A stretch of DNA of 64,000 nt, from IMG/VR virus record IMGVR_UViG_638276472_000001, positions 14,297-78,296 of that record. The stretch is one strand, 5' to 3'. Shown here one piece after another: positions 1 through 64,000 of this stretch. The first letter of the stretch is position 1, and every line of letters begins with the position of its first letter. The DNA comes from a virus. Lineage: Duplodnaviria; Caudoviricetes. The position numbers were made by a program, and so were the translations under genes. The notes under the pieces were generated by a model, which ran no database searches, was not told the DNA's origin, and saw only the letters and a list, made by a program, of their open reading frames with translations.

Positions 1-1
1 G

Positions 2-325
2 GCTGACGCCCCGGTCACTGCAAGGGGTATCATTCTGGCGGCTAGCCGTCGTGAGTGGAACAACCCCAAGCGTGTGAGCTATGTGGTCAAGGGACCGCAG
101 TCCGCAACGTTTATGCAGTCTGCTTATCCGCCTGGGTTTTTCACCGATGCGGAAGAGGCAAAGCTTCGTTCGTATGGCCGCTCCACGGGCAACTGGGGAG
201 TGATCGAGACGTATAGGGATGACGAAGAGCAGCTTAACGGCTACTTGGAGGTCTACCCGCATGGTGGTCTGATGCCGGTGTATCACCCCGATGACATCGG
301 CTACGGAGGTTCGATTCACCCATGA
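2..325 (+). CDS. head-to-tail adaptor (5' truncated by window edge)
   Basis: Frame is open from base 2 (ADAPVTARGIILAASRREWNNPKRVSY...). Lies upstream of the stopper, terminator and major tail genes. Confidence 0.7.
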   Translation, partial: ADAPVTARGIILAASRREWNNPKRVSYVVKGPQSATFMQSAYPPGFFTDAEEAKLRSYGRSTGNWGVIETYRDDEEQLNGYLEVYPHGGLMPVYHPDDIGYGGSIHP

Positions 326-663
326 GTGTAGCGAAGGTTTATCGACGCCAGTTGGATTGGCGCGGAGACCCGCTCGAAACTGAGTACCTTGGCGACATTC
401 ATGACGTGATCATTGGTGGCGCTGTGCCACAGGAGCTTTCGCGATTCCCGGGACTTGTGAGTACCGAAGGCCAGGTTGGCATTCCGTTCGAGCAGGACTC
501 GGGAATTCTTGTGCAGAAGGCAGATGTCCTAGTAATCAACAACGTTGCGTACACGGTGGTTGGTCCTCGTCAGTGGGATGAAGACCATACTTTTGCCGGT
601 ACTGACGTGGTGGATGAGCTATACTGGGTACAGGTGGAGGCAAGTCATGGCCGACCTCAATAG
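322..663 (+). CDS. head-to-tail stopper
   Basis: 113 aa, ATGA overlap with previous gene, LDWRGDP and YTVVGPRQWD motifs, synteny. Confidence 0.7.
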   Translation: MSVAKVYRRQLDWRGDPLETEYLGDIHDVIIGGAVPQELSRFPGLVSTEGQVGIPFEQDSGILVQKADVLVINNVAYTVVGPRQWDEDHTFAGTDVVDELYWVQVEASHGRPQ

Positions 664-1042
664 CGGCTACGCCTACATCGAAGATTTGAAGCTGTATGGC
701 CCGCCGAATAAGGTTCTGGCCCAGATCCTTGTCGGTAATCAGATGTACAACCTCGTGGCTGAGTACGTGCTGAAGGTGGCGATTCATTTCACCACCAAGG
801 AAGCTCGCTCGCCGTACCGTGACAGGACTCGTCAGTATCGTCGCGGTGGCCATACCCCCGGTCAGCAGGTCCGCAACATGGACTATGACGTGGCAATGGG
901 GAATGACCGTTGGATTGGCCAGATTACGCTTAGGGAAGATTACTCGGGCGCTGACCAGTACGGTCGTAAGAAGTACGCAAGGTATCGCGGTAGCCAGTCT
1001 CTTCGTGAGTCGCTGCACGCGGTGCTTCCTCACCAGCCTTAA
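647..1042 (+). CDS. neck/tail completion region protein
   Basis: ATG at 647 after GGAGG. Sits between stopper and tail terminator. Confidence 0.6.
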   Translation: MADLNSGYAYIEDLKLYGPPNKVLAQILVGNQMYNLVAEYVLKVAIHFTTKEARSPYRDRTRQYRRGGHTPGQQVRNMDYDVAMGNDRWIGQITLREDYSGADQYGRKKYARYRGSQSLRESLHAVLPHQP

Positions 1043-1051
1043 GGATTCGAG

Positions 1052-1564
1052 ATGGCAGACTTTCTACCCGATTGGTGGGAGGGACCTGAATATCTCGACG
1101 TGGAAGATCTGTTCGCGCAGCACTTCCAGAAGCTTCTGCCGAATGTCCGTGTGTGCCACTGGATTCAGCCAGATTGGTACATTCCAACGGGATTCGTGGA
1201 TGCAACCCCAACTTACGGTACGGAGCCGACTCTCCGGTTGTGGCGTCAGCCTGGGCAGCGTGACGATGAATCCACTACTGATGCACCGCTTTTGCAGTTC
1301 GCAGCAGTAACCCGCTCGCATGGGGACTCGATCCAGTTGATTGAGTTTGTGCATACGGTGATGAGGGCGCTCAACAACGGGCACAAGATCAAGTACAACG
1401 GACAATTGGTCGGCATCAAGAATGTCGGTTTGTGGCTTGGCCCGCAGACGATTCCAGAGGGTCCTATTGATGAGTTCTTCGTTCCGGTGACGTACAAGTT
1501 CACGGTCGCCGGTAAGAAGCTCCAGCCCAACTACCGCAAGATTTTGGATTCCCTTAACGATTAA
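1052..1564 (+). CDS. tail terminator
   Basis: 170 aa directly before the major tail gene. LPDWWEG...DVEDL N-terminus typical of mycobacteriophage terminators. Confidence 0.7.
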   Translation: MADFLPDWWEGPEYLDVEDLFAQHFQKLLPNVRVCHWIQPDWYIPTGFVDATPTYGTEPTLRLWRQPGQRDDESTTDAPLLQFAAVTRSHGDSIQLIEFVHTVMRALNNGHKIKYNGQLVGIKNVGLWLGPQTIPEGPIDEFFVPVTYKFTVAGKKLQPNYRKILDSLND

Positions 1565-1573
1565 GGATTTTCG

Positions 1574-2485
1574 ATGGCAGACTTCGAAAACGTACGCGCA
1601 GCACAGCAGGACTTGGTTCTGTCGAAGCTGTCGCTTGCCGTGTTGTTCGCCAAGATGGACACTCCTCTGTTGACCACGATTGAGGACCCTGCCACTGGTG
1701 ACCTGGTCGAGCTGGACGACTATCGTTCCGCTGGCATTATCCAGAAGGACGCTGGTCTTTCGATCACTTCGGACATCGAGTCGAGTGACATCGAGGGCTA
1801 CGGTGAGGTCGAGCCTGTTCGTACCATCATCACCAAGCGTACTACCCGCTTCAACGCTTCGTTCATCGAGACTAACCGCGAGGTGATCGAGAAGTATTGG
1901 GGCATCGAGCTTGACGCTACCAACCTGACTGTTTCGGCTCAGGGTGGCGTGACCGTGAAGGCTCCACCTCGTCCGAAGAACATCTTCTACCGCTGCATCC
2001 TGCTTGGTCAGGACGAGGTCAACGGTGAGGACCTGTTCCCGTACTGGATTCTTCCGAAGGTCAAGCTGACCGAGGTTGACAACATGGACTTCCGTGACGA
2101 CGCGGAAATCCAGTACCGTATGACCTTCCAGGCGTTCCGTGACCCTGAGGGCAAGTTCTCGGTTATCCAGGGTTGGTGTGGTCCTGGTTGGCGTCTGCTG
2201 GTTGACAAGACCGGCTTCGTGGCTCCACCTGAGGCTATCGTGGTCAGCCCTGATCCGATCACTATTAGTGTTTCGGATACTGAGCAGCTTGAGGTGTTGG
2301 CCGACAACGGCATCAACCGCACTCCGAACGCTAAGTTCGAGTCGAGCGATCCTGCGATGGCCAGCGTTTCGGCTACTGGTTTGGTGACTGGTGTGGCTGC
2401 CGGTTCGGCTACTATCACTGTGACGTACGATCCGCCTACTGGCGCACCGTTGACCGATAGTGTGAGCGTCACTGTCACTGCCTAA
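1574..2485 (+). CDS. major tail protein with C-terminal Ig-like (Big_2) domain
   Basis: IEGYGEVEPVRTII tail-tube motif. C-terminal FESSDPAMASVSATGLVTGVAAGSATITVT is Ig-like. Confidence 0.9.
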   Translation: MADFENVRAAQQDLVLSKLSLAVLFAKMDTPLLTTIEDPATGDLVELDDYRSAGIIQKDAGLSITSDIESSDIEGYGEVEPVRTIITKRTTRFNASFIETNREVIEKYWGIELDATNLTVSAQGGVTVKAPPRPKNIFYRCILLGQDEVNGEDLFPYWILPKVKLTEVDNMDFRDDAEIQYRMTFQAFRDPEGKFSVIQGWCGPGWRLLVDKTGFVAPPEAIVVSPDPITISVSDTEQLEVLADNGINRTPNAKFESSDPAMASVSATGLVTGVAAGSATITVTYDPPTGAPLTDSVSVTVTA

Positions 2486-2637
2486 GGTCGGAAGCCTTAG
2501 CATCTGGGGCGGTCAACCGGGGTAACACTCCGTATATGCCTACCCCCGCACTTATAGGAACCCTCAGTGGGACTTGGAGATAGCATCTCCTTTTCCTGCT
2601 GGGGGTTTCCTCGTTTCACAACAAAGGAGCAATTATC

Positions 2638-2982
2638 ATGGCTGGCAAGGCAACTGTGAAGGTTCAGGAAGACGCCGTCGATACTTTGGTCGATGAGACC
2701 TTGGGCGACGAGGACCGTTGGAATGACTACGTCACCGAAAACCCATGCCCCCCACTGGTTGTCAAGGGCATCCGCTTGACGCAGCCTTCGACTGAGGCTG
2801 TTGAGGAATGGACTCGCCGTCTGAATGAGCCGGATTCGGATGCTATTCTGATGGGGGAAGAGAACTACAAGAAGCTGAAGGCAGCTTTTGCGAAGGCCCC
2901 GTTCGGCGCGTGGCGTAACTTCCAGCGCGACTACATGACTCACATGTTCGGCTCGGATGATATGGCGACACTGGGAAAGTAA
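2638..2982 (+). CDS. tail assembly chaperone (G-like)
   Basis: SD AAGGAG, position between major tail and tape measure, ends in a slippery heptamer. Confidence 0.85.
   Translation: MAGKATVKVQEDAVDTLVDETLGDEDRWNDYVTENPCPPLVVKGIRLTQPSTEAVEEWTRRLNEPDSDAILMGEENYKKLKAAFAKAPFGAWRNFQRDYMTHMFGSDDMATLGK
2973..2979 (+). other. programmed -1 frameshift site G GGA AAG
   Basis: X XXY YYZ heptamer immediately before TAA, identical to the lambda G/T site. The -1 frame is open to 3404. Confidence 0.85.
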
Positions 2983-3404
2983 TTCAGGTCGTGAATCGCC
3001 ACTGGGATGCGATCTCATGGGATTTCGATGAGATTCTTCACTTCTCGGCCTTCGAATACTTCCAGTGGACCCCTGCGCCGACGCGTTCGGGGTGGATGCG
3101 TAAGCGCCCGTGGCACGACTTTCTGTCGAAGGTGCAGCGTCTCGCTGAGATGGATGGTACCGCTACTCAAGAGTCCATTTTGCATGACCCTGAGGTTGTG
3201 GAGTGGATGGCCACTCACAAGCCGGGTAAGGCTGAGCCTCGTATCTGGGGCCAGACTCGCATCGTGAATCTGTTGATGTCGCAGATCGAGGTGGCGACCG
3301 GCAAGCCTATGAAGCGCGCGGTCATCCCTGGCGAGAAGCTAAGGGAGAAGCGCAATGTGAACCGTTTGAAGAACACCCTGTCCCGGATTGGGGTGCATAA
3401 CTAG
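2973..3404 (+). CDS. tail assembly chaperone -1 frame extension (GT-like fusion 2638..3404)
   Basis: Open frame reached by -1 slippage. No strong SD of its own. Confidence 0.8.
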   Translation, partial: GKVIQVVNRHWDAISWDFDEILHFSAFEYFQWTPAPTRSGWMRKRPWHDFLSKVQRLAEMDGTATQESILHDPEVVEWMATHKPGKAEPRIWGQTRIVNLLMSQIEVATGKPMKRAVIPGEKLREKRNVNRLKNTLSRIGVHN

Positions 3405-3411
3405 GAGAGCC

Positions 3412-6400
3412 ATGGCAGTACAGTATGCGGGTGAAGCCGCTATCCGTATTGTTCCTAGCCTCAGGAACTTTCGCTCGCGCGTGCAGAATGAGTTGTCGCG
3501 CAAGCCTCTTCGCTTCGATATTGACATTCGTCCGAATGTTGACACCACGAAGGCTGAGGCTGAGCTAGAAAGGTTCCGCGCCAAGGAATCTGCGGATGCG
3601 ATCAACCTCCGCGCCAAGGTCGATATTCGTGAGGCGCGTCAGGCCTTCTCGCAGGTCCAGCACATTTTCAAGCGCTCGGCTATTGCGAAGGCTTTGCGTG
3701 TCAACCTTGTCGTGCTTGGCGGGGACGCCGTATACGCTGCCGTTGGCGCTCTTGGTTCTCTTGCCACTGCCGCTGACGTGGCGGGTAAGTCGCTGTTCGC
3801 GCTGCCTGCTGCGTTCGCGTCGGCTGGTGCTGCCGCTGGTGTGTTCGCTGCGTCGTTGATGGGCATCAAGGAAGCGTTCAAGGCGCTGTCGGATGACCAG
3901 GAAGATGCCGCCCAGAATGCGCGTGAGTTGTCGAATGCTCAGCGCGATGCGGAGAAGGCCCATAGGGATGTTCGCCGTGCCATCAAGGATGTTGGTACGG
4001 CTTATCGTGATGCCCGCCGCGAGGTTGAGGACTTGCATCGTGAGGTGCGTCGTGGGTCGTTGACTGAGGCTGAGGCGTTGCTGGATCTTCAGGACGCGGT
4101 TGACAACCTGAAGAATGGTTCGTTCAAGAGCCTGAACGAGTTCCGCCGCGCACAGTTGAATGTGCTGAAGTCGTATGACTCGTTGCAGGAAACTCAGCTC
4201 CGTAACACCCGCAACCAGGAAGACTTGAATCAGGCTCAGTCCGAAGGCATTGCGAACAACCAGCGTGTTGTGCAGGCTTTGGATGCGATGTCGGATGCCC
4301 AGCAGCGTGTGGCCGATTCGGCTGACCGCATGGCGAAGGCTACCGAGTCGAAGGGTGATGCGGCCCTTGCGAAGTTGGCTCCGGAGGCTCAGGAATTCGT
4401 ACTCGCTTTGAAGGGTGCGGAGTCGGAGTTCATGAACTTCGTGCGCCTTATCCAGGGCGACGTGTTCCGTGGCCAGGCGAACAATGTCATTGACACTCTT
4501 CGCACTTCGATCAAGAATCTTGGCCCTGATATTCGTGGTGTGGCTGGCGAGGTCAACGGGGTTCTTCAGGACCTTGGCGCTTCGCTGCGTTCGCCGGAGA
4601 ATCAGAACCTGTTGAAGGGTGTGCTTGGTAACACCAAGTCGGGTCTGAACACTTTGCGCGATGGCATTGACCCTCTTGTTAATTCGCTTCTGCGCCTGTC
4701 GAACACTTCCGGATTCACTTCCCTTGCAGGGTGGTTGGTGACTCTGATTGACCGCTGGGATGCGTTCATTGAGCGTATCGACGCGTCGGGCGAGCTGGAC
4801 GAGTGGATTCAGAACGGTATTCAGGGTCTCGACAATCTTCTGAACACGATCATTAACCTTGGGTCGTTCATCGCTAATGTGGCTGACGCGTGGCGCGCCG
4901 CTGGTGGTGACGCTCAGGGCGTCTTGGGTTCTGCCGAAAAGCTGACTGACCGTCTTGCGAAGTGGTCGGAGTCGGCTCAGGGCAAGAACTCGATGATCAA
5001 TTACTTCCGTGATGTTCGCGGGTTCATTGACGAAATCAAGGACGCATTCGGTGACATGCGTCCACTTCTTGCTTCCATCACTCAGTTCGTGCGTGACTGG
5101 TCCACCGTCATGCTGAATCTTCTTGGTACTGCTGCCAAGTTGACTGAGTGGGTGGATGAGCACACCGGCTTGGTGAAGGTTCTTCTGTGGACTTGGTTGT
5201 CGTTCCGCACCATCGCTCCTATCTGGGGGATGCTTCAGACTGGTGCCAAGAATTATCTGAAGGTTGTCAAGGGTCTAGGTGAGGCCCAGGTGCCGGTGTT
5301 CCGAAACATGAACAACGGCTTGACCACCGCTAAGGACAACTGGAAGCAGATGACCGGCTATCAGGCCGGTGCCCATAGCACTTTCCAGCGCAGCAACATC
5401 CTGTTGACTGGTCAGGCTGCCGCTTTGCGTGACAACTTCGACGCCCAGAAGAAGATGCTGTCGCAGTTGCAGAAGACCAGCCCGCAGATCGTGGCGATGG
5501 GTAATGCCGCTAAGGATGCAACCGGCAAGGTTGGTGGCGGTCCTGCTGGCGTGCAGGCTGGTTTGCGTGGTGCCCTTGGTGGTATCGCTGCGTTCATTGG
5601 TCCGTTGGCTGCCTCGATTGTGGCCACTGGCGGAATTATGTGGGCCATCGACAAGTTGGGCGAGGCTCACCGTAACGCCGCACGTGATGCCGATGACCAG
5701 CGTGCCGCTTTGGAGAACTTGAAGCAGACGCTTGACTCGACTACTGGTGCGTTCACTCAGCAGACTGCGCTTGAGTCGGCTAAGCAGGCCCAGTCGTACA
5801 GCATCCCGAACTTCCCTGGCGGCGGCAACCGTAATGTGTTGTCGGACTTCGCCCGTACTGGCTTGGGCACTCCGCAGGATCTGATCAATGCGGGTAACCC
5901 AACTCAGCAGGCTCTCCGTAACGACGTTCTGGGCAAGCTGGACAACCAGACTCGTATCCGTGTTGAGCAGTCGCCTGAGTGGGCGCGTGGCCGTAAGTTC
6001 TGGGAAGAGCACGGCGTCACGTCGCTGGTGATGGCTCAGGCCATGAACGGTGACCCTTCGGCGGTTGCGAAGGTTCAGGCGGCTGAGCGTCAGGCGTTCG
6101 ACCCCAAGGGAACTGGCAACCTGGGTGATAGGACTTACCAGTCGGCTCAGCGTCATCGTCATGGTATCGAAGACCTTTCGGCGATGATCTCCGCTACTGG
6201 CACGTATGACTTCGCGTCGTCGGCCATCTTCATCCGTGACCGTGCCGGGGCTTTGACTCAGGGCGGGCAGGCAATTCAGGAAGCCAACACGGCTGCTAAT
6301 GGTCCTGTTGCGCTGAAGCCTGGCTCCACTCTGGGTGGTCCTGGTGCTCGCGTATACCGTGAGGGCGACACGTACAAGGTGGAGACTTCCGGTTCGGTTC

Positions 6401-9363
6401 CTCCTGGCTGGGAACAGGGTGTGCCTTCGGAAATTGGTCAGGCTATTCGTCTTCCGGATGGCCGTGGCCAGATTTTGTTGACTCCTGAGGCTGTGAAGAA
6501 CAACATCGCCGGGTATGCCACTGGTGGTTTGATTCGCGGTGTTGGTTCTGGCACTAGCGATTCCAATATTGTCCGCGCGTCGATGGGTGAGTTCATCGTC
6601 CGCAAGGCCGCTGTGGACAAGTATGGCGTGCAAACGCTGAACAGCATCAACCAGGGCGAGATGCCAAGGTTTGATGGCGGCGGTATTTTCGCTGGCCCGT
6701 ATGACAATCCACCTCCTAACCCTTGGGCTGGCGTGTCGGCCAAGGGTACTACTGGCGTGTGGACCCCACCTCAGCAGCCGGGTGGTTCGGCGCTGTTGCG
6801 TGAGGCTGGCAAGACTGCGTCGCGTCTTCTGTTGGGTAGTGATCCTTACCCTGATTGGAAGCCGACTGTTCAGCTTGGGCCTCCGACGCCTCAGCCGGAT
6901 AGCGGTGTGGATGACTGGATTGCCAAGCAGGGTCTTCCACAGCCTAAGCCTGCGCCGATCCCTACTCCTACGGCTCCGCAGAACAAGACGCCTGCGGCTC
7001 AGCCGACCGGCACTCCGGTAAAGGCCCCTAATACGAGTGGGCAGAAGACGGGTACCACCCCGACCGCTACTCCGACCACGCATGGTTCGGGTACTGCGGG
7101 ACCGGGGAATACTGTCACGCCTCCGAACGGCATCCCTCACGGCCAGGGGGCCGCTACAAACCTTGGGGGTACTGGTTATACCGTACCTACCACGTTTGGC
7201 GCTTCTGTGCCCGCTGGGGCCGCTGCAATCCCCGGTTCTTCGTACGGTCTGCCCGCTGGTAGCGCCATCAGCTACGGAGCTGAGGGATTCCCCGATTGGG
7301 TGTACACCCTTGGTTCTCAGTATGGTGTGGAAGCTTCGACCTACGCGGGGCACCAGGAACGCTCGGGTCAGAATCGTGGCCTTGACTGGCGTCCAAAGGG
7401 TATTGACGTACACACCCCTGAGGGTGCGGCGATCATGGACCGCTTCGCCCAGGCAATGATCAACACGCCTGGCGTGGAACAGGTCATTTGGAAGAATCCG
7501 TTCACTGGCCAGATGTTCGGCAAGGACCCTGGCGACCGTGGCGCGAATCAGTCGATTGAGGACTACTACCGCGACGACTGGGCGGGCCACACCGATCACG
7601 TTCATATTCGCACCTCGCAGGCTCTCGGTTTCCCTGAGGGTTTGAATCCTCAGGTGTTGGCGCAGTACCAGGCCCAGGGCCTACTTCCCAACCTGCCGGG
7701 CGTTGGCAACCTTGGTGCGCAGCAGAAGCAGCAGCCAAAGAGCTTGCTGGACTTGATTGTTGACAAGTACCGCAAGGCATACGAGCCTGAGCAGATCATG
7801 CAGTTCCTGGGCGACCAGGCTGCGAATGTCGGTAGGTCGTTGCAGGGCATCGGTCTTCAGGCATTGCAGGGCTTCACCGGCTTGGACCTGAGCGGCGTGT
7901 TCGGTAACGCAAGCAGCATCGGCTCCCACTTCCTGGGCGGCGGTGGGGATGGTGAAACCGGCTCGCTTGAAGAGGGGTCGGCCCTGGACCAGGCGATCAC
8001 CGGCAACATGGACCAGTTCATGGCTGGCAACGGTGCGCTCGGTGTGGACATCGCTTCGCTGTTCGGTGGCCAGAAGCCCGCAACCAAGTCGCAGGGTGAA
8101 GGTGTAGACCAGTGGGACGACACCATTTTCGGTGTCTTGATGCAGCTTGCCCAGATGGGTCTCATCAACCCTTCGGAGATCCCTGACTGGATGGACGCGG
8201 TGAAGCGTCAGATGAAGATCGAGTCGGGCGGTAACCCCGGCGCGGTCAATAACTGGGATAGCAACGCGGCCAAGGGAACTCCATCCAAGGGTCTGATGCA
8301 GATGGTGGAGGGCACCTTCAACCAGCACAAGGTGCCTGGCATTGGTAGTGGTCAGTGGCTTGACCCGGTGTCGCAGATCGCGGCTTCGGTGATGTACGCC
8401 AAGTCCAAGGGTGGGCCGTCGTACATGACCGGCAAGCAGGGTTATGCCACTGGTGGTATGACTCCTAGCGACCTGATTCGTGTGTCGCGCGGCGAGTTCC
8501 GTATGCAGCCCAAGGCTGTGTCGAAGTTCGGTTTGGGCTTCATGAACGCGCTGAACGCTGGCCAGCTTCCTGGCTTCTCTGAGGGTGGCGCTCCATTCCT
8601 GCCGTTCATGCCTACACCCGCCACGCCGCCACCTCCTAGCGGTCCTACCACACCTCCCGCACCGGGCGCTCAGCCCCATGGTCCCGCACCTCAGGCACCG
8701 GGTGTTCCTGCTCCGACGCCTGGTCCTGGGGTGCCCCCACCGGGTGGTCCGCTTCCTGGTCCCGCACCGGCTGAATTGGTTGGCCCTAATGGGGAATTGG
8801 ACCCTCAGCAGCAGGCTCTTGCTGAGCAGCTAACTCGCGGTTTGGGCGCTGTTGGCGCTTCGCAGGGTAACATGGGTACTGGGTATCTGAACCCTGGCAT
8901 CACTGGTGCCATTGAGGGTGGCTTCAACGCTCTCGGTTCGGCGGCGGGTACCGCTGCTGCTCTTGGTATCTCGGCTGGCACTATGGGTGCTGGTGCAGGT
9001 CCTGCCGCTGGTGCTGCCTCGCAGGCCATCTCGGCTGGTTTCCAGATCGCCGGTAAGGTCGCTTCGGGCGCTGCTAACATTCTGGGCGCTGCTGGTGTGG
9101 GTTCGATCAAGGATATCGGTTCTCAGGCAACCCCTTCGGGTGCGCCGTTGCTTCCTGTGCAGACTCCGGAGACTTTCGGTGCGCTGCCTTCGCAGCAGCA
9201 GATGCAGCAGGCCCAGAACCCTCAGCCCGCTCAGGCCGGTCCAATGATCGTGAACAACTACATGGGCGGCATCCACACCACCAACCTTGACGACTTCCAG
9301 CGTCGCCAGCAGAGGTTGATGGATCAGCAGGGCCAGCCCATCATCAGCAAGTACGCCATCTAA
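3412..9363 (+). CDS. tape measure protein with C-terminal murein-hydrolase-like domains
   Basis: 1983 aa, Ala/Gly-rich, coiled-coil, YAGEAAIRIVPS N-terminus. Contains SLT-like IESGGNPGAVNNWDSN...GLMQ and STYAGH...DW...HTDHVH motifs. Confidence 0.95.
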   Translation: MAVQYAGEAAIRIVPSLRNFRSRVQNELSRKPLRFDIDIRPNVDTTKAEAELERFRAKESADAINLRAKVDIREARQAFSQVQHIFKRSAIAKALRVNLVVLGGDAVYAAVGALGSLATAADVAGKSLFALPAAFASAGAAAGVFAASLMGIKEAFKALSDDQEDAAQNARELSNAQRDAEKAHRDVRRAIKDVGTAYRDARREVEDLHREVRRGSLTEAEALLDLQDAVDNLKNGSFKSLNEFRRAQLNVLKSYDSLQETQLRNTRNQEDLNQAQSEGIANNQRVVQALDAMSDAQQRVADSADRMAKATESKGDAALAKLAPEAQEFVLALKGAESEFMNFVRLIQGDVFRGQANNVIDTLRTSIKNLGPDIRGVAGEVNGVLQDLGASLRSPENQNLLKGVLGNTKSGLNTLRDGIDPLVNSLLRLSNTSGFTSLAGWLVTLIDRWDAFIERIDASGELDEWIQNGIQGLDNLLNTIINLGSFIANVADAWRAAGGDAQGVLGSAEKLTDRLAKWSESAQGKNSMINYFRDVRGFIDEIKDAFGDMRPLLASITQFVRDWSTVMLNLLGTAAKLTEWVDEHTGLVKVLLWTWLSFRTIAPIWGMLQTGAKNYLKVVKGLGEAQVPVFRNMNNGLTTAKDNWKQMTGYQAGAHSTFQRSNILLTGQAAALRDNFDAQKKMLSQLQKTSPQIVAMGNAAKDATGKVGGGPAGVQAGLRGALGGIAAFIGPLAASIVATGGIMWAIDKLGEAHRNAARDADDQRAALENLKQTLDSTTGAFTQQTALESAKQAQSYSIPNFPGGGNRNVLSDFARTGLGTPQDLINAGNPTQQALRNDVLGKLDNQTRIRVEQSPEWARGRKFWEEHGVTSLVMAQAMNGDPSAVAKVQAAERQAFDPKGTGNLGDRTYQSAQRHRHGIEDLSAMISATGTYDFASSAIFIRDRAGALTQGGQAIQEANTAANGPVALKPGSTLGGPGARVYREGDTYKVETSGSVPPGWEQGVPSEIGQAIRLPDGRGQILLTPEAVKNNIAGYATGGLIRGVGSGTSDSNIVRASMGEFIVRKAAVDKYGVQTLNSINQGEMPRFDGGGIFAGPYDNPPPNPWAGVSAKGTTGVWTPPQQPGGSALLREAGKTASRLLLGSDPYPDWKPTVQLGPPTPQPDSGVDDWIAKQGLPQPKPAPIPTPTAPQNKTPAAQPTGTPVKAPNTSGQKTGTTPTATPTTHGSGTAGPGNTVTPPNGIPHGQGAATNLGGTGYTVPTTFGASVPAGAAAIPGSSYGLPAGSAISYGAEGFPDWVYTLGSQYGVEASTYAGHQERSGQNRGLDWRPKGIDVHTPEGAAIMDRFAQAMINTPGVEQVIWKNPFTGQMFGKDPGDRGANQSIEDYYRDDWAGHTDHVHIRTSQALGFPEGLNPQVLAQYQAQGLLPNLPGVGNLGAQQKQQPKSLLDLIVDKYRKAYEPEQIMQFLGDQAANVGRSLQGIGLQALQGFTGLDLSGVFGNASSIGSHFLGGGGDGETGSLEEGSALDQAITGNMDQFMAGNGALGVDIASLFGGQKPATKSQGEGVDQWDDTIFGVLMQLAQMGLINPSEIPDWMDAVKRQMKIESGGNPGAVNNWDSNAAKGTPSKGLMQMVEGTFNQHKVPGIGSGQWLDPVSQIAASVMYAKSKGGPSYMTGKQGYATGGMTPSDLIRVSRGEFRMQPKAVSKFGLGFMNALNAGQLPGFSEGGAPFLPFMPTPATPPPPSGPTTPPAPGAQPHGPAPQAPGVPAPTPGPGVPPPGGPLPGPAPAELVGPNGELDPQQQALAEQLTRGLGAVGASQGNMGTGYLNPGITGAIEGGFNALGSAAGTAAALGISAGTMGAGAGPAAGAASQAISAGFQIAGKVASGAANILGAAGVGSIKDIGSQATPSGAPLLPVQTPETFGALPSQQQMQQAQNPQPAQAGPMIVNNYMGGIHTTNLDDFQRRQQRLMDQQGQPIISKYAI

Positions 9364-9371
9364 GGTGAGAC

Positions 9372-10967
9372 ATGTTCGAGGACGTAGACGAGTACCCGGC
9401 GAAGATTGAGATCTTCGGCTGGCAGAACACCGATTTGGATGTGAACCATCCTCACTACTTCTGCATCTCCGGTGACGGTAAGGGTGAGGAAGGCGCTATC
9501 TTGCGCCCAAATCTCAAGGGGGCCATTGACGCTCCGGTGAAGTCGTTGTGGCTTCCTGGTGCGTTCGGTCAGGTGTTCGTTGACTTCCGTTGGCAGCGTA
9601 GGGATGTCGTCTTCACCGTGTTCCTGTTTGACCCTGGTGACGATACGGCTTCCGGTTTCCACACTATCGACGCCCGTTGGCGTGCGTGCTGGGACTACGT
9701 CCGTGAGTCCACTATCCGCTGGACTTACCAGGACGAGACGATGGACGAGCCTGATGTGCGAATCATCAAGGCCCGCATGCTGGAAGAGCCGAAGTCGTAT
9801 TCGACTGACCCGTGGGAGGGTAAGGACCCTCACCTGTATCACTGCGCGAACATCGTGATGACCACGGCGTGCGAGCTTCCTTTCTATCAGGCCCCGAACA
9901 AGGTGTACACCTGGGTTCCCGAGGTGGGTGAGTTCGCCGCCGAGGTTGACTTCTCGACTATCGAGGACACTGAGATCCCCGTCGGGTTCGAATTGAAGTC
10001 CACGCTCGGCTCGGGTGGTGGCATGCAGGTCGTTGACGGCAAGTGGGTATGGGTGTCGTCGGGTTCTGTTGCGGCGGAACAGACTTACTTGTACACCGCT
10101 GGGGAGCCTGAGACCGACTTCTTCGAGGTGGCGATGAAGGTCTCGGCGCTTCCGGAGTTGGGCTTCAATCCCGGTGACACATGGTTGATCGGTCGCTCGG
10201 ATGACGACATGGACAACTTTGTGTTCTGCAAGATTGAGTACCAGATCGCAAACTTGGTGGCACTGGTGACCTTTGGGTACGTGAAGGACGGCGGTAACCC
10301 TGTCCCGCTTTCGATCCTCCCCACTGTCGTCACTGGTGTTTCACCAGGCGACACATGGTATTTCGCTGGGACGGGTAATACCACATTCCGCTTGAAGCTG
10401 AATGATCGCGTGGTCGCTCGCGGCAAGGATACTGGTGGGAACTCCCGCGTGGGTGCGGACTACCGTGGCGTTGGCTTCAAGTTCGCCGCCGCACCGACCT
10501 ACCTGTTTGGTCAGCATGAGCCTGCGCCCGTGTCTTTGGTGGCGTTCCGTGATGTTCCTACGGCTGATGAACAGGAACTCACCTTCGAGGTGACCAATGA
10601 TGGCGATGTGCCATGCTTCCCACGTTGGACCCTGACTGGGAATGCGGACTGGACTCTGCCCGATTATTCGTTCGGGAATGAAGAGTATGGTCGCCCAATC
10701 GAGGATGCGGATCGTGAAGTTCCATTGCCGCACTTGCCGATTGATGTTGGGTGTGTGGCGGATGCCGACCCCCGTCGCAGGACTTTGATGGCTGACGACA
10801 GGTCGCACCTTCAGGGCCGCTGGAAGGGTCAGGATCTTCTATATCCGATTCCGCATGGCACACATACGATTACGGTTCGCGTAGCCAACGCTGAGGATGG
10901 GTTCGCCATGAGGCTTGAACTCCCACAGTGGTTTACGCGTCCATGGGGAAGGGTTGATGAGCTGTGA
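9372..10967 (+). CDS. minor tail protein (distal tail-like) with internal beta-rich insertion
   Basis: First gene after TMP. VTNDGDVPCFPRWTL and PQWFTRPWG motifs. Confidence 0.85.
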   Translation: MFEDVDEYPAKIEIFGWQNTDLDVNHPHYFCISGDGKGEEGAILRPNLKGAIDAPVKSLWLPGAFGQVFVDFRWQRRDVVFTVFLFDPGDDTASGFHTIDARWRACWDYVRESTIRWTYQDETMDEPDVRIIKARMLEEPKSYSTDPWEGKDPHLYHCANIVMTTACELPFYQAPNKVYTWVPEVGEFAAEVDFSTIEDTEIPVGFELKSTLGSGGGMQVVDGKWVWVSSGSVAAEQTYLYTAGEPETDFFEVAMKVSALPELGFNPGDTWLIGRSDDDMDNFVFCKIEYQIANLVALVTFGYVKDGGNPVPLSILPTVVTGVSPGDTWYFAGTGNTTFRLKLNDRVVARGKDTGGNSRVGADYRGVGFKFAAAPTYLFGQHEPAPVSLVAFRDVPTADEQELTFEVTNDGDVPCFPRWTLTGNADWTLPDYSFGNEEYGRPIEDADREVPLPHLPIDVGCVADADPRRRTLMADDRSHLQGRWKGQDLLYPIPHGTHTITVRVANAEDGFAMRLELPQWFTRPWGRVDEL

Positions 10968-13348
10968 GTGTACCTGCACCCACTTCGCATTTCGACTGGC
11001 ACGAGGGAAGCGGTTCGACTACCACCTCCCTGGTTGGGGGCTACACCCTAACCGTTAGCAACTGGGCCTCAAGGCAGTCTGTGGGTTCTATCGGACCTAG
11101 CGTGTTGTCGGACAATTGGACCCTTTTTGCGCGTGTGACTTTGACTCAGTTGTCGGGGTCGAGTGGTTCGATCTTCAACACCAATAGTGGGAACAATGAG
11201 GCTTCGTGGATCAATATCGACAGCGAACGTCGCATCGGTGTGTGGCCCGACTTCAATGGTGATCCCCTTCCTGAGGTGGGTGTTCCGTTCGACTTGGCGA
11301 TTGTCGGAAATGACGACAATGTGCGGTTCTTCGTGGACGGTGTGCAGGTCGCCTCCGATGACACCTTCCTGGCGTTTAACCCCGGTTCGGGTGGCTTTAG
11401 GGTCATGCGTGATGTTGGTCTTGAGTACGACATCGAAGAATTGCGTTTCTGGAATTCTACCCTGACCGATGCACAGGTGATGGAGTTGTCTACCCCGCCA
11501 CAGGATGTCGCCCTATCGAGCGTAGACAGCGGCGAAGTCTTTGGCACACCTAGTGTTTTGCAGACCGATCCAGAGCCTGACGATGCCTTGACGGAGGCGA
11601 ACGAGAAGCTGGACGCTATCTCGCAGAACGTAGAGGACTATCGCTACGAGCTGGACGTGATGCGCCGCGCAAAGCCCCAGATCACCTTCTACCGCAACAA
11701 GGCTGGCAATGGACCTCTTGGCCCTGCCGATGGCGGTGGACCCGGCTTGGAGTACTACGGGCGTGTGGTGCAGCAGGATACGATCCGTGCGTCGTTCCCA
11801 TTCAAGAAGAACGTCTCGGCGCAGGGTGTGCTTGAGCTGCGCTTCGATCACTACATCGCGGAGTGGTTGCGCACCATCCCGAATGATCCTGAGCAGTGTA
11901 AGAACGTCGTGATCCGCGTGGATATGTTCGGCGGCAAGTTGCGCTGGACCGGATTGCTTCATCACTGGGAAGTTAAGGAAGACGCTGAAGGCATCGTCTA
12001 CATGGAGTGTGTATTCCATGACGATCTTCAGTTCCTCCAGTTCCTGCTTGGGCCTCCGAACCCCGCGCTGCCGATCCCGATCTTCCAGTTCCCAAGGGTG
12101 CTACCGATTTTCGGGCCTGCCAAGTGGGCTTGCTCAATCATGGTGCTTATCAACCTACTTCGCAACCAGGCACCGATCTATCACCTTCCGGACGACCCGT
12201 TCGACTTCGATCAGTGGATCGACATCCTGCCTTCGGAGTGGAAGGATTGGCAGTGCCACGTCAAGTGCAACCCTCTGCCGCTTGATGATTCGTCGCTGTG
12301 GACTGTTCTCGGCACGCGTATGAACCCGATTGACTCCGTGCTCTCGGAGGCGTTGGAGGATGCGCAGTTGACCATCCGCTACCGTCGCGTGTTCACCGAT
12401 GAGGGTGAGACCGAGAACGGTGTGCTGTTTGTGGAGCCAGACCAGTTCGCCAATGGCGCTTTGGTTTTCGAGTTCGTTGACGACTCGGGTTACTACGATT
12501 TGCTTCGTGGTACGTTCCTGTCGGGCACTATCGCCTCGGGCATGGTTCGCTCGGTGGTGCAGTGGGTTGGGGGTTTCATTGAGGACACCATCGTCACCAT
12601 CGCTGACGACGAGACCATGTATCCGGACGAATACTGGGGGCCAGGTTTCCTGGGGACGCTTGCTTCAGCGCCCTGGTTGGTCATCAGGGACTCCGCTTAC
12701 ACCCCAGTCGGTTCGAGGGGTTTGTCGTGGGCACCGGCCACTGCGGTTAGCGCAGTTGTGGGTGGCGGCAACCCAATTGCGGATGCCATCGCCCGTCTGA
12801 TCATTGAGACCACGGGAAATATCTTGGGATACTTCCTACTTGGTGGTTTCTCGTCGGCGGGTACCATCGCTGCCGACTTGATCATGCCGTTCCTTGAGGG
12901 CACCATCGCGGCGTGGCTGGAGTGGAAGAACATTGGCCGCGCGAACCAGTTGGGCTGGTGTCATCTCTTTGAGCTGTACCAGCAGGGTGCAGAGTCAAAT
13001 GCATGGAGCCTCAGCGCAATTGCCGCCCTTCGTGGTGCGTTCCTGGCGTCGCGTTCGGAGACCTCGCATACTGTCAACCTTCGTGGCACCAACTGGGTCA
13101 TTCCTGGGGTAGACTTCACGGTGGGAAGCCGAGTTGGCCACACCATGCGTGGCTTTGAGGGCTTCATCTTTGTCAACCAGTGCGAGGCGATCAACGTTCA
13201 GTGGGACAATACTGGCGAAGATCCCTTCGCTTTCGAGTGTACGTTTGGTCAGAACAAGGCCGCGATGTCGTCGGGCGAGCGCACTATGCGCGTCGTGAAG
13301 AGGCTTGCGGATATCGTCCATAACATTGGCGTGCATCTCGTCTCCTGA
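10964..13348 (+). CDS. minor tail protein (baseplate hub-like) with N-terminal LamG/ConA-like domain
   Basis: N-terminus VRFFVDGVQV...IEELRFWNSTLTDAQV. Body has PPNPALPIPIFQFPRV, typical of mycobacteriophage minor tails. Confidence 0.85.
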   Translation: MSVPAPTSHFDWHEGSGSTTTSLVGGYTLTVSNWASRQSVGSIGPSVLSDNWTLFARVTLTQLSGSSGSIFNTNSGNNEASWINIDSERRIGVWPDFNGDPLPEVGVPFDLAIVGNDDNVRFFVDGVQVASDDTFLAFNPGSGGFRVMRDVGLEYDIEELRFWNSTLTDAQVMELSTPPQDVALSSVDSGEVFGTPSVLQTDPEPDDALTEANEKLDAISQNVEDYRYELDVMRRAKPQITFYRNKAGNGPLGPADGGGPGLEYYGRVVQQDTIRASFPFKKNVSAQGVLELRFDHYIAEWLRTIPNDPEQCKNVVIRVDMFGGKLRWTGLLHHWEVKEDAEGIVYMECVFHDDLQFLQFLLGPPNPALPIPIFQFPRVLPIFGPAKWACSIMVLINLLRNQAPIYHLPDDPFDFDQWIDILPSEWKDWQCHVKCNPLPLDDSSLWTVLGTRMNPIDSVLSEALEDAQLTIRYRRVFTDEGETENGVLFVEPDQFANGALVFEFVDDSGYYDLLRGTFLSGTIASGMVRSVVQWVGGFIEDTIVTIADDETMYPDEYWGPGFLGTLASAPWLVIRDSAYTPVGSRGLSWAPATAVSAVVGGGNPIADAIARLIIETTGNILGYFLLGGFSSAGTIAADLIMPFLEGTIAAWLEWKNIGRANQLGWCHLFELYQQGAESNAWSLSAIAALRGAFLASRSETSHTVNLRGTNWVIPGVDFTVGSRVGHTMRGFEGFIFVNQCEAINVQWDNTGEDPFAFECTFGQNKAAMSSGERTMRVVKRLADIVHNIGVHLVS

Positions 13349-13363
13349 TTCAAGGGAATCATC

Positions 13364-13576
13364 ATGATTGAGGTTATTTTTCGCGCTTCCAACGACATTG
13401 AGGGTGTGTCTGCGAAGGCTATCCACGAGGCGATGGAAGACCTGGGGTTGGATCTGATCACCTCACCTGCCGGATACGTTGTACACGTTCACAATCTGGA
13501 CTGCATTGAGGATTATCCTGAGGACTATTCCAATTGTCCACACCTTGGCCTGAGGCGCGACGACGAAGAGGTGTGA
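13364..13576 (+). CDS. hypothetical protein
   Basis: 70 aa with SD, fills a gap in the tail operon. Confidence 0.6.
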   Translation: MIEVIFRASNDIEGVSAKAIHEAMEDLGLDLITSPAGYVVHVHNLDCIEDYPEDYSNCPHLGLRRDDEEV

Positions 13577-13577
13577 C

Positions 13578-14045
13578 ATGTACGTGCCAGGTATTCACCC
13601 ACCGGACCCGAATGATCCGAAGGGTATGGCATGGGTGTTCGCGGCTGGATTCGCCGACCCTCGTCCCGGTTATCCGAATCAGGCTCTTGTGCTTAAGCAG
13701 TCGTGGGAGCCTACGTCACAGATGTGGTGGGACTTGGGGCTTCGTTGGCATCCTGAGCTTCAGACGAAGTGGATCAAGGGTGGTGGCCAGTTCGGTGCTG
13801 GTGAGATTGTCGATGCCCCACCGGAAGAGAAGTCGCTTCAGGAACTCGCCGAAGAAATGGCGGCTGAGCAGTTCGCTCAGATGAAGGCCGAGGTGGACCG
13901 TGTTCGTGAGCACGGCTCCGAATGGGAAAAGGAACGTTTGCGTCAGCGATTCAAGATGGCTGGCGAGCAGGCTAAGCAGATGGCCGAAATGCTGGATCAG
14001 GCAGCAGATTCCGAGTTGAAGAGGATTGAAAAGGAAGAGCACTAA
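13578..14045 (+). CDS. minor tail-associated protein (DUF2744-like)
   Basis: DPNDPKGMAWVF...WDLGLRWHPELQTKW motif. Confidence 0.7.
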   Translation: MYVPGIHPPDPNDPKGMAWVFAAGFADPRPGYPNQALVLKQSWEPTSQMWWDLGLRWHPELQTKWIKGGGQFGAGEIVDAPPEEKSLQELAEEMAAEQFAQMKAEVDRVREHGSEWEKERLRQRFKMAGEQAKQMAEMLDQAADSELKRIEKEEH

Positions 14046-16613
14046 ATGGGTGGCGTACCAGGTGATGGCGTAGACGGCGGAATTAATCCGAACGACTTCA
14101 GCATCGTTGGACCTATGCTCAGTGGCCTTGAGGGGCGTACTGAGTCGAACATCCGTGCCTCCCTTAATGAGCAGGTCAAGAACAACGGCACCCTGACTTC
14201 GTTCTCGCAGAAGGTTTTTGCTGGCATCAATCCAACTTTGGGTATGGTGGCTGGCATTATCGACGCTATTGTGCGTCAGATCATTCAGGGTGTGGGTGAG
14301 GTCGGTGAGAATGCTGAGGAATGGATCGAGCATCTGCTCTCCAATCTGAACACCTTCTACCACAACCTGGGCGAGTTCCTTGGCTCCATCAACTTCCTGT
14401 CGCCAGACTTCAATCCTGCTGCTGCCGCACAGGAGTTCGTTGAGCTGATGCTGTTGCCCTTGAACCTTCTTCTGGGGCCGAATTCGCCTTTGAACTTGGC
14501 GAATGCGTTCGGCAACTTGACCCGCGTGAACATCGGTGCCATTTCGCGTGAGCGTCCGAACCTGGTTCAGGCTGGCACGTTCCCTTTGGGCTCCATTGCT
14601 ACCAATAGCGATTGGGAACTTGTTGGGACTGGTCGTACCGACGATGGCACCGGCTCCGTAAAGGTGACCGCTGATGGGTATCATAAGGCGCTGCGTACGG
14701 GTAGGAACGCAACTGACACGATTCTGGTCGGTGAGGGGCAGACTTTCGACTGGGCTTTCCATGTGAGCTGGACTGGCTACTCGGGCGCGGGGGAGGTGCT
14801 TCACCTCCAGGTGGTGCCGTACATCGAAGGCGTTCCCCAGGTCCCCGTTAACGTGGCTGCGCTTGATCCTGAGGAATCAGAATCGGAGTGGCCGGGTGTT
14901 GAGGTGGCCGGAAGTTGGACGGTGCCTGAGAATGTCACTGGCGTGCAGATGCGTATTCTTCTCACGTCCGATGCCTTGGCGGGGACCTTCTTTATTGACG
15001 ATGTGTCGGGTCGCCAGGATTCGACGTTCCGCCTTGAGTGGATTGATGGCCTGCCTGAGGCTATCCAGGACATGATTGCACGCTGGCAGTCTACCTTGAA
15101 CACCATCTTCACTGCCGTGACGGGTGTTCCAAATGCGTTGGCAGAATTGGCCGATATCGCAGAGGCGTTGGCCAGCATTCCATTCAAGAATATTCAGGGC
15201 GTGTTGGGTCCCGGAAACATCGGCGGTTCGCTGATTGAGGCTATTAATGCCCTGGTGGGTGGCCTGGTGGGGCAGCCTGGCGAGGGCGCTTCGATTGCGG
15301 ACCTGTTCAACATCGGCAAGCTGGTTTCTTCCATGGCCTCTCAGGGACGCTTGGCGTGGGAAAAGTGGGGTCAGCGCAACAATAAGCCGGTGGCTGGTGG
15401 ACTCCTACCTTCGTCGTCGGCGAACTACGAGATCACCTCTATCAATACGAGTCTCGAAGCTAGGCAGGATAAGTCGCTGATTGGTGTCATCCGTGTCACG
15501 CAGGACATGCCGCTGGGCCTCATCTCGTGGCTGGGCTACGGCTCGGCGAACTTGGACGCGTTCTACGTCAACATCTGGTACATCGATCCCACTGACGGCA
15601 CAAGGGATTTGATCCACCACTCGCCAAACCTGGTGGGGGACTTGGTTGCTGGAACAAACGTGGGATGGCACTTCTACTCCCTTGCGGAGGGTAACATCCC
15701 AGGCTTGCTCGCGGGTGAGGATTACGCTATCGAGTTCGTGCCGGTTGGTACTGGCACGCACTACATTCGCGGCATGTCGAGGGATGACGACATTCCGGAC
15801 CATCCTTATGCGCAGGTCGTTGGCCTTGCCGCTACCCGTGACAACACCACCAGTCCAGACAGCCCACCGGCCACTATCGCCAAGGCTTCGTGGGTCTCGT
15901 CGGGTGAGATCCCGTGGTTCTGTATCGCCGTCGATACGGGAAATGATGTGGACTATCATGACCCTTTGTCGGTGCCGTTCAACGACGATGGCCAGATCGC
16001 GGTTCCCCGCTGGGCCAAGTATGTTGATGTGATCGGCGTTGGCGGTGGTGGCGGCTCACGTCAGGGCGGTACTGTCGGCTTCTATGGTGAGCCTGGCGAG
16101 CCTGGCAAGTGGAATGCGACTACTTGGGTTCGTGGAATTGACTTCTCGGGTGACACTGTTTTTGTCAACCTCGATATCGGTAATGGCGGTTACGGTGGCC
16201 AGGGCCTCGGCTCGGCGGGTGCGGATACTATCATCACCCTAAATGAGCACACCCTTACCTGCGAAGGTGGCGACGGCGGTACCTCGCTTCGCCCAATCGT
16301 CATCGGCGGCAACCCGTATGGCCTTGGCGCTGGTGAGTTTACTTACAACGACGTGCTTTACAAGGGCGGCTTGAATCAGCAGTCCTATTCGGGGGCTGGG
16401 TCGGCACCTGGTGGCGCTGCCATGGGCGGTAACTGGATTCTGTTCTCCCCCGGCGCATATGGCGGCAAGGGAGCCGCATGGGTTGTGTTCCGCTCGGCAG
16501 CACCGGGTGAGGCCACTCCCGAAGAGCCAGATCCGGTTGAGCCACCCGAAGCTCCGACTGTGACTGTCGTTTCAACTAGCTACCATTCGATCAAGATTGC
16601 AATTGAGGCATAA
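14046..16613 (+). CDS. minor tail protein, Gly-rich C-terminus
   Basis: 855 aa with a carbohydrate-binding-like middle and a VDVIGVGGGGG Gly-rich domain. Confidence 0.85.
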   Translation: MGGVPGDGVDGGINPNDFSIVGPMLSGLEGRTESNIRASLNEQVKNNGTLTSFSQKVFAGINPTLGMVAGIIDAIVRQIIQGVGEVGENAEEWIEHLLSNLNTFYHNLGEFLGSINFLSPDFNPAAAAQEFVELMLLPLNLLLGPNSPLNLANAFGNLTRVNIGAISRERPNLVQAGTFPLGSIATNSDWELVGTGRTDDGTGSVKVTADGYHKALRTGRNATDTILVGEGQTFDWAFHVSWTGYSGAGEVLHLQVVPYIEGVPQVPVNVAALDPEESESEWPGVEVAGSWTVPENVTGVQMRILLTSDALAGTFFIDDVSGRQDSTFRLEWIDGLPEAIQDMIARWQSTLNTIFTAVTGVPNALAELADIAEALASIPFKNIQGVLGPGNIGGSLIEAINALVGGLVGQPGEGASIADLFNIGKLVSSMASQGRLAWEKWGQRNNKPVAGGLLPSSSANYEITSINTSLEARQDKSLIGVIRVTQDMPLGLISWLGYGSANLDAFYVNIWYIDPTDGTRDLIHHSPNLVGDLVAGTNVGWHFYSLAEGNIPGLLAGEDYAIEFVPVGTGTHYIRGMSRDDDIPDHPYAQVVGLAATRDNTTSPDSPPATIAKASWVSSGEIPWFCIAVDTGNDVDYHDPLSVPFNDDGQIAVPRWAKYVDVIGVGGGGGSRQGGTVGFYGEPGEPGKWNATTWVRGIDFSGDTVFVNLDIGNGGYGGQGLGSAGADTIITLNEHTLTCEGGDGGTSLRPIVIGGNPYGLGAGEFTYNDVLYKGGLNQQSYSGAGSAPGGAAMGGNWILFSPGAYGGKGAAWVVFRSAAPGEATPEEPDPVEPPEAPTVTVVSTSYHSIKIAIEA

Positions 16614-18589
16614 TGGCTACCATCGGTTTCAACGTCTACCTGAACGGCGAGAAGGTGAACGCCGCTCCGGTTCCTCGCACGGGTCCTGTCACTGAGCACC
16701 TATTCGATGAGCTGGACGAGAATACGGAATACCACATTGAAGTCTCGGCAGTGAACAGCGCGGGGATGGAAGGTCCAAAGTTCGACCTGGGGTTGATCCC
16801 CACCGACCTGTATGTTCCATCCGGCGACGAAATGCATCCTGACGATGCCGCCAAGATTGATGCTGTGATGGAGAGGTGCCTGGGCGAGTGGAAGATGGGT
16901 CCCGGCATGATGGTGTACACCACGGGGCCTAAGGGTTCCTACATGAAGGCCTACGGCTGGGCTGACAAGGAAAAGACCAAGCCGATGACCACGGATATGT
17001 ATTTCCGCGTCGGCTCGCACACGAAGACGTTTACGTGCATGGCCATTCTGATGGCTGTGGACAAGGGCCTCATCTCGCTTGAGGACACCATCGACCAGTT
17101 CGATAGTGACCGTTGGACTTTGAGCGACCTTCCGAATTCCGACAAGATCACTATCCGCCATCTGCTTATGATGCGCGCCGGGTTGTTCAATGAGCAGAAG
17201 GACCTTGGCGTGCTGCTGATGTTCTATTTGAACAAGCAGTACCCGTGGTCGGACGATGCCACTTTGCGCGTGCTGAAGAGCCATTCCCCTGATGCTGATC
17301 CTGGCACCGTGTTTTCGTATGTGTCGGGTAACTATGCCGTTATGGGCGCGATCCTTGAAGCCGTGGATGGTCGTCCCGCACGTCAGATCATTCAGGAAGA
17401 CATCTGGGACGAGCTGGGTATGAGTGACACCTCCTGGGGCACACCGTATCTGCCACAGCCTTCGCCCCGTGGCTACGGCGGCATGGGTAGCCTTGATGCA
17501 GACACGACCAACTTCAATCCCGAGTTGGCGGGTCTCGCAGGCGCGATGGTATCCACCATGGCAGATGTGAATAAGTGGTTGGTCGCGTGCTACGAGAATC
17601 ACTTCCTGTCGGATGAGTTGAACAATCTGTGGCACAGCACTGGTTGCTGGATGAGGTCTGGTGTCGCACCGGACGTTCGAGACGGTGTGCCCAAGTATTT
17701 CGCTTACGGGTTGGCGAATTACCTCATGGGCGACTGGCGCGGCCACGCTGGCTCGTGGGTTGGATTTGAGTGCTGCCCGATGTTCAATATCGTTGACGGT
17801 ACTACGTGCGTCATCGTTGAAAACTCGCAGTCTCCAGATTATTTGGGTGGCGGGGCGGCACCTATCCTGCGTGCGCTCCCTGCGCTTTGCGAGGCGGTGT
17901 GGCCTGATTCTTTGTACGAGACCCCAGAGGAACTGCGCAACACTTGCACGATCCCAAGCGATCCGTTCGTGTACAGCACGGCTCCAGCGAATGTGAACTA
18001 TTCGGGAATCTCGCCTGCTTTCAAGGGCCTTGGCTCCGCAAGCGTCACTTGGAATCCCGCTGTCGATACTGACGTGTTTGCAATGGTATGCTGGGATAGG
18101 AACGGTGGTGTTACTCCTGTCGCCGAGTTCGGCGGCGAGGAAATGGAACTGGTAGGCCTCACCTACAATGACAACAACACCGGGAAGGGCGCTACCGCAA
18201 TCTTCAGGGCACCGAAGACTGGCACTGGTGAGCCAAAGCTATTGAAGATCACGGCTTCTGGCTGGATTACCGGCTTTGGTTTGGCTTTGTCCAATGTGGC
18301 GTCCGTAGACGAGCCGGTCTATGCGACCGGGTATGGCAACGTTGCTGAGGCTGACATTGTCAATGAGGACGACGGCAAGACGCTGATCTGCCTTGGCGCT
18401 GGCAACGGTGGTGGCCCCCACTACGAGTGGGGTTGGATCAACCTTGGTGTGCGTACACGCGGCAGGGAGCATAGTACGAATCCTCCGCTGCTGGTTGCGA
18501 CTTCGCATATTTCGTCGCACATCTCGTCTACCGCCAAGGGTAAGAACTACTGGGGTCTTGTGACTGTTCATGTGAACTTCGAGGAATAA
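16613..18589 (+). CDS. minor tail protein with FnIII and serine beta-lactamase/D-Ala-D-Ala carboxypeptidase-like domain
   Basis: FnIII LDENTEYHIEVSAVNSAG, SxxK motif FRVGSHTKTF, ITIRHLL, and GHAG triad. Confidence 0.85.
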   Translation: MATIGFNVYLNGEKVNAAPVPRTGPVTEHLFDELDENTEYHIEVSAVNSAGMEGPKFDLGLIPTDLYVPSGDEMHPDDAAKIDAVMERCLGEWKMGPGMMVYTTGPKGSYMKAYGWADKEKTKPMTTDMYFRVGSHTKTFTCMAILMAVDKGLISLEDTIDQFDSDRWTLSDLPNSDKITIRHLLMMRAGLFNEQKDLGVLLMFYLNKQYPWSDDATLRVLKSHSPDADPGTVFSYVSGNYAVMGAILEAVDGRPARQIIQEDIWDELGMSDTSWGTPYLPQPSPRGYGGMGSLDADTTNFNPELAGLAGAMVSTMADVNKWLVACYENHFLSDELNNLWHSTGCWMRSGVAPDVRDGVPKYFAYGLANYLMGDWRGHAGSWVGFECCPMFNIVDGTTCVIVENSQSPDYLGGGAAPILRALPALCEAVWPDSLYETPEELRNTCTIPSDPFVYSTAPANVNYSGISPAFKGLGSASVTWNPAVDTDVFAMVCWDRNGGVTPVAEFGGEEMELVGLTYNDNNTGKGATAIFRAPKTGTGEPKLLKITASGWITGFGLALSNVASVDEPVYATGYGNVAEADIVNEDDGKTLICLGAGNGGGPHYEWGWINLGVRTRGREHSTNPPLLVATSHISSHISSTAKGKNYWGLVTVHVNFEE

Positions 18590-20712
18590 TGGCTGACGAA
18601 ACCTTTTGGTGGGCTGAGACTTTCGTCCACCTTGAGACTGGCATTGGATCGGCTGAGGTATTTGGGTTGCCTCAGTTGACGTTTGGTGCTGTTGAGGTCA
18701 GCCCACTTGGCATTGCTACTGGTGAAGCGTTCGGCGCGACCGTGGTCATCGGTCCTCCGCAGTTCGTACACCCGGCTGGTATCGAATCCGCCGAGGCGTT
18801 CGGTCAGCACGCAACTGGGTCTGCGGTTATCCCCGTAGGTATCGAATCGGCTGAGGCTGTTGGCGTTCCAATGTTGGGACCCACCATTCACGCTCTTGGC
18901 ATCGAGTCGGGAGAAGCGTTCGGCGCGACGTTGTTCATCAACCCAGGGAAGCCAGAGTTGGTGGATTTCGCTATCGCAGATGGCAATTCACTTACCATGC
19001 CAGACCATCAGCCGGGAGACCTGCTGCTGTTCTTCGGCTACTTCGATGGCGTGAACCACCCTCACCCGCCGACGCCTTCTGGCTCCAACCCCGCATACTG
19101 GGAGCTGTTTGACCAGAATAACAACCAGAACTCCATTACCGTGGCCGCTGCAATCGCAGAGAGCAATTCCCACACGTCGGGAACGTGGTCTAACACCGAT
19201 GCTCTCGCCTGCGCCGTGCTGAGGGGTGCTGACCCGCTGTACCCTATTGGATATACTTCCGTTGGGTTCGGGTCGGGGTCGAATCAGTCTGTGGCACCAG
19301 AATTGTCGAACTTGTTTGATAAGTCAGGTAAGTCGAACCTGCTCTACGGTCATGGCCACAAGACTGTAACCTCGTGGGGTGCAGCACCCTCCGGATTTAC
19401 ACGCTTGGGGCAGACCAACGCCAACTTTGCGGTGAACGTCAAGGATGACACCACCACTGACGGTGCAGCCACCCAAACCGCGACCACCTCTTCGTCGTCT
19501 GGCTATGGCGGAACGATCATCGAGGTCAAGCAGGCCCCGGTTCCTGGCGTGACATGGACCCGTACCTGGGCTGGTAACGGTACGGTGGATGGCAGCCAGA
19601 CGCAGTGGTATGCCGAAGGCGACCGCATTATCCTTTTCATGGTTCAGGACCGTGCCGTGTCTTTCACCGCTACCGTGGACGGCACTCCGCTGAAGCGCGT
19701 GGCCCTGGTTCAGTTCACCGGCATTGGTGGCGTGGCGATGCTGGCGACTTACATCTCGGAGCCTTTGAGCGAAGGCAACCACACGCTGGAGTGGGATGTG
19801 GGTGCGTGGACTGCCATCTCCGCTCTTCAGGTCACCAATGCCCATGGGGTGTGCGGAATTCCGAAGACCCTGGTGGATACCGGCAATGGATATCATCCCG
19901 TTGATGCTCCAAAGTGCGCTGGTGGGCGTATCTTCCATGCGTTCGGATGTGGCAACAACCCCGGATTCGGCAACCCGACTGGCGGTAACTGGCGTTGGGT
20001 CACGAACAGCAACTCGTCTATCGCCGTCTCGGACTGGGATGATGCCACCGTGTTTGCTGTGACGAAGAGTTCGTCGTCGCCACAGTGGGCTGGCTTGTCG
20101 ATTGACTTTGGCCCACTGGAATCCATGGATGAGAACGCGATTGGGCCGCGATGGGAGAACCCTCCGCAGGTGGTGGACTTCGGCTCTGGTGGAAGCCTTG
20201 AGGGAACTGCTGAGGCTATCGAGGGCGACACTTTGGTGTTCGACTTTATCATCGACCGTGGAACCACAACTCCGCCAACTATTTTGATGAACGGCACGCC
20301 AATGCCGGTGGCCCACTACGTCAACTTCACTGGGGCCTCGTCAAACGCCATGATGGTTCGTTACATCGTCGAGAACGTTCCCGGTGGCACGCTTGAGTTC
20401 GCCTCCAGCGGTGGCAATTTCACGTTCGGCAACTGGACCGCTCAGGCGTCGTTTGTGAGGTGCAACGAAGTTGGTGCTACCACTTCGGTGTTCGGTGCCG
20501 GGGCACCGTCGCAGGACGTGACGCTTGATCCCGGCGAGTTCGCCCTTCAGGCGTTTGGAGGCGTGAACAACCTCAACAGGTGCCGTGGTGGCTTGCAGAT
20601 CAACTACACCAATGACGGTGCCTGCATTACCACACAGGTGGCAGATGAGTCCACGACGTTCACGTGCCCAGCGTCGCAGTACCATGCGGGCATGGTAACC
20701 AAGTTCAACTAA
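18589..20712 (+). CDS. minor tail protein / putative receptor-binding protein
   Basis: 707 aa with N-terminal GIESxEAFG repeats followed by several beta-rich domains. Confidence 0.75.
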   Translation: MADETFWWAETFVHLETGIGSAEVFGLPQLTFGAVEVSPLGIATGEAFGATVVIGPPQFVHPAGIESAEAFGQHATGSAVIPVGIESAEAVGVPMLGPTIHALGIESGEAFGATLFINPGKPELVDFAIADGNSLTMPDHQPGDLLLFFGYFDGVNHPHPPTPSGSNPAYWELFDQNNNQNSITVAAAIAESNSHTSGTWSNTDALACAVLRGADPLYPIGYTSVGFGSGSNQSVAPELSNLFDKSGKSNLLYGHGHKTVTSWGAAPSGFTRLGQTNANFAVNVKDDTTTDGAATQTATTSSSSGYGGTIIEVKQAPVPGVTWTRTWAGNGTVDGSQTQWYAEGDRIILFMVQDRAVSFTATVDGTPLKRVALVQFTGIGGVAMLATYISEPLSEGNHTLEWDVGAWTAISALQVTNAHGVCGIPKTLVDTGNGYHPVDAPKCAGGRIFHAFGCGNNPGFGNPTGGNWRWVTNSNSSIAVSDWDDATVFAVTKSSSSPQWAGLSIDFGPLESMDENAIGPRWENPPQVVDFGSGGSLEGTAEAIEGDTLVFDFIIDRGTTTPPTILMNGTPMPVAHYVNFTGASSNAMMVRYIVENVPGGTLEFASSGGNFTFGNWTAQASFVRCNEVGATTSVFGAGAPSQDVTLDPGEFALQAFGGVNNLNRCRGGLQINYTNDGACITTQVADESTTFTCPASQYHAGMVTKFN

Positions 20713-20721
20713 GGGGAAGAA

Positions 20722-21129
20722 ATGGCAAACGCATTGTACGACAAGGGACGTGAGAAGTTCCTTACTGGTGACATCGACTGGCTGAACGATAACATCAAGG
20801 CCTATCTCATTGACGTTGCGGACTACACCGTAGACCTCGCAAATGATGAGTTCCTTGACGACATCCCCAGCGGGGCAATTGTCGCTACCTCCATCAACCT
20901 CACGTCGAAGACCGCGACCAGCGGCGTGGCCGACGCGGAGAATGTGGTGTTCACTCTCGTGGAGGGTGACCAGTCGGAGGCTGTTGTCTTGGCCAAGGAT
21001 ACGGGCACTGCTGGCACGTCTCCGCTGATTGCCTACATCGACAACGCAACCGGACTTCCGGTGACCCCTAACGGTGGTGACATCACTGTCGTGTGGGACA
21101 ACGGGGGCAATAAGATTTTCAAGTTGTAA
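20722..21129 (+). CDS. virion structural protein
   Basis: MANALYDKGREKFL...PLIAYID...PNGGDITVVW family typical of tail regions. Confidence 0.7.
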   Translation: MANALYDKGREKFLTGDIDWLNDNIKAYLIDVADYTVDLANDEFLDDIPSGAIVATSINLTSKTATSGVADAENVVFTLVEGDQSEAVVLAKDTGTAGTSPLIAYIDNATGLPVTPNGGDITVVWDNGGNKIFKL

Positions 21130-21138
21130 GGGGTTGCT

Positions 21139-21624
21139 ATGAGCTGGGCGAAGATTCTCACTTCACCCCAGCCAATCGAGGGGGCCGCACTTATCATCCC
21201 GGCGCGACACCCGCTACAGATGTGGTTGACTGGTGCGTTGGTGATTTTGGGTGTGATGCAGACGATTTACGGTCCTCCACGCTCGTCGGTCCTGAATGAG
21301 CTTCTGATGTCCACCTTCTTGCTGCACATCGCCATGCCGATCCTGGGCGCGGTGTTGTGTCTGCTGAGTTCGGCGGTGTCGAATAGGAAGCCTTTCGACG
21401 CAATGATTCTCAGTTGCGGTGGCGCGTTCTTCCTCGCGGCTGTGTTCTTGTTTTATGCCGCAACGTATTTCGTGTATCTACCGTATTGGTATGCGTCGTT
21501 TGCGTTTTGGCTGAGCGCTGGTATCGGCATGGGGTTCTTCCACAGGTGGTGCCAGTTGGTCGTGCAGTTCATCACCGTGAAGCGTAAGGGGTTGGTTGAT
21601 CCGCTGCGAGGGTTGGAGCCATAA
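21139..21624 (+). CDS. membrane protein (about 4 TM)
   Basis: Four hydrophobic segments, upstream of lysin. Confidence 0.75.
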   Translation: MSWAKILTSPQPIEGAALIIPARHPLQMWLTGALVILGVMQTIYGPPRSSVLNELLMSTFLLHIAMPILGAVLCLLSSAVSNRKPFDAMILSCGGAFFLAAVFLFYAATYFVYLPYWYASFAFWLSAGIGMGFFHRWCQLVVQFITVKRKGLVDPLRGLEP

Positions 21625-21989
21625 TGGACTGGTGGCAGACGACTCTTCTGAGCGTCCTGACCGCTGGTGTCGGCATCATGCTAACTATGCTCCTCAACCG
21701 CAACAAGGACGCCAATGCTTTGGCGCACAAGGCAATCAACTCTACCCGTGCCCAGTTCGAGGTGATCGAAACCTTGAAGACCATCTCGTGGTTGCAGGCT
21801 GTTCGCCTGGACGAGTGGGAGAATTGGGGTAGGGAGGCCACTCAGGTGTTTAATGAGACGGCACGGATTCATGAGGAATGTGGATGCAACACTTCGCATC
21901 TCCCGCGAATGCCATCTCCACCCGAGGGGCATCTTGATCTACGACGTTACTGGCGACAGATTGAAGAGGCTGTCGCAGACAAGGAGTAG
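21624..21989 (+). CDS. membrane protein (1 TM plus coiled coil)
   Basis: N-terminal TM, TAATG overlap with previous gene. Confidence 0.7.
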   Translation: MDWWQTTLLSVLTAGVGIMLTMLLNRNKDANALAHKAINSTRAQFEVIETLKTISWLQAVRLDEWENWGREATQVFNETARIHEECGCNTSHLPRMPSPPEGHLDLRRYWRQIEEAVADKE

Positions 21990-21991
21990 TA

Positions 21992-23500
21992 ATGGATGTA
22001 GGGACTTTGCGTCGTGTCATGTCTCCTACTGATGTTTCTGACGCGAAGCTGGCTGAGTATCTTCCGCATTTCGTGGAGGCGATGAACGCTGCCCAGATCA
22101 ATAATCAGCGTCGCTTTGCTGCGTGGTGTTCTCAGATTGGGCACGAGTCGGGTGGCCTCAAGTATATGGCTGAGATCAAGACATCCGATCCTAACTGGAG
22201 TTGGGACCGTACTCGTTACCGTGGCCGTGGACCTATTCAGTTGACGTGGCAGAGCAATTACCGCAAGTTCGGTGTGTGGTGCAAGAAGATGGGCTACGTG
22301 TCGGACAGTGAGCTGTTTGTGAATCAGCCCGAGCTTGTGGAGCAGCCTCGTTGGGGTTTCCTTGCGGCGGCGTGGTATTGGATGGAGGGTGGCCCAAAGC
22401 CGGGGCAGATCAACGGATTCGCGGACGCTGGGAATATTCTGGCTGTGTCGCGTTGTGTGAATGGTTGGGTGGAGTCGCAGCTTCCGAATGGCTGGACGGA
22501 TCGTCAGGCTCGATGGAATCGCGTGCTGGCCATCCCGTTTGATGGGTCCTACACTCCTGCCACTACTCCTGAGCCTGGGTTCACTGGTGACCCGTGGTGG
22601 CTGGCTGATGTGTTGCGCGCGGAGGGTCTTCGCGTGTTCGAGGTGGATGGTTGGCAGAACCGTGGCCAGGGCGACCAGGGAACTTTCTGGGGGGTCATGT
22701 TCCACCACACTGGTTCTCCGAACGAGACTCCGGAGGGCATTGCCTTCCACCCGACTTTGGGTTTGGCTGCCCACATTCTGATCAAGCCGAACGGCGACGT
22801 GTGGGTGTGTGGTATCGGTAAGGCGAACCACGCTGGTCGTGGCGATTATCCTGGCCTGCCTACAAACAACGCGAACCCGGTGATGATCGGCGTCGAGGTG
22901 GCGATCCTGCCTCGCAAGGATGCTCCGCACCGTGAGGGCTGGCCAGATGTGCAGTACGACGCAACTGTGAAGGTGCATGCGGCTATTCTCCGCAAGCTGG
23001 GGTTGCGTGCCGATAGGTGTATCTCGCACCGTGAGTGGGGCGAGCGCGCGCAGGGCAAGTGGGACCCTGGCGCTATTGACATGAACATTCATCGTCGGGA
23101 CGTGCAGGCCCGTATCGATTCGTTTAATCCCGTTGGGGGAGATGGAGGTTGGCTGATGGCTCTCTCGGATGCAGAGCAGCGTGAGCTTCTGGACAAGGTT
23201 CGTCAGCTATGGGGCGCGTCGTTTAATCCCGTTGGGGACACTGCGATCTTCGGTAATCCTGACCCGAACCACAAGATCCCGAACAAGGATCGCTTGACCT
23301 ACACCGATGGCAATGTGTGGGATTCGCACGTGGCGGATCTGGCGAAGGCTGGTGTGGATTGGGCCATCGAGATTGTGGTTCGCACCGCAGCGGGTCGTGG
23401 GCCTCTTGGTGATGTGGATTGGGTGAAGGCATACGCCGTGAGCGTGCTGGAGTCGATCCCGAATAAGGAAGAGGTGCTGGGGAATTGGGACCCATCGTGA
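21992..23500 (+). CDS. lysA: lysin A (GH19-like plus amidase_2 domains)
   Basis: QIGHESGGLKY and YRGRGPIQLTW (GH19). FHHTG, ANHAG, IGVEV and SHREW...KWDPG (amidase). Confidence 0.93.
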   Translation: MDVGTLRRVMSPTDVSDAKLAEYLPHFVEAMNAAQINNQRRFAAWCSQIGHESGGLKYMAEIKTSDPNWSWDRTRYRGRGPIQLTWQSNYRKFGVWCKKMGYVSDSELFVNQPELVEQPRWGFLAAAWYWMEGGPKPGQINGFADAGNILAVSRCVNGWVESQLPNGWTDRQARWNRVLAIPFDGSYTPATTPEPGFTGDPWWLADVLRAEGLRVFEVDGWQNRGQGDQGTFWGVMFHHTGSPNETPEGIAFHPTLGLAAHILIKPNGDVWVCGIGKANHAGRGDYPGLPTNNANPVMIGVEVAILPRKDAPHREGWPDVQYDATVKVHAAILRKLGLRADRCISHREWGERAQGKWDPGAIDMNIHRRDVQARIDSFNPVGGDGGWLMALSDAEQRELLDKVRQLWGASFNPVGDTAIFGNPDPNHKIPNKDRLTYTDGNVWDSHVADLAKAGVDWAIEIVVRTAAGRGPLGDVDWVKAYAVSVLESIPNKEEVLGNWDPS

Positions 23501-23652
23501 GCGATTGGCTCTATGACGCTGGTGCGTGGACGGGACGGAATCTAGTAGCCCCGTTCCTTGACGGGCTTTTGGACGAGGTGGGACCTGTTGTCTCCAAGCA
23601 TGTTTCGGAGCGTGTCTCGCCAAAGAATTGGTTGAAGGGATTGTTCTCGTGA
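23497..23652 (+). CDS. small hypothetical protein (51 aa, not in ORF track)
   Basis: MSDWLYDAGAW...LFS, with GTGA overlaps at both ends. Confidence 0.65.
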   Translation: MSDWLYDAGAWTGRNLVAPFLDGLLDEVGPVVSKHVSERVSPKNWLKGLFS

Positions 23653-24080
23653 GTGAGAAGATCAAGGAATATGCGAAGGCTATCACTGCCTTCATCACCA
23701 CTGCCGCTGTACTTGCGGGTGCGGTTCTAGCCGTGCCGGGGATCACCCTGTTGCTTCCGGCTACGTGGATCACCGTCCTGGGCATCGTGGCGGCTGCCGG
23801 TGTCGTGGGTGGTGTTGTTGCCGGTTCGCCAGCGAACAAGATCCCACCGGACAAGCTCAAGGATGCTGTGGTGAATGAGGTTGTTGAGGTGGCCAAGGGC
23901 GCTACGTCGTCGGTGCAGAAGGCGATCCGTGAGTACATGGACAACGCCTCGCAGCAGTTCCCGATGCCAGCAAAGACGCAGGTTACGGAGATTGGCAACC
24001 AGCTTCCACGTGTTGTACGTGACACCGTGGATTCTGTTGTGAACCAGGTTATTCAGGAATACCAGTCGAAGGTTAAGTAA
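23649..24080 (+). CDS. holin
   Basis: Two TM helices, YAKAITA motif, located between lysA and lysB. Confidence 0.75.
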   Translation: MSEKIKEYAKAITAFITTAAVLAGAVLAVPGITLLLPATWITVLGIVAAAGVVGGVVAGSPANKIPPDKLKDAVVNEVVEVAKGATSSVQKAIREYMDNASQQFPMPAKTQVTEIGNQLPRVVRDTVDSVVNQVIQEYQSKVK

Positions 24081-25045
24081 TGCGTGTAGCAGGTCAGTGG
24101 GTTGGCTGGGGCCTTGGGGATATCGATCCCAAGGTTCAGGATATGAAGCGCTTCCTCAAGCGCAAGTTCTCGTATGCCCGTGAGTCCCTTGATGATTCAG
24201 AGGTGTACGACGAGACCATGATGCGTGTCGTCATGCAGATGCAGGCCAACTATGGCGACCTAGACATCACGGGTGTGATGAACTACGCCACCCAGGTTCG
24301 CAGTGGTTACCTGAAGGTTGAGAAGCCGCCGCTTCCAACGCTTTACACCGTGCATGGCACTGGCGTGTCGATGTGGGACGGTCCCCCTGCGGACTGTGCT
24401 CGTCGCCTGCTGGACAAGTACCGCTGGCAGCCGGTGGGTAACTATCCCGCGTCCGCGTTCCCGATGTGGCCTTCCATTCAGGCTGGCTGCCTCGAATTGA
24501 ATCGCCTGATCGAATCCACCCCAGGGAAGTTCACGCTTGCCGGGTACTCGCAGGGTGCCATGGTGACCAGCATCGTCTACAAGTACGACCTGCTGGACCC
24601 TATGGGCCGTCTGCATCATCGCCTCCCAGATTTCATGGGTGGTGTCACGTGGGGCAATCCGATGCGCGAGATGGGCAAGGCGTGGACCGATGGTGTCGGC
24701 GCGGTGGCAGGACAGAACAATGGCGGTATTGCGGAGGACCGCCTTGTCGGAACCCCTTGGAATTGGCGCGATTACGCACACAAGGGCGACCTGTACACTG
24801 ACTGCGAGTTCGATGACGAGGGTGAGTACAAGCGCTCCGTGTGCAAGATTGTCATGGGGCATAACGTATTTGGTGGACCTGATTCGATTCTGCGTCAGGT
24901 GATCGAGCTGGGGCTTGACCCGTTCGGTGAGGCCATCCCGATGATCAAGGCTATCTCGGATGCGGGCATGTTCTTCATCAACCGCACCACGCCTCACATC
25001 AACTACAACGTGGGTCCCGCAGTCGATTTTCTCGCAGGACTGTAG
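24080..25045 (+). CDS. lysB: lysin B (mycolylarabinogalactan esterase, cutinase-like)
   Basis: GYSQG nucleophile elbow, GNPMR, GDLY, C-terminal His, N-terminal PG-binding-like domain. Confidence 0.95.
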   Translation: MRVAGQWVGWGLGDIDPKVQDMKRFLKRKFSYARESLDDSEVYDETMMRVVMQMQANYGDLDITGVMNYATQVRSGYLKVEKPPLPTLYTVHGTGVSMWDGPPADCARRLLDKYRWQPVGNYPASAFPMWPSIQAGCLELNRLIESTPGKFTLAGYSQGAMVTSIVYKYDLLDPMGRLHHRLPDFMGGVTWGNPMREMGKAWTDGVGAVAGQNNGGIAEDRLVGTPWNWRDYAHKGDLYTDCEFDDEGEYKRSVCKIVMGHNVFGGPDSILRQVIELGLDPFGEAIPMIKAISDAGMFFINRTTPHINYNVGPAVDFLAGL

Positions 25046-25047
25046 GG

Positions 25048-25053
25048 TATGAT
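25048..25053 (+). promoter_or_regulatory. -10 box for a probably leaderless nrdH transcript
   Basis: TATGAT 6 nt before ATG, no SD. Confidence 0.45.
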
Positions 25054-25059
25054 TGTCGT

Positions 25060-25308
25060 ATGGACGTAACGATTTTCAGCAATCCCGGCTGCCGTCTCTG
25101 TGTAGCCACAAAGAACAAGTTCGAAACCAAGGGCATCCCCGTGCATGAGGTCGTCATTGACGAGCTTCCTGAGGAATATCAGGAACGGGTGAAGGGGATC
25201 GGCTACACCGCTCTCCCCATCGTGATGGTGTACACCTCTGATGAAGATGAGGTTCCGGAAGTGTGGTCGGGTTACCGTCCTGAGATCATCCGAGAATTGG
25301 TAGCGTAG
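25060..25308 (+). CDS. nrdH: NrdH-like glutaredoxin
   Basis: CRLC, LPIV and WSGYRPE motifs. Confidence 0.9.
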   Translation: MDVTIFSNPGCRLCVATKNKFETKGIPVHEVVIDELPEEYQERVKGIGYTALPIVMVYTSDEDEVPEVWSGYRPEIIRELVA

Positions 25309-25338
25309 CGCCCTCTATTTGCCCCATAGACAGAAGAA

Positions 25339-25377
25339 ACCCCCACCGGACGTGTGATCCGATGGGGGTAACTTTTT
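25339..25377 (+). terminator. intrinsic terminator between convergent operons
   Basis: ACCCCCA-CCGGA...TCCGA-TGGGGGT hairpin followed by a T run, with an A-rich run on the other side. Confidence 0.7.
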
Positions 25378-25383
25378 GGGAGC

Positions 25384-25689
25384 TTACAGCGTGATATCGG
25401 GGGGCATCTGGAACTTCGGGGGGATGCCCTCAGCCGCGCGAACCGCAGCGTCGCAGCCTTCCAGTGCCGCCACAATGGCGTCAGGGTTACCGTCCGCCGC
25501 GAGCAGAAGAGCCTTGTCCGCTTCCCAGCCGCCGACGACGAGGGCCAGTGCGGTGCCCATCGCGCGGAGCACATCCTGAAGCTCGGTGCCGATGCCCGTT
25601 GCCTGGGATGCGTGGTACATCTGGTTGATCCGAATGGCCAACTTGGACGCTTCGTCTACGATGCCCTTGTAGTCGTTCGCGGGGATCAT
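25384..25689 (-). CDS. hypothetical protein
   Basis: 101 aa, ATGA overlap in the leftward operon. Confidence 0.75.
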   Translation of the reverse strand: MIPANDYKGIVDEASKLAIRINQMYHASQATGIGTELQDVLRAMGTALALVVGGWEADKALLLAADGNPDAIVAALEGCDAAVRAAEGIPPKFQMPPDITL

Positions 25690-25958
25690 GAGCGTTCCGC
25701 CTTTCGCGCGACGGCTGCCGCCTCCACAATGCCGACGATCTTCTCCATGTCGTTCTCGGAGAGAAGCTGGAAGGCCTCAGTGGCGGTCTTGCCTGCGAGC
25801 ACGAGGCTCAGCACGATGGTGGTGGCGTCCAGCGTCTTCAGCTTCGCGTGGCTGACTGGCGAATCGTCAACCGCCTCAATGGCTTCCGCAGCTTCAGTGT
25901 AGACACGAACGACCTGAGCAATCTGGCTCTGAAGGTTTTCGTACTTGGAATCACTCAT
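25686..25958 (-). CDS. hypothetical protein
   Basis: 90 aa, coupled to neighbours. Confidence 0.75.
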   Translation of the reverse strand: MSDSKYENLQSQIAQVVRVYTEAAEAIEAVDDSPVSHAKLKTLDATTIVLSLVLAGKTATEAFQLLSENDMEKIVGIVEAAAVARKAERS

Positions 25959-26250
25959 CGTTCAACAACTTTCGTAGTTCGTCGTCCAGGCCCGACGCTT
26001 CCCGTTGGGCCAACTTCTCTGCGCCGCGCTGAAGAATCGCCATACACGCTTCATGCCCAGCCTCCACGGCTTCGATTGCCTCGATGACATTCGCCCCGGC
26101 GACAATCAGGTTGAGCACCCGCGCCGTACCGAAGAGAACTCCCGCCACCTTTTGGTCTCCCATGTGTGCAGCCACTCGTGCTGCCTCATAGGTTCCGAGG
26201 GCGAAGTCGGCAATCTCCGATTCGAGATCGGGGTTGATCAGCTCATTCAC
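25951..26250 (-). CDS. hypothetical protein
   Basis: GTG start overlapping the upstream stop (VNELINPD...). Confidence 0.7.
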   Translation of the reverse strand: MNELINPDLESEIADFALGTYEAARVAAHMGDQKVAGVLFGTARVLNLIVAGANVIEAIEAVEAGHEACMAILQRGAEKLAQREASGLDDELRKLLNDE

Positions 26251-26480
26251 TGTTCGTACACCAGCAGCGCGGGGAATGCGTCGTCCCGCAGGTCGTCCAC
26301 GGGGTGGATTTCGAACGGCGCTCCGACGAAGTACCACTGCCCGCTGATGTTCTGCAACGCCATGTCGGCGCGCATGTCGCTGTCGGGGATGGTGGTGTTG
26401 ACCCCGATGATGACGACGGAGCCTACGGGCAGCGCCTCCAGCTCAGCGGCGCTTGCGATTTCACGATTCAACGCACCCAT
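26247..26480 (-). CDS. hypothetical protein
   Basis: ELEALPVGSVV motif common in actinophage small proteins. Confidence 0.75.
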   Translation of the reverse strand: MGALNREIASAAELEALPVGSVVIIGVNTTIPDSDMRADMALQNISGQWYFVGAPFEIHPVDDLRDDAFPALLVYEQ

Positions 26481-27217
26481 GATTTCGCCTTCCAGAAGTC
26501 CAAGTACATGTCAGTCACCAGGTCGGTGACCTCTTCCTCGCTCACCCTATCAGGCACGTCGGTCTCGAAAACTGCTTTATCTAGCATGTCTAACGATAGA
26601 TCGACGTAAGTCTCGACGGCGTCGAGAGCTACCCTCCCGCAACGGATGTCGAGCAGCAGGTCACGCATGGTCTGCGTCATGGGGAGGTAGAGTTCCCCAC
26701 ATGTGAGAAGTTCAGTAGCCTGAACCCCAATGCGCACAGCGTGATACGCGGCCTTGGGGTCGTATTCCCTTTCCAGCCGCTTCTTCTGCGAGAAGAGATA
26801 CCCGGTGGCCGAGACGGCAAGTTGCTTGGTGATGAACATCTTTCGATATCCCCGAAGCCGGGTGCCCAGATAGTCGATGATGTGTACCTTGTCCATGGGC
26901 GTCCACAGCATGGTGATGGCTCCGAAGTCACCCTTGCACGCCAGCCTGGCCCAGCTTCTCAGCGTGTAGATGGTGCCCTCTGTCGATCCCGGTGGGGTCT
27001 TTGCGTATTCGGGGATGGGATTGCCCGATGGGCCAGTGCGGAAACGGTAACTCTGAAAGTTCTTGTGGGGACTGAACACAACCGATGGGGATTCGATACA
27101 CACACCCTTGAGGTCCACGTCCGAGGTGGGGAGATCGGTCCCCATTACGGTAGAGCCGGTTTCGGCGAGGTAGATCAAGCCTTCGCAGGCGATCTGAGAA
27201 CTCGTGGGATCACTCAT
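26468..27217 (-). CDS. DNA polymerase beta superfamily nucleotidyltransferase (RlaP/YcgL-like)
   Basis: GSTVMGTDLPTSDVDLKGV (GS...DxD) and KAAYHAVR helical C-domain. Confidence 0.85.
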   Translation of the reverse strand: MSDPTSSQIACEGLIYLAETGSTVMGTDLPTSDVDLKGVCIESPSVVFSPHKNFQSYRFRTGPSGNPIPEYAKTPPGSTEGTIYTLRSWARLACKGDFGAITMLWTPMDKVHIIDYLGTRLRGYRKMFITKQLAVSATGYLFSQKKRLEREYDPKAAYHAVRIGVQATELLTCGELYLPMTQTMRDLLLDIRCGRVALDAVETYVDLSLDMLDKAVFETDVPDRVSEEEVTDLVTDMYLDFWKAKSWVR

Positions 27218-27476
27218 CTTCCAGCTCCCTGATCGCGGCTGACAACATGTCACGGATGCCCCGCAACTCTTCCAGATCCAGCCTTCCGCACACCCATCCC
27301 TGAGTGCCAGAACTGTTGGTGCGCTTGAACTCCACAATCTTTCCGTACTGCCGAGCGTCAAAGGAGTTTTCGGGAAGCTTGATGATCTGCCAGTGCTCTT
27401 CCCCAACCCACTCGTTGTTGTTGTGGATGTAGAGAGCGACAACGTTCTCTCCAAACTGATTCTGGTACTGGCTCAT
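27210..27476 (-). CDS. hypothetical protein
   Basis: 88 aa, first gene of the leftward operon. Confidence 0.7.
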   Translation of the reverse strand: MSQYQNQFGENVVALYIHNNNEWVGEEHWQIIKLPENSFDARQYGKIVEFKRTNSSGTQGWVCGRLDLEELRGIRDMLSAAIRELEDE

Positions 27477-27823
27477 GGGTGGGAGGTTACCTCGTTTCGT
27501 TTTTCGCGCCCGCGCCTAGTAGCGTTCCCCTGTTTCGTAACGACGGCAACGTGATCAACCGGAAGCTTGCGTACCCGTCTTCTGTCATTCCCTCATCCCT
27601 AGCTCGAAGAAGGTAAGTAGCTACGTCACTTGACCTTGGCTGCTCTCCCGCGCCGCGCGGCGCAAGCTCACACTCGCTTCGCTCGGCTCGGGTCGTGCTT
27701 CGCACTCATCCTCTACGCGAGTATCTAAGACGAACGACCGTTCGATAGGAATGATTTCCCAGCTCAAGCCACGTAGTGACCGTTGTCTCAAGGTGAATGC
27801 TGAGCCGCCCTAGCATATGAGAC
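27477..27823. promoter_or_regulatory. divergent promoter region
   Basis: 347-bp gap between divergent operons. TAGCAT lies 7 nt before ATG 27824, which has no SD. Confidence 0.55.
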
Positions 27824-28123
27824 ATGTTGAACTTTGCAGGACAGCAGATCGCAAGGAACGACTTCATCGGACAGGTGGCCCGCACCAACCAGGGCCTACG
27901 CCGCCGCATTGGAGTTGTCTTGGGCGACACCATGGGTGAGTACAAGGGTCAGCCGCAACCTCAGCTCCGTGTCATCTGGGCCGAGTACGATCAGACCACC
28001 AAGCGCTGGGACATCTCGAATGGTGTTGTGGCACCGGAGAATGTGTTCAAGCTGGAGCCAAGCACGCTGCCCCCGACGACGGTTCGCGGTCTCAAGATCG
28101 CAGCCGCTCGGGGATACGCGTGA
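27824..28123 (+). CDS. hypothetical protein
   Basis: 99 aa. Resembles 39792..40082 in layout (GQxI...V.W...V.K.dP). Confidence 0.75.
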   Translation: MLNFAGQQIARNDFIGQVARTNQGLRRRIGVVLGDTMGEYKGQPQPQLRVIWAEYDQTTKRWDISNGVVAPENVFKLEPSTLPPTTVRGLKIAAARGYA

Positions 28124-28365
28124 ACCCTGAACGACGCATCACGGAAATCATCGAGGCCCACCAGCCTGACGAGCATGCCGGTCACCTAGCCAACGAACGT
28201 TGGTGTAAAGGCTGCCCGCGCAACTCATTTCGCGTTTGGCCCTGGTCTGAGTTCCCCGCTCACCAGGCAGAGATGATCATGAACGAACTAGGCATTCACC
28301 GTGTGCGTCACAGCTTTTGGTCCTGGGGACGCAGGAAAACACGACACTATTGGAGACTCCGATGA
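28120..28365 (+). CDS. hypothetical protein
   Basis: CxxC...HQA motif, GTGA overlap. Confidence 0.7.
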   Translation: MNPERRITEIIEAHQPDEHAGHLANERWCKGCPRNSFRVWPWSEFPAHQAEMIMNELGIHRVRHSFWSWGRRKTRHYWRLR

Positions 28366-28727
28366 GCGACGAACCGATCTACTATGAGTGGGAGCGCCGC
28401 ACCGATGGCCCGCCCTGGTCTGTCAGGGATTGGCAGGGACGGTGGCATGACTTCGACACCGAGGAAGATCAACTCGCCTTCATTGAGCGCGACAAGCGAA
28501 TGCTCGCAGCGGCTTCCGCAGATGCTCGTGCCGATGTGGTGGTGCAGATGACCCAGGCGTTCGAAAACCAACCGGATGTAGACTCTGGGCATGCCGAACA
28601 AGCAGTTGACCACACGGGCCAAGCTGAAGCGCAAAGAGCGGGAGCTGGGCGTCAAGGCAACCGACAATCCCGACGACGTTCGCGCCGTCTTGCAAACAGC
28701 AAGAAGGCTTCTGGCAGACGGCGATGA
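28362..28727 (+). CDS. hypothetical protein
   Basis: ATGA overlap and SD GGAGA. Overlaps the next gene by 137 bp. Confidence 0.55.
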   Translation: MSDEPIYYEWERRTDGPPWSVRDWQGRWHDFDTEEDQLAFIERDKRMLAAASADARADVVVQMTQAFENQPDVDSGHAEQAVDHTGQAEAQRAGAGRQGNRQSRRRSRRLANSKKASGRRR

Positions 28728-29028
28728 GCTTCTGAAAGACGGGTGGCAGGAAGTCCGTTCACGTGGCAAGCCGACCGTCTACTCTGTCGATGGCGCGGTG
28801 CGTAAGGCTCTCGACCTGGCCCACCCGCACAACCGGGACAAGACCTGGTGGGCTGTGAAGTATGCGCTGGAAAACGCGATTCACGAACACTTCCCCGACC
28901 GGAGTGGGATACTCCACTTCAACAGCCACCCTGATACGACCCTTGCCGAGGCTATCACTGTCTTCGACAGCGCCATTAAGGCAATGGGCCGCATCCAGGT
29001 GGCCGTGAGCAAAGCGAAAGGACGATGA
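28591..29028 (+). CDS. hypothetical protein (DUF6197-like)
   Basis: ILHFNSHPDTTLAEAITVFDSAI C-terminal motif. Confidence 0.65.
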   Translation: MPNKQLTTRAKLKRKERELGVKATDNPDDVRAVLQTARRLLADGDELLKDGWQEVRSRGKPTVYSVDGAVRKALDLAHPHNRDKTWWAVKYALENAIHEHFPDRSGILHFNSHPDTTLAEAITVFDSAIKAMGRIQVAVSKAKGR

Positions 29029-29660
29029 TGCGTTCAAGTGACAACTGTGCAGACCTTCTCACCGCATTGGCGAAGGCGCGCACAGAGATTGGTCCCGTCG
29101 AGAAGAGCGCTCAGAACCCGTTCTTCAACTCGTCGTACATGACGCTGGACGACATCATGGACGCGGTTCAGCCGGTGTTGGCGAAGAACGGTCTGTCAGT
29201 GTCACAGTGGCCGGATCAGTCGGTGAACGGTGAGCCTGCGCTGACAACCCTTCTCTTCCATGAGCCTTCGGGTCAGTACGTTCAGGCGACGGCAACGCTG
29301 GTGCTGGGCAAGAAGGACCCCCAGGCTGAGGGTTCGGCGATCACCTACCTTCGTCGCTACGCCTATGTGTCGATTCTGGGCATCAAGGGTGTGGAGCCTG
29401 ACGACGACGGCAACTATGCGTCCCAGTCGGACAAGAAGGTGACCCGCACCGGCAAGGTGGCTGACGAGTCGAATGCGTCGGCTGAGGTGACCCGTCTCCG
29501 TAAGGAATTGGAGGTCGCCGCGAAGGCTGCCGGGTTGACGAGCGCAGCTCTGGCCAAGGGTTACCATGATCGGTACGGCGCGGATTACAAGCGGGACAAC
29601 GATGAGACGCATCTTGCCGCTGCCCTGACTGAGATGCAGTTGAGGGTTAAGAGTGAGTGA
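29025..29660 (+). CDS. erf: ERF family ssDNA-annealing recombinase
   Basis: KSAQNPFFNSSYMTLDDI and PQAEGSAITYLRRY...DDDGN signatures. Confidence 0.93.
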   Translation: MMRSSDNCADLLTALAKARTEIGPVEKSAQNPFFNSSYMTLDDIMDAVQPVLAKNGLSVSQWPDQSVNGEPALTTLLFHEPSGQYVQATATLVLGKKDPQAEGSAITYLRRYAYVSILGIKGVEPDDDGNYASQSDKKVTRTGKVADESNASAEVTRLRKELEVAAKAAGLTSAALAKGYHDRYGADYKRDNDETHLAAALTEMQLRVKSE

Positions 29661-29997
29661 CATGCCTGTCGATAAGATGCCGTCCTGGCTCCCAGATCGC
29701 ATCGCTGAGTATTTGAATAACTTTCTGGAGGAGCACCATCCGGTTTACGCCCCGACGTTGGGAAAGTTGGATGATGAAGGTTACTTCGAGGTCGTCGCCG
29801 AACAGGACGAGGGCACGTCGCGGTGGTCGCGGTACTACACGCTGGTCATCATGGGTCCGTATGGTTCACTGTGGGGCGTGGACTGCGAGGAGGGCCTGAC
29901 GGAGTATCAGGACGTGGAAGAATGGAAGCTTTCTGATCCGTATCCCGTTGTGGCAGTTCCGGTTACGACCGTGACATACAAGAAAAAGGAAGCCTGA
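29653..29997 (+). CDS. hypothetical protein
   Basis: SRWS...GLTEYQD motif, a common phage family. Confidence 0.75.
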   Translation: MSDMPVDKMPSWLPDRIAEYLNNFLEEHHPVYAPTLGKLDDEGYFEVVAEQDEGTSRWSRYYTLVIMGPYGSLWGVDCEEGLTEYQDVEEWKLSDPYPVVAVPVTTVTYKKKEA

Positions 29998-30200
29998 TGC
30001 TCTACCTTCTAGGGCTGCTGGGGTTGCACCGCGTGAAGATCGTCTACAAGTCGGGCCACGTCGAGAAGTTCTTTGCGCACGAGTTCGAGTGGAAGCGTAA
30101 TGGGTCTAACGTCTCTGCTACGTGGAAGTCTGTCGCATTGTGCAAGCGTCCCATGGATCTTCATCTTGATGAGATCGAGTCCGTCTGGCAGCTTTGGTGA
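29997..30200 (+). CDS. hypothetical protein
   Basis: 67 aa, TGATG overlap. Confidence 0.7.
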   Translation: MLYLLGLLGLHRVKIVYKSGHVEKFFAHEFEWKRNGSNVSATWKSVALCKRPMDLHLDEIESVWQLW

Positions 30201-30226
30201 AAAACGATGCGTGTTAGGGTATTTCC

Positions 30227-31132
30227 ATGACCGACTACAACATCCCGCGCGAGGACAACAAATGGCGTCGTCCTCTGCTGTATCCCCCGAACGGGGATAA
30301 GCGGGTTGCGTATTCGCGTCCATCCACACTGGCCAAGGACATTGATTCCAAGGATGGTCTAATCCCTTGGGAGCAAACGATGGTCGCCATGGGCTTGGCG
30401 AAGTCGAAGTATCTCTACAATCGAGTGCAGGGCATCTTGGCGCGTGGTGGCAGTTGGGATACCGACAAGGCCGAGTTCAAGTCCATCATGGATGACGCGA
30501 AGAACGCGGCACAGTGGAAGGCCCAGGCGGATCGTGGCACGTCAATTCACGACCTGACCGACGCTGCGGAGCGAGGCATCCTCGACTGGCGTTACGTGGA
30601 TGATGATCTGAAGCCGGTGATCGAATCCTACATGGAGGACATCGTTCCGCACTTCACTTATCTGGCTACGGAATGCTTTGTGGCTATTGACAAGCCGATT
30701 GAAATCCCGGGTAAGCGCAAGTCGGTTCTTCGCGCGGCGGGTTCGGTGGACAGGGTGTGTGAGTTCGATGGCAAGCGATACATTGTCGATGTCAAGTCCG
30801 GTCGGGACGATATGTTCCGGACTTCTGTCTGTGGTCAGCTCTACCTCTATTCGCGTGGCTGGCTTTACCGTGACGATCTCGTTCACGCGAATTCCGAAAT
30901 CACCTGGGCGGACTGGAGATACGATGGGGTCAACCCGTCGGCGCGCGCGGAACTTGGCGTTGAGCAGGATCGAGCTATCATGCTTCAGGCACCCAAGGTG
31001 CCCGACCGCGATGGCACTTGGCGCTGGAAGACCTTTTGGATTCCGCTTGATCGTGGCGAACAGGTGATCATGGCGGGCCAGTACATGCGGAAGGCGCGCT
31101 ACATCCCCGAGTTCAAGCGAGTGGAGTTCTGA
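30227..31132 (+). CDS. PD-(D/E)XK exonuclease (RecE/Cas4-like)
   Basis: RGTSIH, AGSVDRV, IVDVKSG and QLYLY motifs, near ERF. Confidence 0.88.
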   Translation: MTDYNIPREDNKWRRPLLYPPNGDKRVAYSRPSTLAKDIDSKDGLIPWEQTMVAMGLAKSKYLYNRVQGILARGGSWDTDKAEFKSIMDDAKNAAQWKAQADRGTSIHDLTDAAERGILDWRYVDDDLKPVIESYMEDIVPHFTYLATECFVAIDKPIEIPGKRKSVLRAAGSVDRVCEFDGKRYIVDVKSGRDDMFRTSVCGQLYLYSRGWLYRDDLVHANSEITWADWRYDGVNPSARAELGVEQDRAIMLQAPKVPDRDGTWRWKTFWIPLDRGEQVIMAGQYMRKARYIPEFKRVEF

Positions 31133-31689
31133 TGCCTCAGGGTGGCGTGTACGGTGATGACTACCGGCCTACTTACCAACTTATCGTCTCCGGTGAGTTG
31201 AACGCAGAGAGCGTGGACTTTTATCTCGCAACGCTTTTCGAGTGGGACCAGGAAGACCCCGAAGCGACATGGAAGATCCTCATCAACTGTCCCGGTGGTG
31301 AAACTGAGTCTGGCACAGCGCTTTACGAGGAGCTGTGTGCCTACTCCCGACGCGGGGGCGGAACCCACGAGATCGTGACGGTGGCTGCCGGTCAGTGCGC
31401 ATCCATGGCGACGTTGCTGATGCAGGCTGGCGACTGGCGGGTCTCTGGTGAGGCTACCACCTGGCTTTTCCATATGCCCGAGACGGGCGTGGGGGAGACG
31501 ATGCAGACCATGGCAGACGCTGCGGCTGATCTGGATCATCTGAAGAAGTGGATGAAGATCACCGACGCAATGCTGTTGGAGCGTACCAATTTGACCCCCG
31601 ACTGCTATTACAAGCAGATCACGGGAGGTATGTGGCTTTTGACCGGCCATGCTGCCAAGACATACGGCTTCGTGGACGAGGTGCGATGA
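31132..31689 (+). CDS. ClpP-like protease
   Basis: INCPGG, CASMA (catalytic Ser), FHMP (His), and AKTYGFVDEV. Confidence 0.9.
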   Translation: MPQGGVYGDDYRPTYQLIVSGELNAESVDFYLATLFEWDQEDPEATWKILINCPGGETESGTALYEELCAYSRRGGGTHEIVTVAAGQCASMATLLMQAGDWRVSGEATTWLFHMPETGVGETMQTMADAAADLDHLKKWMKITDAMLLERTNLTPDCYYKQITGGMWLLTGHAAKTYGFVDEVR

Positions 31690-31759
31690 TGAAAGTCGTT
31701 GTGACATAACGATGTTCCGAAGAAGTATGAATCAAAGAAAGCGAACGAAAGGTGCAATC

Positions 31760-32002
31760 ATGGCTGAGATCGATTACACGGACGACAACTTGAACATCTA
31801 CCTCGCGGATACCGAGTACGTCCAGAACACTGAGCAGTTGATGGAAGCTCTCACGGGTTCGGCGGTCGGTATCGTGCTCTCCCACATCGCGGAGAAGCTG
31901 GGTGTGGATGTGGCTCTGAACCTGTACGGCAGCATCCCGCACGACCGGATTGTGAACCGTGCCCACCAGGCGGCTGAGGCGCAGCGCGTCCGCTTCTCGT
32001 GA
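31760..32002 (+). CDS. hypothetical protein
   Basis: SD GAAAGG before ATG. Confidence 0.75.
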   Translation: MAEIDYTDDNLNIYLADTEYVQNTEQLMEALTGSAVGIVLSHIAEKLGVDVALNLYGSIPHDRIVNRAHQAAEAQRVRFS

Positions 32003-32292
32003 TGGAATACGAGTTTCCCAAGCAGTACCGCGTCAGGTCGATTCCTATCGCGGCGATGCAGTGGCGGGGTACCAACCTCACGTCTCTTCGGGCGTGGGGT
32101 GCCCCTGTCATTATGGATGGGGATACCGGCAAGCTGTCGCTGTTCGACCAGACGGGCGAGTGGGTTGAGCTTTCGCTGAGGGATTACGTCATCAAGACGA
32201 ATTCCGGTTGGGCCAAGCTGAATTGGCTCACATTTGAAGAAACGTACCAAGAGGTCACTGATGCCGATTTTGACACCCCAGAACATCGTTGA
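31999..32292 (+). CDS. hypothetical protein
   Basis: AMQWRGTN...DYVIK...FEETY phage family. Confidence 0.75.
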   Translation: MMEYEFPKQYRVRSIPIAAMQWRGTNLTSLRAWGAPVIMDGDTGKLSLFDQTGEWVELSLRDYVIKTNSGWAKLNWLTFEETYQEVTDADFDTPEHR

Positions 32293-32644
32293 CGCCCTAC
32301 ACAAGGCGGACAAGGAACTGGATGAGCTTGTGACGCAGTTCGTTTGGTTCAAGGCCCAGAAGGAATGGTGGGAAGGCCAGCTTGAGTACAAGCTCGCCCG
32401 ATCTAAGGTGCTGGACACTGGCGCTGCCACCAAGTCCAAGGAGGCCGCGATCAAGTGGGTGCGCGAGAACGAGATCGTCAAGGTGTCGTGGCTCGGTGAC
32501 ATGCTCATGTCTCTGCATGACTTCGTGCAGTACTGTTCGACCAGTTTCGACCTGATTGCCAAGAAGTACAACGCTTTAGAGACGCACATCATGATCTTGA
32601 CGGTCGTGAACAAGAATGTGATGCAGGACTACACGAGGAGCTGA
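32261..32644 (+). CDS. hypothetical coiled-coil protein
   Basis: SD GAGG, helical ORF. Confidence 0.7.
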   Translation: MPILTPQNIVDALHKADKELDELVTQFVWFKAQKEWWEGQLEYKLARSKVLDTGAATKSKEAAIKWVRENEIVKVSWLGDMLMSLHDFVQYCSTSFDLIAKKYNALETHIMILTVVNKNVMQDYTRS

Positions 32645-32650
32645 TGGCTA

Positions 32651-33052
32651 ATGAGCCTGTGGAGTAAGTTCCATGACTTCATGGAGCATGGTCGCCCCGT
32701 TCCCCCACCTGCCGCGCCACCTCCCGGTCCTGGATTTGTCCCGCAACAATTCTCGCTGTATGTGCCGTTCTGGCTGCAAGAGAATGTGCGGATCACGATG
32801 CGGATGCTTGGCCAGAACAGCCAGGTCTCACCGGAGATGCGCGAGTACGTCAACGCGTGGCTGGATGAGTATGACGCCCAGCTCATGGAATGGCTCAAGG
32901 AGTCGTACGGAGAAGGCGTTGGGGCACTTGCTGATACGATCACCAGGGATGTGTTCGAGCAGCAGAAGAAGGCTGCCGACGAGGGGATGCAGGCGCATGT
33001 GGACGAGGCCATTCAGAACCTCGAAGAGCAGTTCAGGGACGACGATGAATGA
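32651..33052 (+). CDS. hypothetical protein
   Basis: 133 aa with a Pro-rich N-terminus. Confidence 0.75.
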   Translation: MSLWSKFHDFMEHGRPVPPPAAPPPGPGFVPQQFSLYVPFWLQENVRITMRMLGQNSQVSPEMREYVNAWLDEYDAQLMEWLKESYGEGVGALADTITRDVFEQQKKAADEGMQAHVDEAIQNLEEQFRDDDE

Positions 33053-33497
33053 CCCGCTGATTCCGCTCTCGATTTCCGAGATTGTTTACGTCGCACTGTC
33101 TGTAGCGCAACAGTCCTCAAACTTGGACGACCGTACCAAAGAGAACATTGGGCTGATCCTGACCTCATACCGCACGAAGCGGGACACCTATCTGACATCT
33201 CGGGGCATTTCCGCCGAGGATATTTCCGAAATCACTGCCGCCGCTGCGGAAGCCATGGCGAACTGGTTGGATGACCGTGCGCTCAAGGCCGATCTGGCTG
33301 AGGGCATCATGGACGAATTCGAAAGGGACTTCAGTGAATCCCAAGCGCAAGATCGTAATCAAGGTGCCACGTCACGTCGGCGAGAAGAGGTCGAAGGTGA
33401 CGACGGCGATTGGGGACCTGACGACATCGCCCCCCCAGGTGGTGGATGGGACCCTGGTGGCGGGGCGGCTGATCCTGGTGGCCAGGGGAATTCCTGA
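33045..33497 (+). CDS. hypothetical protein
   Basis: MNDPLIPLS..., coupled start, acidic low-complexity tail. Confidence 0.65.
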   Translation: MNDPLIPLSISEIVYVALSVAQQSSNLDDRTKENIGLILTSYRTKRDTYLTSRGISAEDISEITAAAAEAMANWLDDRALKADLAEGIMDEFERDFSESQAQDRNQGATSRRREEVEGDDGDWGPDDIAPPGGGWDPGGGAADPGGQGNS

Positions 33498-33720
33498 TCG
33501 AGAGGTCAGGGAGTTCAGGGGGACTAAGGCGTACAAGGAAGACGGGAAGCTGCATGTCTACTACGAAAACGAATGGGTCACTTATGAACTCATTCCGAAC
33601 CCGGTTGTCTGGTCGGACGGGCCTCCCCATCCTGACCATCTTCAGCTTGCTCGCAGGCTGGATTGCAGTGTGGGCGTACAGGAACCGCGAGAACCTGATG
33701 ATCTACCTGGTGTCGAGTAG
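33334..33720 (+). CDS. hypothetical protein
   Basis: GTG start after GAAAGGGA, overlapping the previous gene by 164 bp. Confidence 0.55.
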   Translation: MNPKRKIVIKVPRHVGEKRSKVTTAIGDLTTSPPQVVDGTLVAGRLILVARGIPDREVREFRGTKAYKEDGKLHVYYENEWVTYELIPNPVVWSDGPPHPDHLQLARRLDCSVGVQEPREPDDLPGVE

Positions 33721-34111
33721 GTGCCGGGGATGCGACTTCGAAACCATCGCAGAACATCGCCACGCCAACGTCCTGGGCAGATTCTTGTACGTGTGGCGCT
33801 ACAACCTGTGGGACCGCGTGTTCCCCGACAAGCGTCCTGTCCCGACGCCTGACCCCGGTTGGTGGATCGAGTATGAGAATGCTTGGGTTAATCAGTTTTC
33901 TAGGGAAGACAAGGCGCACATGGGGTCGTGGGTCCGCGCCAAGCAGGGGTACTGGGTTTGGGTTACGGATACCCCGCAGTTTGACCGAGACTTCTTTGAC
34001 GCACACGGATTCAAGTTCCCGCCGAAGTGGATCACCCAAGCAATGAGGGACTTCTACTATATCGGTGCTGATGATCTGTCAGTCATCGTCAATTTTGAAC
34101 CGGGAGGATAG
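33698..34111 (+). CDS. hypothetical protein
   Basis: MIYLVSSRCRGC..., Trp-rich. Confidence 0.65.
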   Translation: MIYLVSSRCRGCDFETIAEHRHANVLGRFLYVWRYNLWDRVFPDKRPVPTPDPGWWIEYENAWVNQFSREDKAHMGSWVRAKQGYWVWVTDTPQFDRDFFDAHGFKFPPKWITQAMRDFYYIGADDLSVIVNFEPGG

Positions 34112-34114
34112 ATC

Positions 34115-34351
34115 ATGGCACTGGAAGATGAAGCCAAGTTCATGGACGACAGCTTCGCTGTATGTGGTCGAATGACTGGACCATTCGGGGATGAGATCGT
34201 TCGGATCACGCTGGAGTGGGAGAAGGACCCGCGCAACGCGGTGACCTGCCTGGCCAGGGTTGCTGAAAACTCGCAGATATTGGCCGCATTATTCAGCGAG
34301 TCAACGGAATTGGCGAAGGAATATGAAGCGGGGCAAGAAGAGCGCGAATGA
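34115..34351 (+). CDS. hypothetical protein
   Basis: SD GGAGG. Confidence 0.75.
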   Translation: MALEDEAKFMDDSFAVCGRMTGPFGDEIVRITLEWEKDPRNAVTCLARVAENSQILAALFSESTELAKEYEAGQEERE

Positions 34352-34688
34352 ACGTGCAGCCCGAAACCGCTGCATCCCCGTTGTTTACGCGCGTTCACGA
34401 GGTATCTGTGAGCGATGTGGACGACGAGAAGGGGAGTCCTACCACCATCGTGTCAATCGATCCCAGGGCGGCTGGTGGACTGTCGACAACATTGTTCATC
34501 TCTGCGGAGACGGGGTGCGTGGTTGTCACGGGTGGGTCACCGAGCATCCGAGTGCCGCCGCTGACGAGGGGTTCCACGTAAAGCGTTGGGAGGACCCGGC
34601 TTCCGTCCCGATCCTCCTACACGGTGCCCAGAGGGTGCTACTGAGAAATGACGGGACTTATCATTACATGGAAGAGATTGAGGAGTAG
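34323..34688 (+). CDS. HNH endonuclease
   Basis: CERC...[10 protein letters not shown]...NIVHLC...CHGW. Confidence 0.88.
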
Positions 34689-34690
34689 CA

Positions 34691-35080
34691 ATGCCTGCAC
34701 CGAGTGTAACTGTCGTCGGTAATCTGACCGCCGACCCCGAGCTGCGATTCACCCCGAGTGGCGCGGCTGTCGCAAACTTCACGGTCGTGTCCAATGACCG
34801 TTTCCTCAAGGATGGGGAGTGGCAGGATAAGGACCCCGTGTTCCTCCGCTGCAACGTGTGGCGTGAGTACGCTGAGAACGTCGCTGAGTCGCTGACACGC
34901 GGCACCACCGTGATCGTCACCGGCAAGCTCTCGCAGCGGAACTTCGAGGACCGCGAGGGGAACAAGCGCACCGTCGTGGAGCTGGAGGTCGATGAGATCG
35001 GACCCGCTCTGCGTTTCGCCACGGCGAAGGTGAGCAAGGCCGGTAAGCGAGAGGCAGCCGCTTCCAGCAGCGGTTGGTGA
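34691..35080 (+). CDS. ssb: single-stranded DNA-binding protein
   Basis: [25 protein letters not shown], actinobacterial SSB type. Confidence 0.97.
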
Positions 35081-35092
35081 GTAGGAGGATAG

Positions 35093-35584
35093 ATGGGAAT
35101 CACAGCCCAGCGCAATAAGTTTCGTGCCGCGTTCGATGCCTTCTGGGCGGAGTATCCGAAGCACAGCAAGATTGACGAGGCTGAGGTTGCCTTCTATCGG
35201 GTCTGCGAAAAGGGAACTGACCCAGCGGAATTGGTGCTGAAGGCACGGGCGTACGCCAAGACGGTTGATCCGGAAGACCTACGCTACGTGCCCGCACCGT
35301 CCGCTTGGCTCCGAGATGGGGCCTATGCCAATGCGGACCTGTTCACCACCGACGCGGAAGAAGAGCGCGCCTGGTTCAAGAAGCAGTGGGAGACAGCCAA
35401 TGTCACCGCTGTGGAGAATCGCTACCAGGTCACTTTCCCCAAGGCTTATCCCCCCGACGACATCACTTCGGAAGCCCAGTTCAATTTCTGGTTCCGTGAG
35501 AAGTGCCGGGAGTGGATTGCAGAAGTTTACAGGAGCAAGGTCGAGTGCCAGCCTACGACGAGCGAGCAGAGCAGTCTGTTCTAG
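35093..35584 (+). CDS. putative replication initiator/helicase loader
   Basis: FDAFWAEYPK...YVPAPSAWL motif, directly upstream of the helicase. Confidence 0.65.
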   Translation: MGITAQRNKFRAAFDAFWAEYPKHSKIDEAEVAFYRVCEKGTDPAELVLKARAYAKTVDPEDLRYVPAPSAWLRDGAYANADLFTTDAEEERAWFKKQWETANVTAVENRYQVTFPKAYPPDDITSEAQFNFWFREKCREWIAEVYRSKVECQPTTSEQSSLF

Positions 35585-36870
35585 GATCAATTCTTATCAA
35601 CCCCAAGTGCTTTGGCGAGATTGAAGGTCTCAGGTCGGAGCACTTTTTCATTCCCACTCATGGGTACATCTTCGATCTGATGCAGCGGATGCATGCTGAG
35701 GACACGGAGCTGGACGCCATCACCATCTTTGCCGAACTGGACAAGGAAGGGAAGCTCGCCAAGGTCGGCGGCGCGGGGTATCTGCACGACCTGCTGGAGG
35801 CTCCGAAGTCACCCGCCAACATCGGCTACTACGCCAAGGTGGTGATGGAGAAGTGGAAGCTCCGCACCGTCAACGACATCGGCACCAGACTCGCCTCTTT
35901 GCAGACGGACGACATTGAGGACATCCCCATCCTGTTGGAGCGTGCGCATACGTTCCTGGATGAGATTGACGCTGAGGATGATTCGGAGTCCGCTGATCTT
36001 CGTGAGCTGTATGACGGCTGGCTGGAGTGGCAGGCGGATGATCGCCCGTTCATTGAGACCCCGTTCCTCGCGGTCAACGACCTGCTGAATGGCGGTATGG
36101 TTCGTCAGCGGATGCTTGTGGTGGGTGCCCGACCCGGTTGCGGCAAGACGGTTTTCGTTTCTCAGCTTGGTTTCTATGCTGCGCTGCAACACCTTTCGGT
36201 GCTGATGTTCTCGATGGAGCTATCGAAGAACGACCTGATGTCTCGCATCATCGCCATGGCCGCGCGAGTTCCCTACAAGGAATTGAACTCTCGTCGGCTC
36301 GCTGCCGAGACCAGGGGTAAGGTCTCCCAGTGGATCAGCGCCGCGCAGAATCTCAAGTTTGAGGTGGACGACCGCGCTGACCTCACCATCGAAGAGATCA
36401 TGCAGAAGTGTCGCATCCACAAGCAGCGTCACGGACTCGATGTGGTGGTCATTGACTACATTCAGGAAGTCGAAGAGTCCAAGGGCAATTCGCGTGAGCA
36501 GGCCATCGCCTATATCGCCAAGCGTGCCCGTCAGATCGCCAAGAAGCTGGACGTGGTGGTGATCGTCGCCGCGCAGCTCAACCGAAACCTCGAAGACCCG
36601 AAGGGTAAGCCGCGTCTCCCGGTCAAGTCTGACTTCCGTGAGTCTGGTGGCATTGAGAACGTGGCTGACGTGGCCATGATTTTGTCTAGGACGGTAGACA
36701 AGGATGGGAATGAGTCGAAGATCCCGAAGATGAACCTGACCTTCGTGAAGAACCGTCAGGGTGAAGAGCGCACGATCCAACTGCTGGAGCGGTTCGATCA
36801 GCAGCGCTTCGACAACATCTTTGGTTCGACCACGGACGACATGAGGCATAATGATGAAGCTGTGGCATAA
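35545..36870 (+). CDS. dnaB: DnaB-like replicative helicase
   Basis: AEQSVLGSIL, Walker A GARPGCGKT, FSMEL, IDYIQ, AQLNR, RESGGIE and KNRQG. Confidence 0.95.
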   Translation: MPAYDERAEQSVLGSILINPKCFGEIEGLRSEHFFIPTHGYIFDLMQRMHAEDTELDAITIFAELDKEGKLAKVGGAGYLHDLLEAPKSPANIGYYAKVVMEKWKLRTVNDIGTRLASLQTDDIEDIPILLERAHTFLDEIDAEDDSESADLRELYDGWLEWQADDRPFIETPFLAVNDLLNGGMVRQRMLVVGARPGCGKTVFVSQLGFYAALQHLSVLMFSMELSKNDLMSRIIAMAARVPYKELNSRRLAAETRGKVSQWISAAQNLKFEVDDRADLTIEEIMQKCRIHKQRHGLDVVVIDYIQEVEESKGNSREQAIAYIAKRARQIAKKLDVVVIVAAQLNRNLEDPKGKPRLPVKSDFRESGGIENVADVAMILSRTVDKDGNESKIPKMNLTFVKNRQGEERTIQLLERFDQQRFDNIFGSTTDDMRHNDEAVA

Positions 36871-37192
36871 GCATGACGAGTGGACGCAGCACGCCTCGTG
36901 TTGGGGGTCTGAGGACCACACACTGCCCCCAGAACGTGTCCCCACGTGCAATCACCTTGACGAAGAATTGCACCTCCCTGTGGCCGATGTGGAGCGCGTT
37001 ACGGAGATTTGTGGTCGCTGCCGGGTGAGGCCTGAGTGCATCAAGTGGGCCACCAACCCCGATGCCCCAGCGTCGTCGGTTTGGGTTGCGGGACGGTGGA
37101 TTCCAGACAAGAAGCGTGCAGCCCGAAGGGTCCGTGAGGAATTGGTTCTCACCCTTCCGCATGAGCTAGAATCCCGTGGGGAGGATGTCTGA
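36851..37192 (+). CDS. whiB: WhiB family transcription factor
   Basis: WTQHASC...CGRCRVRPEC...VWVAG. Confidence 0.8.
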   Translation: MMKLWHKHDEWTQHASCWGSEDHTLPPERVPTCNHLDEELHLPVADVERVTEICGRCRVRPECIKWATNPDAPASSVWVAGRWIPDKKRAARRVREELVLTLPHELESRGEDV

Positions 37193-37452
37193 TGGAGATT
37201 TACGTGGTGGTGGGGTTCCGCGAGGATGGCTCTCTGGTGACTCATCTGGTGGCTGACTACTATGCCCAGCGCCGCAACATCCCTGAGGTGCGCTCGTACA
37301 CAAACCTGTCCGTTGCCAAGAGTTTTCGTACTCGCGCTGTGAACCTTCGGGACAAAGGTGACTATGCCGGTCGCCGCGCCAACCAGGAAGCTGTGGACAT
37401 TCGTATTGCCAAGATTTCCTTTGGCGCAACCGATCTGGAGTGGGTGGAATGA
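37192..37452 (+). CDS. hypothetical protein
   Basis: Coupled ORF, similar in layout to the next gene. Confidence 0.7.
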   Translation: MEIYVVVGFREDGSLVTHLVADYYAQRRNIPEVRSYTNLSVAKSFRTRAVNLRDKGDYAGRRANQEAVDIRIAKISFGATDLEWVE

Positions 37453-37685
37453 TGGATACTTACACCGTTGTTCAAGTTCAGCCGAATGCCACTGTCAGCA
37501 CTGCTAGCCGGTGGCTACAGATTCGTCCACATGTGTACGCGACACCGGGCCAGGCTCGTGCTTTCCGGACGAATGCCGCCAAGGCCAACAATCGCCGTGC
37601 GGGCTTCCGGATCGATGCGTATCGGATTCTGCACACGCACATTGACCTCATGACGTATGAGGTCACGACGGATTGGATTGACTGA
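37449..37685 (+). CDS. hypothetical protein
   Basis: Coupled ORF. Confidence 0.7.
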   Translation: MMDTYTVVQVQPNATVSTASRWLQIRPHVYATPGQARAFRTNAAKANNRRAGFRIDAYRILHTHIDLMTYEVTTDWID

Positions 37686-37945
37686 TGATTGAACTGGCGA
37701 AGATCAGGTACGGCAAGGAAAGTGAACACATGGCTGTCATTGACCTGGACCCGCACCGGGGCAACTTGTCAGTGTGGGATGCCGAGTACATGTCACCGGA
37801 TGAGTTCAAGGAACTCGCCCAGGCGATGATCCGCGCCGCGCAGGCAGCACCCGGTGTGGCCGAGGCTTGGCGGAAGCAGCAGGCTGACATCGCAGCGGCA
37901 CGAGACAGGTTCGAGTCGGAGGCGGCGAAGTTCGGTGTCGCGTAG
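37685..37945 (+). CDS. hypothetical protein
   Basis: Coupled ORF. Confidence 0.7.
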   Translation: MIELAKIRYGKESEHMAVIDLDPHRGNLSVWDAEYMSPDEFKELAQAMIRAAQAAPGVAEAWRKQQADIAAARDRFESEAAKFGVA

Positions 37946-38339
37946 TCGTGCCTCAGCTCGCCAGGCGGGCAGTGCATTTGAGACGCAGACATGCAAGACG
38001 TTCTCAGATGCGTTCCCCGAGTTGGAGATTCATCGAAGTCCACGCTGGGGAGCTAAAGATAAGGGGGACTTGACAGGTGTCAAGACCTCCCGAGTGACGC
38101 CCGTCACAATCACGTTGACGTTGCTCCCTGTGCAAGCAAGACTCGCCGTCGAGTGCAAAAACGTCCATGACCTGTCACTTCCCTCAGCACTCAAGGAAGC
38201 CAGGATAGAGGCCGAGAATGCGGGAGCGGAAGTGGGCATTGTAGTGCATAAACGCTTCGGCACGACCGACCCACTCAAGCAGATCGTCAGCATGGAAATG
38301 GGCGATTTCCTGCGCTTGCTAGGTCGCCCCCAGTCGTAA
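37935..38339 (+). CDS. Holliday junction resolvase (PD-(D/E)XK)
   Basis: SARQAGSAFE...DKGDL...VECKN...EAENAG...VVHKR. Confidence 0.85.
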   Translation: MSRSRASARQAGSAFETQTCKTFSDAFPELEIHRSPRWGAKDKGDLTGVKTSRVTPVTITLTLLPVQARLAVECKNVHDLSLPSALKEARIEAENAGAEVGIVVHKRFGTTDPLKQIVSMEMGDFLRLLGRPQS

Positions 38340-38347
38340 GGACCTGT

Positions 38348-38905
38348 GTGAACCCCTCTCTTGATCAAGTAGCTCTGTGTGGCCCTGTGACCAAGGATTA
38401 CGATCCCTGGTTCGAAGAGGATGATCTTGAACTTCAGATTGAAGCGCGCTCGATCTGTATGCGTTGCCCCATCCGCGTCGATTGCCTATTCCATGCTGTC
38501 GTAAACGATTTGGAGTACGGCATCTTCGGTGGGCTGAGTCCGGAAGAGCGGAAGCCGGTGCGGGACAAGCTGACTCAGCTTCCTCGAAATGAGTTGCAGC
38601 GCTTGGTATCCAAATACGAGCTTCCCAAACTTCCTGAACCCCCAGTGCCAGAAGAACTTACAGGACACGAGGCCTCCGTGGTCACCAAGATGAGCCTGCG
38701 CAACACTCGCGCTCAGCAGGCATACGAGAAGCTGCGCAACATGTCCGTCAACGACGTGACACACTACGAGGTGTACATGGATTGCGTCCGTGGCGTTATC
38801 GACAACCCCATGAAGAACGGAGAAGAGATCGCAAAAACGTTGGGGCGCAGTACCGCCATGTTCAATCAGAGGTTGCGGGAATGCTTCAACTTCTGTGGCG
38901 TGTAA
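38348..38905 (+). CDS. whiB: WhiB family transcription factor with C-terminal HTH-like extension
   Basis: C...CMRCPIRVDC...GIFGGLSPEER. Confidence 0.9.
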   Translation: MNPSLDQVALCGPVTKDYDPWFEEDDLELQIEARSICMRCPIRVDCLFHAVVNDLEYGIFGGLSPEERKPVRDKLTQLPRNELQRLVSKYELPKLPEPPVPEELTGHEASVVTKMSLRNTRAQQAYEKLRNMSVNDVTHYEVYMDCVRGVIDNPMKNGEEIAKTLGRSTAMFNQRLRECFNFCGV

Positions 38906-38935
38906 TCAGTGTTAGAATCAGGGTGGAGGTAGAGC

Positions 38936-39415
38936 GTGGCTCCCTCTGGCCCTGCTGATCATCTGGCTTTGCATTCTCCGCAAGCGTCAGCGGGGCCTCT
39001 TCTATGTTCAGCCTGCAATGAGCGACCTGTCCGATATAAAAATCGGGGGTTGTGTCACCCCTGCTATGTGAGGCCACCATCTGAACGAGGCAAACCCCGC
39101 AAGAAAATCCGCCGAATGTTAAGCCCCACTTGCTCTTACGACACGGCGCACACAAGATGTAAGAATCTGTGGGGCTCGGCTTCCCTGTATCCCTGTATTC
39201 AATGCAGCGAGCCTGCACGTGAATGGGCTTATGATGGAACCGACCCTACAGAGATGATGGGGTTTTCGGGAGCCCCTGGTACGAAACGGCAGGAGCGGCG
39301 CGGTGGAACTGAGATGGCGTATTCCGCGTGGCCAGAGTTTTACATGCCTATGTGCAGCACTTGCCATTCCGCGTTTGACCACCCGGGCGACGTTGGTACG
39401 AACCCTGATTGGTGA
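38936..39415 (+). CDS. HNH-like endonuclease
   Basis: AH...CIQC...EWAY...YMPMCSTCHSAFD, with N-terminal CxxC...CxxCY. Confidence 0.65.
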   Translation: MAPSGPADHLALHSPQASAGPLLCSACNERPVRYKNRGLCHPCYVRPPSERGKPRKKIRRMLSPTCSYDTAHTRCKNLWGSASLYPCIQCSEPAREWAYDGTDPTEMMGFSGAPGTKRQERRGGTEMAYSAWPEFYMPMCSTCHSAFDHPGDVGTNPDW

Positions 39416-39430
39416 AAACTGATCTGGGTT

Positions 39431-39799
39431 ATGGTGGTGTACATGAAAACTTACATTGCGGGGCCGATGTCGGGTATCCCCGAATACAATCATCCGGCCT
39501 TCAACGCGATGGCGAAACGCTTGCGGGACGTTGGTATTGACGTTCTGAACCCGGCTGAGATTGATGCCGCTGACCCGCATGATATGCCCGTGCAGCCGTG
39601 GGAGTTTTATCTGCGCCGGGACCTGGAATTGGTTGCGCGGGAGGTGGATCGGATGGTGATGCTTCCCGGCTGGAGAGAATCCAAGGGTGCGCGTTTGGAG
39701 CATCACGTGGGGAAGGCTTTGAAGATGGAGATCGTCTACCCTTCCCGGTTCGAAGAGTGGTTCGAGGAGCAGCAGAAGAAGGCGTATCAGTATGCCTGA
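39431..39799 (+). CDS. DUF4406 / nucleoside 2-deoxyribosyltransferase-like protein
   Basis: YIAGPMSG...NHPAF...LNPAE...LPGWRESKGARLE. Confidence 0.88.
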   Translation: MVVYMKTYIAGPMSGIPEYNHPAFNAMAKRLRDVGIDVLNPAEIDAADPHDMPVQPWEFYLRRDLELVAREVDRMVMLPGWRESKGARLEHHVGKALKMEIVYPSRFEEWFEEQQKKAYQYA

Positions 39800-40082
39800 G
39801 AACAGGATTGGCCAGCGGATCGAGGTTGGCGACGTGATCACCCACACCACCGCATCCCAGCATGCCTCCCTCTCACTCGGTTTCGTGCGTGGATTCACGG
39901 AGACGAAGTGGCGCGGCACACAGGTCAAGGTCACGTGGGTGTGGAGTGGTGGCTACTCCCGCAAGGGTCGCATTGTGAAGACCATGGTTGGCCTCAGAAC
40001 TGTCACCAAGATTGATCCCTCCACTATCGACCCTGAGCTTCAGGTGCTACTCAACGATGAGATGATGGAGGAAGGGCTGTGA
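39792..40082 (+). CDS. hypothetical protein
   Basis: 96 aa, GQRIEVGDVI. Confidence 0.75.
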   Translation: MPENRIGQRIEVGDVITHTTASQHASLSLGFVRGFTETKWRGTQVKVTWVWSGGYSRKGRIVKTMVGLRTVTKIDPSTIDPELQVLLNDEMMEEGL

Positions 40083-40756
40083 CCGAAGTTCGCAAGACCT
40101 CAAAGACTGGAGGCCAGAAGGGCAGCAAGCCTCAGCAGCCAGCTCTCATCCCATCTGACGTTCTCTTGGAGCTTTCCGAGGTGTATGCCATCGGTGCCGA
40201 GAAGTACGATGACCACAACTGGCGTAAGGGCTACGAGTGGCAGCTTTCCATCAACGCGGCGATGCGTCACCTCATGCTGTTCAATGCCGGTGAGGATTAC
40301 GACATCTGCAAATGTGAGAAGCAGAACGATCCGCCCGCGTATCCGTGCAAGGGTTGTGGTGCGACCGGCAAGAAGCACATCCTCATGTGTGCATGGCACT
40401 GCATATCCCTGGCTTGGTATATGAACAACAAGCCCGAGTTCGATGACAGGGCAGCCCGTTTCGATGAGAAGCAGGCCATCGTGAAGACTCCGAAGTTCGA
40501 TGATCCCGTTCTGATGACGACGTGGGAAGACCTCTATGTTGAAGGGTCTTGCGAGGATCAGTACGAGTTGAACCAGGAATGGCATCGGGACCACATGTGG
40601 AAGTCGTTGACCCACGGCCTGATCTACAGGTACAACCGTGACGATGCCAACTGGGCATCGTGGGATGCGGGCGATCAGTGTTGGGTCGATAGCATCTTCG
40701 AATATCCCATCAGGGAGATGGGGCCATTCCGCGTGTTCACTGGAGAGTTGCCGTGA
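40079..40756 (+). CDS. dATP/dGTP diphosphohydrolase domain protein (DUF5664-like)
   Basis: GGQKGSK...GAEKYDDHNWRKG...AAMRH. Confidence 0.85.
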   Translation: MTEVRKTSKTGGQKGSKPQQPALIPSDVLLELSEVYAIGAEKYDDHNWRKGYEWQLSINAAMRHLMLFNAGEDYDICKCEKQNDPPAYPCKGCGATGKKHILMCAWHCISLAWYMNNKPEFDDRAARFDEKQAIVKTPKFDDPVLMTTWEDLYVEGSCEDQYELNQEWHRDHMWKSLTHGLIYRYNRDDANWASWDAGDQCWVDSIFEYPIREMGPFRVFTGELP

Positions 40757-41004
40757 CATTGGGCGCGAAAGTCACCATAGGCCTCTGGGGCGCGGCCATC
40801 TTCTGGGACCTGATTTGCCCTGAGGGGCAGACGGTTTCGGAAGCGGTCGAACGAGGCCTGAACAACCCGCGTACGGAACCCTTTGTGCTACTTGCACTTA
40901 CCACCACAGCGCTGCATTTGATGCGGTCGGTGGACCCGAAGTACGACCTGTATTCGATTGGGTTCAACGTGGTTGACAAACTGCGAAAGAAGAATCATGA
41001 GTGA
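40753..41004 (+). CDS. small membrane protein
   Basis: Hydrophobic segments, GTGA overlap. Confidence 0.7.
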   Translation: MTLGAKVTIGLWGAAIFWDLICPEGQTVSEAVERGLNNPRTEPFVLLALTTTALHLMRSVDPKYDLYSIGFNVVDKLRKKNHE

Positions 41005-41857
41005 ACCAAGGGTAGTGACGCTGGACATTGAGCGTCAGAGCGCCATCGTTGGCGGTGTCTGGCAACTCAAGCAGCACGGCTACATCCCGCCGAGGAACAT
41101 CATCATTCCCGCTCGTACCATCTGTTTCGCGTGGAAGTGGTGGGGAGAAGACGAGATCCACTTCTCTTCGGAGTGGGACCCGTACGACGACGGCACAATC
41201 TGTAAGCCGTTGCCTTACAGGAACACTGGACTTCTTGAGGTGTACCCCGGTCACGAAGATATGATTCGCCGCGCGCGAGATGTCATGTCGCAGGCCGACT
41301 TTGTGGTGGGGTGGAATTCCAAGCAGTTCGACATGGGCAACCTGCGTTCGCACATGGCCGAGTATAACATGAATCCCCCTGCGCCGCACCACGATCTGGA
41401 CCTCATCAAGGTGTCCCGGTCCCAGTTCGGTTTCATGTCACACACTCTCGAAGAGGCGGCGGCGCACTTTGGTCTCGACGGCAAGATGCCCCATTCCGGC
41501 GAGCTGTGGAACGACCTGCGTTGGCTACCGTACTTCGACCCCGATGGGGAGAAGCTACAGACCTCCCGCTCCCTCATGAAGCAATACAACCAGCGCGACG
41601 TGGAACTCACCGAGCAGGTCTTCATGAAGATGATCCCGTGGATTCCGCGTCTCAACCTGTACGGCAACCCCGAACTCGCAGACGAGTTGGATGCCGATAT
41701 CCGTTGCCGTCGTTGCAATTCCGACGACCTCGATTGGACTGCCGCTGGCCCGCGTCGCTTCTCGTCCTACTGGTACAGGCGTTTCCACTGCCGGACCTGT
41801 GGCGGATGGGGACATGGTAATAAGAGCTACTATCGCCAAGAGACCAGCTCAGATTGA
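40997..41857 (+). CDS. RNase H-like/DnaQ-family 3'-5' exonuclease with C-terminal Zn ribbon
   Basis: LDIE, GWNSKQFD, HDLDL, YNQRDV, and CRRC...CRTC. Confidence 0.85.
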   Translation: MSEPRVVTLDIERQSAIVGGVWQLKQHGYIPPRNIIIPARTICFAWKWWGEDEIHFSSEWDPYDDGTICKPLPYRNTGLLEVYPGHEDMIRRARDVMSQADFVVGWNSKQFDMGNLRSHMAEYNMNPPAPHHDLDLIKVSRSQFGFMSHTLEEAAAHFGLDGKMPHSGELWNDLRWLPYFDPDGEKLQTSRSLMKQYNQRDVELTEQVFMKMIPWIPRLNLYGNPELADELDADIRCRRCNSDDLDWTAAGPRRFSSYWYRRFHCRTCGGWGHGNKSYYRQETSSD

Positions 41858-42222
41858 AACGCTGCCTGAGGTGCGACCGGCTGAAGCCGCATGGTCAGTT
41901 CAGTCGATGGAAGCACGGAGACGGATACCAGACCTGGTGCAATCATTGCTTCCGGATTTGGCGATATCGCCTTACCCCGCAACAGTTTTCAGCCATGTAC
42001 GAGACCCAGGCTGGCCGCTGCGCCATTTGCATTGAGCCTATCGAGATTGAAACTTGTTGTATCGACCATGATCACAAGTGTTGCCCCGGTAATAGATCGT
42101 GCGGCAGGTGCGTGCGTGGCCTGCTCTGCAAGAGCTGCAATCATGGATTGGGGGACTTCAGGGAAGATGAGTTGATCATGAACCGGGCCATCGCCTATGT
42201 GGCGAAAACTGATCGGCTATAA
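41854..42222 (+). CDS. endonuclease VII family protein
   Basis: QAGRCAIC...IDHDH...VRGLLCKSCNHGLG. Confidence 0.9.
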   Translation: MKRCLRCDRLKPHGQFSRWKHGDGYQTWCNHCFRIWRYRLTPQQFSAMYETQAGRCAICIEPIEIETCCIDHDHKCCPGNRSCGRCVRGLLCKSCNHGLGDFREDELIMNRAIAYVAKTDRL

Positions 42223-42361
42223 GATCATCACATGGGTTATTTCAGCACCTCCCACAAGTACGCTCCCGGTCTCGGTGGCGCTATGGAGGGGGAAATGAAG
42301 AAGATTCTCCGACAGTGGCGCAGGGCCGGTATCGGAGTCGTACGTGAGAGGAAGAAGTAAC

Positions 42362-42685
42362 ATGGCTGCACGTCGTAACAAGCTGCGCGAGGTCAAGACC
42401 AGCGTCGAACTGGCTGAGCTGAAGCCGTTCTCGGTGATCCTGTTGGGCAATTCGGAGCGCCCCGACCTGGGTGGTATCGCGGTCCAGCGTGCCGACGAGC
42501 CTGACGCCTGGTACCCGGTGCGTCTCGGTTACAGCCTGACGACTGGCGACATCGCCAGGTTTCTGCACGAGGGCAAGGGTGACCTGAACACCGCGTTCGT
42601 CGTGTACGAGGGTGTCGAGCAGGAAGAACTCGACGGCTGGGACGAAGTGCTGCACCCCGAAGAGAGGGCGGATGAGGGTGAGTGA
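42362..42685 (+). CDS. hypothetical protein
   Basis: SD GAGGA before ATG. Confidence 0.75.
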   Translation: MAARRNKLREVKTSVELAELKPFSVILLGNSERPDLGGIAVQRADEPDAWYPVRLGYSLTTGDIARFLHEGKGDLNTAFVVYEGVEQEELDGWDEVLHPEERADEGE

Positions 42686-43175
42686 CCCAACCGCAATCAC
42701 CATGAACAGCAACGGAAACCGGATTATCGGTGTCACTGCTCATGGTGGTATCGGGTTCGATGCCCCGCTGGTCTCGCAGATCAAGGGTAACCTATACCAG
42801 GGCGGCAACGACTTCCGCGTCCAGCTCGATCCCCGCTTCCAGCACATGATTTCGCTGTACCCGTGGGGGCGGTACCCGTTGGCGCATCCGCTGGAGACCG
42901 AGGTGTACATCACCATGTACGACTCCACCGACGAGGCCGCGCCCCAGTTGGACATCTTGGCCAACCTGGTGAATGTGTGCCGCGCTGATGGCCCCACCCT
43001 GGTCCATTGCCAAGCGGGATTAAATCGTTCGTCTCTTGTCGTGGCCCGTGCCCTGTTCCTGGGCGGGGATTTCAATGACGGCAATGAGATTGTGGACTTC
43101 ATCCGTCAGCGGCGTTCCCCGGCATGCCTGTGCAATCCGCTCTTCGAAGAGAAGGTGCGCTCGTGGCAGCGTTGA
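42678..43175 (+). CDS. dual-specificity/tyrosine phosphatase
   Basis: VHCQAGLNRS (HCxxGxxR). Confidence 0.9.
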   Translation: MSDPTAITMNSNGNRIIGVTAHGGIGFDAPLVSQIKGNLYQGGNDFRVQLDPRFQHMISLYPWGRYPLAHPLETEVYITMYDSTDEAAPQLDILANLVNVCRADGPTLVHCQAGLNRSSLVVARALFLGGDFNDGNEIVDFIRQRRSPACLCNPLFEEKVRSWQR

Positions 43176-43411
43176 GCCGCATGGGCAAGGTGTGGGTCAT
43201 CGTTGTTGGCTCTGTCGATGACTACGAGAGTTGGCATATCGACGGTGAGCATATGTACTACAGCGAGGCGCAGGCGCGTCGCCACGCACCCTTTCATGCT
43301 TTCGGCGCAAGTGGGGTGCGTCGTCCGTGGATTCACTTGCTAGAGTTGGATTTTACTGGCGGCAACATCGAATGGGCTTGGCGCGATGATATACTTGAGG
43401 GAGACAAATGA
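43172..43411 (+). CDS. hypothetical protein
   Basis: TTGA overlap. Alternative ATG at 43181. Confidence 0.65.
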   Translation: MSRMGKVWVIVVGSVDDYESWHIDGEHMYYSEAQARRHAPFHAFGASGVRRPWIHLLELDFTGGNIEWAWRDDILEGDK

Positions 43412-43566
43412 TTCCGGATGGCACCAAGCGTAAGTGCGCTGGCGGGGATCACGACATCAAGTTCTCCCGAGTGTTGGGTTGGCATCACACGTCCAAGCAG
43501 GACTGGATTGACCAGCCGCACAAGGCATCTCCCAGGAAGTACAAGCGTGTGCGACCTGAGTCATGA
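43408..43566 (+). CDS. small hypothetical protein (52 aa)
   Basis: SD GAGGGAG, ATGA overlap, MIPDGTKRKC... Confidence 0.6.
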   Translation: MIPDGTKRKCAGGDHDIKFSRVLGWHHTSKQDWIDQPHKASPRKYKRVRPES

Positions 43567-43658
43567 GCCGATAGGCATCATTGGCGGGATCAAAGTGGTT
43601 GTGTGCAAAGACATCCCGCCCAGTGGCTTCTCCGGAATTGTAGTACCGGAGGGGTTCT

Positions 43659-43823
43659 GTGGCACGACGTGGGAAGAAGCGCAAGGGAACTCGCAAGTCG
43701 CTGAAGAAGCCACGGCTGTACGACAAGCTGCGCCGTAAGGGGTACTCCAAGGAAAAGGCAGCAAGGATTTCCAACGCGGTCGCCAACGGAACGATTGACC
43801 GCCGTAGGCGTAAGCGCCGCTAG
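43659..43823 (+). CDS. small highly basic protein (54 aa)
   Basis: SD GGAGGGG, MARRGKKRKGTRKSLKKPRLYDKLRRKGYSKEKAARISNAVANGTIDRRRRKRR. Confidence 0.75.
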   Translation: MARRGKKRKGTRKSLKKPRLYDKLRRKGYSKEKAARISNAVANGTIDRRRRKRR

Positions 43824-43832
43824 GAGATTCCA

Positions 43833-44150
43833 ATGCCGACGAGTAGTGCCAATGGGCCACGCTCCCTTGGTCGTACAGGATCTCGCTACCTTTCAGCGCG
43901 ACGACAAGTGTTGGAAGCCAACCCGATCTGTCACCTGTGCGGGGAACTCATTGACCTGGACTTGAAGTGGCCCGATCCCATGTATGGGACGGCTGACCAC
44001 ATCATTCCGGTCAAGGATCTTGCACGTGACGATCCCAGGCTCTATGACCCGAAGAACCTTAGGCCAGCACATCTTTCGTGCAATGCGCGCCGAGGTTCGA
44101 CTAAGCACAAGGTGGACCACCCCAATAGTCTTGTTTTGCGCATGGGCTGA
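43833..44150 (+). CDS. HNH endonuclease (packaging-type)
   Basis: CHLC...ADHIIP...NLRPAHLSCNARRG. Confidence 0.9.
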   Translation: MPTSSANGPRSLGRTGSRYLSARRQVLEANPICHLCGELIDLDLKWPDPMYGTADHIIPVKDLARDDPRLYDPKNLRPAHLSCNARRGSTKHKVDHPNSLVLRMG

Positions 44151-44189
44151 TACAATCAAGGTGGAAAGCTTTCCCTTTTAGGAGATATC

Positions 44190-44414
44190 ATGGCAGACGT
44201 AGAATACCCAGAACCGGGTAAGGGACCTTTCGGTGTGACCGCACCTTCGAAGGCTCAGAAGGCTGAAGACCTGGCGAAGGTTACTGCACCAGAAGTGACT
44301 TCGGTGAATCCGGAGCCGTACACCGAGGAAGAGTTGAACCATCGCTTCAACCATGTTCCTGGCGACAGCTTCGCGGGTGACCCGGCGATCACCATTCAGG
44401 GCATCAACGACTAA
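44190..44414 (+). CDS. hypothetical protein
   Basis: SD AGGAGA, TACAAT upstream. Confidence 0.75.
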   Translation: MADVEYPEPGKGPFGVTAPSKAQKAEDLAKVTAPEVTSVNPEPYTEEELNHRFNHVPGDSFAGDPAITIQGIND

Positions 44415-44515
44415 CAGCCGAAAACTGATACCGGATATGATGAGTAGGACCGAGAGACAGGGTTCACTCTCTTCCGGCTAGCAGGTCCCAGCTAGTGGTC
44501 GAAATGGGACCATAT

Positions 44516-44586
44516 GCGCTGATAGTGTAGTGGTAACACGGCAAGCTCCAACCTTGCTATCTGGGGTTCAAGTCCTCATCAGCGTG
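44516..44586 (+). tRNA. tRNA-Trp(CCA)
   Basis: Full cloverleaf, anticodon loop CTCCAAC. Confidence 0.93.
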
Positions 44587-44621
44587 CTTGTGCTTTTGAT
44601 AACTACATAGTGAATCTTTAT

Positions 44622-45036
44622 GGGGCTGACAGGTTTTCGATTACGTGACTAGAGAATTCGAGAAGCGTGCCAGTATGTGTTCCACTGTGATGGGCACGAA
44701 CCAATAAACGCAGTCGATACTGACGTTGACTTTGCGATGTGGGAGGCCGAACTGGCTTCCGACCTCGTTGCTGCCTGAGGGTAGCAAGTCCGTTCCGCCA
44801 CAAGCCAACTGAGGGCGTGTGGATTTGGGGCGTGGTAAAACTCAGAACCACAGGGGATTAACAGCCTTTATCTGCGACCTGTTCAAAACGCACAGAGGGC
44901 AACCCGGTCGGCGGGTAACCCGTTCTAGTCCGTGGCTGATTGTGATGCTAAGCGAGGGATGAAGATTCAGCTCACTACGCACGTAGAAGGCGTATTTGAT
45001 AGACGTAAGACCCGGGTTCGATTCCCGGCAGCTCCA
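44622..45036 (+). ncRNA. ssrA: tmRNA
   Basis: 5' GGGGCTGA...TTCGA and 3' GACCCGGGTTCGATTCCCGGCAGCTCCA with G3:U70. Tag ORF 44710..44778, AVDTDVDFAMWEAELASDLVAA*, follows ATAAAC. Confidence 0.93.
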
Positions 45037-45199
45037 CAGAGCGGAAGGTCTGGGCTCGAAAGCCCAGTCAAGAGGTGTTAGGCGTTGGAAGCGTAAACCC
45101 TTTTGGTGGTGTAAAGTCAGCACGCCCGCGTTATTCTTGCCAGGCCCGTGCTGGCGTCCAGTGAGAGAGCCCGAATGAGCGACGGGCAATGCGGGAAAT

Positions 45200-45270
45200 C
45201 AGGGTGTGGTGTAGTGGTCGCATGGCTGCCTTGGAAGCAGGCGGACGCAGTTCAATTCTGCGCACCCTGA
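45200..45270 (+). tRNA. tRNA-Pro(TGG)
   Basis: C1:G72, A73, loop CTTGGAA. Confidence 0.88.
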
Positions 45271-45314
45271 CGATGCGGGCTAGTTCCCGCGAAAACTGAT
45301 GGGAGATAAGGTCA

Positions 45315-45488
45315 ATGGCGGATACGCGTTATTACGGCACTGCTGAGTTGAGCAAGGCCGCACAGGAAAAGTTGGAAGCGAAGAAGAATCCGAAGCCGAA
45401 GGTGGCTCCACGTCCCGAACCGAAGCCGGTTGCGCCGAAGGTTGAGGCCGCGAAGCTTCCGGAGAAGCGGGACGAAAAGAAGGACTAG
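45315..45488 (+). CDS. small Lys/Pro/Glu-rich protein (57 aa)
   Basis: SD GGGAG/AAGG, MADTRYYGTAELSKAAQEKLEAKKNPKPK... Confidence 0.65.
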   Translation: MADTRYYGTAELSKAAQEKLEAKKNPKPKVAPRPEPKPVAPKVEAAKLPEKRDEKKD

Positions 45489-45594
45489 CAGTTTTCCAGT
45501 TCCCCTGCAACTCAATGGAACTGGTGGTGGAAATCAGACGGCAACTCCGTTTGGCCCTGGGCGCGCCTACCCGTCCGCAACCCGGTAGGCGACT

Positions 45595-45667
45595 CGGTCG
45601 TTAGTGAAGATGGAGATCACGCGGGCCTGAAAAACCCGAGACGCAGGTTCGATTCCTGCACGACCGG
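45595..45667 (+). tRNA. tRNA-Phe(GAA)
   Basis: Cloverleaf, loop CTGAAAA. Confidence 0.88.
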
Positions 45668-45672
45668 CCTTT

Positions 45673-45749
45673 TGCGGTGTAGTGGAGTTCGGTACCATGC
45701 GAGGCTCATAACCTCTGCGACACGGGTTCAAATCCCGTCGCCGCGACCA
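45673..45749 (+). tRNA. tRNA-Met(CAT)
   Basis: Loop CTCATAA, encoded CCA. Initiator versus elongator not resolved. Confidence 0.88.
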
Positions 45750-45765
45750 AGAATTGGGGCAAATC

Positions 45766-45852
45766 ATGCGTAAGGAATACAACGACCGTTGGACTGCTGA
45801 GCTTCGTGAGCCTTATGCCTCTGAGCAGCAGGACGACGACGAGGAAGATTGA
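45766..45852 (+). CDS. possible 28-aa acidic peptide
   Basis: MRKEYNDRWTAELREPYASEQQDDDEED fills the spacer. Weak SD. Confidence 0.4.
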   Translation: MRKEYNDRWTAELREPYASEQQDDDEED

Positions 45853-45860
45853 AAAACTTT

Positions 45861-45942
45861 GCGTCAGACGCACATTGGGTAGTGCAGCGGTCTGTAAAAC
45901 CGTCGCCTTCGGGCATTGGGGGTTCAAGTCCCTCCTGACGCA
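45861..45942 (+). tRNA. tRNA-Tyr(GTA)
   Basis: Long variable arm, loop CTGTAAA. Confidence 0.92.
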
Positions 45943-46015
45943 CTTTAAGGGGTTGGTACCAAACCCCTTCGGCTTAAGAGTATTTGTGCCGACTGAAACA
46001 ATGGCTCCCCAAAAT

Positions 46016-46086
46016 GGGGGTATCGTATAATGGTATTACGCCTGCCCTGCAAGCAGGTCATTGGGGTTCAATTCCCCATACCTCCA
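46016..46086 (+). tRNA. tRNA-Ala(TGC)
   Basis: G3:U70, 5-bp anticodon stem with loop CCTGCAA (C33). Confidence 0.85.
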
Positions 46087-46141
46087 CGGGGATTCAGGTT
46101 CTCGTTCGATTCGAGATGCGACCCGTCGCTGAATCCACAAT

Positions 46142-46212
46142 GCCCGCTTAGCTCAATGGGAGAGCCACCGGCCTACACCCGGTAGACGAGAGTTCAATTC
46201 TTTCAGCGGGTA
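46142..46212 (+). tRNA. tRNA-Val(TAC)
   Basis: Loop CCTACAC (C33). Confidence 0.88.
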
Positions 46213-46282
46213 CTAGAAAGGGAAACCTGAGCCGAGACAGGTGAAACTATCGGTAAGCCGCCCGGGGCTGGACCGGGACGAT

Positions 46283-46356
46283 GGCTCGTTATGCAAACCG
46301 GCAAAGCAGCCTGCCTTAGAAGCAGGTGTTTCAGGGTTCGACTCCCTGGCGAGCTA
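46283..46356 (+). tRNA. tRNA-Leu(TAG), short variable region
   Basis: Loop CTTAGAA, Leu-type D arm, A73. Confidence 0.85.
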
Positions 46357-46414
46357 CGTAGGAAGCGGTGAGAGCCCGTTCCCTTAGACCCCAGAAGGGG
46401 AGCAGAGGGTTGAT

Positions 46415-46487
46415 GGTCGTGTAGGCAAATGGCAAAGCCGCCAAGCTCAAACCTTGGTGTTTGTGGGTTCAACTCCCACCGCGACTA
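46415..46487 (+). tRNA. tRNA-Leu(CAA), short variable region
   Basis: Loop CTCAAAC, A73. Confidence 0.85.
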
Positions 46488-46583
46488 CGTTTAGCCCCTA
46501 ACGGGTCCGAGTCTTGGGAGTTGTCGTTCCCCAAGTCCGAGTGCTAAGCAAAAACCCCAAAGGCCAAGGGGTAACGACATTTT

Positions 46584-46656
46584 GAGGGTGAAGTGTTAAC
46601 GGTATGCACGGCTGTCTTCCAAACAGCAAGAGCGAGTTCGATTCTCGTCACCCTCA
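46584..46656 (+). tRNA. tRNA-Gly(TCC)
   Basis: Loop CTTCCAA. Confidence 0.88.
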
Positions 46657-46732
46657 CGCGTGTTGGTCGTGATTCGTGAAACGCGACTAGGGTTGTAACC
46701 TGTTGCCGTGCACAGCAACTGAAGAACAGTAT

Positions 46733-46803
46733 GTGGACGTGATGTAATGGTAGCCTCCCCGCTTGCCAAGCAGGGTGTGCGGGTTCAATTCCCGTCGTCC
46801 GCA
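46733..46803 (+). tRNA. tRNA-Gly(GCC)
   Basis: Loop TTGCCAA, some stem mismatches. Confidence 0.8.
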
Positions 46804-46854
46804 CTTGCGACCTTAGGTGGGTTTGGAGGTCTGTAAACATGAGACCCACCAGCT

Positions 46855-46927
46855 GCCCCCATACCGGCGCGGTCCCCTACACCGTGAGCCGTAATGGACG
46901 ATGCAGGTTCGAATCCTGTTGGGGGCG
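46855..46927 (+). tRNA. D-armless tRNA-like gene, anticodon CCT (Arg?)
   Basis: Perfect acceptor GCCCCCA/TGGGGGC and canonical T arm. No D stem, 17-nt variable region. Confidence 0.6.
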
Positions 46928-46991
46928 CAAGGACCGACAGTGTTCTGATGTGGCAGAGGATAACCACAGCGCGCGCTTAACCTCTCATAAT

Positions 46992-47063
46992 TGCCCTATG
47001 GTGTAATTGACAGCACAGGTGGCTCTGAACCATCTAGTCGAGGTTTGAATCCTTGTGGGGCAG
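46992..47063 (+). tRNA. tRNA-Gln(CTG)
   Basis: U1:A72, loop CTCTGAA. Confidence 0.88.
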
Positions 47064-47281
47064 CGCAGAGTAGGCGTGACTGCCTACTTACCGTCTCGTC
47101 AACGGCAGGCCGGTGGGAAGCCCTGAAAAGAAATATCAGCCACACAGACTTTGATTGCGCACCTCGTGAGTCTACCTTCGGCGGAAGGCAAGTCACGGGG
47201 GAGGGCGGGTCAAAAAACCCCGCGTACACTGGGGCCGGATTGGGGTCGCGCTCATGAAAGTCCTGGCGGTTGCGGGTCAAT

Positions 47282-47353
47282 CCCGTCATAGTGTAGTGGT
47301 TAACACGCCAGCTTGTCACGCTGGTAGCGAGGGTTCAATTCCCTCTGGCGGGG
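47282..47353 (+). tRNA. tRNA-Asp(GTC)
   Basis: Loop TTGTCAC, G73. Confidence 0.92.
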
Positions 47354-47360
47354 CGTCAAT

Positions 47361-47434
47361 GGCTTTGTAGCTCAACGGTTTTAGAGCAGCTGTCTAGTAA
47401 ACAGCCGACCAGGGTTCGACTCCCTGCTTAGCCT
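47361..47434 (+). tRNA. tRNA-Thr(AGT)
   Basis: Loop CTAGTAA, two U-U mismatches in the acceptor stem. Confidence 0.8.
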
Positions 47435-47506
47435 CGCAGAAGGTTCGCTACCTTCAAACGTCGAAACCAGGCGGGGATAACGACGTTAAACCAGGCCCCG
47501 CCCAAT

Positions 47507-47578
47507 GGGGGCGTAGTATAACGGCAATTACTGTTGGCTCTTACCCTTCAGATGGGAGTTCGACTCTCCCCGCCCTCA
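47507..47578 (+). tRNA. tRNA-Lys(CTT)
   Basis: Loop CTCTTAC, two U-U mismatches in the anticodon stem. Confidence 0.82.
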
Positions 47579-47585
47579 CTTCAAT

Positions 47586-47661
47586 GCCGGTGTGACAGAA
47601 CGATTTATGTGGCAGTCTGCAAAACTGACCTAAGCGGGTTTGACTCCCGCCACCGGTTCCA
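47586..47661 (+). tRNA. tRNA-Cys(GCA)
   Basis: Loop CTGCAAA, U73, encoded CCA. Confidence 0.88.
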
Positions 47662-47663
47662 AT

Positions 47664-47735
47664 TGGCCCGTAGTTCAACGGTAAGAACGGATCGCTGATA
47701 ACGATCAGACAAGAGTTCAACTCTCTTCGGGCCAA
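47664..47735 (+). tRNA. tRNA-Ile(GAT)
   Basis: Loop CTGATAA. Confidence 0.92.
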
Positions 47736-47842
47736 CGTTTAAGGTCGAAGCCGCAAAAGGCTAGTGATGCCAGGTAACTGGGTTAAGCACCGATGTGGGG
47801 TGTCCGTAACGAATCGACCTGGGGCAGTTACCCCACTTCAAT

Positions 47843-47915
47843 GCCCGTGTAGCTCAGTGGATAGAGCCGTGGCCTACGAAGCCATGGGCCGGGGGTTCGA
47901 ATCCCTCCACGGGTA
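47843..47915 (+). tRNA. tRNA-Arg(ACG)
   Basis: Canonical cloverleaf, loop CTACGAA. Confidence 0.94.
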
Positions 47916-47940
47916 CGTCAGGGCCTAGTAATGGCCCTTT

Positions 47941-48022
47941 GGAGAGTGATGCAACAGGGTGGTTGCACTCGCCTGCTAAGCGATGTGTCTGCAAGGATCA
48001 CGTTCAACTCGTGCTCTCTCCG
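47941..48022 (+). tRNA. tRNA-Ser(GCT), non-canonical fold
   Basis: Loop CTGCTAA, long variable arm, G73, 6-bp D stem, 4-bp T stem. Confidence 0.8.
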
Positions 48023-48024
48023 CT

Positions 48025-48098
48025 GTGTCTGTAGCTCAATGGTAGAGCCTCCCGCTGTGACCGGGACGACGACGGGTCAGAACCGTCCAGACACCCCA
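48025..48098 (+). tRNA. tRNA-His(GTG)
   Basis: Loop CTGTGAC, C73, encoded CCA, atypical T loop GTCAGAA. Confidence 0.85.
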
Positions 48099-48158
48099 CT
48101 TGGTTTCCTTAGACGCCAGAGGAACGTAAGCAGTCACAGGGGCGAGACTGGCCATAAT

Positions 48159-48243
48159 GGAGGGTAACGCCGGAAGGTACCGGCAGCGGTGTCGAATACC
48201 GTGTGGGTAGCCAATCCCAGGAGTTCAAGTCTTCTGCCCTTCG
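48159..48243 (+). tRNA. tRNA-Ser(CGA)
   Basis: Long variable arm, G73, loop GTCGAAT. Confidence 0.82.
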
Positions 48244-48313
48244 CGTGCGTGACCAAAAGACATGACGAAACCCGGCACCCCTCGACAATGCCGGATCTCG
48301 TTCTGTCACAGTG

Positions 48314-48631
48314 TTATTGAATGTAGCCTTCGTTGTAGGCGGCAAGTACCGAACGGGTGATACGAGGCAATGTTGCTCCGTAGCCCCACAATTCGGTGTC
48401 GTGGAAGTAGTGCATGGCCACTCGCTGAGCTGTTCGCTTGGTGTCGAATGGTCCCTCCACCACTTCCGCGTCCCGATGGCCATCACCGTCTTTTTCCCAG
48501 ATGGTGAGTACCCATTCGGGGTATGTCGATTCTTTGCGGCGCATGGTCACAAAGATCTCTTCTTCGGTCTCCGCTTGGTAGACCCCGGTGTCAACGCGGA
48601 CCCACTTGAGGTCCTGATCTGCATCTGTCAT
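48314..48631 (-). CDS. hypothetical protein antisense within the tRNA array
   Basis: 105 aa, MTDADQDLKWVRV...GPFDTKRTAQ, fills the only large gap in the array. Confidence 0.7.
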   Translation of the reverse strand: MTDADQDLKWVRVDTGVYQAETEEEIFVTMRRKESTYPEWVLTIWEKDGDGHRDAEVVEGPFDTKRTAQRVAMHYFHDTELWGYGATLPRITRSVLAAYNEGYIQ

Positions 48632-48729
48632 ACCTGCAATGTTACTCCCAAACCTGGGAATTCCCTTGTGGAGCACTGTTGATCATCGTATTACATAAGA
48701 TGCGATTCACGTTTTTGCCATTAACTAAT

Positions 48730-48801
48730 GGTTCCGTGGTGTAACGGTTAGCACCTGGGTCTTTCAAGCCCAAGGTCAGGGTTCAACTCCCTGCGGAACT
48801 G
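48730..48801 (+). tRNA. tRNA-Glu(TTC)
   Basis: Loop CTTTCAA. Confidence 0.92.
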
Positions 48802-48806
48802 CGCAT

Positions 48807-48877
48807 GGCCCACTGGTGTAATGGGAACACGCCACCCCCTCAAGGTGGAGTCAGGGGTTCAATTCCCCTGTGGGCTA
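48807..48877 (+). tRNA. tRNA-Glu(CTC)
   Basis: Loop CCCTCAA (C33). Confidence 0.87.
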
Positions 48878-48883
48878 CTCTAT

Positions 48884-48954
48884 TCCGGTATCGTTCAAAG
48901 GCAGGACACCAAGCTGTTAACTTGGCTATGTTGGTTCGATCCCAGCTACCGGAG
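48884..48954 (+). tRNA. tRNA-Asn(GTT)
   Basis: Loop CTGTTAA, G73. Confidence 0.92.
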
Positions 48955-48959
48955 CAACC

Positions 48960-48990
48960 ACCCCGTCTCCTCGTGAGGCGGGGTTTTTTT
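48960..48990 (+). terminator. intrinsic terminator closing the tRNA array
   Basis: ACCCCGTCTC-loop-GAGGCGGGGT followed by a T run. Confidence 0.9.
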
Positions 48991-49030
48991 ATGCCCAGGC
49001 CCCAGAAATGATGGGTGATAGGTTAGCTGC

Positions 49031-49276
49031 ATGGCATTGAAAGACCGGCTCAAGATCATGCATGAGGAAAGAAATACGCAGGTCAGGTACCTGCGTATCA
49101 CCCCTCTGCTGAGCGGCGGCTGCCGACTGGGTGTGACCGCCGAAGATCTGTACGAAGTCTTCGGGGGGTATGTGGGCAGCGGGTATGTCCTGAAGTCTGC
49201 CGACAAGGGCGATGACGGGTCGTGGGAGTTTGCTCTGGAGATGACCGACTTCACGATGAAGCCCGTTGAACCCTGA
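49031..49276 (+). CDS. hypothetical protein
   Basis: 81-aa ORF after the terminator. Confidence 0.65.
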   Translation: MALKDRLKIMHEERNTQVRYLRITPLLSGGCRLGVTAEDLYEVFGGYVGSGYVLKSADKGDDGSWEFALEMTDFTMKPVEP

Positions 49277-49368
49277 TTTTGACCTGCCGTTCAAACGGTG
49301 CCTGTTTCAGGGCATGCCTGATTGGACGGTGCGGTGTCCCCCGAAGTGTTGGCTGAAGAGAGAAGCTG

Positions 49369-49485
49369 ATGAGCAAGCATCTGACAAGTCAGACCAGGCG
49401 TCTGGCACGTAGCCTGTGGATCATCCCGTCGTTGGGCCTGGTGGCCACGGTGGTGGGTCTCGTGATCGTAGCGGTGGCGCTGTGA
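49369..49485 (+). CDS. small membrane protein (38 aa)
   Basis: MSKHLTSQTRRLARSLWIIPSLGLVATVVGLVIVAVAL. Confidence 0.5.
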   Translation: MSKHLTSQTRRLARSLWIIPSLGLVATVVGLVIVAVAL

Positions 49486-49803
49486 CTCGGCAGGTGATTG
49501 CTGTATTCATGGTGATCGTGTTGGTGTTGGTTCTGGCAGGAATGGTGTGACATGAAATGTCCTAAGTGCGGCAAAGAAATTGGCTACTTCCCGGCGAAGG
49601 ATGGCCGCGACAAGCCAGCAGAGCCTCCGAAATGCCCGCGCCGATAAGGAATCTCAAGCTTCGCCTGGCTGAGCGGTGGATGAAAGCTTGCCTTGCCGAG
49701 CCAATAGGGGTAAATACCACTGCCGTAAGGGTTTTCGGGCGTGACCGGAAGTACCCCGGTGTCATCTTCGATTTCAGCGCGAGGAAAGAGTGAGGGCCAT
49801 CAG

Positions 49804-49995
49804 GTGGGAGAAGCATCTGGGCACGGAAAGCCCTTGGAAGAGGCCGCTATTCGGTTCAGGGTTAGCGTTGGCGAGTTCAGCCAAGACTACGAAGTCCCAA
49901 CCCAACGACGGTTCTACTGGAGGGTGGGGTTCGTCGCAGGGTTCCTCGCGGCGCACGGCTACAGCCCCGAAGAGATCAAGGTAGAGATCCTGTGA
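49804..49995 (+). CDS. hypothetical protein
   Basis: Stop overlaps the next start (GTGA). Start position uncertain. Confidence 0.5.
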   Translation: MGEASGHGKPLEEAAIRFRVSVGEFSQDYEVPTQRRFYWRVGFVAGFLAAHGYSPEEIKVEIL

Positions 49996-50426
49996 GAGTT
50001 TTGATTTCCGGCTCCCGCAATTGGCCTTCGTTCCGCATGGTGCAGAACATTCTCAATGATGCGTACTGGCGCGCTGAAGAGGCGGGGGATCTTCCTCTCC
50101 GTGTGCGTCATGGCAATGCACCGGGGGCTGACACGTGTGCGGCTGCGTGGGTGAGGATGGCCCAGCGTGCCGACTGGGATGTGTACAACGAATCGTTTCC
50201 GGCTGAGTGGCAGCACGAGGGGTGTACTCATCCGAAGGGGGTTCGCAACGGGGACTGGTATTGCAAGGCTGCTGGTCCGTTGCGCAACCAGCGGATGCTT
50301 GACCATCCCGGCAGGATCGATGAGGCGCATTTCTTCCCCGCCGAGGATTCTCGTGGCACGTGGGATATGTGGGATCGTGCTGAGGCTGCGGGCATTCCGT
50401 GTTTCAACCATGGAGCTGAACGATGA
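49992..50426 (+). CDS. SLOG superfamily protein (YspA/DUF2493-like)
   Basis: VLISGSRNW...HGNAPGAD...AAGPLRNQRM...SRGTWDM. Confidence 0.88.
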   Translation: MRVLISGSRNWPSFRMVQNILNDAYWRAEEAGDLPLRVRHGNAPGADTCAAAWVRMAQRADWDVYNESFPAEWQHEGCTHPKGVRNGDWYCKAAGPLRNQRMLDHPGRIDEAHFFPAEDSRGTWDMWDRAEAAGIPCFNHGAER

Positions 50427-50641
50427 GTCAGAGCAAGGCACCCGGCGAAACCCCAAGGCGCACACACAATCAGTGCCGGATCGTCGTGACACTTTTCGCA
50501 GAATCAGATAACCCACTGCCGTTCGGTACTGACGTGATGGACGTGGCCCGAAAGCTGATCCACGATAACATGGAGGTCAGTGAGTTGTTCAGTCTGCCAG
50601 GGATTTCCATCACCGGCACCGACATTCAGGTGAGTAAATGA
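50423..50641 (+). CDS. hypothetical protein
   Basis: ATGA overlaps at both ends. Confidence 0.7.
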   Translation: MSQSKAPGETPRRTHNQCRIVVTLFAESDNPLPFGTDVMDVARKLIHDNMEVSELFSLPGISITGTDIQVSK

Positions 50642-51153
50642 GACACATCATTGTGGTTGATGTCGAGACCACGGGCTTGGGGTTGAACCCCACCATTCTT
50701 GAGGTGGCTGCCAAAGACCTGATGACAGATCGGGTGTTGTCGTTCATTCCGAACGTTCCATCGTCGTGCTGGGCTGGTCTTGATCCGCAGGCGATGGCGA
50801 TCAATCGGTACTTCGAGCGTGGGTCGTGGAGGGATATGCTCACCCCGAATGAGACCCGTGATGCTTACGCGGAACTGCGGGATATGTTGGATGGCAACAC
50901 CTTTGCGGGATCGAATCCATCGTTCGACTCAAAGTTGTTGGCGCGCAATGGTGCTGTGACGTGGCATCACCGGCTACTGGACCTTGCTGCCTACGCGGCT
51001 GGTGTATTGGATCTGAACCCATGGGAGCTACCGGGTCTCGATGACGTGGCGAAGGCGTTGGGTATCCCCATCCCCGAGGAACGGCACGGTGCCCTGGCAG
51101 ACGTGGAGCTGACCGCTCAGTGCTTCCGCACCCTGTATAGAGAAAGAGCCTAA
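50638..51153 (+). CDS. DnaQ-like (DEDDh) 3'-5' exonuclease
   Basis: DVETTG, NPSFD and HGALAD. Confidence 0.9.
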   Translation: MRHIIVVDVETTGLGLNPTILEVAAKDLMTDRVLSFIPNVPSSCWAGLDPQAMAINRYFERGSWRDMLTPNETRDAYAELRDMLDGNTFAGSNPSFDSKLLARNGAVTWHHRLLDLAAYAAGVLDLNPWELPGLDDVAKALGIPIPEERHGALADVELTAQCFRTLYRERA

Positions 51154-51157
51154 AAAC

Positions 51158-51919
51158 GTGAGCACCGTATACTTCACGTCCGATATCCATATCGGTCACC
51201 TGTCCATTGCCAAGATGCGTTGTGCTGCATTCAATTCCGATCTGTATGATGCGCGCACCGAGGACAATGAGTTCGATGAGTGGGAGCAGGATGTCACCGA
51301 CTGGCACGACACCTGGCTTGCTCAGATCTGGGATGAGACACTGAGTTTCGGCGATCAGCTGTGGGTGCTGGGCGACATCTCTTCTGGCACAAAGGCATCG
51401 CAAATGGGTGCGTTGGAGTGGGTGCGGGAACGTGCCGAGAACACCGGCGCTGAGCTGCATCTCATCGCGGGCAATCATGACGATGCTCATCCTATGCACC
51501 GGGATTCGTACAAGTGGCTGCCGATCTACCTGGGTGTGTTCAATACCGTACAGGCGTATGGTAGGCGTCGAATCCCTTACTACACAGGGGGACACGCTGA
51601 CGCCTTCCTGTCTCACTTCCCGTACCACGGGGACCATGGCAAAGAACGCTATGTGCAGTACCGTCTTCCGGACTTGGGTCGGGACTTCGTGATCCACGGT
51701 CACACCCATTCAGCGAAGCGTTTCGTGGGTCGCCAGTTGCACGTGGGTGTTGATGCCTGGGCGGGTCAGTTGGTGCCGGTGCAGACGATCAACGATTACG
51801 TGAACGGGAAGCTGGCCAATCGACCCTCTGATCGCGTCGTAGAGGCCCCAGAAACTTCGGGGGATACGATCACACCAGAGGCCCTGACTAAAGCGGTCTA
51901 CGGAAGCCTGGGACGGTAG
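51158..51919 (+). CDS. calcineurin-like metallophosphoesterase
   Basis: SDIHIGH, LGDIS, GNHD, SHFP and HGHTH. Confidence 0.93.
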   Translation: MSTVYFTSDIHIGHLSIAKMRCAAFNSDLYDARTEDNEFDEWEQDVTDWHDTWLAQIWDETLSFGDQLWVLGDISSGTKASQMGALEWVRERAENTGAELHLIAGNHDDAHPMHRDSYKWLPIYLGVFNTVQAYGRRRIPYYTGGHADAFLSHFPYHGDHGKERYVQYRLPDLGRDFVIHGHTHSAKRFVGRQLHVGVDAWAGQLVPVQTINDYVNGKLANRPSDRVVEAPETSGDTITPEALTKAVYGSLGR

Positions 51920-51924
51920 GAATC

Positions 51925-52059
51925 ATGGATGAGTTCGTGGCCTGGTGCCAGCTCAAGTTGTACTGCTGGTGGTACACGCTTGGTTTGACCAAGCAGCAGC
52001 GGGAAGAGAACCGGATCGCCCTGGAGAACTGGGAGCATCAGCGTAAGGACTGCTCATGA
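51925..52059 (+). CDS. small hypothetical protein (44 aa)
   Basis: SD AGGA, ATGA overlap with the next gene. Confidence 0.55.
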   Translation: MDEFVAWCQLKLYCWWYTLGLTKQQREENRIALENWEHQRKDCS

Positions 52060-52241
52060 CCGGGAACCCTGTCGCTATCGCGGCTGTGCTCACCGTGCTG
52101 ACTGTCCTTGCGCCCGTGTGGGTTCCGATTGACCTGACTCTGAAGGCGTTGGGTCGCAGGGGATTTGCCCGCATCGAGGACGACGGTAAGGGTAGGGCCT
52201 TCGTGTTCTACTGGAGCGGACGCATCTGGGAGAAGTGGTGA
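52056..52241 (+). CDS. small membrane protein
   Basis: N-terminal TM segment. Confidence 0.6.
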   Translation: MTGNPVAIAAVLTVLTVLAPVWVPIDLTLKALGRRGFARIEDDGKGRAFVFYWSGRIWEKW

Positions 52242-52438
52242 AGTGCGTATGTGGGCACCGGCACGAGGAAGCGTGTGACTGTGGGTGTGTGGACTTTCTT
52301 CCGGACGATGGGGAAGCGGGGTACTCGGGGATCTGGTACCCACCCTCAGGGGGCGGAATGTGCGGCAAGCGAGACTACCCAATCGGCTTTGGCCTTAAGG
52401 GTTTACAACGAAGACCGGATGTTCAATCTCCTAGCTGA
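52238..52438 (+). CDS. small Cys/His-rich protein
   Basis: CVCGHRHEEACDCGC. Confidence 0.55.
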   Translation: MKCVCGHRHEEACDCGCVDFLPDDGEAGYSGIWYPPSGGGMCGKRDYPIGFGLKGLQRRPDVQSPS

Positions 52439-52568
52439 GTTCTTTACTGACCTCTTCGGGTACACGAAACGCATTGTGTCCATTGAGTTTTTGTACTTCG
52501 CCTACGATGGGTATCTGGTGTGGCGTATCGAATTCGAAGATGGCACAAGGGTTGAGGAGCTAGTGTGA
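52419..52568 (+). CDS. small hypothetical protein
   Basis: MFNLLAEFF..., GTGA overlap with the next gene. Confidence 0.55.
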   Translation: MFNLLAEFFTDLFGYTKRIVSIEFLYFAYDGYLVWRIEFEDGTRVEELV

Positions 52569-52784
52569 TCGAGGTCCCCATCAAGATCAATGCGGATACC
52601 ATTGGTACCGTTGAGATTCGGCGCACTCACACCAGGGCCAACGGACTGCACTACTACGACTGGCACCTTTACGAGGGCGGCACTATTTCCGCTGAGGGTG
52701 CACTGTACCACGGCTGAGGAAATGGGAGCCTACGTCCTGGTGGCGGCTGTGATGAATCAGGTTGTGGCATGGATACTTCGATGA
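52565..52784 (+). pseudogene. small gene apparently split by a +1 frameshift near 52712
   Basis: MIEVPIKIN...ALYHG* continues as AEEMGAYVLVAAV...ILR* in the +1 frame. Confidence 0.45.
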
Positions 52785-52975
52785 AACCCACTGCCCCGAA
52801 AGGGAAGTTGCCCTGTGGCCACCCTGCCTACGTGTACGACATGGAGCGTGGATGCATGGCCGTGCTGCATCTAACACCTGAAGGATATGTGTTGTGCGGC
52901 ACCGACTTTGACTGTGTGATGCAGTGGGGGAGCCGGTACCCAGCTCGATACATCGTTGTCGGCGGGGATATGTAA
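52781..52975 (+). CDS. hypothetical protein
   Basis: ATGA overlap, last rightward gene. Confidence 0.6.
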   Translation: MKPTAPKGKLPCGHPAYVYDMERGCMAVLHLTPEGYVLCGTDFDCVMQWGSRYPARYIVVGGDM

Positions 52976-53006
52976 AGTAAGTTGATCTAACTAATTTTGG
53001 ACAAAT

Positions 53007-53042
53007 AAAAAAGAGAAGCCCCAGGCCCGAAAAGCCTGGGGT
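53007..53042 (-). terminator. intrinsic terminator of the leftward operon
   Basis: Minus strand ACCCCAGGC-TTTTCGG-GCCTGGGGC-TTCTCTTTTTT. Confidence 0.85.
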
Positions 53043-53057
53043 CCCCCGTATCTCCTC

Positions 53058-53237
53058 TCAGCAGTGTCGGCGCGTAGCCTTCCCCGCGTGGTGGAAGTAT
53101 CCGCACTGGCAGTGGTAGACCTGCATCGGTCGGGCCTTCCCTTTGCCACGCCGAGCGCGACGCTCCATGTCACGAATCGCTTTCTTGGCCTGAGCTTTTG
53201 TGCTGAAGGCTTCCTTGTATGGGTTCGGGCAAGTCAT
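53058..53237 (-). CDS. small basic Zn-finger-like protein (59 aa, not in ORF track)
   Basis: MTCPNPYKEAF...VYHCQCGYFH, TGATG overlap. Confidence 0.7.
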   Translation of the reverse strand: MTCPNPYKEAFSTKAQAKKAIRDMERRARRGKGKARPMQVYHCQCGYFHHAGKATRRHC

Positions 53238-53728
53238 CAGAGATCCGCTTCCCGTGCTAGGTAGTCGATCACGGCATCGTCGTCCTTGCCCGCGATCAGC
53301 ATCTCCAGCGCTGTCAGGACTGCGTCGCGCTTCAGCATTGAGCTGAACAGGTAGTAGGTAACGTTCTCTTCAAGGCCCAGCATTTTCGCTGCCAGGTCAG
53401 GCACGTAGTACAGCTTCCCGTCGTATTCGACTGTCCGCAGGAGCAGTGAGGTCACCCGTTGTGCGCGGCAGTTGGTATCGAATTCGAAGATGGTGTCCAA
53501 GTCGTGAGGCTTGGCACCGTTGAGCAGTACCGTCCACCCTGCCGAGCATGCTGCCGTGCCACAGGTGAGGGGGGCGGTGTGCATCGCCTTGCGATATTCG
53601 CCGAGGTATTCGTTGATCCTGTTTGGGTGAAGGTCCACGGAGACCCGGCCCCAGATTGTCTGATCGTGTGCGTCGGGGTGCTCCGACAGGAAGTGGTGCA
53701 ACCCCATCAGCGCGAGTGTGTTCCTCAT
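53237..53728 (-). CDS. hypothetical protein
   Basis: HPDAHDQTIW...CGTAACSAGW family, SD GAAAGGA. Confidence 0.8.
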   Translation of the reverse strand: MRNTLALMGLHHFLSEHPDAHDQTIWGRVSVDLHPNRINEYLGEYRKAMHTAPLTCGTAACSAGWTVLLNGAKPHDLDTIFEFDTNCRAQRVTSLLLRTVEYDGKLYYVPDLAAKMLGLEENVTYYLFSSMLKRDAVLTALEMLIAGKDDDAVIDYLAREADL

Positions 53729-53761
53729 GATTTCCTTTCCGTCCCAATACTTTTGGGATCG

Positions 53762-53801
53762 TGGGGTGCCGGGAATCGAACCCGGTTGAACCATTCACCC
53801 C
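53762..53801 (-). ncRNA. mini tRNA-like element (acceptor plus T arm)
   Basis: GGGGTG-AATGGTTCAA-CCGGG-TTCGATT-CCCGG-CACCCC-A. Confidence 0.7.
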
Positions 53802-53808
53802 GACCTAT

Positions 53809-53976
53809 TTAGTTGTCGATTTCGTTGTGTACCAACGTCTTTCCGTCCTCACTCACGTGGGGGCGGCAGGGGCACGCGGCGCTCAGCTTGTGCTTGCCGA
53901 ATTTGTGCCCCGACCAGGCAAGCTGGTCCTGGTAGTTCAGGACGATGCTCCCGTGTGGGAAGTGGTGGTCACTCAT
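53809..53976 (-). CDS. small hypothetical protein (55 aa)
   Basis: H...CPCRPH...HN motif, ATGA overlap. Confidence 0.65.
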   Translation of the reverse strand: MSDHHFPHGSIVLNYQDQLAWSGHKFGKHKLSAACPCRPHVSEDGKTLVHNEIDN

Positions 53977-54242
53977 CGCAGGTCTCCAATCTTGCCGGTG
54001 TCCAGCATCCGGACACGCTTTCCCTTGTGGGTCAGGATGGTTCCCGCATCATCAGCGGATGTGTATCCGTCCAACTCAGCCTGGCGTGTGGTCACGTACC
54101 ACACCTCCAGTTCGGGATGCTTCGAGTTGACCTCTCGCGCAAGGTCTGTCGCGCCCTCCCAGTCTGTGGCCACGTCAGTGACCCGCTTGAAGTGATTCGC
54201 GCGCGGCTTGCGATACGCGATGGTCCAGTAGTTCTTACCCAT
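53973..54242 (-). CDS. hypothetical protein
   Basis: 89 aa in operon. Confidence 0.75.
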   Translation of the reverse strand: MGKNYWTIAYRKPRANHFKRVTDVATDWEGATDLAREVNSKHPELEVWYVTTRQAELDGYTSADDAGTILTHKGKRVRMLDTGKIGDLR

Positions 54243-54245
54243 GAT

Positions 54246-54524
54246 TCACACCACCTTGATTTGTTCGGGTCGGAAGAAGCGGTCCAGCTTCCTCCCCTTG
54301 CGTCCACCTACGAAAGCCAGCGTCACCGCGCCGGTCTCCGTGTTCACCTCCGCGTACTGGAAGGTGAAGAGTTCCGCGTGCTTGCCCTTGGCCGTGCGTA
54401 CACGTACCTCAGTGCCACGCTCCAGCACTTTCTTGCCCAGTCGGTAGGAATCGTGCCGCTCCCACCCTGGGCGCTCCACGAGGGGCTTGTAGCGCTTGGG
54501 TCCGATGGTTGACTTGACGTTCAT
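54246..54524 (-). CDS. hypothetical protein
   Basis: SD AAGGGG, MNVKSTIG... Confidence 0.75.
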   Translation of the reverse strand: MNVKSTIGPKRYKPLVERPGWERHDSYRLGKKVLERGTEVRVRTAKGKHAELFTFQYAEVNTETGAVTLAFVGGRKGRKLDRFFRPEQIKVV

Positions 54525-54525
54525 G

Positions 54526-54771
54526 TCAGTTCCCCTTCTCTGCCTGATTGATGATGCTGATGTAGTAGTTGATCTTCGCTTGCACGTCGGACTCTCCGAC
54601 TGCCTTGATCGCGGCCACGTCGTCCTCGTCCCAGTACTCACCCGGTTCGGGGTAGAACACGTGCGACTGCGGTTCGTGCTCGAAGACTTCGGGGTCGATC
54701 TTCCCCTGGTCCACTTTCTCGTGAACCGCATCCATCAGTGCGTTCAGGATGATGTCTTGTGCTGCGCTCAT
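54526..54771 (-). CDS. hypothetical protein
   Basis: SD GGAGA, MSAAQDII... Confidence 0.75.
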   Translation of the reverse strand: MSAAQDIILNALMDAVHEKVDQGKIDPEVFEHEPQSHVFYPEPGEYWDEDDVAAIKAVGESDVQAKINYYISIINQAEKGN

Positions 54772-54859
54772 TTCTCCATTCCTTTCTAACCTGTTGCCTC
54801 TCAACAGATTTGGAAGTACCCCACCTGAAATAGCATGGGGTACAACCAGACTCATTGAG

Positions 54860-55018
54860 TCAGCGGGTACGCATCCGACCGTTGGTCTTGGTCAGTCGTA
54901 CCTTCTCGGCTTCCCTCTTCGTGCGACGGAAGCCCACCCACACACGACGTGTGGAGTTGACGTGGTACACGTGGTAACCCTGGCCACGCCCGCCCTTGAT
55001 CTCGTAGTTTCCGTTCAT
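54860..55018 (-). CDS. small hypothetical protein
   Basis: SD GGAGGAA, MNGNYEIK... Confidence 0.6.
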   Translation of the reverse strand: MNGNYEIKGGRGQGYHVYHVNSTRRVWVGFRRTKREAEKVRLTKTNGRMRTR

Positions 55019-55238
55019 CCGATCTTTCCTCCCATCCATGCCCTGAGGGGGAACCACAGGGACACCATCACCATGACCACGTAGCCCGTAGTCACTGCTC
55101 TTCCTTCCATGCGTCGATGCCCTCAACCTTGAGGTTGTTCACGATGGCATCGGCTTGCGTGCGACTCAGCCCAGTTGAAATGAACGCGGGCCTACCGTCT
55201 TGGCCAGTGATCCATACTTCGTACATCGTTGTCTCCCT

Positions 55239-55460
55239 TCAGAAGTGGGGATGCTCAGTGATGAACTCCGCCACCATCTTTCGTTTCTTCCATGTCCTCC
55301 GGATGATCGTGATGCCGAAGGTGGTGCCAAATGAGTTGATGGACACCGGGATTGAATCTGTCTCCACGAATGTCCATCCACGCTTCACGAACCAGTGCGT
55401 CGGGTCGTTGAGCTTGCGCCACATCATGCGCTTCTCACCCTTGAACAGGACTTCAGACAT
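55239..55460 (-). CDS. hypothetical protein
   Basis: TAATG overlap. Confidence 0.65.
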   Translation of the reverse strand: MSEVLFKGEKRMMWRKLNDPTHWFVKRGWTFVETDSIPVSINSFGTTFGITIIRRTWKKRKMVAEFITEHPHF

Positions 55461-55798
55461 TAGCTGCAATCCCATTCCGGGTGACCCGTGTATCGGATCT
55501 CCACGGCACCGGCACCGGGCATGCCGTAGTCACCGAGTGGTGCGTAGGCGTATTCCTCGTCCATATCCCCATTCCAGTACAGGGTCCCTGTGTAGTAGAG
55601 GATCTTGTCGTCGTCGTACATCCGGAACTGTGCATGGTGTTCGTAGTTGTGCGCCAACTCTTTTCGTGTGTCGTCGTAGTTGTCTGCTGCTGTGGTGTTC
55701 GCATCACGCGGTCCCACAACACCTTTGGCATCAGACAGGAAGTCATATGCCGGGTCGTACAGGTGATCCTTGTCGATGATCCATGCATAGTCAGACAT
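55460..55798 (-). CDS. hypothetical protein
   Basis: FRMYDDDKILYYTG motif, SD AGGGAG. Confidence 0.8.
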   Translation of the reverse strand: MSDYAWIIDKDHLYDPAYDFLSDAKGVVGPRDANTTAADNYDDTRKELAHNYEHHAQFRMYDDDKILYYTGTLYWNGDMDEEYAYAPLGDYGMPGAGAVEIRYTGHPEWDCS

Positions 55799-56006
55799 GA
55801 AGTGCTCCCTTCACCAGTTCCCGTGCTGACCGGTCGAGCTTGAGGTACGGCTCGAACTGTTCGGGCAGGTATTCGCGGCGGTCGAAATCGGTTATGCCAT
55901 CGTCCACAACGTAAGCCCATTGCTGGCTGTAGTTCAGCCAAACCCACAGTGTGCCTTGAGCATCCACCACAACCTCGTCGTCTATGGACACATCGATTGC
56001 CTTCAT
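55791..56006 (-). CDS. hypothetical protein
   Basis: Coupled ORF, MKAIDVS... Confidence 0.7.
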   Translation of the reverse strand: MKAIDVSIDDEVVVDAQGTLWVWLNYSQQWAYVVDDGITDFDRREYLPEQFEPYLKLDRSARELVKGALHV

Positions 56007-56260
56007 CAGTACCCCTTTCTGAGTACGTCCATGTGCATTGCTGTTGCTGTCTTCAATGCACGCTTGATCCCATCTCTCTTGTGCACCAACCGAATTGGTA
56101 CCTCTGCACCTGCACCATGCAGGTACCACCAACCATCATCACAGGTGACCCAGTGCCCTTCGCATCTCCATTCATTGATGGAATGCCGAAACCATTGCCA
56201 CCCACCGATATACAGCGAGTGGTTCAGGTAGTCGGGCTTGGGGTACGGCTTGGCCCACAT
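56006..56260 (-). CDS. hypothetical Trp-rich protein
   Basis: TGATG overlaps. Confidence 0.7.
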   Translation of the reverse strand: MWAKPYPKPDYLNHSLYIGGWQWFRHSINEWRCEGHWVTCDDGWWYLHGAGAEVPIRLVHKRDGIKRALKTATAMHMDVLRKGY

Positions 56261-56664
56261 CAGCTGTAGTGCCGATCACCTTGGTAGACATGGGAACCCG
56301 CGATGGTTTCCACTGTCACCCAATACGTTTCTTCACCGTCCACCTCCCGCAAAAAATCCTCCGGCAGGTTGCGTGACTCCAGCCACTCCAGTTCCGCCGC
56401 GCACTGACGGTTGAACTGATCCTTGGCTTCCGCTGTCAGGACTTCTGCGAGTTGACGCACGTCGTCCTCTAGGGCACGCGCCTCTTCCTCCGTGTTGACC
56501 TTGTGGTAGGCCACCAGTTCGGTGTCGCGCCCCCACCACCCACCTTCCTCCGGACCTCCATAGAACGGAACGTCACGGTAAAGGCTTACGAAGTAAGCAC
56601 TTTCGGCAGGCTTGGCATCCTTGATGATGGAGAAGAACGCATCCTTGATGGTCTTGTCACTCAT
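56260..56664 (-). CDS. hypothetical protein
   Basis: YGGPEEGGWW motif. Confidence 0.8.
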   Translation of the reverse strand: MSDKTIKDAFFSIIKDAKPAESAYFVSLYRDVPFYGGPEEGGWWGRDTELVAYHKVNTEEEARALEDDVRQLAEVLTAEAKDQFNRQCAAELEWLESRNLPEDFLREVDGEETYWVTVETIAGSHVYQGDRHYS

Positions 56665-56711
56665 TGTTCTCTCTCTTCCTGTTGTGGCGCAGTGCTTTTC
56701 ACTGCACCTCG

Positions 56712-56752
56712 TGCGCTGCCTGGGAGTCGAACCCAGGTACACCATTCAGCGC
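56712..56752 (-). ncRNA. mini tRNA-like element (acceptor plus T arm)
   Basis: GCGCTG-AATGGTGTA-CCTGGG-TTCGACT-CCCAGG-CAGCGC-A. Confidence 0.7.
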
Positions 56753-56765
56753 TCCCTCTATTCAG

Positions 56766-56990
56766 TTATCCAGCGTCGATATATCCCATTGGCCCATCGA
56801 AGTACCCATCATGGTTGTGCGGAATCAGAGGGTGTACCTCGTCTCTGTGGAATGCTGCCCGCTCGCCCTCATCGAATACCACGACGACGTTGGCCCACGT
56901 GGAATTGCCCAGGATGTTGCTGACGGTTCCAACCCCGCGACCGTGGACGACGACACGCTGGCCACGGTAATGCGTTGCGACTGGGTACAT
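56766..56990 (-). CDS. small SH3/KOW-like hypothetical protein
   Basis: GQRVVVHGRGVGTV, SD GGAG. Confidence 0.7.
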   Translation of the reverse strand: MYPVATHYRGQRVVVHGRGVGTVSNILGNSTWANVVVVFDEGERAAFHRDEVHPLIPHNHDGYFDGPMGYIDAG

Positions 56991-56991
56991 T

Positions 56992-57171
56992 TCAGAACTC
57001 CGCTTTCTCGATGGTCTTGTCTTCAACACGAATGATCTTGCCTCCCACGTTGATTCGCATTGCGTAGTCCGGTAGCACCTGGACCACGCGTCCGAATCGC
57101 GTTCGACCCGTGCGCTCATCCTTGAATGACACGAAGTCACCCGTGATGATGGACGCTGTGTTGTTGGACAT
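56992..57171 (-). CDS. small SH3/KOW-like hypothetical protein
   Basis: GDFVSF...GRVVQV, SD AGGGAG. Confidence 0.7.
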   Translation of the reverse strand: MSNNTASIITGDFVSFKDERTGRTRFGRVVQVLPDYAMRINVGGKIIRVEDKTIEKAEF

Positions 57172-57270
57172 GCTCACTCCCTGTTTGTTGTTGCGGCCCA
57201 AGACTTTTGAGCTCGCGATAATTTTGCAGAACTCTTTATAACCACTGCCGTGGCCATTTTCGGCCTATTT

Positions 57271-57585
57271 CTAGGCCGCCCAGACTCGCCCCCGGTTATC
57301 CAGTTTGGCGTACTGCGAGTACCTGACCGGAAAAGGACTGTCCGGTAGTTTGACAGTCTTACCATCGAAAGTCAGACTCTCCCAATCGATTTCGGGAGCT
57401 GATTCAGCTTCGAGTCCGGCGATGATCATGTGACCCTTGTGATGGACACGGAACTCTGGTGCGTGCAGCACCAATTCGCGGACAAACCTGGGTTGCTTTC
57501 CACGTTGGATTACCACCCAGGTATTGCCACGCGTATTCCGTTCCACAACGACTACGGGCACACGTGTCCCGTTGTTGCCTGACAA
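57271..57585 (-). CDS. hypothetical protein
   Basis: TTG start after GGGAGAGAA. Confidence 0.7.
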   Translation of the reverse strand: MSGNNGTRVPVVVVERNTRGNTWVVIQRGKQPRFVRELVLHAPEFRVHHKGHMIIAGLEAESAPEIDWESLTFDGKTVKLPDSPFPVRYSQYAKLDNRGRVWAA

Positions 57586-57632
57586 CAATTCTCTCCCTTC
57601 CATTGCTGGCCAACACGTTTGGTTGACCTAGT

Positions 57633-57683
57633 GGACTGTGGCACGTTTGAAGTGCCTTACCACCCAGGATTTGGGTACAGTCC
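57633..57683 (-). ncRNA. 51-nt tRNA-like three-way junction (class I)
   Basis: GGACTGT-ACCCA aatcc TGGGT-GGTAA-GGCAC ttcaaac GTGCC-ACAGTCC. Confidence 0.75.
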
Positions 57684-57692
57684 TCCCCTGGC

Positions 57693-57974
57693 TCACATCA
57701 GGGATTCAATGGCCCATGGATCGGACCAATTGATGTGCTGAACCTCAGCGTCATATGAACCCGCAACGGACGCAACGTGATACGCATTGCCATTGATCAG
57801 AACCGTTGTGGTGTACCGATATTCGCGCGGCAACCATTCCGTACGGACGATGGCATATCCGTGACGTGTGAGGACACGTTCACGATGAATCAGCCTGACC
57901 GGAGACACACTGATCCCGTGGTAGGGAAGTGAGTCCAGAGTAGGCAGACTGATGGCGCTGGCTGAATTCTGCAT
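57693..57974 (-). CDS. hypothetical protein
   Basis: SD AAGGAGAG. Confidence 0.75.
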   Translation of the reverse strand: MQNSASAISLPTLDSLPYHGISVSPVRLIHRERVLTRHGYAIVRTEWLPREYRYTTTVLINGNAYHVASVAGSYDAEVQHINWSDPWAIESLM

Positions 57975-58024
57975 TTCGATTCTCTCCTTATTCCATTGCA
58001 GGACAACCAATCTGATGTCCCAGC

Positions 58025-58058
58025 GCTATGCGAGTTTGGCCTAGTTCCCTCGCATAGC
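58025..58058 (-). ncRNA. 10-bp hairpin with conserved 14-nt loop (class III)
   Basis: GCTATGCGAG-GGAACTAGGCCAAA-CTCGCATAGC. Confidence 0.65.
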
Positions 58059-58066
58059 CTTGTGCC

Positions 58067-58342
58067 TCAAGCGATTTGAGACTCGCCTAACACCTTGCAT
58101 CCGTAGCACAATGACCCGTCCCCCGTGAGGAACAGTTCACCCATGGCGTACTCATGTGCGCAGTGATCACACAACAACGTGTCACCTTCCCTCAGCACAT
58201 CACTCTCACTGATGGTTTCTGATGGCTCAACGTTGATCTGAGGGACGAACCTGGGCACCACGGTGCGACGCCGACCCCAGGCACTACGCGTATGTCTGCG
58301 GCGGGCACGGAAGGTCAGCATGATCGTTTCGTTCACTTCCAC
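58067..58342 (-). CDS. hypothetical protein with CxxC...CxxC
   Basis: CDHC...CYGC. Start position uncertain. Confidence 0.7.
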   Translation of the reverse strand: MEVNETIMLTFRARRRHTRSAWGRRRTVVPRFVPQINVEPSETISESDVLREGDTLLCDHCAHEYAMGELFLTGDGSLCYGCKVLGESQIA

Positions 58343-58605
58343 ACCTCCACAGCGTGGCGCATTGCGCGCGTACCAACTTCGATCATCGTCCGTTTGGCAT
58401 GCTCATCGTCCCCAGGTGAGTAGTACTCACCATGGGCAACGTTCACGCGTCCCACGGCAGGGTCGGAGCTGGCCATGGTCACCACGTACCGATATCGGTT
58501 GGTGTGGTACCCGTGTCCCATGCTCCATGCGCGGGAGACGATCAGACGGAACTTACCGTCAGTCTTCACGTACGTATCGTCTGTTTCCGCAACATGTTTC
58601 GACAT
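58333..58605 (-). CDS. hypothetical protein
   Basis: SD GGAGAG. Confidence 0.75.
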   Translation of the reverse strand: MSKHVAETDDTYVKTDGKFRLIVSRAWSMGHGYHTNRYRYVVTMASSDPAVGRVNVAHGEYYSPGDDEHAKRTMIEVGTRAMRHAVEVWK

Positions 58606-58652
58606 TTCTCTCTCCATTCTCATTGTTGGCCAACGTGTTTCATTGGCCTAGC

Positions 58653-58686
58653 TCCCTAGTGGTTTGACCTAGTTCCCCACTAGGGA
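58653..58686 (-). ncRNA. 10-bp hairpin with conserved 14-nt loop (class III)
   Basis: TCCCTAGTGG-GGAACTAGGTCAAA-CCACTAGGGA. Confidence 0.65.
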
Positions 58687-58693
58687 TATCGGA

Positions 58694-58945
58694 CTACTCC
58701 GACATGATGCGTAGCGCTGCGAGCATGCCATCTACGAAGGTGGCCGCTTCCCGCAACGTGTCCGTGTAGAGCAACACGGTAATTCCCCCGTGTTCACTCA
58801 CCACGCGTTGAATCTGCACGGTGCCCATGGCGCGGTACAGCCGGATTGACCCAACAGTGTTGTATTCAACGTGGGAGAATCCCAATTTCCCGTTGAGTAC
58901 AGCCAACTTGGCATCCACAATTCGCCCAGTGATTCGATGCGCCAT
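58694..58945 (-). CDS. hypothetical protein
   Basis: SD GGAGAG, MAHRITGR... Confidence 0.75.
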   Translation of the reverse strand: MAHRITGRIVDAKLAVLNGKLGFSHVEYNTVGSIRLYRAMGTVQIQRVVSEHGGITVLLYTDTLREAATFVDGMLAALRIMSE

Positions 58946-58990
58946 TGTTCTCTCCATTCTCATTGTGAGGCAACGGGATTGCTGCCTAGT

Positions 58991-59041
58991 GCCCATGGGT
59001 ACGTTTGAAGTACCTAACCGGACACGTTGTGTCCCATGGGC
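58991..59041 (-). ncRNA. 51-nt tRNA-like three-way junction (class I)
   Basis: GCCCATG-GGACAC aac GTGTCC-GGTTA-GGTAC ttcaaac GTACC-CATGGGC. Confidence 0.75.
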
Positions 59042-59050
59042 TTTCACGTT

Positions 59051-59416
59051 CTACTTGTGATAGAACGCGTAGTCGGAATTCAGCCAGGGAAGCGTGCGAC
59101 CGTCACGGTACCGGAATTCCATGCTCCCATTCTTGATACCGACATGAATGCCAGTGTTAGCGAACAGAATTCGATCCAAACGGTTCGCTGTGGTACGTGT
59201 GACGTACCCACCATTGCTGACCCAGGTTTGCCGCGAGGACACGATGGCAATCACTGTGTTGTGATGCCTGACTTCAATTGCTGGCACGGGCACTGCATGT
59301 CCCTCTGTCGTCTCTCGCACCCAGGTTGCATAGGCAATTTTCACCCAGGTACGGGAACCGTTGGCCAGCGCGTGAAGGTTGGCATATGTCATCGCGGGAA
59401 GCTGAAGGTTCGTCAT
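59051..59416 (-). CDS. hypothetical protein
   Basis: NGGYVTRTTANRL motif family, SD AGGAGAG. Confidence 0.8.
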   Translation of the reverse strand: MTNLQLPAMTYANLHALANGSRTWVKIAYATWVRETTEGHAVPVPAIEVRHHNTVIAIVSSRQTWVSNGGYVTRTTANRLDRILFANTGIHVGIKNGSMEFRYRDGRTLPWLNSDYAFYHK

Positions 59417-59460
59417 TTTTCTCTCCTATTCCATTGGGGCTCAACGGATTTGAGCCTCGT

Positions 59461-59511
59461 ACCCATGGGCACGTTTGAAGTGCCTTACCGGACGCATTGC
59501 GTCCCATGGGT
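59461..59511 (-). ncRNA. 51-nt tRNA-like three-way junction (class I)
   Basis: ACCCATG-GGACGC aat GCGTCC-GGTAA-GGCAC ttcaaac GTGCC-CATGGGT. Confidence 0.75.
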
Positions 59512-59522
59512 TTTCGGTTGAC

Positions 59523-59843
59523 CTAGCGGTTCAACCATTCTTCGTACTGCGCTTCAAGCTCTTCAAACCTCAGCCGCGCGGCGAAGTTGCTTCCGTACGT
59601 TTCGATGAACACCAGACCATCAGTGTTCTCACGCACCACGAAGGACCCTGTGAGTTCATCGTCCGAAACGTCACCATAGGTTTCGATCTCTTCCTCGAAA
59701 GCATCACGGATACTGGCCAACTCAGTCGGAAGGTTGGTGACATATGCGAAGTGTCCCGTGGGGGACTCAACGTCACCGGAGCTTGCAGTGAACCAGCCGC
59801 CGGAAACCATTGCGACGAAAAGGTTCTCGATTGCAGTCTTCAT
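59523..59843 (-). CDS. hypothetical acidic protein
   Basis: SGDVESPTGHF motif, SD AGGAGAG. Confidence 0.8.
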   Translation of the reverse strand: MKTAIENLFVAMVSGGWFTASSGDVESPTGHFAYVTNLPTELASIRDAFEEEIETYGDVSDDELTGSFVVRENTDGLVFIETYGSNFAARLRFEELEAQYEEWLNR

Positions 59844-59889
59844 TGTTCTCTCCTATCCCATTGCGAGACAACCGATTTGGTGTCTCAGT

Positions 59890-59940
59890 ACCCATGGCTA
59901 CGTTCGAAGTAGCTGACCGGACGCTAAGCGTCCCATGGGT
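59890..59940 (-). ncRNA. 51-nt tRNA-like three-way junction (class I)
   Basis: ACCCATG-GGACGC tta GCGTCC-GGTCA-GCTAC ttcgaac GTAGC-CATGGGT. Confidence 0.75.
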
Positions 59941-59949
59941 TTTCGTTAT

Positions 59950-60225
59950 TTACTTGTGAGTGACCCCGACACTGACGAACACGCTCCGGTAAACGTCACC
60001 GTACTGATCAGCGCGTCCGGACTTCACAATGTGAAGGCTGAACTGTTGTCCCCCAACGTATTTGCGCGCTTTGGGGTACATTTCCGCGAGCCGTTCCGTT
60101 TCCTCGTCAGACCGCTTCAGCGCTGCGGGCAACGTGTCGAAGGTACCCAACACGTAGCTTCGCTGAACCTCAGCGTCCGGATGGCCCACGGTCTGGTCAA
60201 TCTCCCACAGTGTCACTTTGAACAT
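59950..60225 (-). CDS. hypothetical protein
   Basis: SD GGGAGG. Confidence 0.75.
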   Translation of the reverse strand: MFKVTLWEIDQTVGHPDAEVQRSYVLGTFDTLPAALKRSDEETERLAEMYPKARKYVGGQQFSLHIVKSGRADQYGDVYRSVFVSVGVTHK

Positions 60226-60226
60226 T

Positions 60227-60511
60227 TCAGTAGTCCTCCCCTGCGAAGTGAACAGTGATGTACGCGTGAATGGTTTCCTGCCCGATGGTCGAACCTTCCT
60301 GTGTCGGTTGACCATTCACGTACAACGTTGCGTTTTTCAGTCCGAACATTTCGATGACCGTACTCACCACTTGAGTAGGTGACATCATTTGACCACCGAT
60401 ACCGCCCAACATGAATGTTGGTGTCTCCAGTACCTTTGATGTGGTGCGTGCATTCTTCGTCTGAATCGTCTTGTAAACACGGACATCCACGTAGTGATTA
60501 CCGAAATTCAT
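60227..60511 (-). CDS. hypothetical protein
   Basis: SD AGGAGAG. Confidence 0.75.
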   Translation of the reverse strand: MNFGNHYVDVRVYKTIQTKNARTTSKVLETPTFMLGGIGGQMMSPTQVVSTVIEMFGLKNATLYVNGQPTQEGSTIGQETIHAYITVHFAGEDY

Positions 60512-60558
60512 TGTTTTCTCTCCTATCCTTTGTGCGGCAACGTGTTTCGTTACCCAGT

Positions 60559-60618
60559 GTCCCGTGTTGCTTCGATGGCCTACCACCCACACATACGAAA
60601 TGTGTTGTGGCACGGGAC
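60559..60618 (-). ncRNA. structured element class II
   Basis: GTCCCGTG/CACGGGAC closing stem, CCAC..GTGG arm, TAGGCCATCGAAGCAA. Confidence 0.6.
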
Positions 60619-60630
60619 CGTTGCTTGTTG

Positions 60631-60894
60631 TTACCAGTGAACGAAGATTGGTTCCAGCACGAAATTTCCACGATGGTCACGTTCGGGAAGCTCTCGCACC
60701 CAACCAAGGTATGCGTCAAAGAACACGGTAGGCCATGGGACCTCGTGCCCATTGTCATCATGCAGTTGGTGCTTCCCCGTGAAATTGGGAGGCACTTCGT
60801 TCGTGATGTCATACGCCTCGTCCCCATATCCCAGGTCGGACGGTTCTACCTCGTCCCAGGCGGGGGATACGCGCTTCACAGCAAGCTTGATCAT
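60631..60894 (-). CDS. hypothetical protein
   Basis: SD AGGAGAG. Confidence 0.75.
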   Translation of the reverse strand: MIKLAVKRVSPAWDEVEPSDLGYGDEAYDITNEVPPNFTGKHQLHDDNGHEVPWPTVFFDAYLGWVRELPERDHRGNFVLEPIFVHW

Positions 60895-60943
60895 TTGTTC
60901 TCTCCTATCCTTGTGTGTGGCAATCCATTTCGGATTACCTAGC

Positions 60944-61001
60944 GCACTGTGTTGCTTCGATTGCCTACCACCTACACATGAAATGTGTTGTGGCACAGTG
61001 C
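60944..61001 (-). ncRNA. structured element class II
   Basis: GCACTGTG/CACAGTGC closing stem, CCAC..GTGG arm, TAGGCAATCGAAGCAA. Confidence 0.6.
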
Positions 61002-61009
61002 TTGATGCT

Positions 61010-61303
61010 CTACTTTGCGTAGAGTTCTTTGACCGCCAATTGCATGTCATCCAACTTTTGTCTCGTCTCCCATACTTCGCCTTCGAAGGTGGGCATGAAG
61101 ACTAGATACAGTGCCCGCCATGCACCTTCGATCTCGGTGGCACGCGTTTTGATCGCCGCACGTGAATCGTAGGAAGGGTGATCTTTGAAAGCTCGCACAC
61201 GGTCTACCAGGAAGCGCGCTTCCGTGTGGATGTGGGAAAGCATGGCGTGCAGTGCTTTGGCATCTTCGTGCTGGTCCAACTTGGCATCACTTGACTTCAG
61301 CAT
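61010..61303 (-). CDS. hypothetical protein
   Basis: SD GGAGAG. Confidence 0.75.
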   Translation of the reverse strand: MLKSSDAKLDQHEDAKALHAMLSHIHTEARFLVDRVRAFKDHPSYDSRAAIKTRATEIEGAWRALYLVFMPTFEGEVWETRQKLDDMQLAVKELYAK

Positions 61304-61350
61304 TTGTTCTCTCCATTCTCATTGTGAGGCAATGCGTTTCATTGCCTAGT

Positions 61351-61401
61351 ACCCATGGTCACGTTCGAAGTGACTGACCGGACACGTTGTGTCCCATGGG
61401 C
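61351..61401 (-). ncRNA. 51-nt tRNA-like three-way junction (class I)
   Basis: GCCCATG-GGACAC aac GTGTCC-GGTCA-GTCAC ttcgaac GTGAC-CATGGGT. Confidence 0.75.
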
Positions 61402-61408
61402 TTTCGGA

Positions 61409-61591
61409 CTAGCTGAAGCTATGTCCATACTCTTGATCGCTTGCGTAGTCTGTCCATCCTGCGATGAACGCGTTGACCTGGGTTGAACCGTGACGTTCTT
61501 CGAACCTCGTCTCAGCCGCACCCAGGTCATAGGTGGTTGTACGTTTGGACGCGTCCCAACCTTTGCGGTAGGCCTGACTTGCGTTGATCAT
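61409..61591 (-). CDS. hypothetical protein
   Basis: AYRKGWDAS...AFIAGWTD (Rmf-like repeat pattern). Confidence 0.75.
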   Translation of the reverse strand: MINASQAYRKGWDASKRTTTYDLGAAETRFEERHGSTQVNAFIAGWTDYASDQEYGHSFS

Positions 61592-61621
61592 TTCTCTTGT
61601 CTCCCTTGTGTGTTGGGTAAA

Positions 61622-61834
61622 TCAGTGAGTGTAAAAATCCGAAATGTCTTGAAGCGCATCACGTTTGGTGTAAACGGGATCGAATTGCAGCTGACCTTCC
61701 ATATCAGTGATGTACCAAAGCCATTCACTCCCCCAGTCGGCGGGGGATTGCTTGTGCTCGATACGGAAGTAGTGCGAAGGTGTGGTCACGTCGTATAGGC
61801 CAGCGCGAACACGCTTCACGATCATATTCTTCAT
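61622..61834 (-). CDS. hypothetical protein (first gene of leftward operon)
   Basis: SD AGGGAGG, RAGLY...W...YTKRDA motif. Confidence 0.8.
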   Translation of the reverse strand: MKNMIVKRVRAGLYDVTTPSHYFRIEHKQSPADWGSEWLWYITDMEGQLQFDPVYTKRDALQDISDFYTH

Positions 61835-61874
61835 TTCGTCCTCCCTTGTGGCGCAACGTGTTTCGTTGCTTCGT

Positions 61875-61925
61875 GCCCGTGAGTGTTCCGATGATGACTC
61901 TTACGATTCAAGATGAATCACGGGC
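61875..61925 (-). ncRNA. 51-nt divergent class I-like three-way junction
   Basis: GCCCGT-GATTCA tct TGAATC-GTAA-GAGT catcatcggaac ACTC-ACGGGC. Confidence 0.55.
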
Positions 61926-61929
61926 AAAC

Positions 61930-64000
61930 ACAATGGATTTGGAAAGAGAGAAGGCTGACACCAGAACCGAACCCGACTGTCTCACAAGCCAATTGGATTT
62001 TCACAGTGTTACAACGATTCGAACGGACCATCTGTGTTCACGGTGTCTGGTAGATCGCCTCAAGTGAGGTGAGAGCTGAACCGCTGGTGTAGGACCACGT
62101 CACCAGGAAAGACCTGGGATAGGTGACCATCACAGCGCATGTGCCAATTGCTGCCGGTAGGTGTGCCAGCTATTTAGTTCTCATGCCTTCCGCGCGCTCT
62201 CATTGCGCTTCCCGTGCCCGAAGGTTTCGGTTCTGCGGTACTCCGGTACGAATGACCCGTGTCAGGTAGTCACCCGCTGAGCTGTACCCTCACGCTTTCG
62301 CGTCAGGCCTCGGCTCTGCCGGTAGGTCACCCCCCCGCGCGGGGCGAAGGTGGTGGTTAGCGGTTCCCAGGGCATGCGGTCCCGCTCACAACCACCATCA
62401 TTCCCCAGGTGGTCAAGTGCTGCCCTGGTCACCAGGGAGAACGTCACCAGGGCGGCACACCTGGGTGTGCAGTGACCCCAGAGGGCACATCCCGACCAGG
62501 GCACTTCCACGGAGAGTGACGAACGGACTTACCCATGTGCGATTGCTACCAGGAAGGTTGTCAGTCTGTTAGATCTTGATTCAGGGGCCATTCTGTACAT
62601 TTGCCCAGGTCAGCCCAGGTATGGGTGCTTGCTGTTGTTAGCACTGTGTTAGCGCTCGATACATAGCCTGACCAGGCTTTATAACAGTCTGGTAACGATA
62701 CTTGCTACCACCTGACATAATGTAATCGAAAAGCTTTCGGTAAGCATGTACTTAGACAGTCTTCCTAGATTCATGTTCTAATGTCAGGACAAAGGTTTGT
62801 CAGGACAAAGGTCGGATTTTGGCCTGGCCCAGGTACGTACCCAAAACATCGAAATGATTGCGTCCCAACGTGTTTCGGAAATGCCTTGTGGCACAACGGG
62901 AAATACCTTGTTCAGTCCTGACGGTGTTCACCTGGGATGAACCGCACGGGACACTGAACACGTCCTGGGCACACCTACACATGGGCACGGACACCAATTC
63001 CCCAAACACGTTGCCACACCGTCTGATTGAGCCCGGGAATGGCCAAACCTGTTGCGTCCCATAGTCGGTACCCATGGCGCTATGGCATGCCCTGTAGACA
63101 CACCTGGGGGTCATATGGACTGTATGACTGATGGTCTAACCATTGTCTGGTGAATGGATTAACCATCACACAATCACACCATCGAATTGCCCAATGGTCT
63201 AACCATCAAATCTTGAAATGGTATGACCTCAGACCGTAGGACCGTATGGCCAGAATTCACCCCTGGGCTGAATGGCATTGGGGGACATAGGGAATGGTGC
63301 TTGTATGGCTCTCAGAATGGCCAAATGTGTTGTGGCGCAACGGTGCCCAGAGGTTTGGCCGCAAAAGGAGAAAAAGGACCTTTGAACCACAATTCAACCC
63401 TTCTGCAATACAGCCGTATAGGCCTACAGGGAATGGACGCTATACGCATATACAGCACTAGCCCCATATGGCGCTCACCTACACCCAGGGAATGGCATGC
63501 GCACCCAATAGTGAATGGGCTCACAATGGCGTGATTCGCTCTCACACAATGGCCAGACTGGTAAATGGGAATGGCTCACAGGGTTGATAAAGGTGCGCTC
63601 AACTCTATCAAGATCAGTTGTTTAGCCTGTCAAAAGGAAATCTGAGTTATCTGTAACCGCATCAAGATCAGTATGTGTTACCGGCCTGCCAGTTAAGGTC
63701 AGACCAATGCCCTGACCAGGCACTATGCAAGTGTGAATATGGGTCATCCTGGGGAAATGCACCAAACATGCAGGTCAGAGGCTTAGTTAGCACATCAAAC
63801 ACAGGTTGTGAACATGCAGGTCAAGACGACTTACAGATGCAGATGAATGGTGGCAACAATGGCCAATTCCAAGTTTGCCCAGAAGCATTCAAGCCAGCAA
63901 ACAACGCACTCTGACCAGGCAATATGCCGAGGATGTGAGGTGCCAGCAACGTGCATCCGTTTGCCAGGGGGGGTACCCCGAGCTGCGAAATGGCCGGACA
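61930..64000. other. apparently non-coding right-terminal region with short repeats
   Basis: No ORF with a credible SD, lower GC, several repeated motifs. Ends in GGGGGGGTACCCC. Confidence 0.6.
63131..63206. repeat. three ATGG-N5-CCAT inverted-repeat boxes
   Basis: ATGGTCTAACCAT at 63131 and 63194, ATGGATTAACCAT at 63154. Confidence 0.7.

Follow-up and report, generated by a model that had tools for sequence, protein, structure and literature searches.

RNA modules, some with tRNA-like folds, separate the early genes of a Cluster V mycobacteriophage and may punctuate its leftward transcript

Introduction

Processing of phage T7 early mRNA by RNase III is a classic case of punctuation in a phage transcript. 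A preliminary description of the DNA studied here knew of no phage mRNA precedent for punctuation by tRNA-like folds, a claim that the T7 example and an earlier account of the same gaps oblige us to qualify. Ko & Hatfull (2020; PMC7474061) described these gaps and two of their motifs, while the likeness to tRNA does not figure in the portions of that paper drawn on here. In those portions they report 'shark-tooth' RNAseq coverage with minima at the gaps, very high expression of the region early in infection and a mosaic gene content, with homologues in other clusters for 12 of 29 genes. They found no promoters or terminators and suggested that many genes may be expressed independently, possibly from their own promoters (PMC7474061).

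Results

The window, a stretch of 64,000 nucleotides, comes from a Wildcat-type mycobacteriophage of Cluster V. Its leftward (minus-strand) early operon contains 13 conserved RNA modules (cassettes) in gaps between small genes, and two gaps (61592–61621 and 57172–57270) are cassette-free. Twelve cassettes, with their tails, are as the preliminary description gave them; the positions listed there are the last base of the first fold (fold 1), and the tail begins at that base or one below. The 13th (cassette 12, 54772–54843), absent from that description, has the same layout with the tail TTCC. In each gap, a compact fold of 34–60 nt with a 6–10-bp closing stem is followed in turn by a 3–4-nt linker, a second hairpin (hairpin 2), a ribosome site rich in purines and the start codon. 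Fold 1 (−14 to −26 kcal/mol) begins 7–18 nt past the stop codon, hairpin 2 lies at a fairly constant distance (mostly 13–26 nt) before the start codon, and the cassettes are always sense-oriented, immediately 5′ of the ribosome site. In 11 of the 13 cassette gaps the minimum free energy z-score against dinucleotide shuffles was at most −2.0; the two weaker gaps gave −1.03 and −1.21.

The folds fall into five classes, one more than first counted, with the copy at 61875 alone in its own (all cassettes below are on the minus strand). Class 1, a mimic of the top half of a tRNA, is typified by cassette 2 (61304–61401), whose fold (61401–61351) has a 7-bp acceptor-like stem, a 6-bp mini hairpin, a GGT linker and a 5-bp stem whose loop reads TTCGAAC, followed by the tail ACTA (61350–61347), hairpin 2 (61346–61328) and the start at 61303. 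Further members are cassette 5 (59844–59940; fold 59940–59890, tail ACTG 59889–59886, hairpin 2 about 59885–59864, start 59843), cassette 6 (59417–59511; fold 59511–59461, tail ACGA 59460–59457, then hairpin 2, start 59416) and cassette 7 (58946–59041; fold 59041–58991, tail ACTA 58990–58987, hairpin 2 58986–58969, start 58945). Cassette 10 (57586–57683) is divergent, with other acceptor and mini-hairpin sequences (fold 57683–57633, tail ACTA 57632–57629, hairpin 2 57628–57608, TTG start 57585). Class 4, which resembles a miniature tmRNA tRNA-like domain (mini-TLD), comprises cassette 11 (56665–56752), in which a 6-bp acceptor, an AATGGT linker and a canonical T arm (fold 56752–56713) precede the tail ACGA (56712–56709), hairpin 2 (56708–56686) and the start at 56664, and cassette 13 (53729–53801; fold 53801–53763, tail ACGA 53762–53759, hairpin 2 53758–53742, start 53728).

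The remaining classes lack a T arm. Class 2 consists of cassette 3 (60895–61001), with a 58-nt fold (61001–60944) on an 8-bp closing stem, tail GCTA (60943–60940), hairpin 2 (60939–60919) and start 60894, and cassette 4 (60512–60618), with a 60-nt fold (60618–60559), tail ACTG (60558–60555), hairpin 2 (60554–60536) and start 60511; their closing stems are fully compensated relative to each other. In class 3, cassette 8 (58606–58686) has a 10-bp stem and a conserved 14-nt loop, GGAACTAGGYCAAA (fold 58686–58653), then tail GCTA (58652–58649), hairpin 2 (58648–58628) and start 58605, and cassette 9 (57975–58058) carries the same loop on an unrelated stem (fold 58058–58025; tail GCTG 58024–58021, hairpin 2 58020–58001, start 57974). 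Class 5 is cassette 1 (61835–61925), a 51-nt fold (61925–61875) with an 8–11-bp closing stem, tail ACGA (61874–61871), hairpin 2 at about 61869–61852, a ribosome site and the start codon at 61834. Cassette 12 has a plain 9-bp hairpin (54843–54816), a linker beginning TTCC, hairpin 2 at about 54810–54788 and the start at 54771. Cassette 1 had been taken as promoter-proximal with no gene upstream; RNA contigs reach at least 340 nt further upstream and the Cosmo record has a 31-codon open reading frame there. The transcript thus begins upstream of this top copy.

Comparison of copies supports the view that the folds are RNA structures under selection. In an ungapped MAFFT alignment of class 1 copies, 98.9% of cells were paired and 12 of 18 pairs showed compensatory change. 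The mini-TLD family, in an alignment fitted to the model, was 94.3% paired with 15 of 18 pairs compensatory, a level reached in 0 of 500 shuffles. The cassette 9 orthologue in Cosmo and EniyanLRS (phages about 98% identical) has four doubly substituted stem pairs, all four compensatory, and keeps the class 3 loop except for one C-to-T change at a Y position. Class 1 and mini-TLD alignments also contain G–U pairs on the sense strand; together with the compensatory changes, these point to RNA pairing and not to recognition of a DNA sequence. In EniyanLRS, a different gene with a class 2 fold replaces the Wildcat gene with its class 1 fold, and identity returns inside the linker, one base short of its end. 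The exchanged unit therefore closes with fold 1, hairpin 2 opening the next, which ties fold 1 to the upstream gene as its 3′ end and not to a released small RNA.

As the preliminary description held, seven folds carry a T arm (5-bp stem, TTCRANN loop) stacked on a closing stem of 6–7 bp. A whole-genome scan for this arrangement returned these seven on the minus strand and two other places, both in the tRNA array, against a mean of 0.12 matches in shuffled genomes. Seven of 12 folds are anticodon-less mimics in which acceptor and T arm stack as in tRNA or in the tRNA-like domain of tmRNA, two of the seven matching the latter. Neither the Rfam tRNA model nor ARAGORN found a match in the cassette region. 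The Rfam tmRNA model aligned cassette 13 (53759–53801) end to end over the tRNA-like domain, below the gathering threshold (E = 3.9e-4). A copy in phage Predator likewise aligned end to end (E = 9.9e-5). The T arm of cassette 13 is identical to that of the phage's own tmRNA at 17 of 17 bases, and the 5′ strands are alike. The mimicry differs from tRNA in detail: the class 1 T loop is closed by a C–G pair where tRNAs have G53–C61, and minihelices outside class 1 mostly stack 11 bp, not 12.

The tail, R-C-K-R, matches the 3′ trailer of tRNA genes, both those of this phage and those of one actinobacterial genome. As first noted, ACGA follows tRNA-Pro and ACTA follows tRNA-Val. More broadly, C74 directly follows the discriminator in 24/24 tRNA and tmRNA genes of the window, the next base is T or G in 18/24, and CCA is encoded in only 3/24; C74 is also present in 39/39 tRNA genes of a Kribbella genome. 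Among 44 parsed minihelices from five phages, 39 have [A/G]-C directly after the helix, with C as the next base in 0/39.

Mini-TLD cassettes (helix, A-C tail, hairpin, ribosome site) form arrays of 9–13 in Cluster H and R mycobacteriophages and one Streptomyces phage. In Predator, Oaker, Send513 and the Streptomyces phage Caliburn they separate small genes of one orientation. The first gene of an array is also preceded by a cassette.

Discussion

We give about even chances to the reading that the cassettes are cis-acting cutting and stabilising punctuation of a long leftward early transcript, cut at R|C. In it, the upstream message would have fold 1 as its 3′ end structure, and the linker would copy the start of the actinobacterial pre-tRNA 3′ trailer (discriminator, C74, a non-C base). 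A cut by a host endonuclease within the linker is inferred, as are the enzyme and the precise site, after R or after RC. One candidate is RNase Z, which reads a tRNA-like helix. Bacillus RNase Z favours U, not C, after the discriminator; this preference, the class 1 C–G loop closure, the 11-bp stacks, the linker purine at +3 and the negative ARAGORN and Rfam tRNA results were all counted against the punctuation reading. M. tuberculosis is stated to possess RNase Z, and 32 of its 45 tRNA genes lack CCA (PMC10673834). The other candidate, RNase E, acts in mycobacteria on single-stranded RNA, which it cuts on the 5′ side of a C preceded by purines, and its motif as quoted, RN|CNU, has U at +3 where the cassette linker has a purine (PMC10641625). 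Since 5 of 12 folds (classes 2, 3 and 5) are not tRNA-like yet share the tail, the cutting enzyme may read the linker and not the tRNA shape.

The preliminary description had host tRNA nucleases cutting the early transcript into short protected mRNAs. The layout, in which a 3′ fold and a 5′ hairpin flank the putative cut site, the tRNA-like folds and the trailer tail fit that proposal; the five folds that are not tRNA-like and the base at −1 do not. Its fuller form, in which RNase P at the 5′ side and RNase Z at the 3′ side cut out each fold, as in mitochondrial tRNA punctuation, and free 40–60-nt tRNA-mimic decoys, seems unlikely to us. Both enzymes read the acceptor/T-arm stack present in seven folds, and the tail equals a tRNA trailer. 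Small RNAs are lost on RNeasy columns, and the dips at the gaps could reflect this. Such columns were used for the published RNAseq (PMC7474061). However, the base at −1 is T in 24/24 phage tRNA and tmRNA genes and in 0/12 cassettes (A in 9/12, and in 35/44 minihelices of the five phages), and this argues against selection for an RNase P site. Excision would also strip the upstream mRNA of its 3′ protection, and the EniyanLRS junction ties fold 1 to the upstream gene. The decoy role lacks support: no target is evident, and the folds have neither an anticodon arm nor G3–U70.

We think it rather improbable that the cassettes act only as structural barriers or insulators, blocking 3′–5′ and 5′–3′ exonucleases and uncoupling translation of neighbours, with single-gene decay intermediates accumulating and no site-specific cut. 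The stability of fold 1, its start just past the stop codon, the near-constant spacing of hairpin 2 and the passage of RNA contigs through cassettes all suit a barrier. Unexplained by it are the tRNA and tRNA-like-domain mimicry and the invariant C and trailer signature of an unpaired linker across five fold classes and four phage groups.

A role in trans or in protein binding is improbable to a further degree, although resemblance to the tmRNA tRNA-like domain could suit SmpB, EF-Tu, the CCA-adding enzyme or a tRNA-targeting toxin or defence, and a phage RNA-binding protein could read the class 3 loop, kept on unrelated stems in a region very highly expressed early (PMC7474061). Against this, the five classes share only linker and layout, which argues for a cis role, and the elements, always sense and directly before a ribosome site, have no known partner.

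Transcription signals, the alternative named in the preliminary description, are very unlikely, whether as promoters for independent expression or as U-less terminators or attenuators. The early region of actinophage phiC31 has U-less terminators. The published fall in coverage at the gaps and the suggested independent expression of many genes would suit transcription signals (both PMC7474061). No sigma-70-like site lies within any cassette, and the whole 10-kb stretch has one against five expected. A canonical terminator (53010–53041, minus strand; a 10-bp G+C stem, then a T run) is confined to the end of the operon, and T runs of this kind are absent from the cassettes. RNA contigs from two infection runs span eight and three cassettes (assembled contigs carry no end information), so the cassettes are transcribed as part of a longer RNA. 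The pairing evidence and the cassettes before the first gene of arrays also speak against this reading. Least probable are DNA-level linkers for shuffling gene cassettes among phages: the EniyanLRS junction and the mosaic genes (PMC7474061) would suit them, but stems that drift by compensatory pairs indicate selection on RNA pairing and not on DNA homology, and shuffling is better seen as a by-product.

Punctuation in cis would have to be partial, since contigs running through 11 cassettes imply that unprocessed RNA exists. After a cut, the upstream mRNA would end in a compact fold whose end might receive CCA, and the downstream mRNA would begin with about three free bases and then hairpin 2 as a 5′ stabiliser. 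Genes or coupled blocks, many of them host-toxic, would thereby each become a stable message of their own. Relatives of one cassette type, as judged by blastn matches to the mini-TLD core in 144 phage records, occur in many other actinobacterial phages.

A recurrent cassette in the gaps of a leftward early operon

The window spans bases 14297–78296 of a 78,296-bp phage genome, and its cassette region is 98.0–98.5% identical to Mycobacterium phages Cosmo, Azrael100 and EniyanLRS (genus Wildcatvirus, Cluster V). The cassettes separate leftward genes near the right genome end; in the Cosmo record every gene of this region is a "hypothetical protein" and the gaps carry no annotation. Reading the minus strand and folding each gap of the operon, we found all 12 cassettes listed in a preliminary description at the correct coordinates and with the tails it had given (12/12). 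Each begins with a compact fold (fold 1; 34–60 nt, closing stem 6–10 bp) placed 7–18 nt 3′ of the upstream stop codon, and continues with a 4-nt linker, a second hairpin (hairpin 2), a purine-rich ribosome site and a start codon, the last lying 34–50 nt downstream of the linker. A 13th cassette with the same layout occupies 54772–54843 (minus strand) and has the linker TTCC. MFE z-scores were −2.0 or lower in 11 of the 13 cassette gaps. Gap folding revealed no cassette in two operon gaps, 61592–61621 and the A+T-rich 57172–57270. The latter, the operon's sole long cassette-free gap on the minus strand, has a small hairpin at its start and may hold an internal promoter or other signal.

The folds had been sorted into four classes, which become five here with the top copy, at 61875, counted separately. 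Class 1 comprises five copies, all exactly 51 nt; class 2 has two copies; class 3 has two, in which unrelated 10-bp stems bear an identical 14-nt loop; class 4 has two, of 39–40 nt; and class 5 is the single top copy. A leader motif of the window, RATRGGAGAGAA, has 6 matches against 0.62 expected, and five of the six fall inside cassettes. RNAalifold returned no consensus pairs for hairpin 2 in a MAFFT alignment of the 13 tail-to-start segments because the hairpins vary in length, and hairpin 2 is described here solely from single-sequence folds. In the MFE structure of the top leader (minus strand), the pyrimidine run CTTCTCTCTTTCC 5′ of fold 1 (61926–61950) pairs with the ribosome site of the first gene (61835–61850); a cut in the linker would thus free that site.

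Conservation of structure and exchange of gene–fold units

Class 1 folds align without gaps, with 98.9% of cells paired and compensatory change in 12 of 18 pairs, and neither slid nor shuffled controls came anywhere near this pairing. The 8-bp closing stems of both class 2 copies are fully compensated. The class 3 fold at 58025 has 13 differing positions in Cosmo and EniyanLRS, whose genomes are ~98% identical overall. In four of its stem pairs both bases are substituted, with pairing retained every time; the loop is conserved save for one C-to-T change at its Y position, and the sole change in the tail is GCTG to GCTA. G-U pairs occur on the coding strand, and the structure is therefore read in RNA.

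A replacement in EniyanLRS (9062–9319 of the stretch compared, against window 61304–61621) delimits the parts of the cassette. There, the Wildcat gene 61409–61591 and its class 1 fold are replaced by another small gene and a class 2 fold. The two phages agree as far as the first codons of the gene and then again from inside the linker, whose first base is G in Wildcat and A in EniyanLRS, with identity from CTA on through hairpin 2. These boundaries indicate that fold 1 moves together with the gene 5′ of it, and hairpin 2 with the gene 3′ of it. Judged by sequence, the swapped unit is the product that a cut in the linker would be expected to yield.

Likeness to tRNA and to the tRNA-like domain of tmRNA

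The preliminary description ascribed T-loop arms to seven copies; a whole-genome scan recovered these seven (classes 1 and 4, minus strand) and two further sites, both within the tRNA array, with shuffled genomes averaging 0.12 hits. ARAGORN called 23 tRNAs and one tmRNA, all at 44516–48955, and no tRNA in 53600–62100; the Rfam tRNA model (RF00005) had no match in the cassette region, even at E values up to 10. The folds, 34–60 nt long, have no anticodon arm. In class 1, a 7-bp acceptor-like stem is followed by a mini hairpin, a GGT linker, a 5-bp stem and a TTCRAAC loop; the 7 and 5 bp form a 12-bp stack, and the loop is closed by C-G, not G-C. A 6-bp acceptor stem, the linker GAATGGT and a canonical T arm make up class 4, which shows the acceptor/T-arm stack in full, including G53-C61. 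The five copies of classes 2, 3 and 5 have no T arm and were tRNA-like by none of the tests run.

The Rfam tmRNA model (RF00023) aligned with 53759–53801 over model positions 1–374, its middle skipped (E = 3.9e-4, 18.1 bits, below gathering), and with a copy in Cluster H phage Predator end to end over the tRNA-like domain (E = 9.9e-5); scores against this model were 18–21 bits, against a gathering threshold of 47. Fold 53763–53801 and the phage's own tmRNA have identical T arms and similar 5′ strands. The tRNA-like domain of tmRNA (acceptor stem, D-loop analogue and T arm) is thus present in class 4, and in class 4 only. The mRNA-like region and pseudoknots are absent, the whole middle of the model being deleted in the alignment, and class 4 folds have a G-C third acceptor pair and no G3-U70. 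Rfam matches to mir-33 and freshwater-1, and those to microRNA, sbcD and other families in other phage loci, were far below gathering and were treated as chance.

Related arrays in other actinobacteriophages

With the 53762 cassette as query, blastn found matches in unannotated gaps of Cluster H phages. In the gaps between their small rightward genes, Predator and Oaker carry the same module. Its 5–6-bp acceptor stem is joined through a GAnnGGy linker to a canonical T arm, and ACGA, a hairpin of 7 bp, a ribosome site and ATG come next in that order. A covariance model of this miniature tRNA-like domain (mini-TLD), made from 10 copies, gave nine full-length matches in Predator at E = 5e-7 or lower, with one more at E = 0.003, and 10 in Oaker at E = 4e-7 or lower, plus weaker ones. 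It also matched 13 places within 9 kb of Send513 (Cluster R) and nine within 9 kb of Streptomyces phage Caliburn; its matches in Wildcat are the two class 4 copies. In the mini-TLD alignment, which is fitted to its own model, 94.3% of cells pair and 15 of 18 pairs are compensatory. All 10 strong Oaker matches lie in annotated gaps on the gene strand, and the first precedes the first gene of the array; those in Caliburn fall among a block of small genes in one orientation, two of which encode an Ocr-like protein and an HNH endonuclease.

By blastn, the Oaker cassette matched 622 places in at least 144 phage records (113 Streptomyces, 25 Mycobacterium and 6 Gordonia), and most of the matches listed overlie no annotated feature. 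The strict motif occurs in seven bacterial genome contig stretches as well, three of them from Kribbella with clustered further model hits. Exact matches outside Actinobacteria were seen in metagenome-assembled contigs labelled Marinifilaceae, Chloroflexota and Bacteroidetes, which may be phage contigs binned into these assemblies. Classes 1, 2 and 3 had no relatives in blastn searches outside three other Cluster V records.

Two matches in the Predator stretch (1482–1547 and 4707–4770) fall within gp42 and gp49 as annotated, at their 5′ ends; the start codons of these genes may have been called too far upstream. Upstream of the Oaker array, a 1.2-kb unannotated stretch holds a long near-perfect inverted repeat (39–211 of the stretch compared, record ~36040–36210), which accounts for the spurious microRNA and sbcD matches.

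The linker follows the rule of tRNA 3′ trailers

All 24 tRNA and tmRNA genes of the window (44516–48955, plus strand) have C immediately after the discriminator, at position 74, in a register confirmed by Rfam coordinates. The next base is T or G in 18 of the 24, and only three (Met, Cys and His) encode the full CCA. In a Kribbella genome, an actinobacterial stand-in for the actual host M. smegmatis, C74 is present in 39 of 39 distinct tRNA genes and the full CCA in eight. Cassette linkers (R, C, T/G, R) obey the same rule. At position −1, the phage tRNA and tmRNA genes have T in 24 of 24 cases, against 0 of 12 cassettes.

Among 44 minihelices parsed in five phages, 39 have A or G and then C after the helix, the five odd rows being mostly shifted parses; C comes next in none of the 39, and A stands at −1 in 35 of the 44. 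One Caliburn copy reads ACCG in the model alignment. We considered A(−1) with A73 as a possible twelfth layer of these 11-bp minihelices.

The tRNA array itself holds two sites of related form. At 46358–46382 (plus strand), ACGTA and then a small hairpin come after tRNA-Leu(tag), and the cassette model aligns weakly with the 3′ half of this tRNA plus the hairpin (E = 0.02); true tRNAs of the array can therefore have the tail-plus-hairpin layout. Between tRNA-Gly(gcc) and tRNA-Gln, at 46855–46926 (plus strand), lies an unannotated tRNA-like element with acceptor stem and T arm intact, called by neither ARAGORN nor Rfam.

Transcripts and transcription signals

The RNA data are assembled contigs of two infection runs, and contigs cannot reveal RNA ends. 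In these runs, one contig (53116–59876) spans eight cassettes and another (59936–61889) spans three; one run has no cover past 62215, which argues against plain DNA carry-over. Both internal breaks in one run (X1; 59877–59935 and 61890–61980) and all five in the other (X2; 58640–58822, 59834–59959, 60549–60617, 60930–61175 and 61868–61872) overlap cassettes, and the end of one X2 contig falls on 61873, which is the C of the top linker. We did not count such breaks as signs of cuts, given that contigs cannot reveal ends and holes prove nothing. Upstream of the top cassette, RNA contigs extend over at least 340 nt more (61981–62350, minus strand), where Cosmo annotates a 31-codon ORF. We found no promoter for the operon.

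Scans for sigma-70 sites and T-run terminators called no promoter or terminator within the cassettes, signals that the preliminary description named as speaking against processing. At 53041–53010 (coding strand), the operon ends in a canonical terminator, with a T run 3′ of a 10-bp stem. T runs are absent from all cassettes, and none was called as an intrinsic terminator in the terminator scan, whose two class 1 hits lie on the opposite strand. Only one sigma-70-type site was found in 52500–62600, inside coding sequence (55330–55303), against 5.0 expected, and no cassette contains a sigma-70-like promoter (−35/−10 hexamers spaced by 16–18 nt, mycobacterial promoters with a −10 element only lying outside the scan).

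The same DNA was examined by Ko & Hatfull 2020 (PMC7474061) as part of the Wildcat genes 143–171 region. In the portions of that paper available to us, 11 of 15 gaps in the 155–170 segment measure 80–100 bp; Motif 1 (60 bp) occurs in four gaps and Motif 2 (45 bp) in two, with none common to all. These portions also report early high expression and a "shark-tooth" RNAseq coverage with low points at the gaps, identify no promoter or terminator, and propose independent expression. By its four gaps Motif 1 corresponds to class 1, and Motif 2 to class 2; the same portions make no mention of RNA folds, tRNA likeness, a shared linker or relatives elsewhere.

A proposed cut within the linker

We propose that a host endonuclease would cut the linker at R|C, or perhaps one base on, after RC, leaving the upstream message capped by fold 1 and the downstream message beginning with ~3 free bases and hairpin 2. 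Two enzymes are candidates. RNase Z cleaves CCA-less pre-tRNAs 3′ of the discriminator. According to PMC10673834, M. tuberculosis possesses this enzyme, and 32 of the 45 tRNA genes of that species are without CCA. Mycobacterial RNase E cleaves single-stranded RNA 5′ of C with purines upstream (PMC10641625). That five fold classes have one linker in common speaks for an enzyme recognising the linker itself; the tRNA 3′ pathway is favoured by the tRNA mimicry and by the trailer rule of C74 followed by non-C. Excision by RNase P, which the preliminary description had included, is less likely because the strict T(−1) of the phage tRNA genes is absent from cassettes.

In phage T7, the early polycistronic RNA is cut by host RNase III at intergenic structures, and the upstream message keeps a 3′ hairpin. 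T7 sites are long irregular duplexes of about two turns with an internal loop, whereas cassette stems are 6–10 bp, the proposed cut would fall in a single-stranded linker and the shapes mimic tRNA. We rejected a T7-type site, as the longest uninterrupted cassette helix is 10 bp and the proposed cut site is unpaired. Cluster K phages carry a repeated element just 5′ of many start codons (SAS/ESAS), in which a conserved, purine-rich stretch around the ribosome site comes after an inverted repeat (Pope et al. 2011, PMC3203893). It has neither a tRNA-like fold nor the R-C-K-R linker, and membership in this family was dismissed: the 13-bp consensus GGGATAGGAGCCC is not enriched in the window (17 matches with up to three mismatches, against 17.9 expected), with one match only in cassettes, at 59847–59859.

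Comparison with tRNA-like processing signals

In MALAT1 and MEN-beta, mascRNA/menRNA (RF01684) is a tRNA-like fold in a long transcript that directs tRNA-processing enzymes to generate an RNA end; this system belongs to the eukaryotic nucleus, where the functional 3′ end is produced by RNase P. RF01684 matched nowhere in the window; its single hit, below threshold, was to a copy from a Streptomyces phage (E = 0.18).

The punctuation model of mitochondrial tRNAs reportedly goes back to Ojala et al. in 1981. The closest known system is that of the t-elements of plant mitochondria. These are non-decoding tRNA-like structures at mRNA boundaries and are thought to guide RNase Z and/or RNase P in making the 5′ and 3′ mRNA ends within polycistronic transcripts (Forner et al. 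2007, PMC1920247). Likewise, the tRNA-like fold of a cassette adjoins an mRNA boundary, and RNA contigs cross cassettes. Unlike t-elements, which act in organelles, cassettes belong to a bacteriophage early operon within a bacterium, and each fold forms one unit with a fixed linker, the 5′ hairpin and a ribosome site; moreover, the slot can also be filled by non-tRNA folds, the 5′ signature of RNase P is absent and the cassette cut is a proposal. Like the tmRNA domain (RF00023), class 4 and its phage relatives combine an acceptor stem and a canonical T arm with a D-loop analogue, GAnnGGy, that lacks a D stem, but mini-TLD copies sit in mRNA leaders, 9–13 per array.

The preliminary description knew of no precedent. 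Our search of open-access full text and bioRxiv found no description of tRNA-like intergenic cassettes in actinobacteriophages, and Rfam 15 holds no family for them; the gaps and two motifs, however, had already been seen by Ko & Hatfull (PMC7474061).

Implications for phage gene expression

Beyond serving as cutting signals, the mini-tRNA and mini-tmRNA folds, abundant from the highest-expressed early transcript, might act on the host tRNA-handling machinery, a role we consider improbable. Possible targets would include the CCA-adding enzyme, RNase P or Z, SmpB/EF-Tu and tRNA-targeting toxins or defences. If true, this would amount to a phage-wide RNA strategy to take over or shield the machinery of translation, linked with the supply of host-toxic early proteins.

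The cassettes define an RNA family absent from Rfam and arrayed in Mycobacterium, Streptomyces and Gordonia phages, and the annotation of these phages' "non-coding gaps" should therefore change. They also link the C74-only 3′ ends of actinobacterial tRNA genes to a testable processing signal, and offer compact parts (cut site, 3′ cap and 5′ stabiliser) for multi-gene constructs in mycobacteria. Punctuation at the linker, if true, would account for a published puzzle of a well-studied phage, namely why the toxic early genes of Wildcat are set 80–100 bp apart and have a "shark-tooth" RNAseq profile, and would mean that bacteriophages use a tRNA-type punctuation known from organelles.

Follow-up and report, generated by a model that had tools for sequence, protein, structure and literature searches.

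tRNA-top-half-like spacers between small early genes of a Wildcat-type mycobacteriophage as candidate sites of early transcript cleavage

Seven spacers of one leftward early operon in a Wildcat-type mycobacteriophage (genome of 78,296 bp, of which a stretch of 64,000 nt, here called the window, was analysed) share the same features of a tRNA "top half": five elements of a single family, termed class I, and two further ones, e1 and e2 (Table 1). Spacers of this kind between small early genes probably indicate the points at which the long early transcript is cleaved and the resulting fragments are protected, and the elements are tentatively read as RNA punctuation cut by host tRNA-maturation nucleases.

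Table 1. Structured spacers and related features of the early operon, in positions of the window; R1 is the class I covariance model.
Feature	Position	Strand	Description
Early leftward transcription unit holding all elements	53048..62350	-	contigs of two RNA libraries
Class I, tRNA-top-half-like	61351..61401	-	gap of genes 169/168; R1 75.4 bits; minimum-energy fold a three-way junction
Class I	59890..59940	-	gap of genes 165/164; R1 75.8 bits; three-way-junction fold
Class I	59461..59511	-	gap of genes 164/163; R1 78.1 bits; fold z -4.28
Class I	58991..59041	-	gap of genes 163/162; R1 78.1 bits; three-way-junction fold
Class I, closing stem and first hairpin fully replaced	57633..57683	-	gap of genes 159/158; R1 67.9 bits; same fold
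e1	56712..56752	-	6-bp closing stem, 10-nt linker with GGT, canonical T-arm, closing strand
e2, miniature tmRNA-type tRNA-like domain	53762..53801	-	6-bp closing stem, 10-nt linker, T-arm, closing strand, then A-C
"Sixth copy", a structured spacer of another kind, more like class II	61875..61925	-	R1 12.1 bits; 71% identity to class II cassette
Class II (published Motif 2)	60560..60617	-	8-bp closing stem, long hairpin, weak 2-bp arm
Class II, second copy	60944..61001	-	closing stem covaries with that of the 60560 copy
Class III	58653..58686	-	10-bp hairpin, conserved 14-nt loop
Class III, second copy	58025..58058	-	stem different, loop same as in the 58653 copy
Downstream cassette half	61304..61350	-	unpaired A-C-T-A, hairpin B, ribosome-binding stretch, start codon
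Same downstream layout after every element	59844-59889, 59417-59460, 58946-58990, 57604-57632	-	

Part of this array has been described before. Ko and Hatfull (2020; PMC7474061) published Motif 1 and Motif 2 of Wildcat, the former corresponding to four of the five class I copies (intervals 162-163, 163-164, 164-165 and 168-169) and the latter to the two class II copies; both are presented there as sequence similarities only, of 60 bp and 45 bp, without fold, strand, covariation or likeness to tRNA. The copy at 57633 lies outside the four published Motif 1 intervals, and section 9 of that article mentions neither it nor e1 and e2.

The first-pass annotation had placed five 51-nt class I copies in the window, and all are present at those coordinates when read on the minus strand. 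Four begin shortly past the upstream stop codon (7 nt for the 61351 copy, 9 nt for those at 59890 and 58991, 11 nt for that at 59461). Each consists of a 7-bp closing stem, a short hairpin (15 nt), a GGTNA linker and a stem of 5 bp capped by the 7-nt loop TTCRAAC, while the 3' closing strand abuts the 5-bp stem with zero spacer nucleotides. The T-stem variants quoted earlier match the sequence, as does the full replacement of the closing stem in the 57633 copy. In all five copies the minimum-energy structure is the same three-way junction, with the closing stem stacked on the stem that bears the TTCRAAC loop (z-scores -2.1 to -4.3).

Extensive covariation had also been proposed for class I, and is borne out: RNAalifold on the five copies gives 18 pairs, 12 of which show compensatory changes. 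Within the named structure 99.1% of cells pair, compared with 20-37% for slid controls, and none of 500 shuffles attains any of five measures. For the closing stem and the first hairpin, most of the covarying changes are contributed by the single copy at 57633, whereas the T-stem takes four different, covarying forms; no variation is seen in the T-loop, in the two pairs next to it or in the GGT linker. The covariance model R1 scores the five copies at 67.9-78.1 bits across the window, the next match being the reverse strand of one copy at 13.2 bits, and it finds those five and no others in the whole 78,296-bp genome. The class I family thus exceeds chance. It is not recognised by Rfam (E up to 10) or by ARAGORN in standard mode, and searches beyond this phage cluster yielded no relatives, so that the covariation draws on paralogues of a single genome; both results count against the punctuation reading.

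The minus-strand orientation, which had been derived from the loop, is supported by strand-specific RNA-seq, where early transcription of the region is leftward only (Ko and Hatfull, 2020; PMC7474061), by the loop, which matches the T-loop pattern solely in the minus-strand reading, and by G-U pairs within helices. The latter are a modest line of evidence, numbering 4 in the minus reading versus 0 in the plus under a strict count and 14 versus 7 under a loose one; in the 59890 copy of three relatives, a C-to-T change keeps a G-U pair only when read on the minus strand.

The elements e1 and e2 lie outside the range to which the first-pass annotation referred. The T-loop of e1 is TTCGACT, with one unpaired base before the closing strand, and on its 3' side follow A-C, a hairpin, a Shine-Dalgarno sequence and a start codon. 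It agrees at 22 of 26 positions with the phage tRNA-Leu(tag), in the part made up of variable loop and T-arm, and its sequence is unchanged across all four cluster genomes. The e2 element begins 7 nt past the stop codon of gene 145, and its T-arm matches that of the phage tmRNA at 19 of 19 positions. It aligns end to end with the Rfam tmRNA family RF00023, with a 328-nt body skipped (18.1 bits, short of the gathering threshold of 47; E 1.5e-4). Between the stems of e1 and e2, three pairs differ by two-sided changes and none is broken. When the whole genome was searched for T-arms that lead into a 6-nt closing strand, the plus strand gave 19 tRNAs and one odd match, and the minus strand the five class I copies, e2 and one odd match, against a mean of 0.17 matches in shuffled genomes; e1 was missed only because of its unpaired base. 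The tRNA 7+5 top-half geometry originally seen in class I is supported, and the tRNA reading is strengthened because two further spacers of the same operon have canonical T-arms, one of them aligning to the tmRNA tRNA-like domain. The first-pass annotation had further suggested that the linker GG docks on the T-loop as in a tRNA elbow. In class I such docking looks sterically strained, since the GG lies at the junction itself, immediately past the first hairpin and 5 bp from the loop; it is more plausible for the hairpin-less e1 and e2, whose 10-nt linker aligns with the tmRNA D-loop analogue.

An unpaired A and then a C follow all seven elements. Among the phage's own tRNAs (20 pattern-matched of 23 examined), a C follows the discriminator in 19 of 20, A is the commonest discriminator and CCA is encoded in one. 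The same 20 tRNAs all carry G beside the T-loop on its 5' side; class I differs, its loop-closing pair being C-G in place of the G53-C61 of tRNAs, which speaks against the punctuation reading. The phage also encodes a CCA-adding-type enzyme, a 401-aa protein of the PolyA_pol family that scores best against the model for actinobacterial CCA tRNA nucleotidyltransferases (267 bits, under the model cut-off of 438.8).

Downstream of each element the cassette continues with a second, covarying hairpin (hairpin B), which begins 2-5 nt past the C that follows the unpaired A, and with a conserved ribosome-binding stretch, CAATG..GGAGAGAA. The class II element at 60560, the 2-bp arm of which bears a 7-nt loop containing ATCGAA, occupies the same cassette slot as class I. 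A divergent sixth class I copy had been proposed at 61875-61925. This spacer is indeed 51 nt long with a 7-bp closing stem, but it is not a member: R1 gives it an E-value of 0.67, it lacks a T-arm and its minimum-energy fold differs, while its identity to the class II cassette extends over 52 nt (60526-60577).

The fold, the covariation, the location on the sense strand, the places in the operon, the tRNA/tmRNA likeness and the common A-C context are observed, while the cleavage steps, the enzymes and the protective roles in the following route are inferred for the punctuation reading. The elements would act as cis-acting RNA modules within the long leftward early transcript, each folding 7-13 nt past a stop codon into a compact junction whose 6-7-bp stem, stacked directly on a T-loop-capped 5-bp stem, would present the tRNA top half seen by tRNA-maturation enzymes. 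Host tRNA-processing nucleases would then cut the polycistronic RNA at the elements, with RNase P acting at the 5' edge and either RNase Z or the cytidine-preferring mycobacterial RNase E acting at the 3' edge, between the unpaired A and the invariant C. Mycobacterial RNase E cleaves single-stranded RNA 5' of cytidines (PMC10641625); against the punctuation reading, the RNase E motif RN|CNU is matched only at the C. A CCA-adding enzyme, the host's or the phage's, could cap the tRNA-like 3' end. The 5' end of the downstream mRNA would lie 2-5 nt ahead of the second hairpin, which would shield that end and present the ribosome-binding site.

Less likely than punctuation is the reading that any compact stable fold serves in this position, for instance as a block to 3' exonucleases, a ribosome insulator between cistrons or a partial terminator; cutting, if any, would then fall in the short unpaired R-C stretch that links the two structures, and the resemblance of class I, e1 and e2 to tRNA would be a mere trace of origin from phage tRNA and tmRNA genes. 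The resemblance of e1 to a phage tRNA and of e2 to the phage tmRNA agrees with such an origin. Three or four unrelated structure classes share one slot, class II and III spacers filling that of class I elsewhere, and all spacers have a purine and then C after the first structure. In EniyanLRS the gene 168/169 gap has a class II element, which is not tRNA-like, where class I would be expected, while the second hairpin is unchanged, so that the slot does not strictly require a tRNA mimic; this counts against punctuation. The Rhodococcus and Gordonia relatives carry plain long hairpins in the equivalent position. A stability element should not, however, fix loops, and here the T-loop, its two adjoining pairs and the GGT linker do not vary. 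The exact spacerless 7+5 stacking followed by A-C recurs in seven elements of at least two sequence types, a minihelix with a 10-nt loop breaking it, as in e1 and e2, is ill suited to a purpose of stability alone, and the sense strand has no U-tract.

Improbable, in turn, is the proposal that each small gene forms its own transcription unit, with the first structure ending the upstream transcript and the second-hairpin region holding a non-consensus promoter. [quoted passage not shown] The low points and the lack of promoters and terminators suit punctuation as well. Consensus promoters do occur in the spacers of Rhodococcus phages with the same spaced gene layout, where separate transcription units are favoured and punctuation is not. 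In the equivalent spacers of ReqiDocB7, six promoter-like sites (TTGACA, 17-18 nt, TAGACT) lie on the gene strand, out of eight on both strands in all, against 2.4 in shuffles; TTGACA also occurs, as a sequence, in the equivalent Perlina spacers. In the window, by contrast, a sigma-70-like scan of 56500-64000 found no promoter versus 4.3 in shuffles, a weak test that also missed the operon's own first promoter, and terminator-like sites in that interval are at chance level, with no sense-strand U-tract after the first structure. By our reading, most copies of the conserved stretch past the second hairpin do not have the A2 and T6 positions of a -10 consensus, and a start within it would leave a leader of only ~10 nt. 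The contigs of the two RNA libraries leave 62542-63275 empty, a stretch which a DNA run does cover, and cross six of the seven tRNA-like elements unbroken. RNA fragments joining element and flank therefore exist there, and any cutting is incomplete, which counts against punctuation too.

Very improbable is a role at the DNA level, as a protein-binding site or a cassette-shuffling recombination site like integron attC folded from one strand: the arrangement of small, unrelated genes in an array with a structured repeat behind each, the published account of mosaic gene content (PMC7474061), the module swap between close relatives and the occurrence of the second-hairpin core in both orientations in the untranscribed right end would suit it, but the annotated features of Azrael100 include no integrase or other site-specific recombinase, the elements stand in a single orientation within the early RNA that is transcribed most strongly, their T-loop pattern and A-C context fit tRNA features and no known recombination core, and covarying stems with invariant loops argue for a folded single strand. 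In favour of punctuation, the 16 proteins flanking the spacers are mutually unrelated (best match among them E 0.024 over 23 residues), while the spacers are alike at 66-80% identity. A weak signal on the same side comes from the comparison with Cosmo, in which 1 of 334 positions differs in the seven elements and 54 of 4682 in coding sequence.

Transcript punctuation by tRNAs is known from animal mitochondria and, with mascRNA, from the 3' end of MALAT1; in both, RNase P and RNase Z are guided by a tRNA or mimic within a long transcript, and their cuts produce the termini of neighbouring RNAs, although these systems are eukaryotic or organellar and use full cloverleaf mimics. The RNase III sites of phage T7 early genes are structured spacers cut by a host nuclease, leaving protective hairpins, but their stems are long and double-stranded, whereas the helices here appear too short for RNase III. 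The plant mitochondrial t-elements are tRNA-like structures with a conserved T-arm which adjoin protein-coding genes, as the present elements do; 5' or 3' ends of mRNAs map to their borders, t-elements are read as RNase P/RNase Z signals, and excised ones bear added C or CA (Forner et al., 2007; PMC1920247). They are, however, degenerate full cloverleaves of ~70 nt in an organelle genome, found via the motif GGTTCRANYCC (PMC1920247), while class I elements are 51 nt long, lack D and anticodon arms, close the T-loop with C-G and lie in a phage operon, where cleavage is only proposed.

The tRNA-like domain of tmRNA (RF00023) shares with the elements an acceptor stem and T-arm, an absent anticodon arm and a single-stranded, GG-containing D-loop analogue, and e2 has its T-arm in common with the phage tmRNA; the elements differ in having no mRNA-like part, pseudoknots or encoded CCA, and in the absence of the G3-U70 pair, e2 having G-C there, and class I does not match RF00023 at all. 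A tRNA mimic is also found in the same host species, Mycobacterium smegmatis, in YrlA, whose tRNA-like domain has a 7-bp acceptor-like stem. RNase P cleaves this domain in vitro and CCA is added to it in vivo (Chen et al., 2014; PMC4201824), which favours the punctuation reading. Unlike a spacer within an mRNA, YrlA is a separate non-coding RNA that combines mimics of the D- and T-arms with a module for Ro binding (PMC4201824). The start-associated sequences of Cluster K mycobacteriophages and their extended form pair a conserved purine-rich stretch, close upstream of start codons, with an imperfect inverted repeat that precedes it, and occur at many genes in one orientation (Pope et al., 2011; PMC3203893). 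They have another sequence and lack a tRNA-like module upstream, thus touching the downstream cassette half and not class I, and it is the second hairpin with its ribosome-binding stretch that they resemble.

Seven spacers of the minus-strand small-gene array carry covarying folds on the sense strand that resemble tRNA or tmRNA: the five class I copies and two hairpin-less relatives, e1 and e2. The window spans 14297-78296 of a phage genome of 78,296 bp. Across 57000-62000 the sequence shares 98.6% identity with the Mycobacterium phages Cosmo and Azrael100, and 97.3% with EniyanLRS, all members of the genus Wildcatvirus. The small-gene run lies at the right end of the window, with 23 tRNA genes and a tmRNA gene on the plus strand at 44.5-49 kb. 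The array corresponds to Wildcat genes 143-171 of Ko and Hatfull (2020), of which 12 out of 29 are described as toxic to the host, and in the 155-170 segment 11 of the 15 gaps measure 80-100 bp (PMC7474061). The same account reports a shark-tooth RNA-seq profile with minima at the gaps, finds neither promoter nor terminator, and places a 60-bp "Motif 1" of 75% identity in four intervals (PMC7474061). Four class I copies correspond to this motif and class II to "Motif 2", while the array section of the paper mentions neither a fold nor a likeness to tRNA. Class I is therefore real and already partly in print, as an unexplained sequence motif; new is its identity as a covarying mimic of the tRNA top half and as one of seven such spacers. 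A literature search returned no account of tRNA-like elements in mycobacteriophages or in phage operons.

The first-pass annotation had described five class I copies of tRNA-like 7+5 geometry, and all are present on the minus strand, each 51 nt long and laid out as described, with a 7-bp acceptor stem stacked on a 5-bp T-stem and its 7-nt loop. The same three-way junction is obtained from each copy folded alone. The covariation claimed is confirmed by RNAalifold, which gives 18 pairs, 12 of them with compensatory changes; 99.1% of cells pair in the named structure, the observed values are reached by none of 500 shuffles, and pairing falls to 20-37% once the partners are slid. A covariance model built from the five copies (R1) scores them at 68-78 bits, with the next match in the 64 kb at 13 bits (filters off), and finds no copy beyond these five in the whole genome. 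A proposed sixth copy at 61875-61925 does not belong to the class, scoring 12.1 bits with R1, having no T-arm and a different fold, and being closer in sequence to a class II spacer. The orientation claimed holds, with the T-loop pattern fitting the minus strand only. Watson-Crick-flanked G-U pairs number four in the sense and none in the antisense reading (14 versus 7 in a looser count), and one difference between relatives changes G-C to G-U in the sense reading only; folding energies do not discriminate between the strands.

Resemblance to tRNA differs from feature to feature. The T-loop letters T54, T55, C56, R57 and A58 occur throughout, as TTCRAAC in all five class I copies and as TTCGAYT in e1 and e2. 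The pair closing the loop is C-G in 5/5 class I copies instead of G53-C61, and is G-C in e1, e2 and 20/20 pattern-matched phage tRNAs. No D-arm is present, nor any anticodon arm with a loop of 7 nt; class I has one hairpin, with 3-5 nt in its loop. The motif GGTTCRANYCC (PMC1920247) is found in e1 and e2 (GGGTTCGAYTCCC), and class I retains TTCRAAC from it without the flanking GG and CC. Rfam yields no match up to E 10 over 57400-62200. ARAGORN in standard mode calls no gene at class I, and its permissive mitochondrial mode makes 6 calls over 4.8 kb, too many to be informative. A G3-U70 pair is the alanine-charging feature of the tmRNA tRNA-like domain; here the third pair is G-C in e1 and e2 and C-G in class I. 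The suggestion that the linker GG docks on the T-loop would be more plausible for e1 and e2, whose 10-nt linker aligns with the D-loop analogue of tmRNA, than for class I, in which five base pairs separate the loop from the GG at the junction.

Positions of the seven tRNA-like spacers and their architecture
Element	Position	Strand	Architecture
Class I	61401-61351	minus	51 nt
Class I	59940-59890	minus	51 nt
Class I	59511-59461	minus	51 nt
Class I	59041-58991	minus	51 nt
Class I	57683-57633	minus	51 nt
e1	56752-56712	minus	6-bp closing stem plus 5-bp T-stem, 10-nt GGT linker, no first hairpin, canonical T-arm
e2	53801-53762	minus	6-bp closing stem plus 5-bp T-stem, 10-nt GGT linker, no first hairpin, canonical T-arm

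Both e1 and e2 lie outside the range of the first-pass annotation and were found by a sense-strand T-arm scan. Their T-arm runs into the closing strand, in e1 with one unpaired base between, and downstream follow A-C and a hairpin, with a ribosome-binding site before the start codon. Compared with the phage tRNA-Leu(tag) over its variable loop and T-arm, e1 is identical at 22 of 26 positions, and e2 has the same T-arm as the phage tmRNA, with 19/19 positions in agreement. The Rfam tmRNA model RF00023 aligns e2 end to end while omitting the 328-nt body, scoring 18.1 bits (E 1.5e-4), under the gathering score of 47; it has no match to e1 or class I. Between e1 and e2 three stem pairs are changed on both sides and none is broken, and each element is identical across all four cluster genomes. 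Aligned with class I by MAFFT, e1 and e2 were misplaced, and that alignment was not used. When the whole genome was scanned for a TTCRANN loop on a perfect 5-bp stem with a closing strand of 6 nt, the plus strand yielded 19 tRNAs plus one odd match, and the minus strand yielded e2, all five class I copies and likewise one odd match; shuffled genomes gave 0.17 matches. Chance resemblance to the tRNA top half is unlikely, since seven spacers of one operon share its features. An attP-like tRNA fragment, first suggested by a loose contig end at 53785 in X2, one of two RNA libraries (X1 and X2) seen as assembled contigs, was rejected: the overhang corresponds to phage tmRNA sequence immediately upstream of the T-arm shared with e2, and the contig is taken to be a tmRNA contig partly placed on e2. 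Gene 144 is annotated as a 185-aa form whose ATG, at 53794 (minus), falls inside the e2 linker; an in-frame ATG at 53728 (minus) follows the hairpin and the GGAAAGGAAA ribosome-binding stretch, an arrangement shared with every other cassette, and the shorter 163-aa form therefore looks more likely.

The context 3' of the elements is also tRNA-like. An unpaired A and then C follow all seven. Of the 23 phage tRNAs examined, 20 fitted the T-arm pattern, and among these 20 C stands after the discriminator in 19, the commonest discriminator is A, and CCA is encoded in one. A 401-aa PolyA_pol-family enzyme is encoded outside the window in the other early leftward block (genome 1547-2752, minus strand); it combines a PolyA_pol head with RNA-binding domains, and its best match is an actinobacterial CCA tRNA nucleotidyltransferase model, at a score under the model cut-off. 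In the host species, YrlA has a tRNA-like module with a 7-bp stem that is described as a substrate for RNase P cleavage in vitro and as receiving a CCA tail in vivo (PMC4201824), and mycobacterial RNase E is described as cleaving 5' of cytidines (PMC10641625). The function tentatively favoured, at somewhat less than an even chance, is punctuation of the RNA by tRNA-maturation nucleases together with protection of the resulting ends, which the tRNA-like module would provide at the 3' end and the hairpin at the 5' end.

The elements are set in a single cassette that repeats in every array gap. On the sense strand it comprises a stop codon, 7-13 nt, a first structure, a purine and C, followed by a second hairpin, which covaries as well, and by the conserved stretch CAATG..GGAGAGAA ahead of the start codon. 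The first structure is of class I in five copies, class II in two and class III in two, with the odd one at 61875; the spacers are alike and the 16 proteins between them unlike each other. EniyanLRS (L005, 12295-12408) has class II where the other three genomes have class I at 61351-61401, with the second hairpin and ribosome-binding stretch identical to the other genomes. The modules are therefore interchangeable, and the swap points to module exchange between spacers. Cosmo and Azrael100 each have five class I copies and EniyanLRS has four.

Such interchange bears on the main rival, a generic structured spacer in which the likeness to tRNA reflects ancestry only, which is rather unlikely but next in rank. 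Besides the EniyanLRS swap and the C-G loop closure, RNA contigs unbroken across 6 of 7 elements count against punctuation. Around the element at 59890-59940 the contigs of both libraries break, leaving 59877-59935 without cover in X1 and 59834-59959 in X2, and the other X2 breaks overlap spacers too; both runs come from one study and assembled contigs cannot show RNA ends, so these gaps are given no weight. Also counted against punctuation are that no database model recognises class I, that phages with the same spaced layout have plain long hairpins, in ReqiDocB7 with consensus-like promoters, and that pattern searches returned no relatives. Among viral contigs the linker and T-arm pattern gave 3 matches, none folding like class I, and the e1/e2 pattern gave none; a stricter pattern with the closing strand gave none in viral contigs and 2 matches in metagenomes, one identical non-pairing sequence. 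The 60 matches of a general pattern in genome contigs were taken as chance, the best reaching 27.7 bits with R1 against 68-78 for true copies. A blastn search of the phage collection with one complete spacer recovered no more than the three close relatives, and a related-locus search with gp163 gave one weak partial match. R1 finds nothing in PatrickStar, ReqiDocB7 and Phaux, and in the stretches fetched from these and from Perlina, GMA3 and Gibbles the T-arm scan finds no complete minihelix in small-gene spacers.

That each gene forms a separate transcription unit is improbable. Strand-specific RNA-seq is described as showing leftward transcription only in the array region (PMC7474061). Contigs of the two RNA libraries cover 53048-62350 and are absent from 62542-63275; as a DNA run does extend over the latter stretch, the signal stems from RNA rather than carried-over DNA. 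An intrinsic terminator, that is a G+C-rich hairpin with a U-tract, is found at no element on the minus strand, terminator-like counts are at chance (7 versus 6.7), and two plus-strand terminator-like sites fall on the first hairpin of two copies. A scan for sigma-70-type promoters, as two hexamers at 16-18 nt spacing, gives none in 56500-64000 versus 4.3 in shuffles, though it also misses the operon's own first promoter; ACTAGG is not enriched over the whole window (14 versus 13.3 expected). In ReqiDocB7 the same scan finds TTGACA, 17-18 nt and TAGACT in 6 spacers. ReqiDocB7, Perlina and Orchid-type Gordonia phages have homologues of gp163 or gp164 in the same spaced layout with plain long-hairpin spacers. 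In ReqiDocB7 (L016, 2960-7459) and Perlina (L022, 5902-10011) the spacers have a long covarying hairpin and then TTGACA, and these arrays look like a promoter-per-gene version of the layout.

The boldest reading, a long shot, is that excised minihelices serve in trans as sponges or decoys, directed at host factors that engage the tRNA acceptor end. The seven elements would be excised from the most abundant early transcript and CCA-tailed by the phage nucleotidyltransferase, giving a burst of free tRNA top-half minihelices that would protect translation early in infection; the large phage tRNA set, the tmRNA and the CCA-adding enzyme would then be parts of the same counter-defence. Speculative targets are abortive-infection nucleotidyltransferase toxins of the AbiEii/MenT type and other defences aimed at tRNA ends, and the tRNA-maturation enzymes themselves could be further ones.

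A role at the DNA level is very improbable. The 12-nt core of the second hairpin is exact at 60538 and 61854 and occurs again at 62866-62877 (plus) and 63002-63013 (minus), one of these two exact and the other with one mismatch, in a stretch without RNA-library cover; the recurrence is a hint of either a binding site in the DNA or remnants of former cassettes. An integron attC cassette site, which would come with a neighbouring integron integrase and a GTTRRRY core, finds no support in the annotated features of Azrael100, which name neither an integrase nor a recombinase.

Should cuts be confirmed, a bacteriophage operon would prove to be punctuated in tRNA style, with miniature tRNA mimics as the marks. 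The elements would then belong with the tRNA-like processing signals already known. Mitochondria and a few long RNAs of eukaryotes offer known cases of punctuation in the manner of tRNA, and the literature search found no description of it in phages or mycobacteria. If true, punctuation would account for a published oddity of the most strongly expressed Wildcat early genes, many of them host-toxic, namely their ~100-bp gaps without recognisable promoter or terminator and their saw-toothed RNA-seq profile. It would also supply a small natural element, 51 nt long, with which polycistronic RNAs could be split in mycobacteria, and a way to learn which host nucleases shape phage mRNAs.

Several minor observations concern the spacers and tRNA-like structures elsewhere. 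The class II and III structures (60560-60617, 60944-61001, 58025-58058 and 58653-58686) differ from Cosmo at 9/186 positions, a rate several times that of coding sequence (54/4682) and of the tRNA-like elements (1/334). The 117-aa ORF at 58694-59047 reads through the class I copy at 58991, and the Cosmo annotation gives an 84-aa form; a table of the Wildcat paper lists gene 162 at 117 aa (PMC7474061). On the plus strand at 46855-46927, between tRNA-Gly and tRNA-Gln, lie a T-arm with the loop TTCGAAT and a 7-bp acceptor-like stem, where neither ARAGORN nor Rfam makes a call; this may be a degenerate or unusual tRNA. A structure of ~130 nt lies on the gene strand of ReqiDocB7 at ~9991-10120, in the large gp081-gp080 gap, with a 7-8-bp acceptor-like stem, a canonical T-arm at 10096-10112 and two further arms, and again draws no call from ARAGORN or Rfam. 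At the matching place Perlina has three real tRNA genes.
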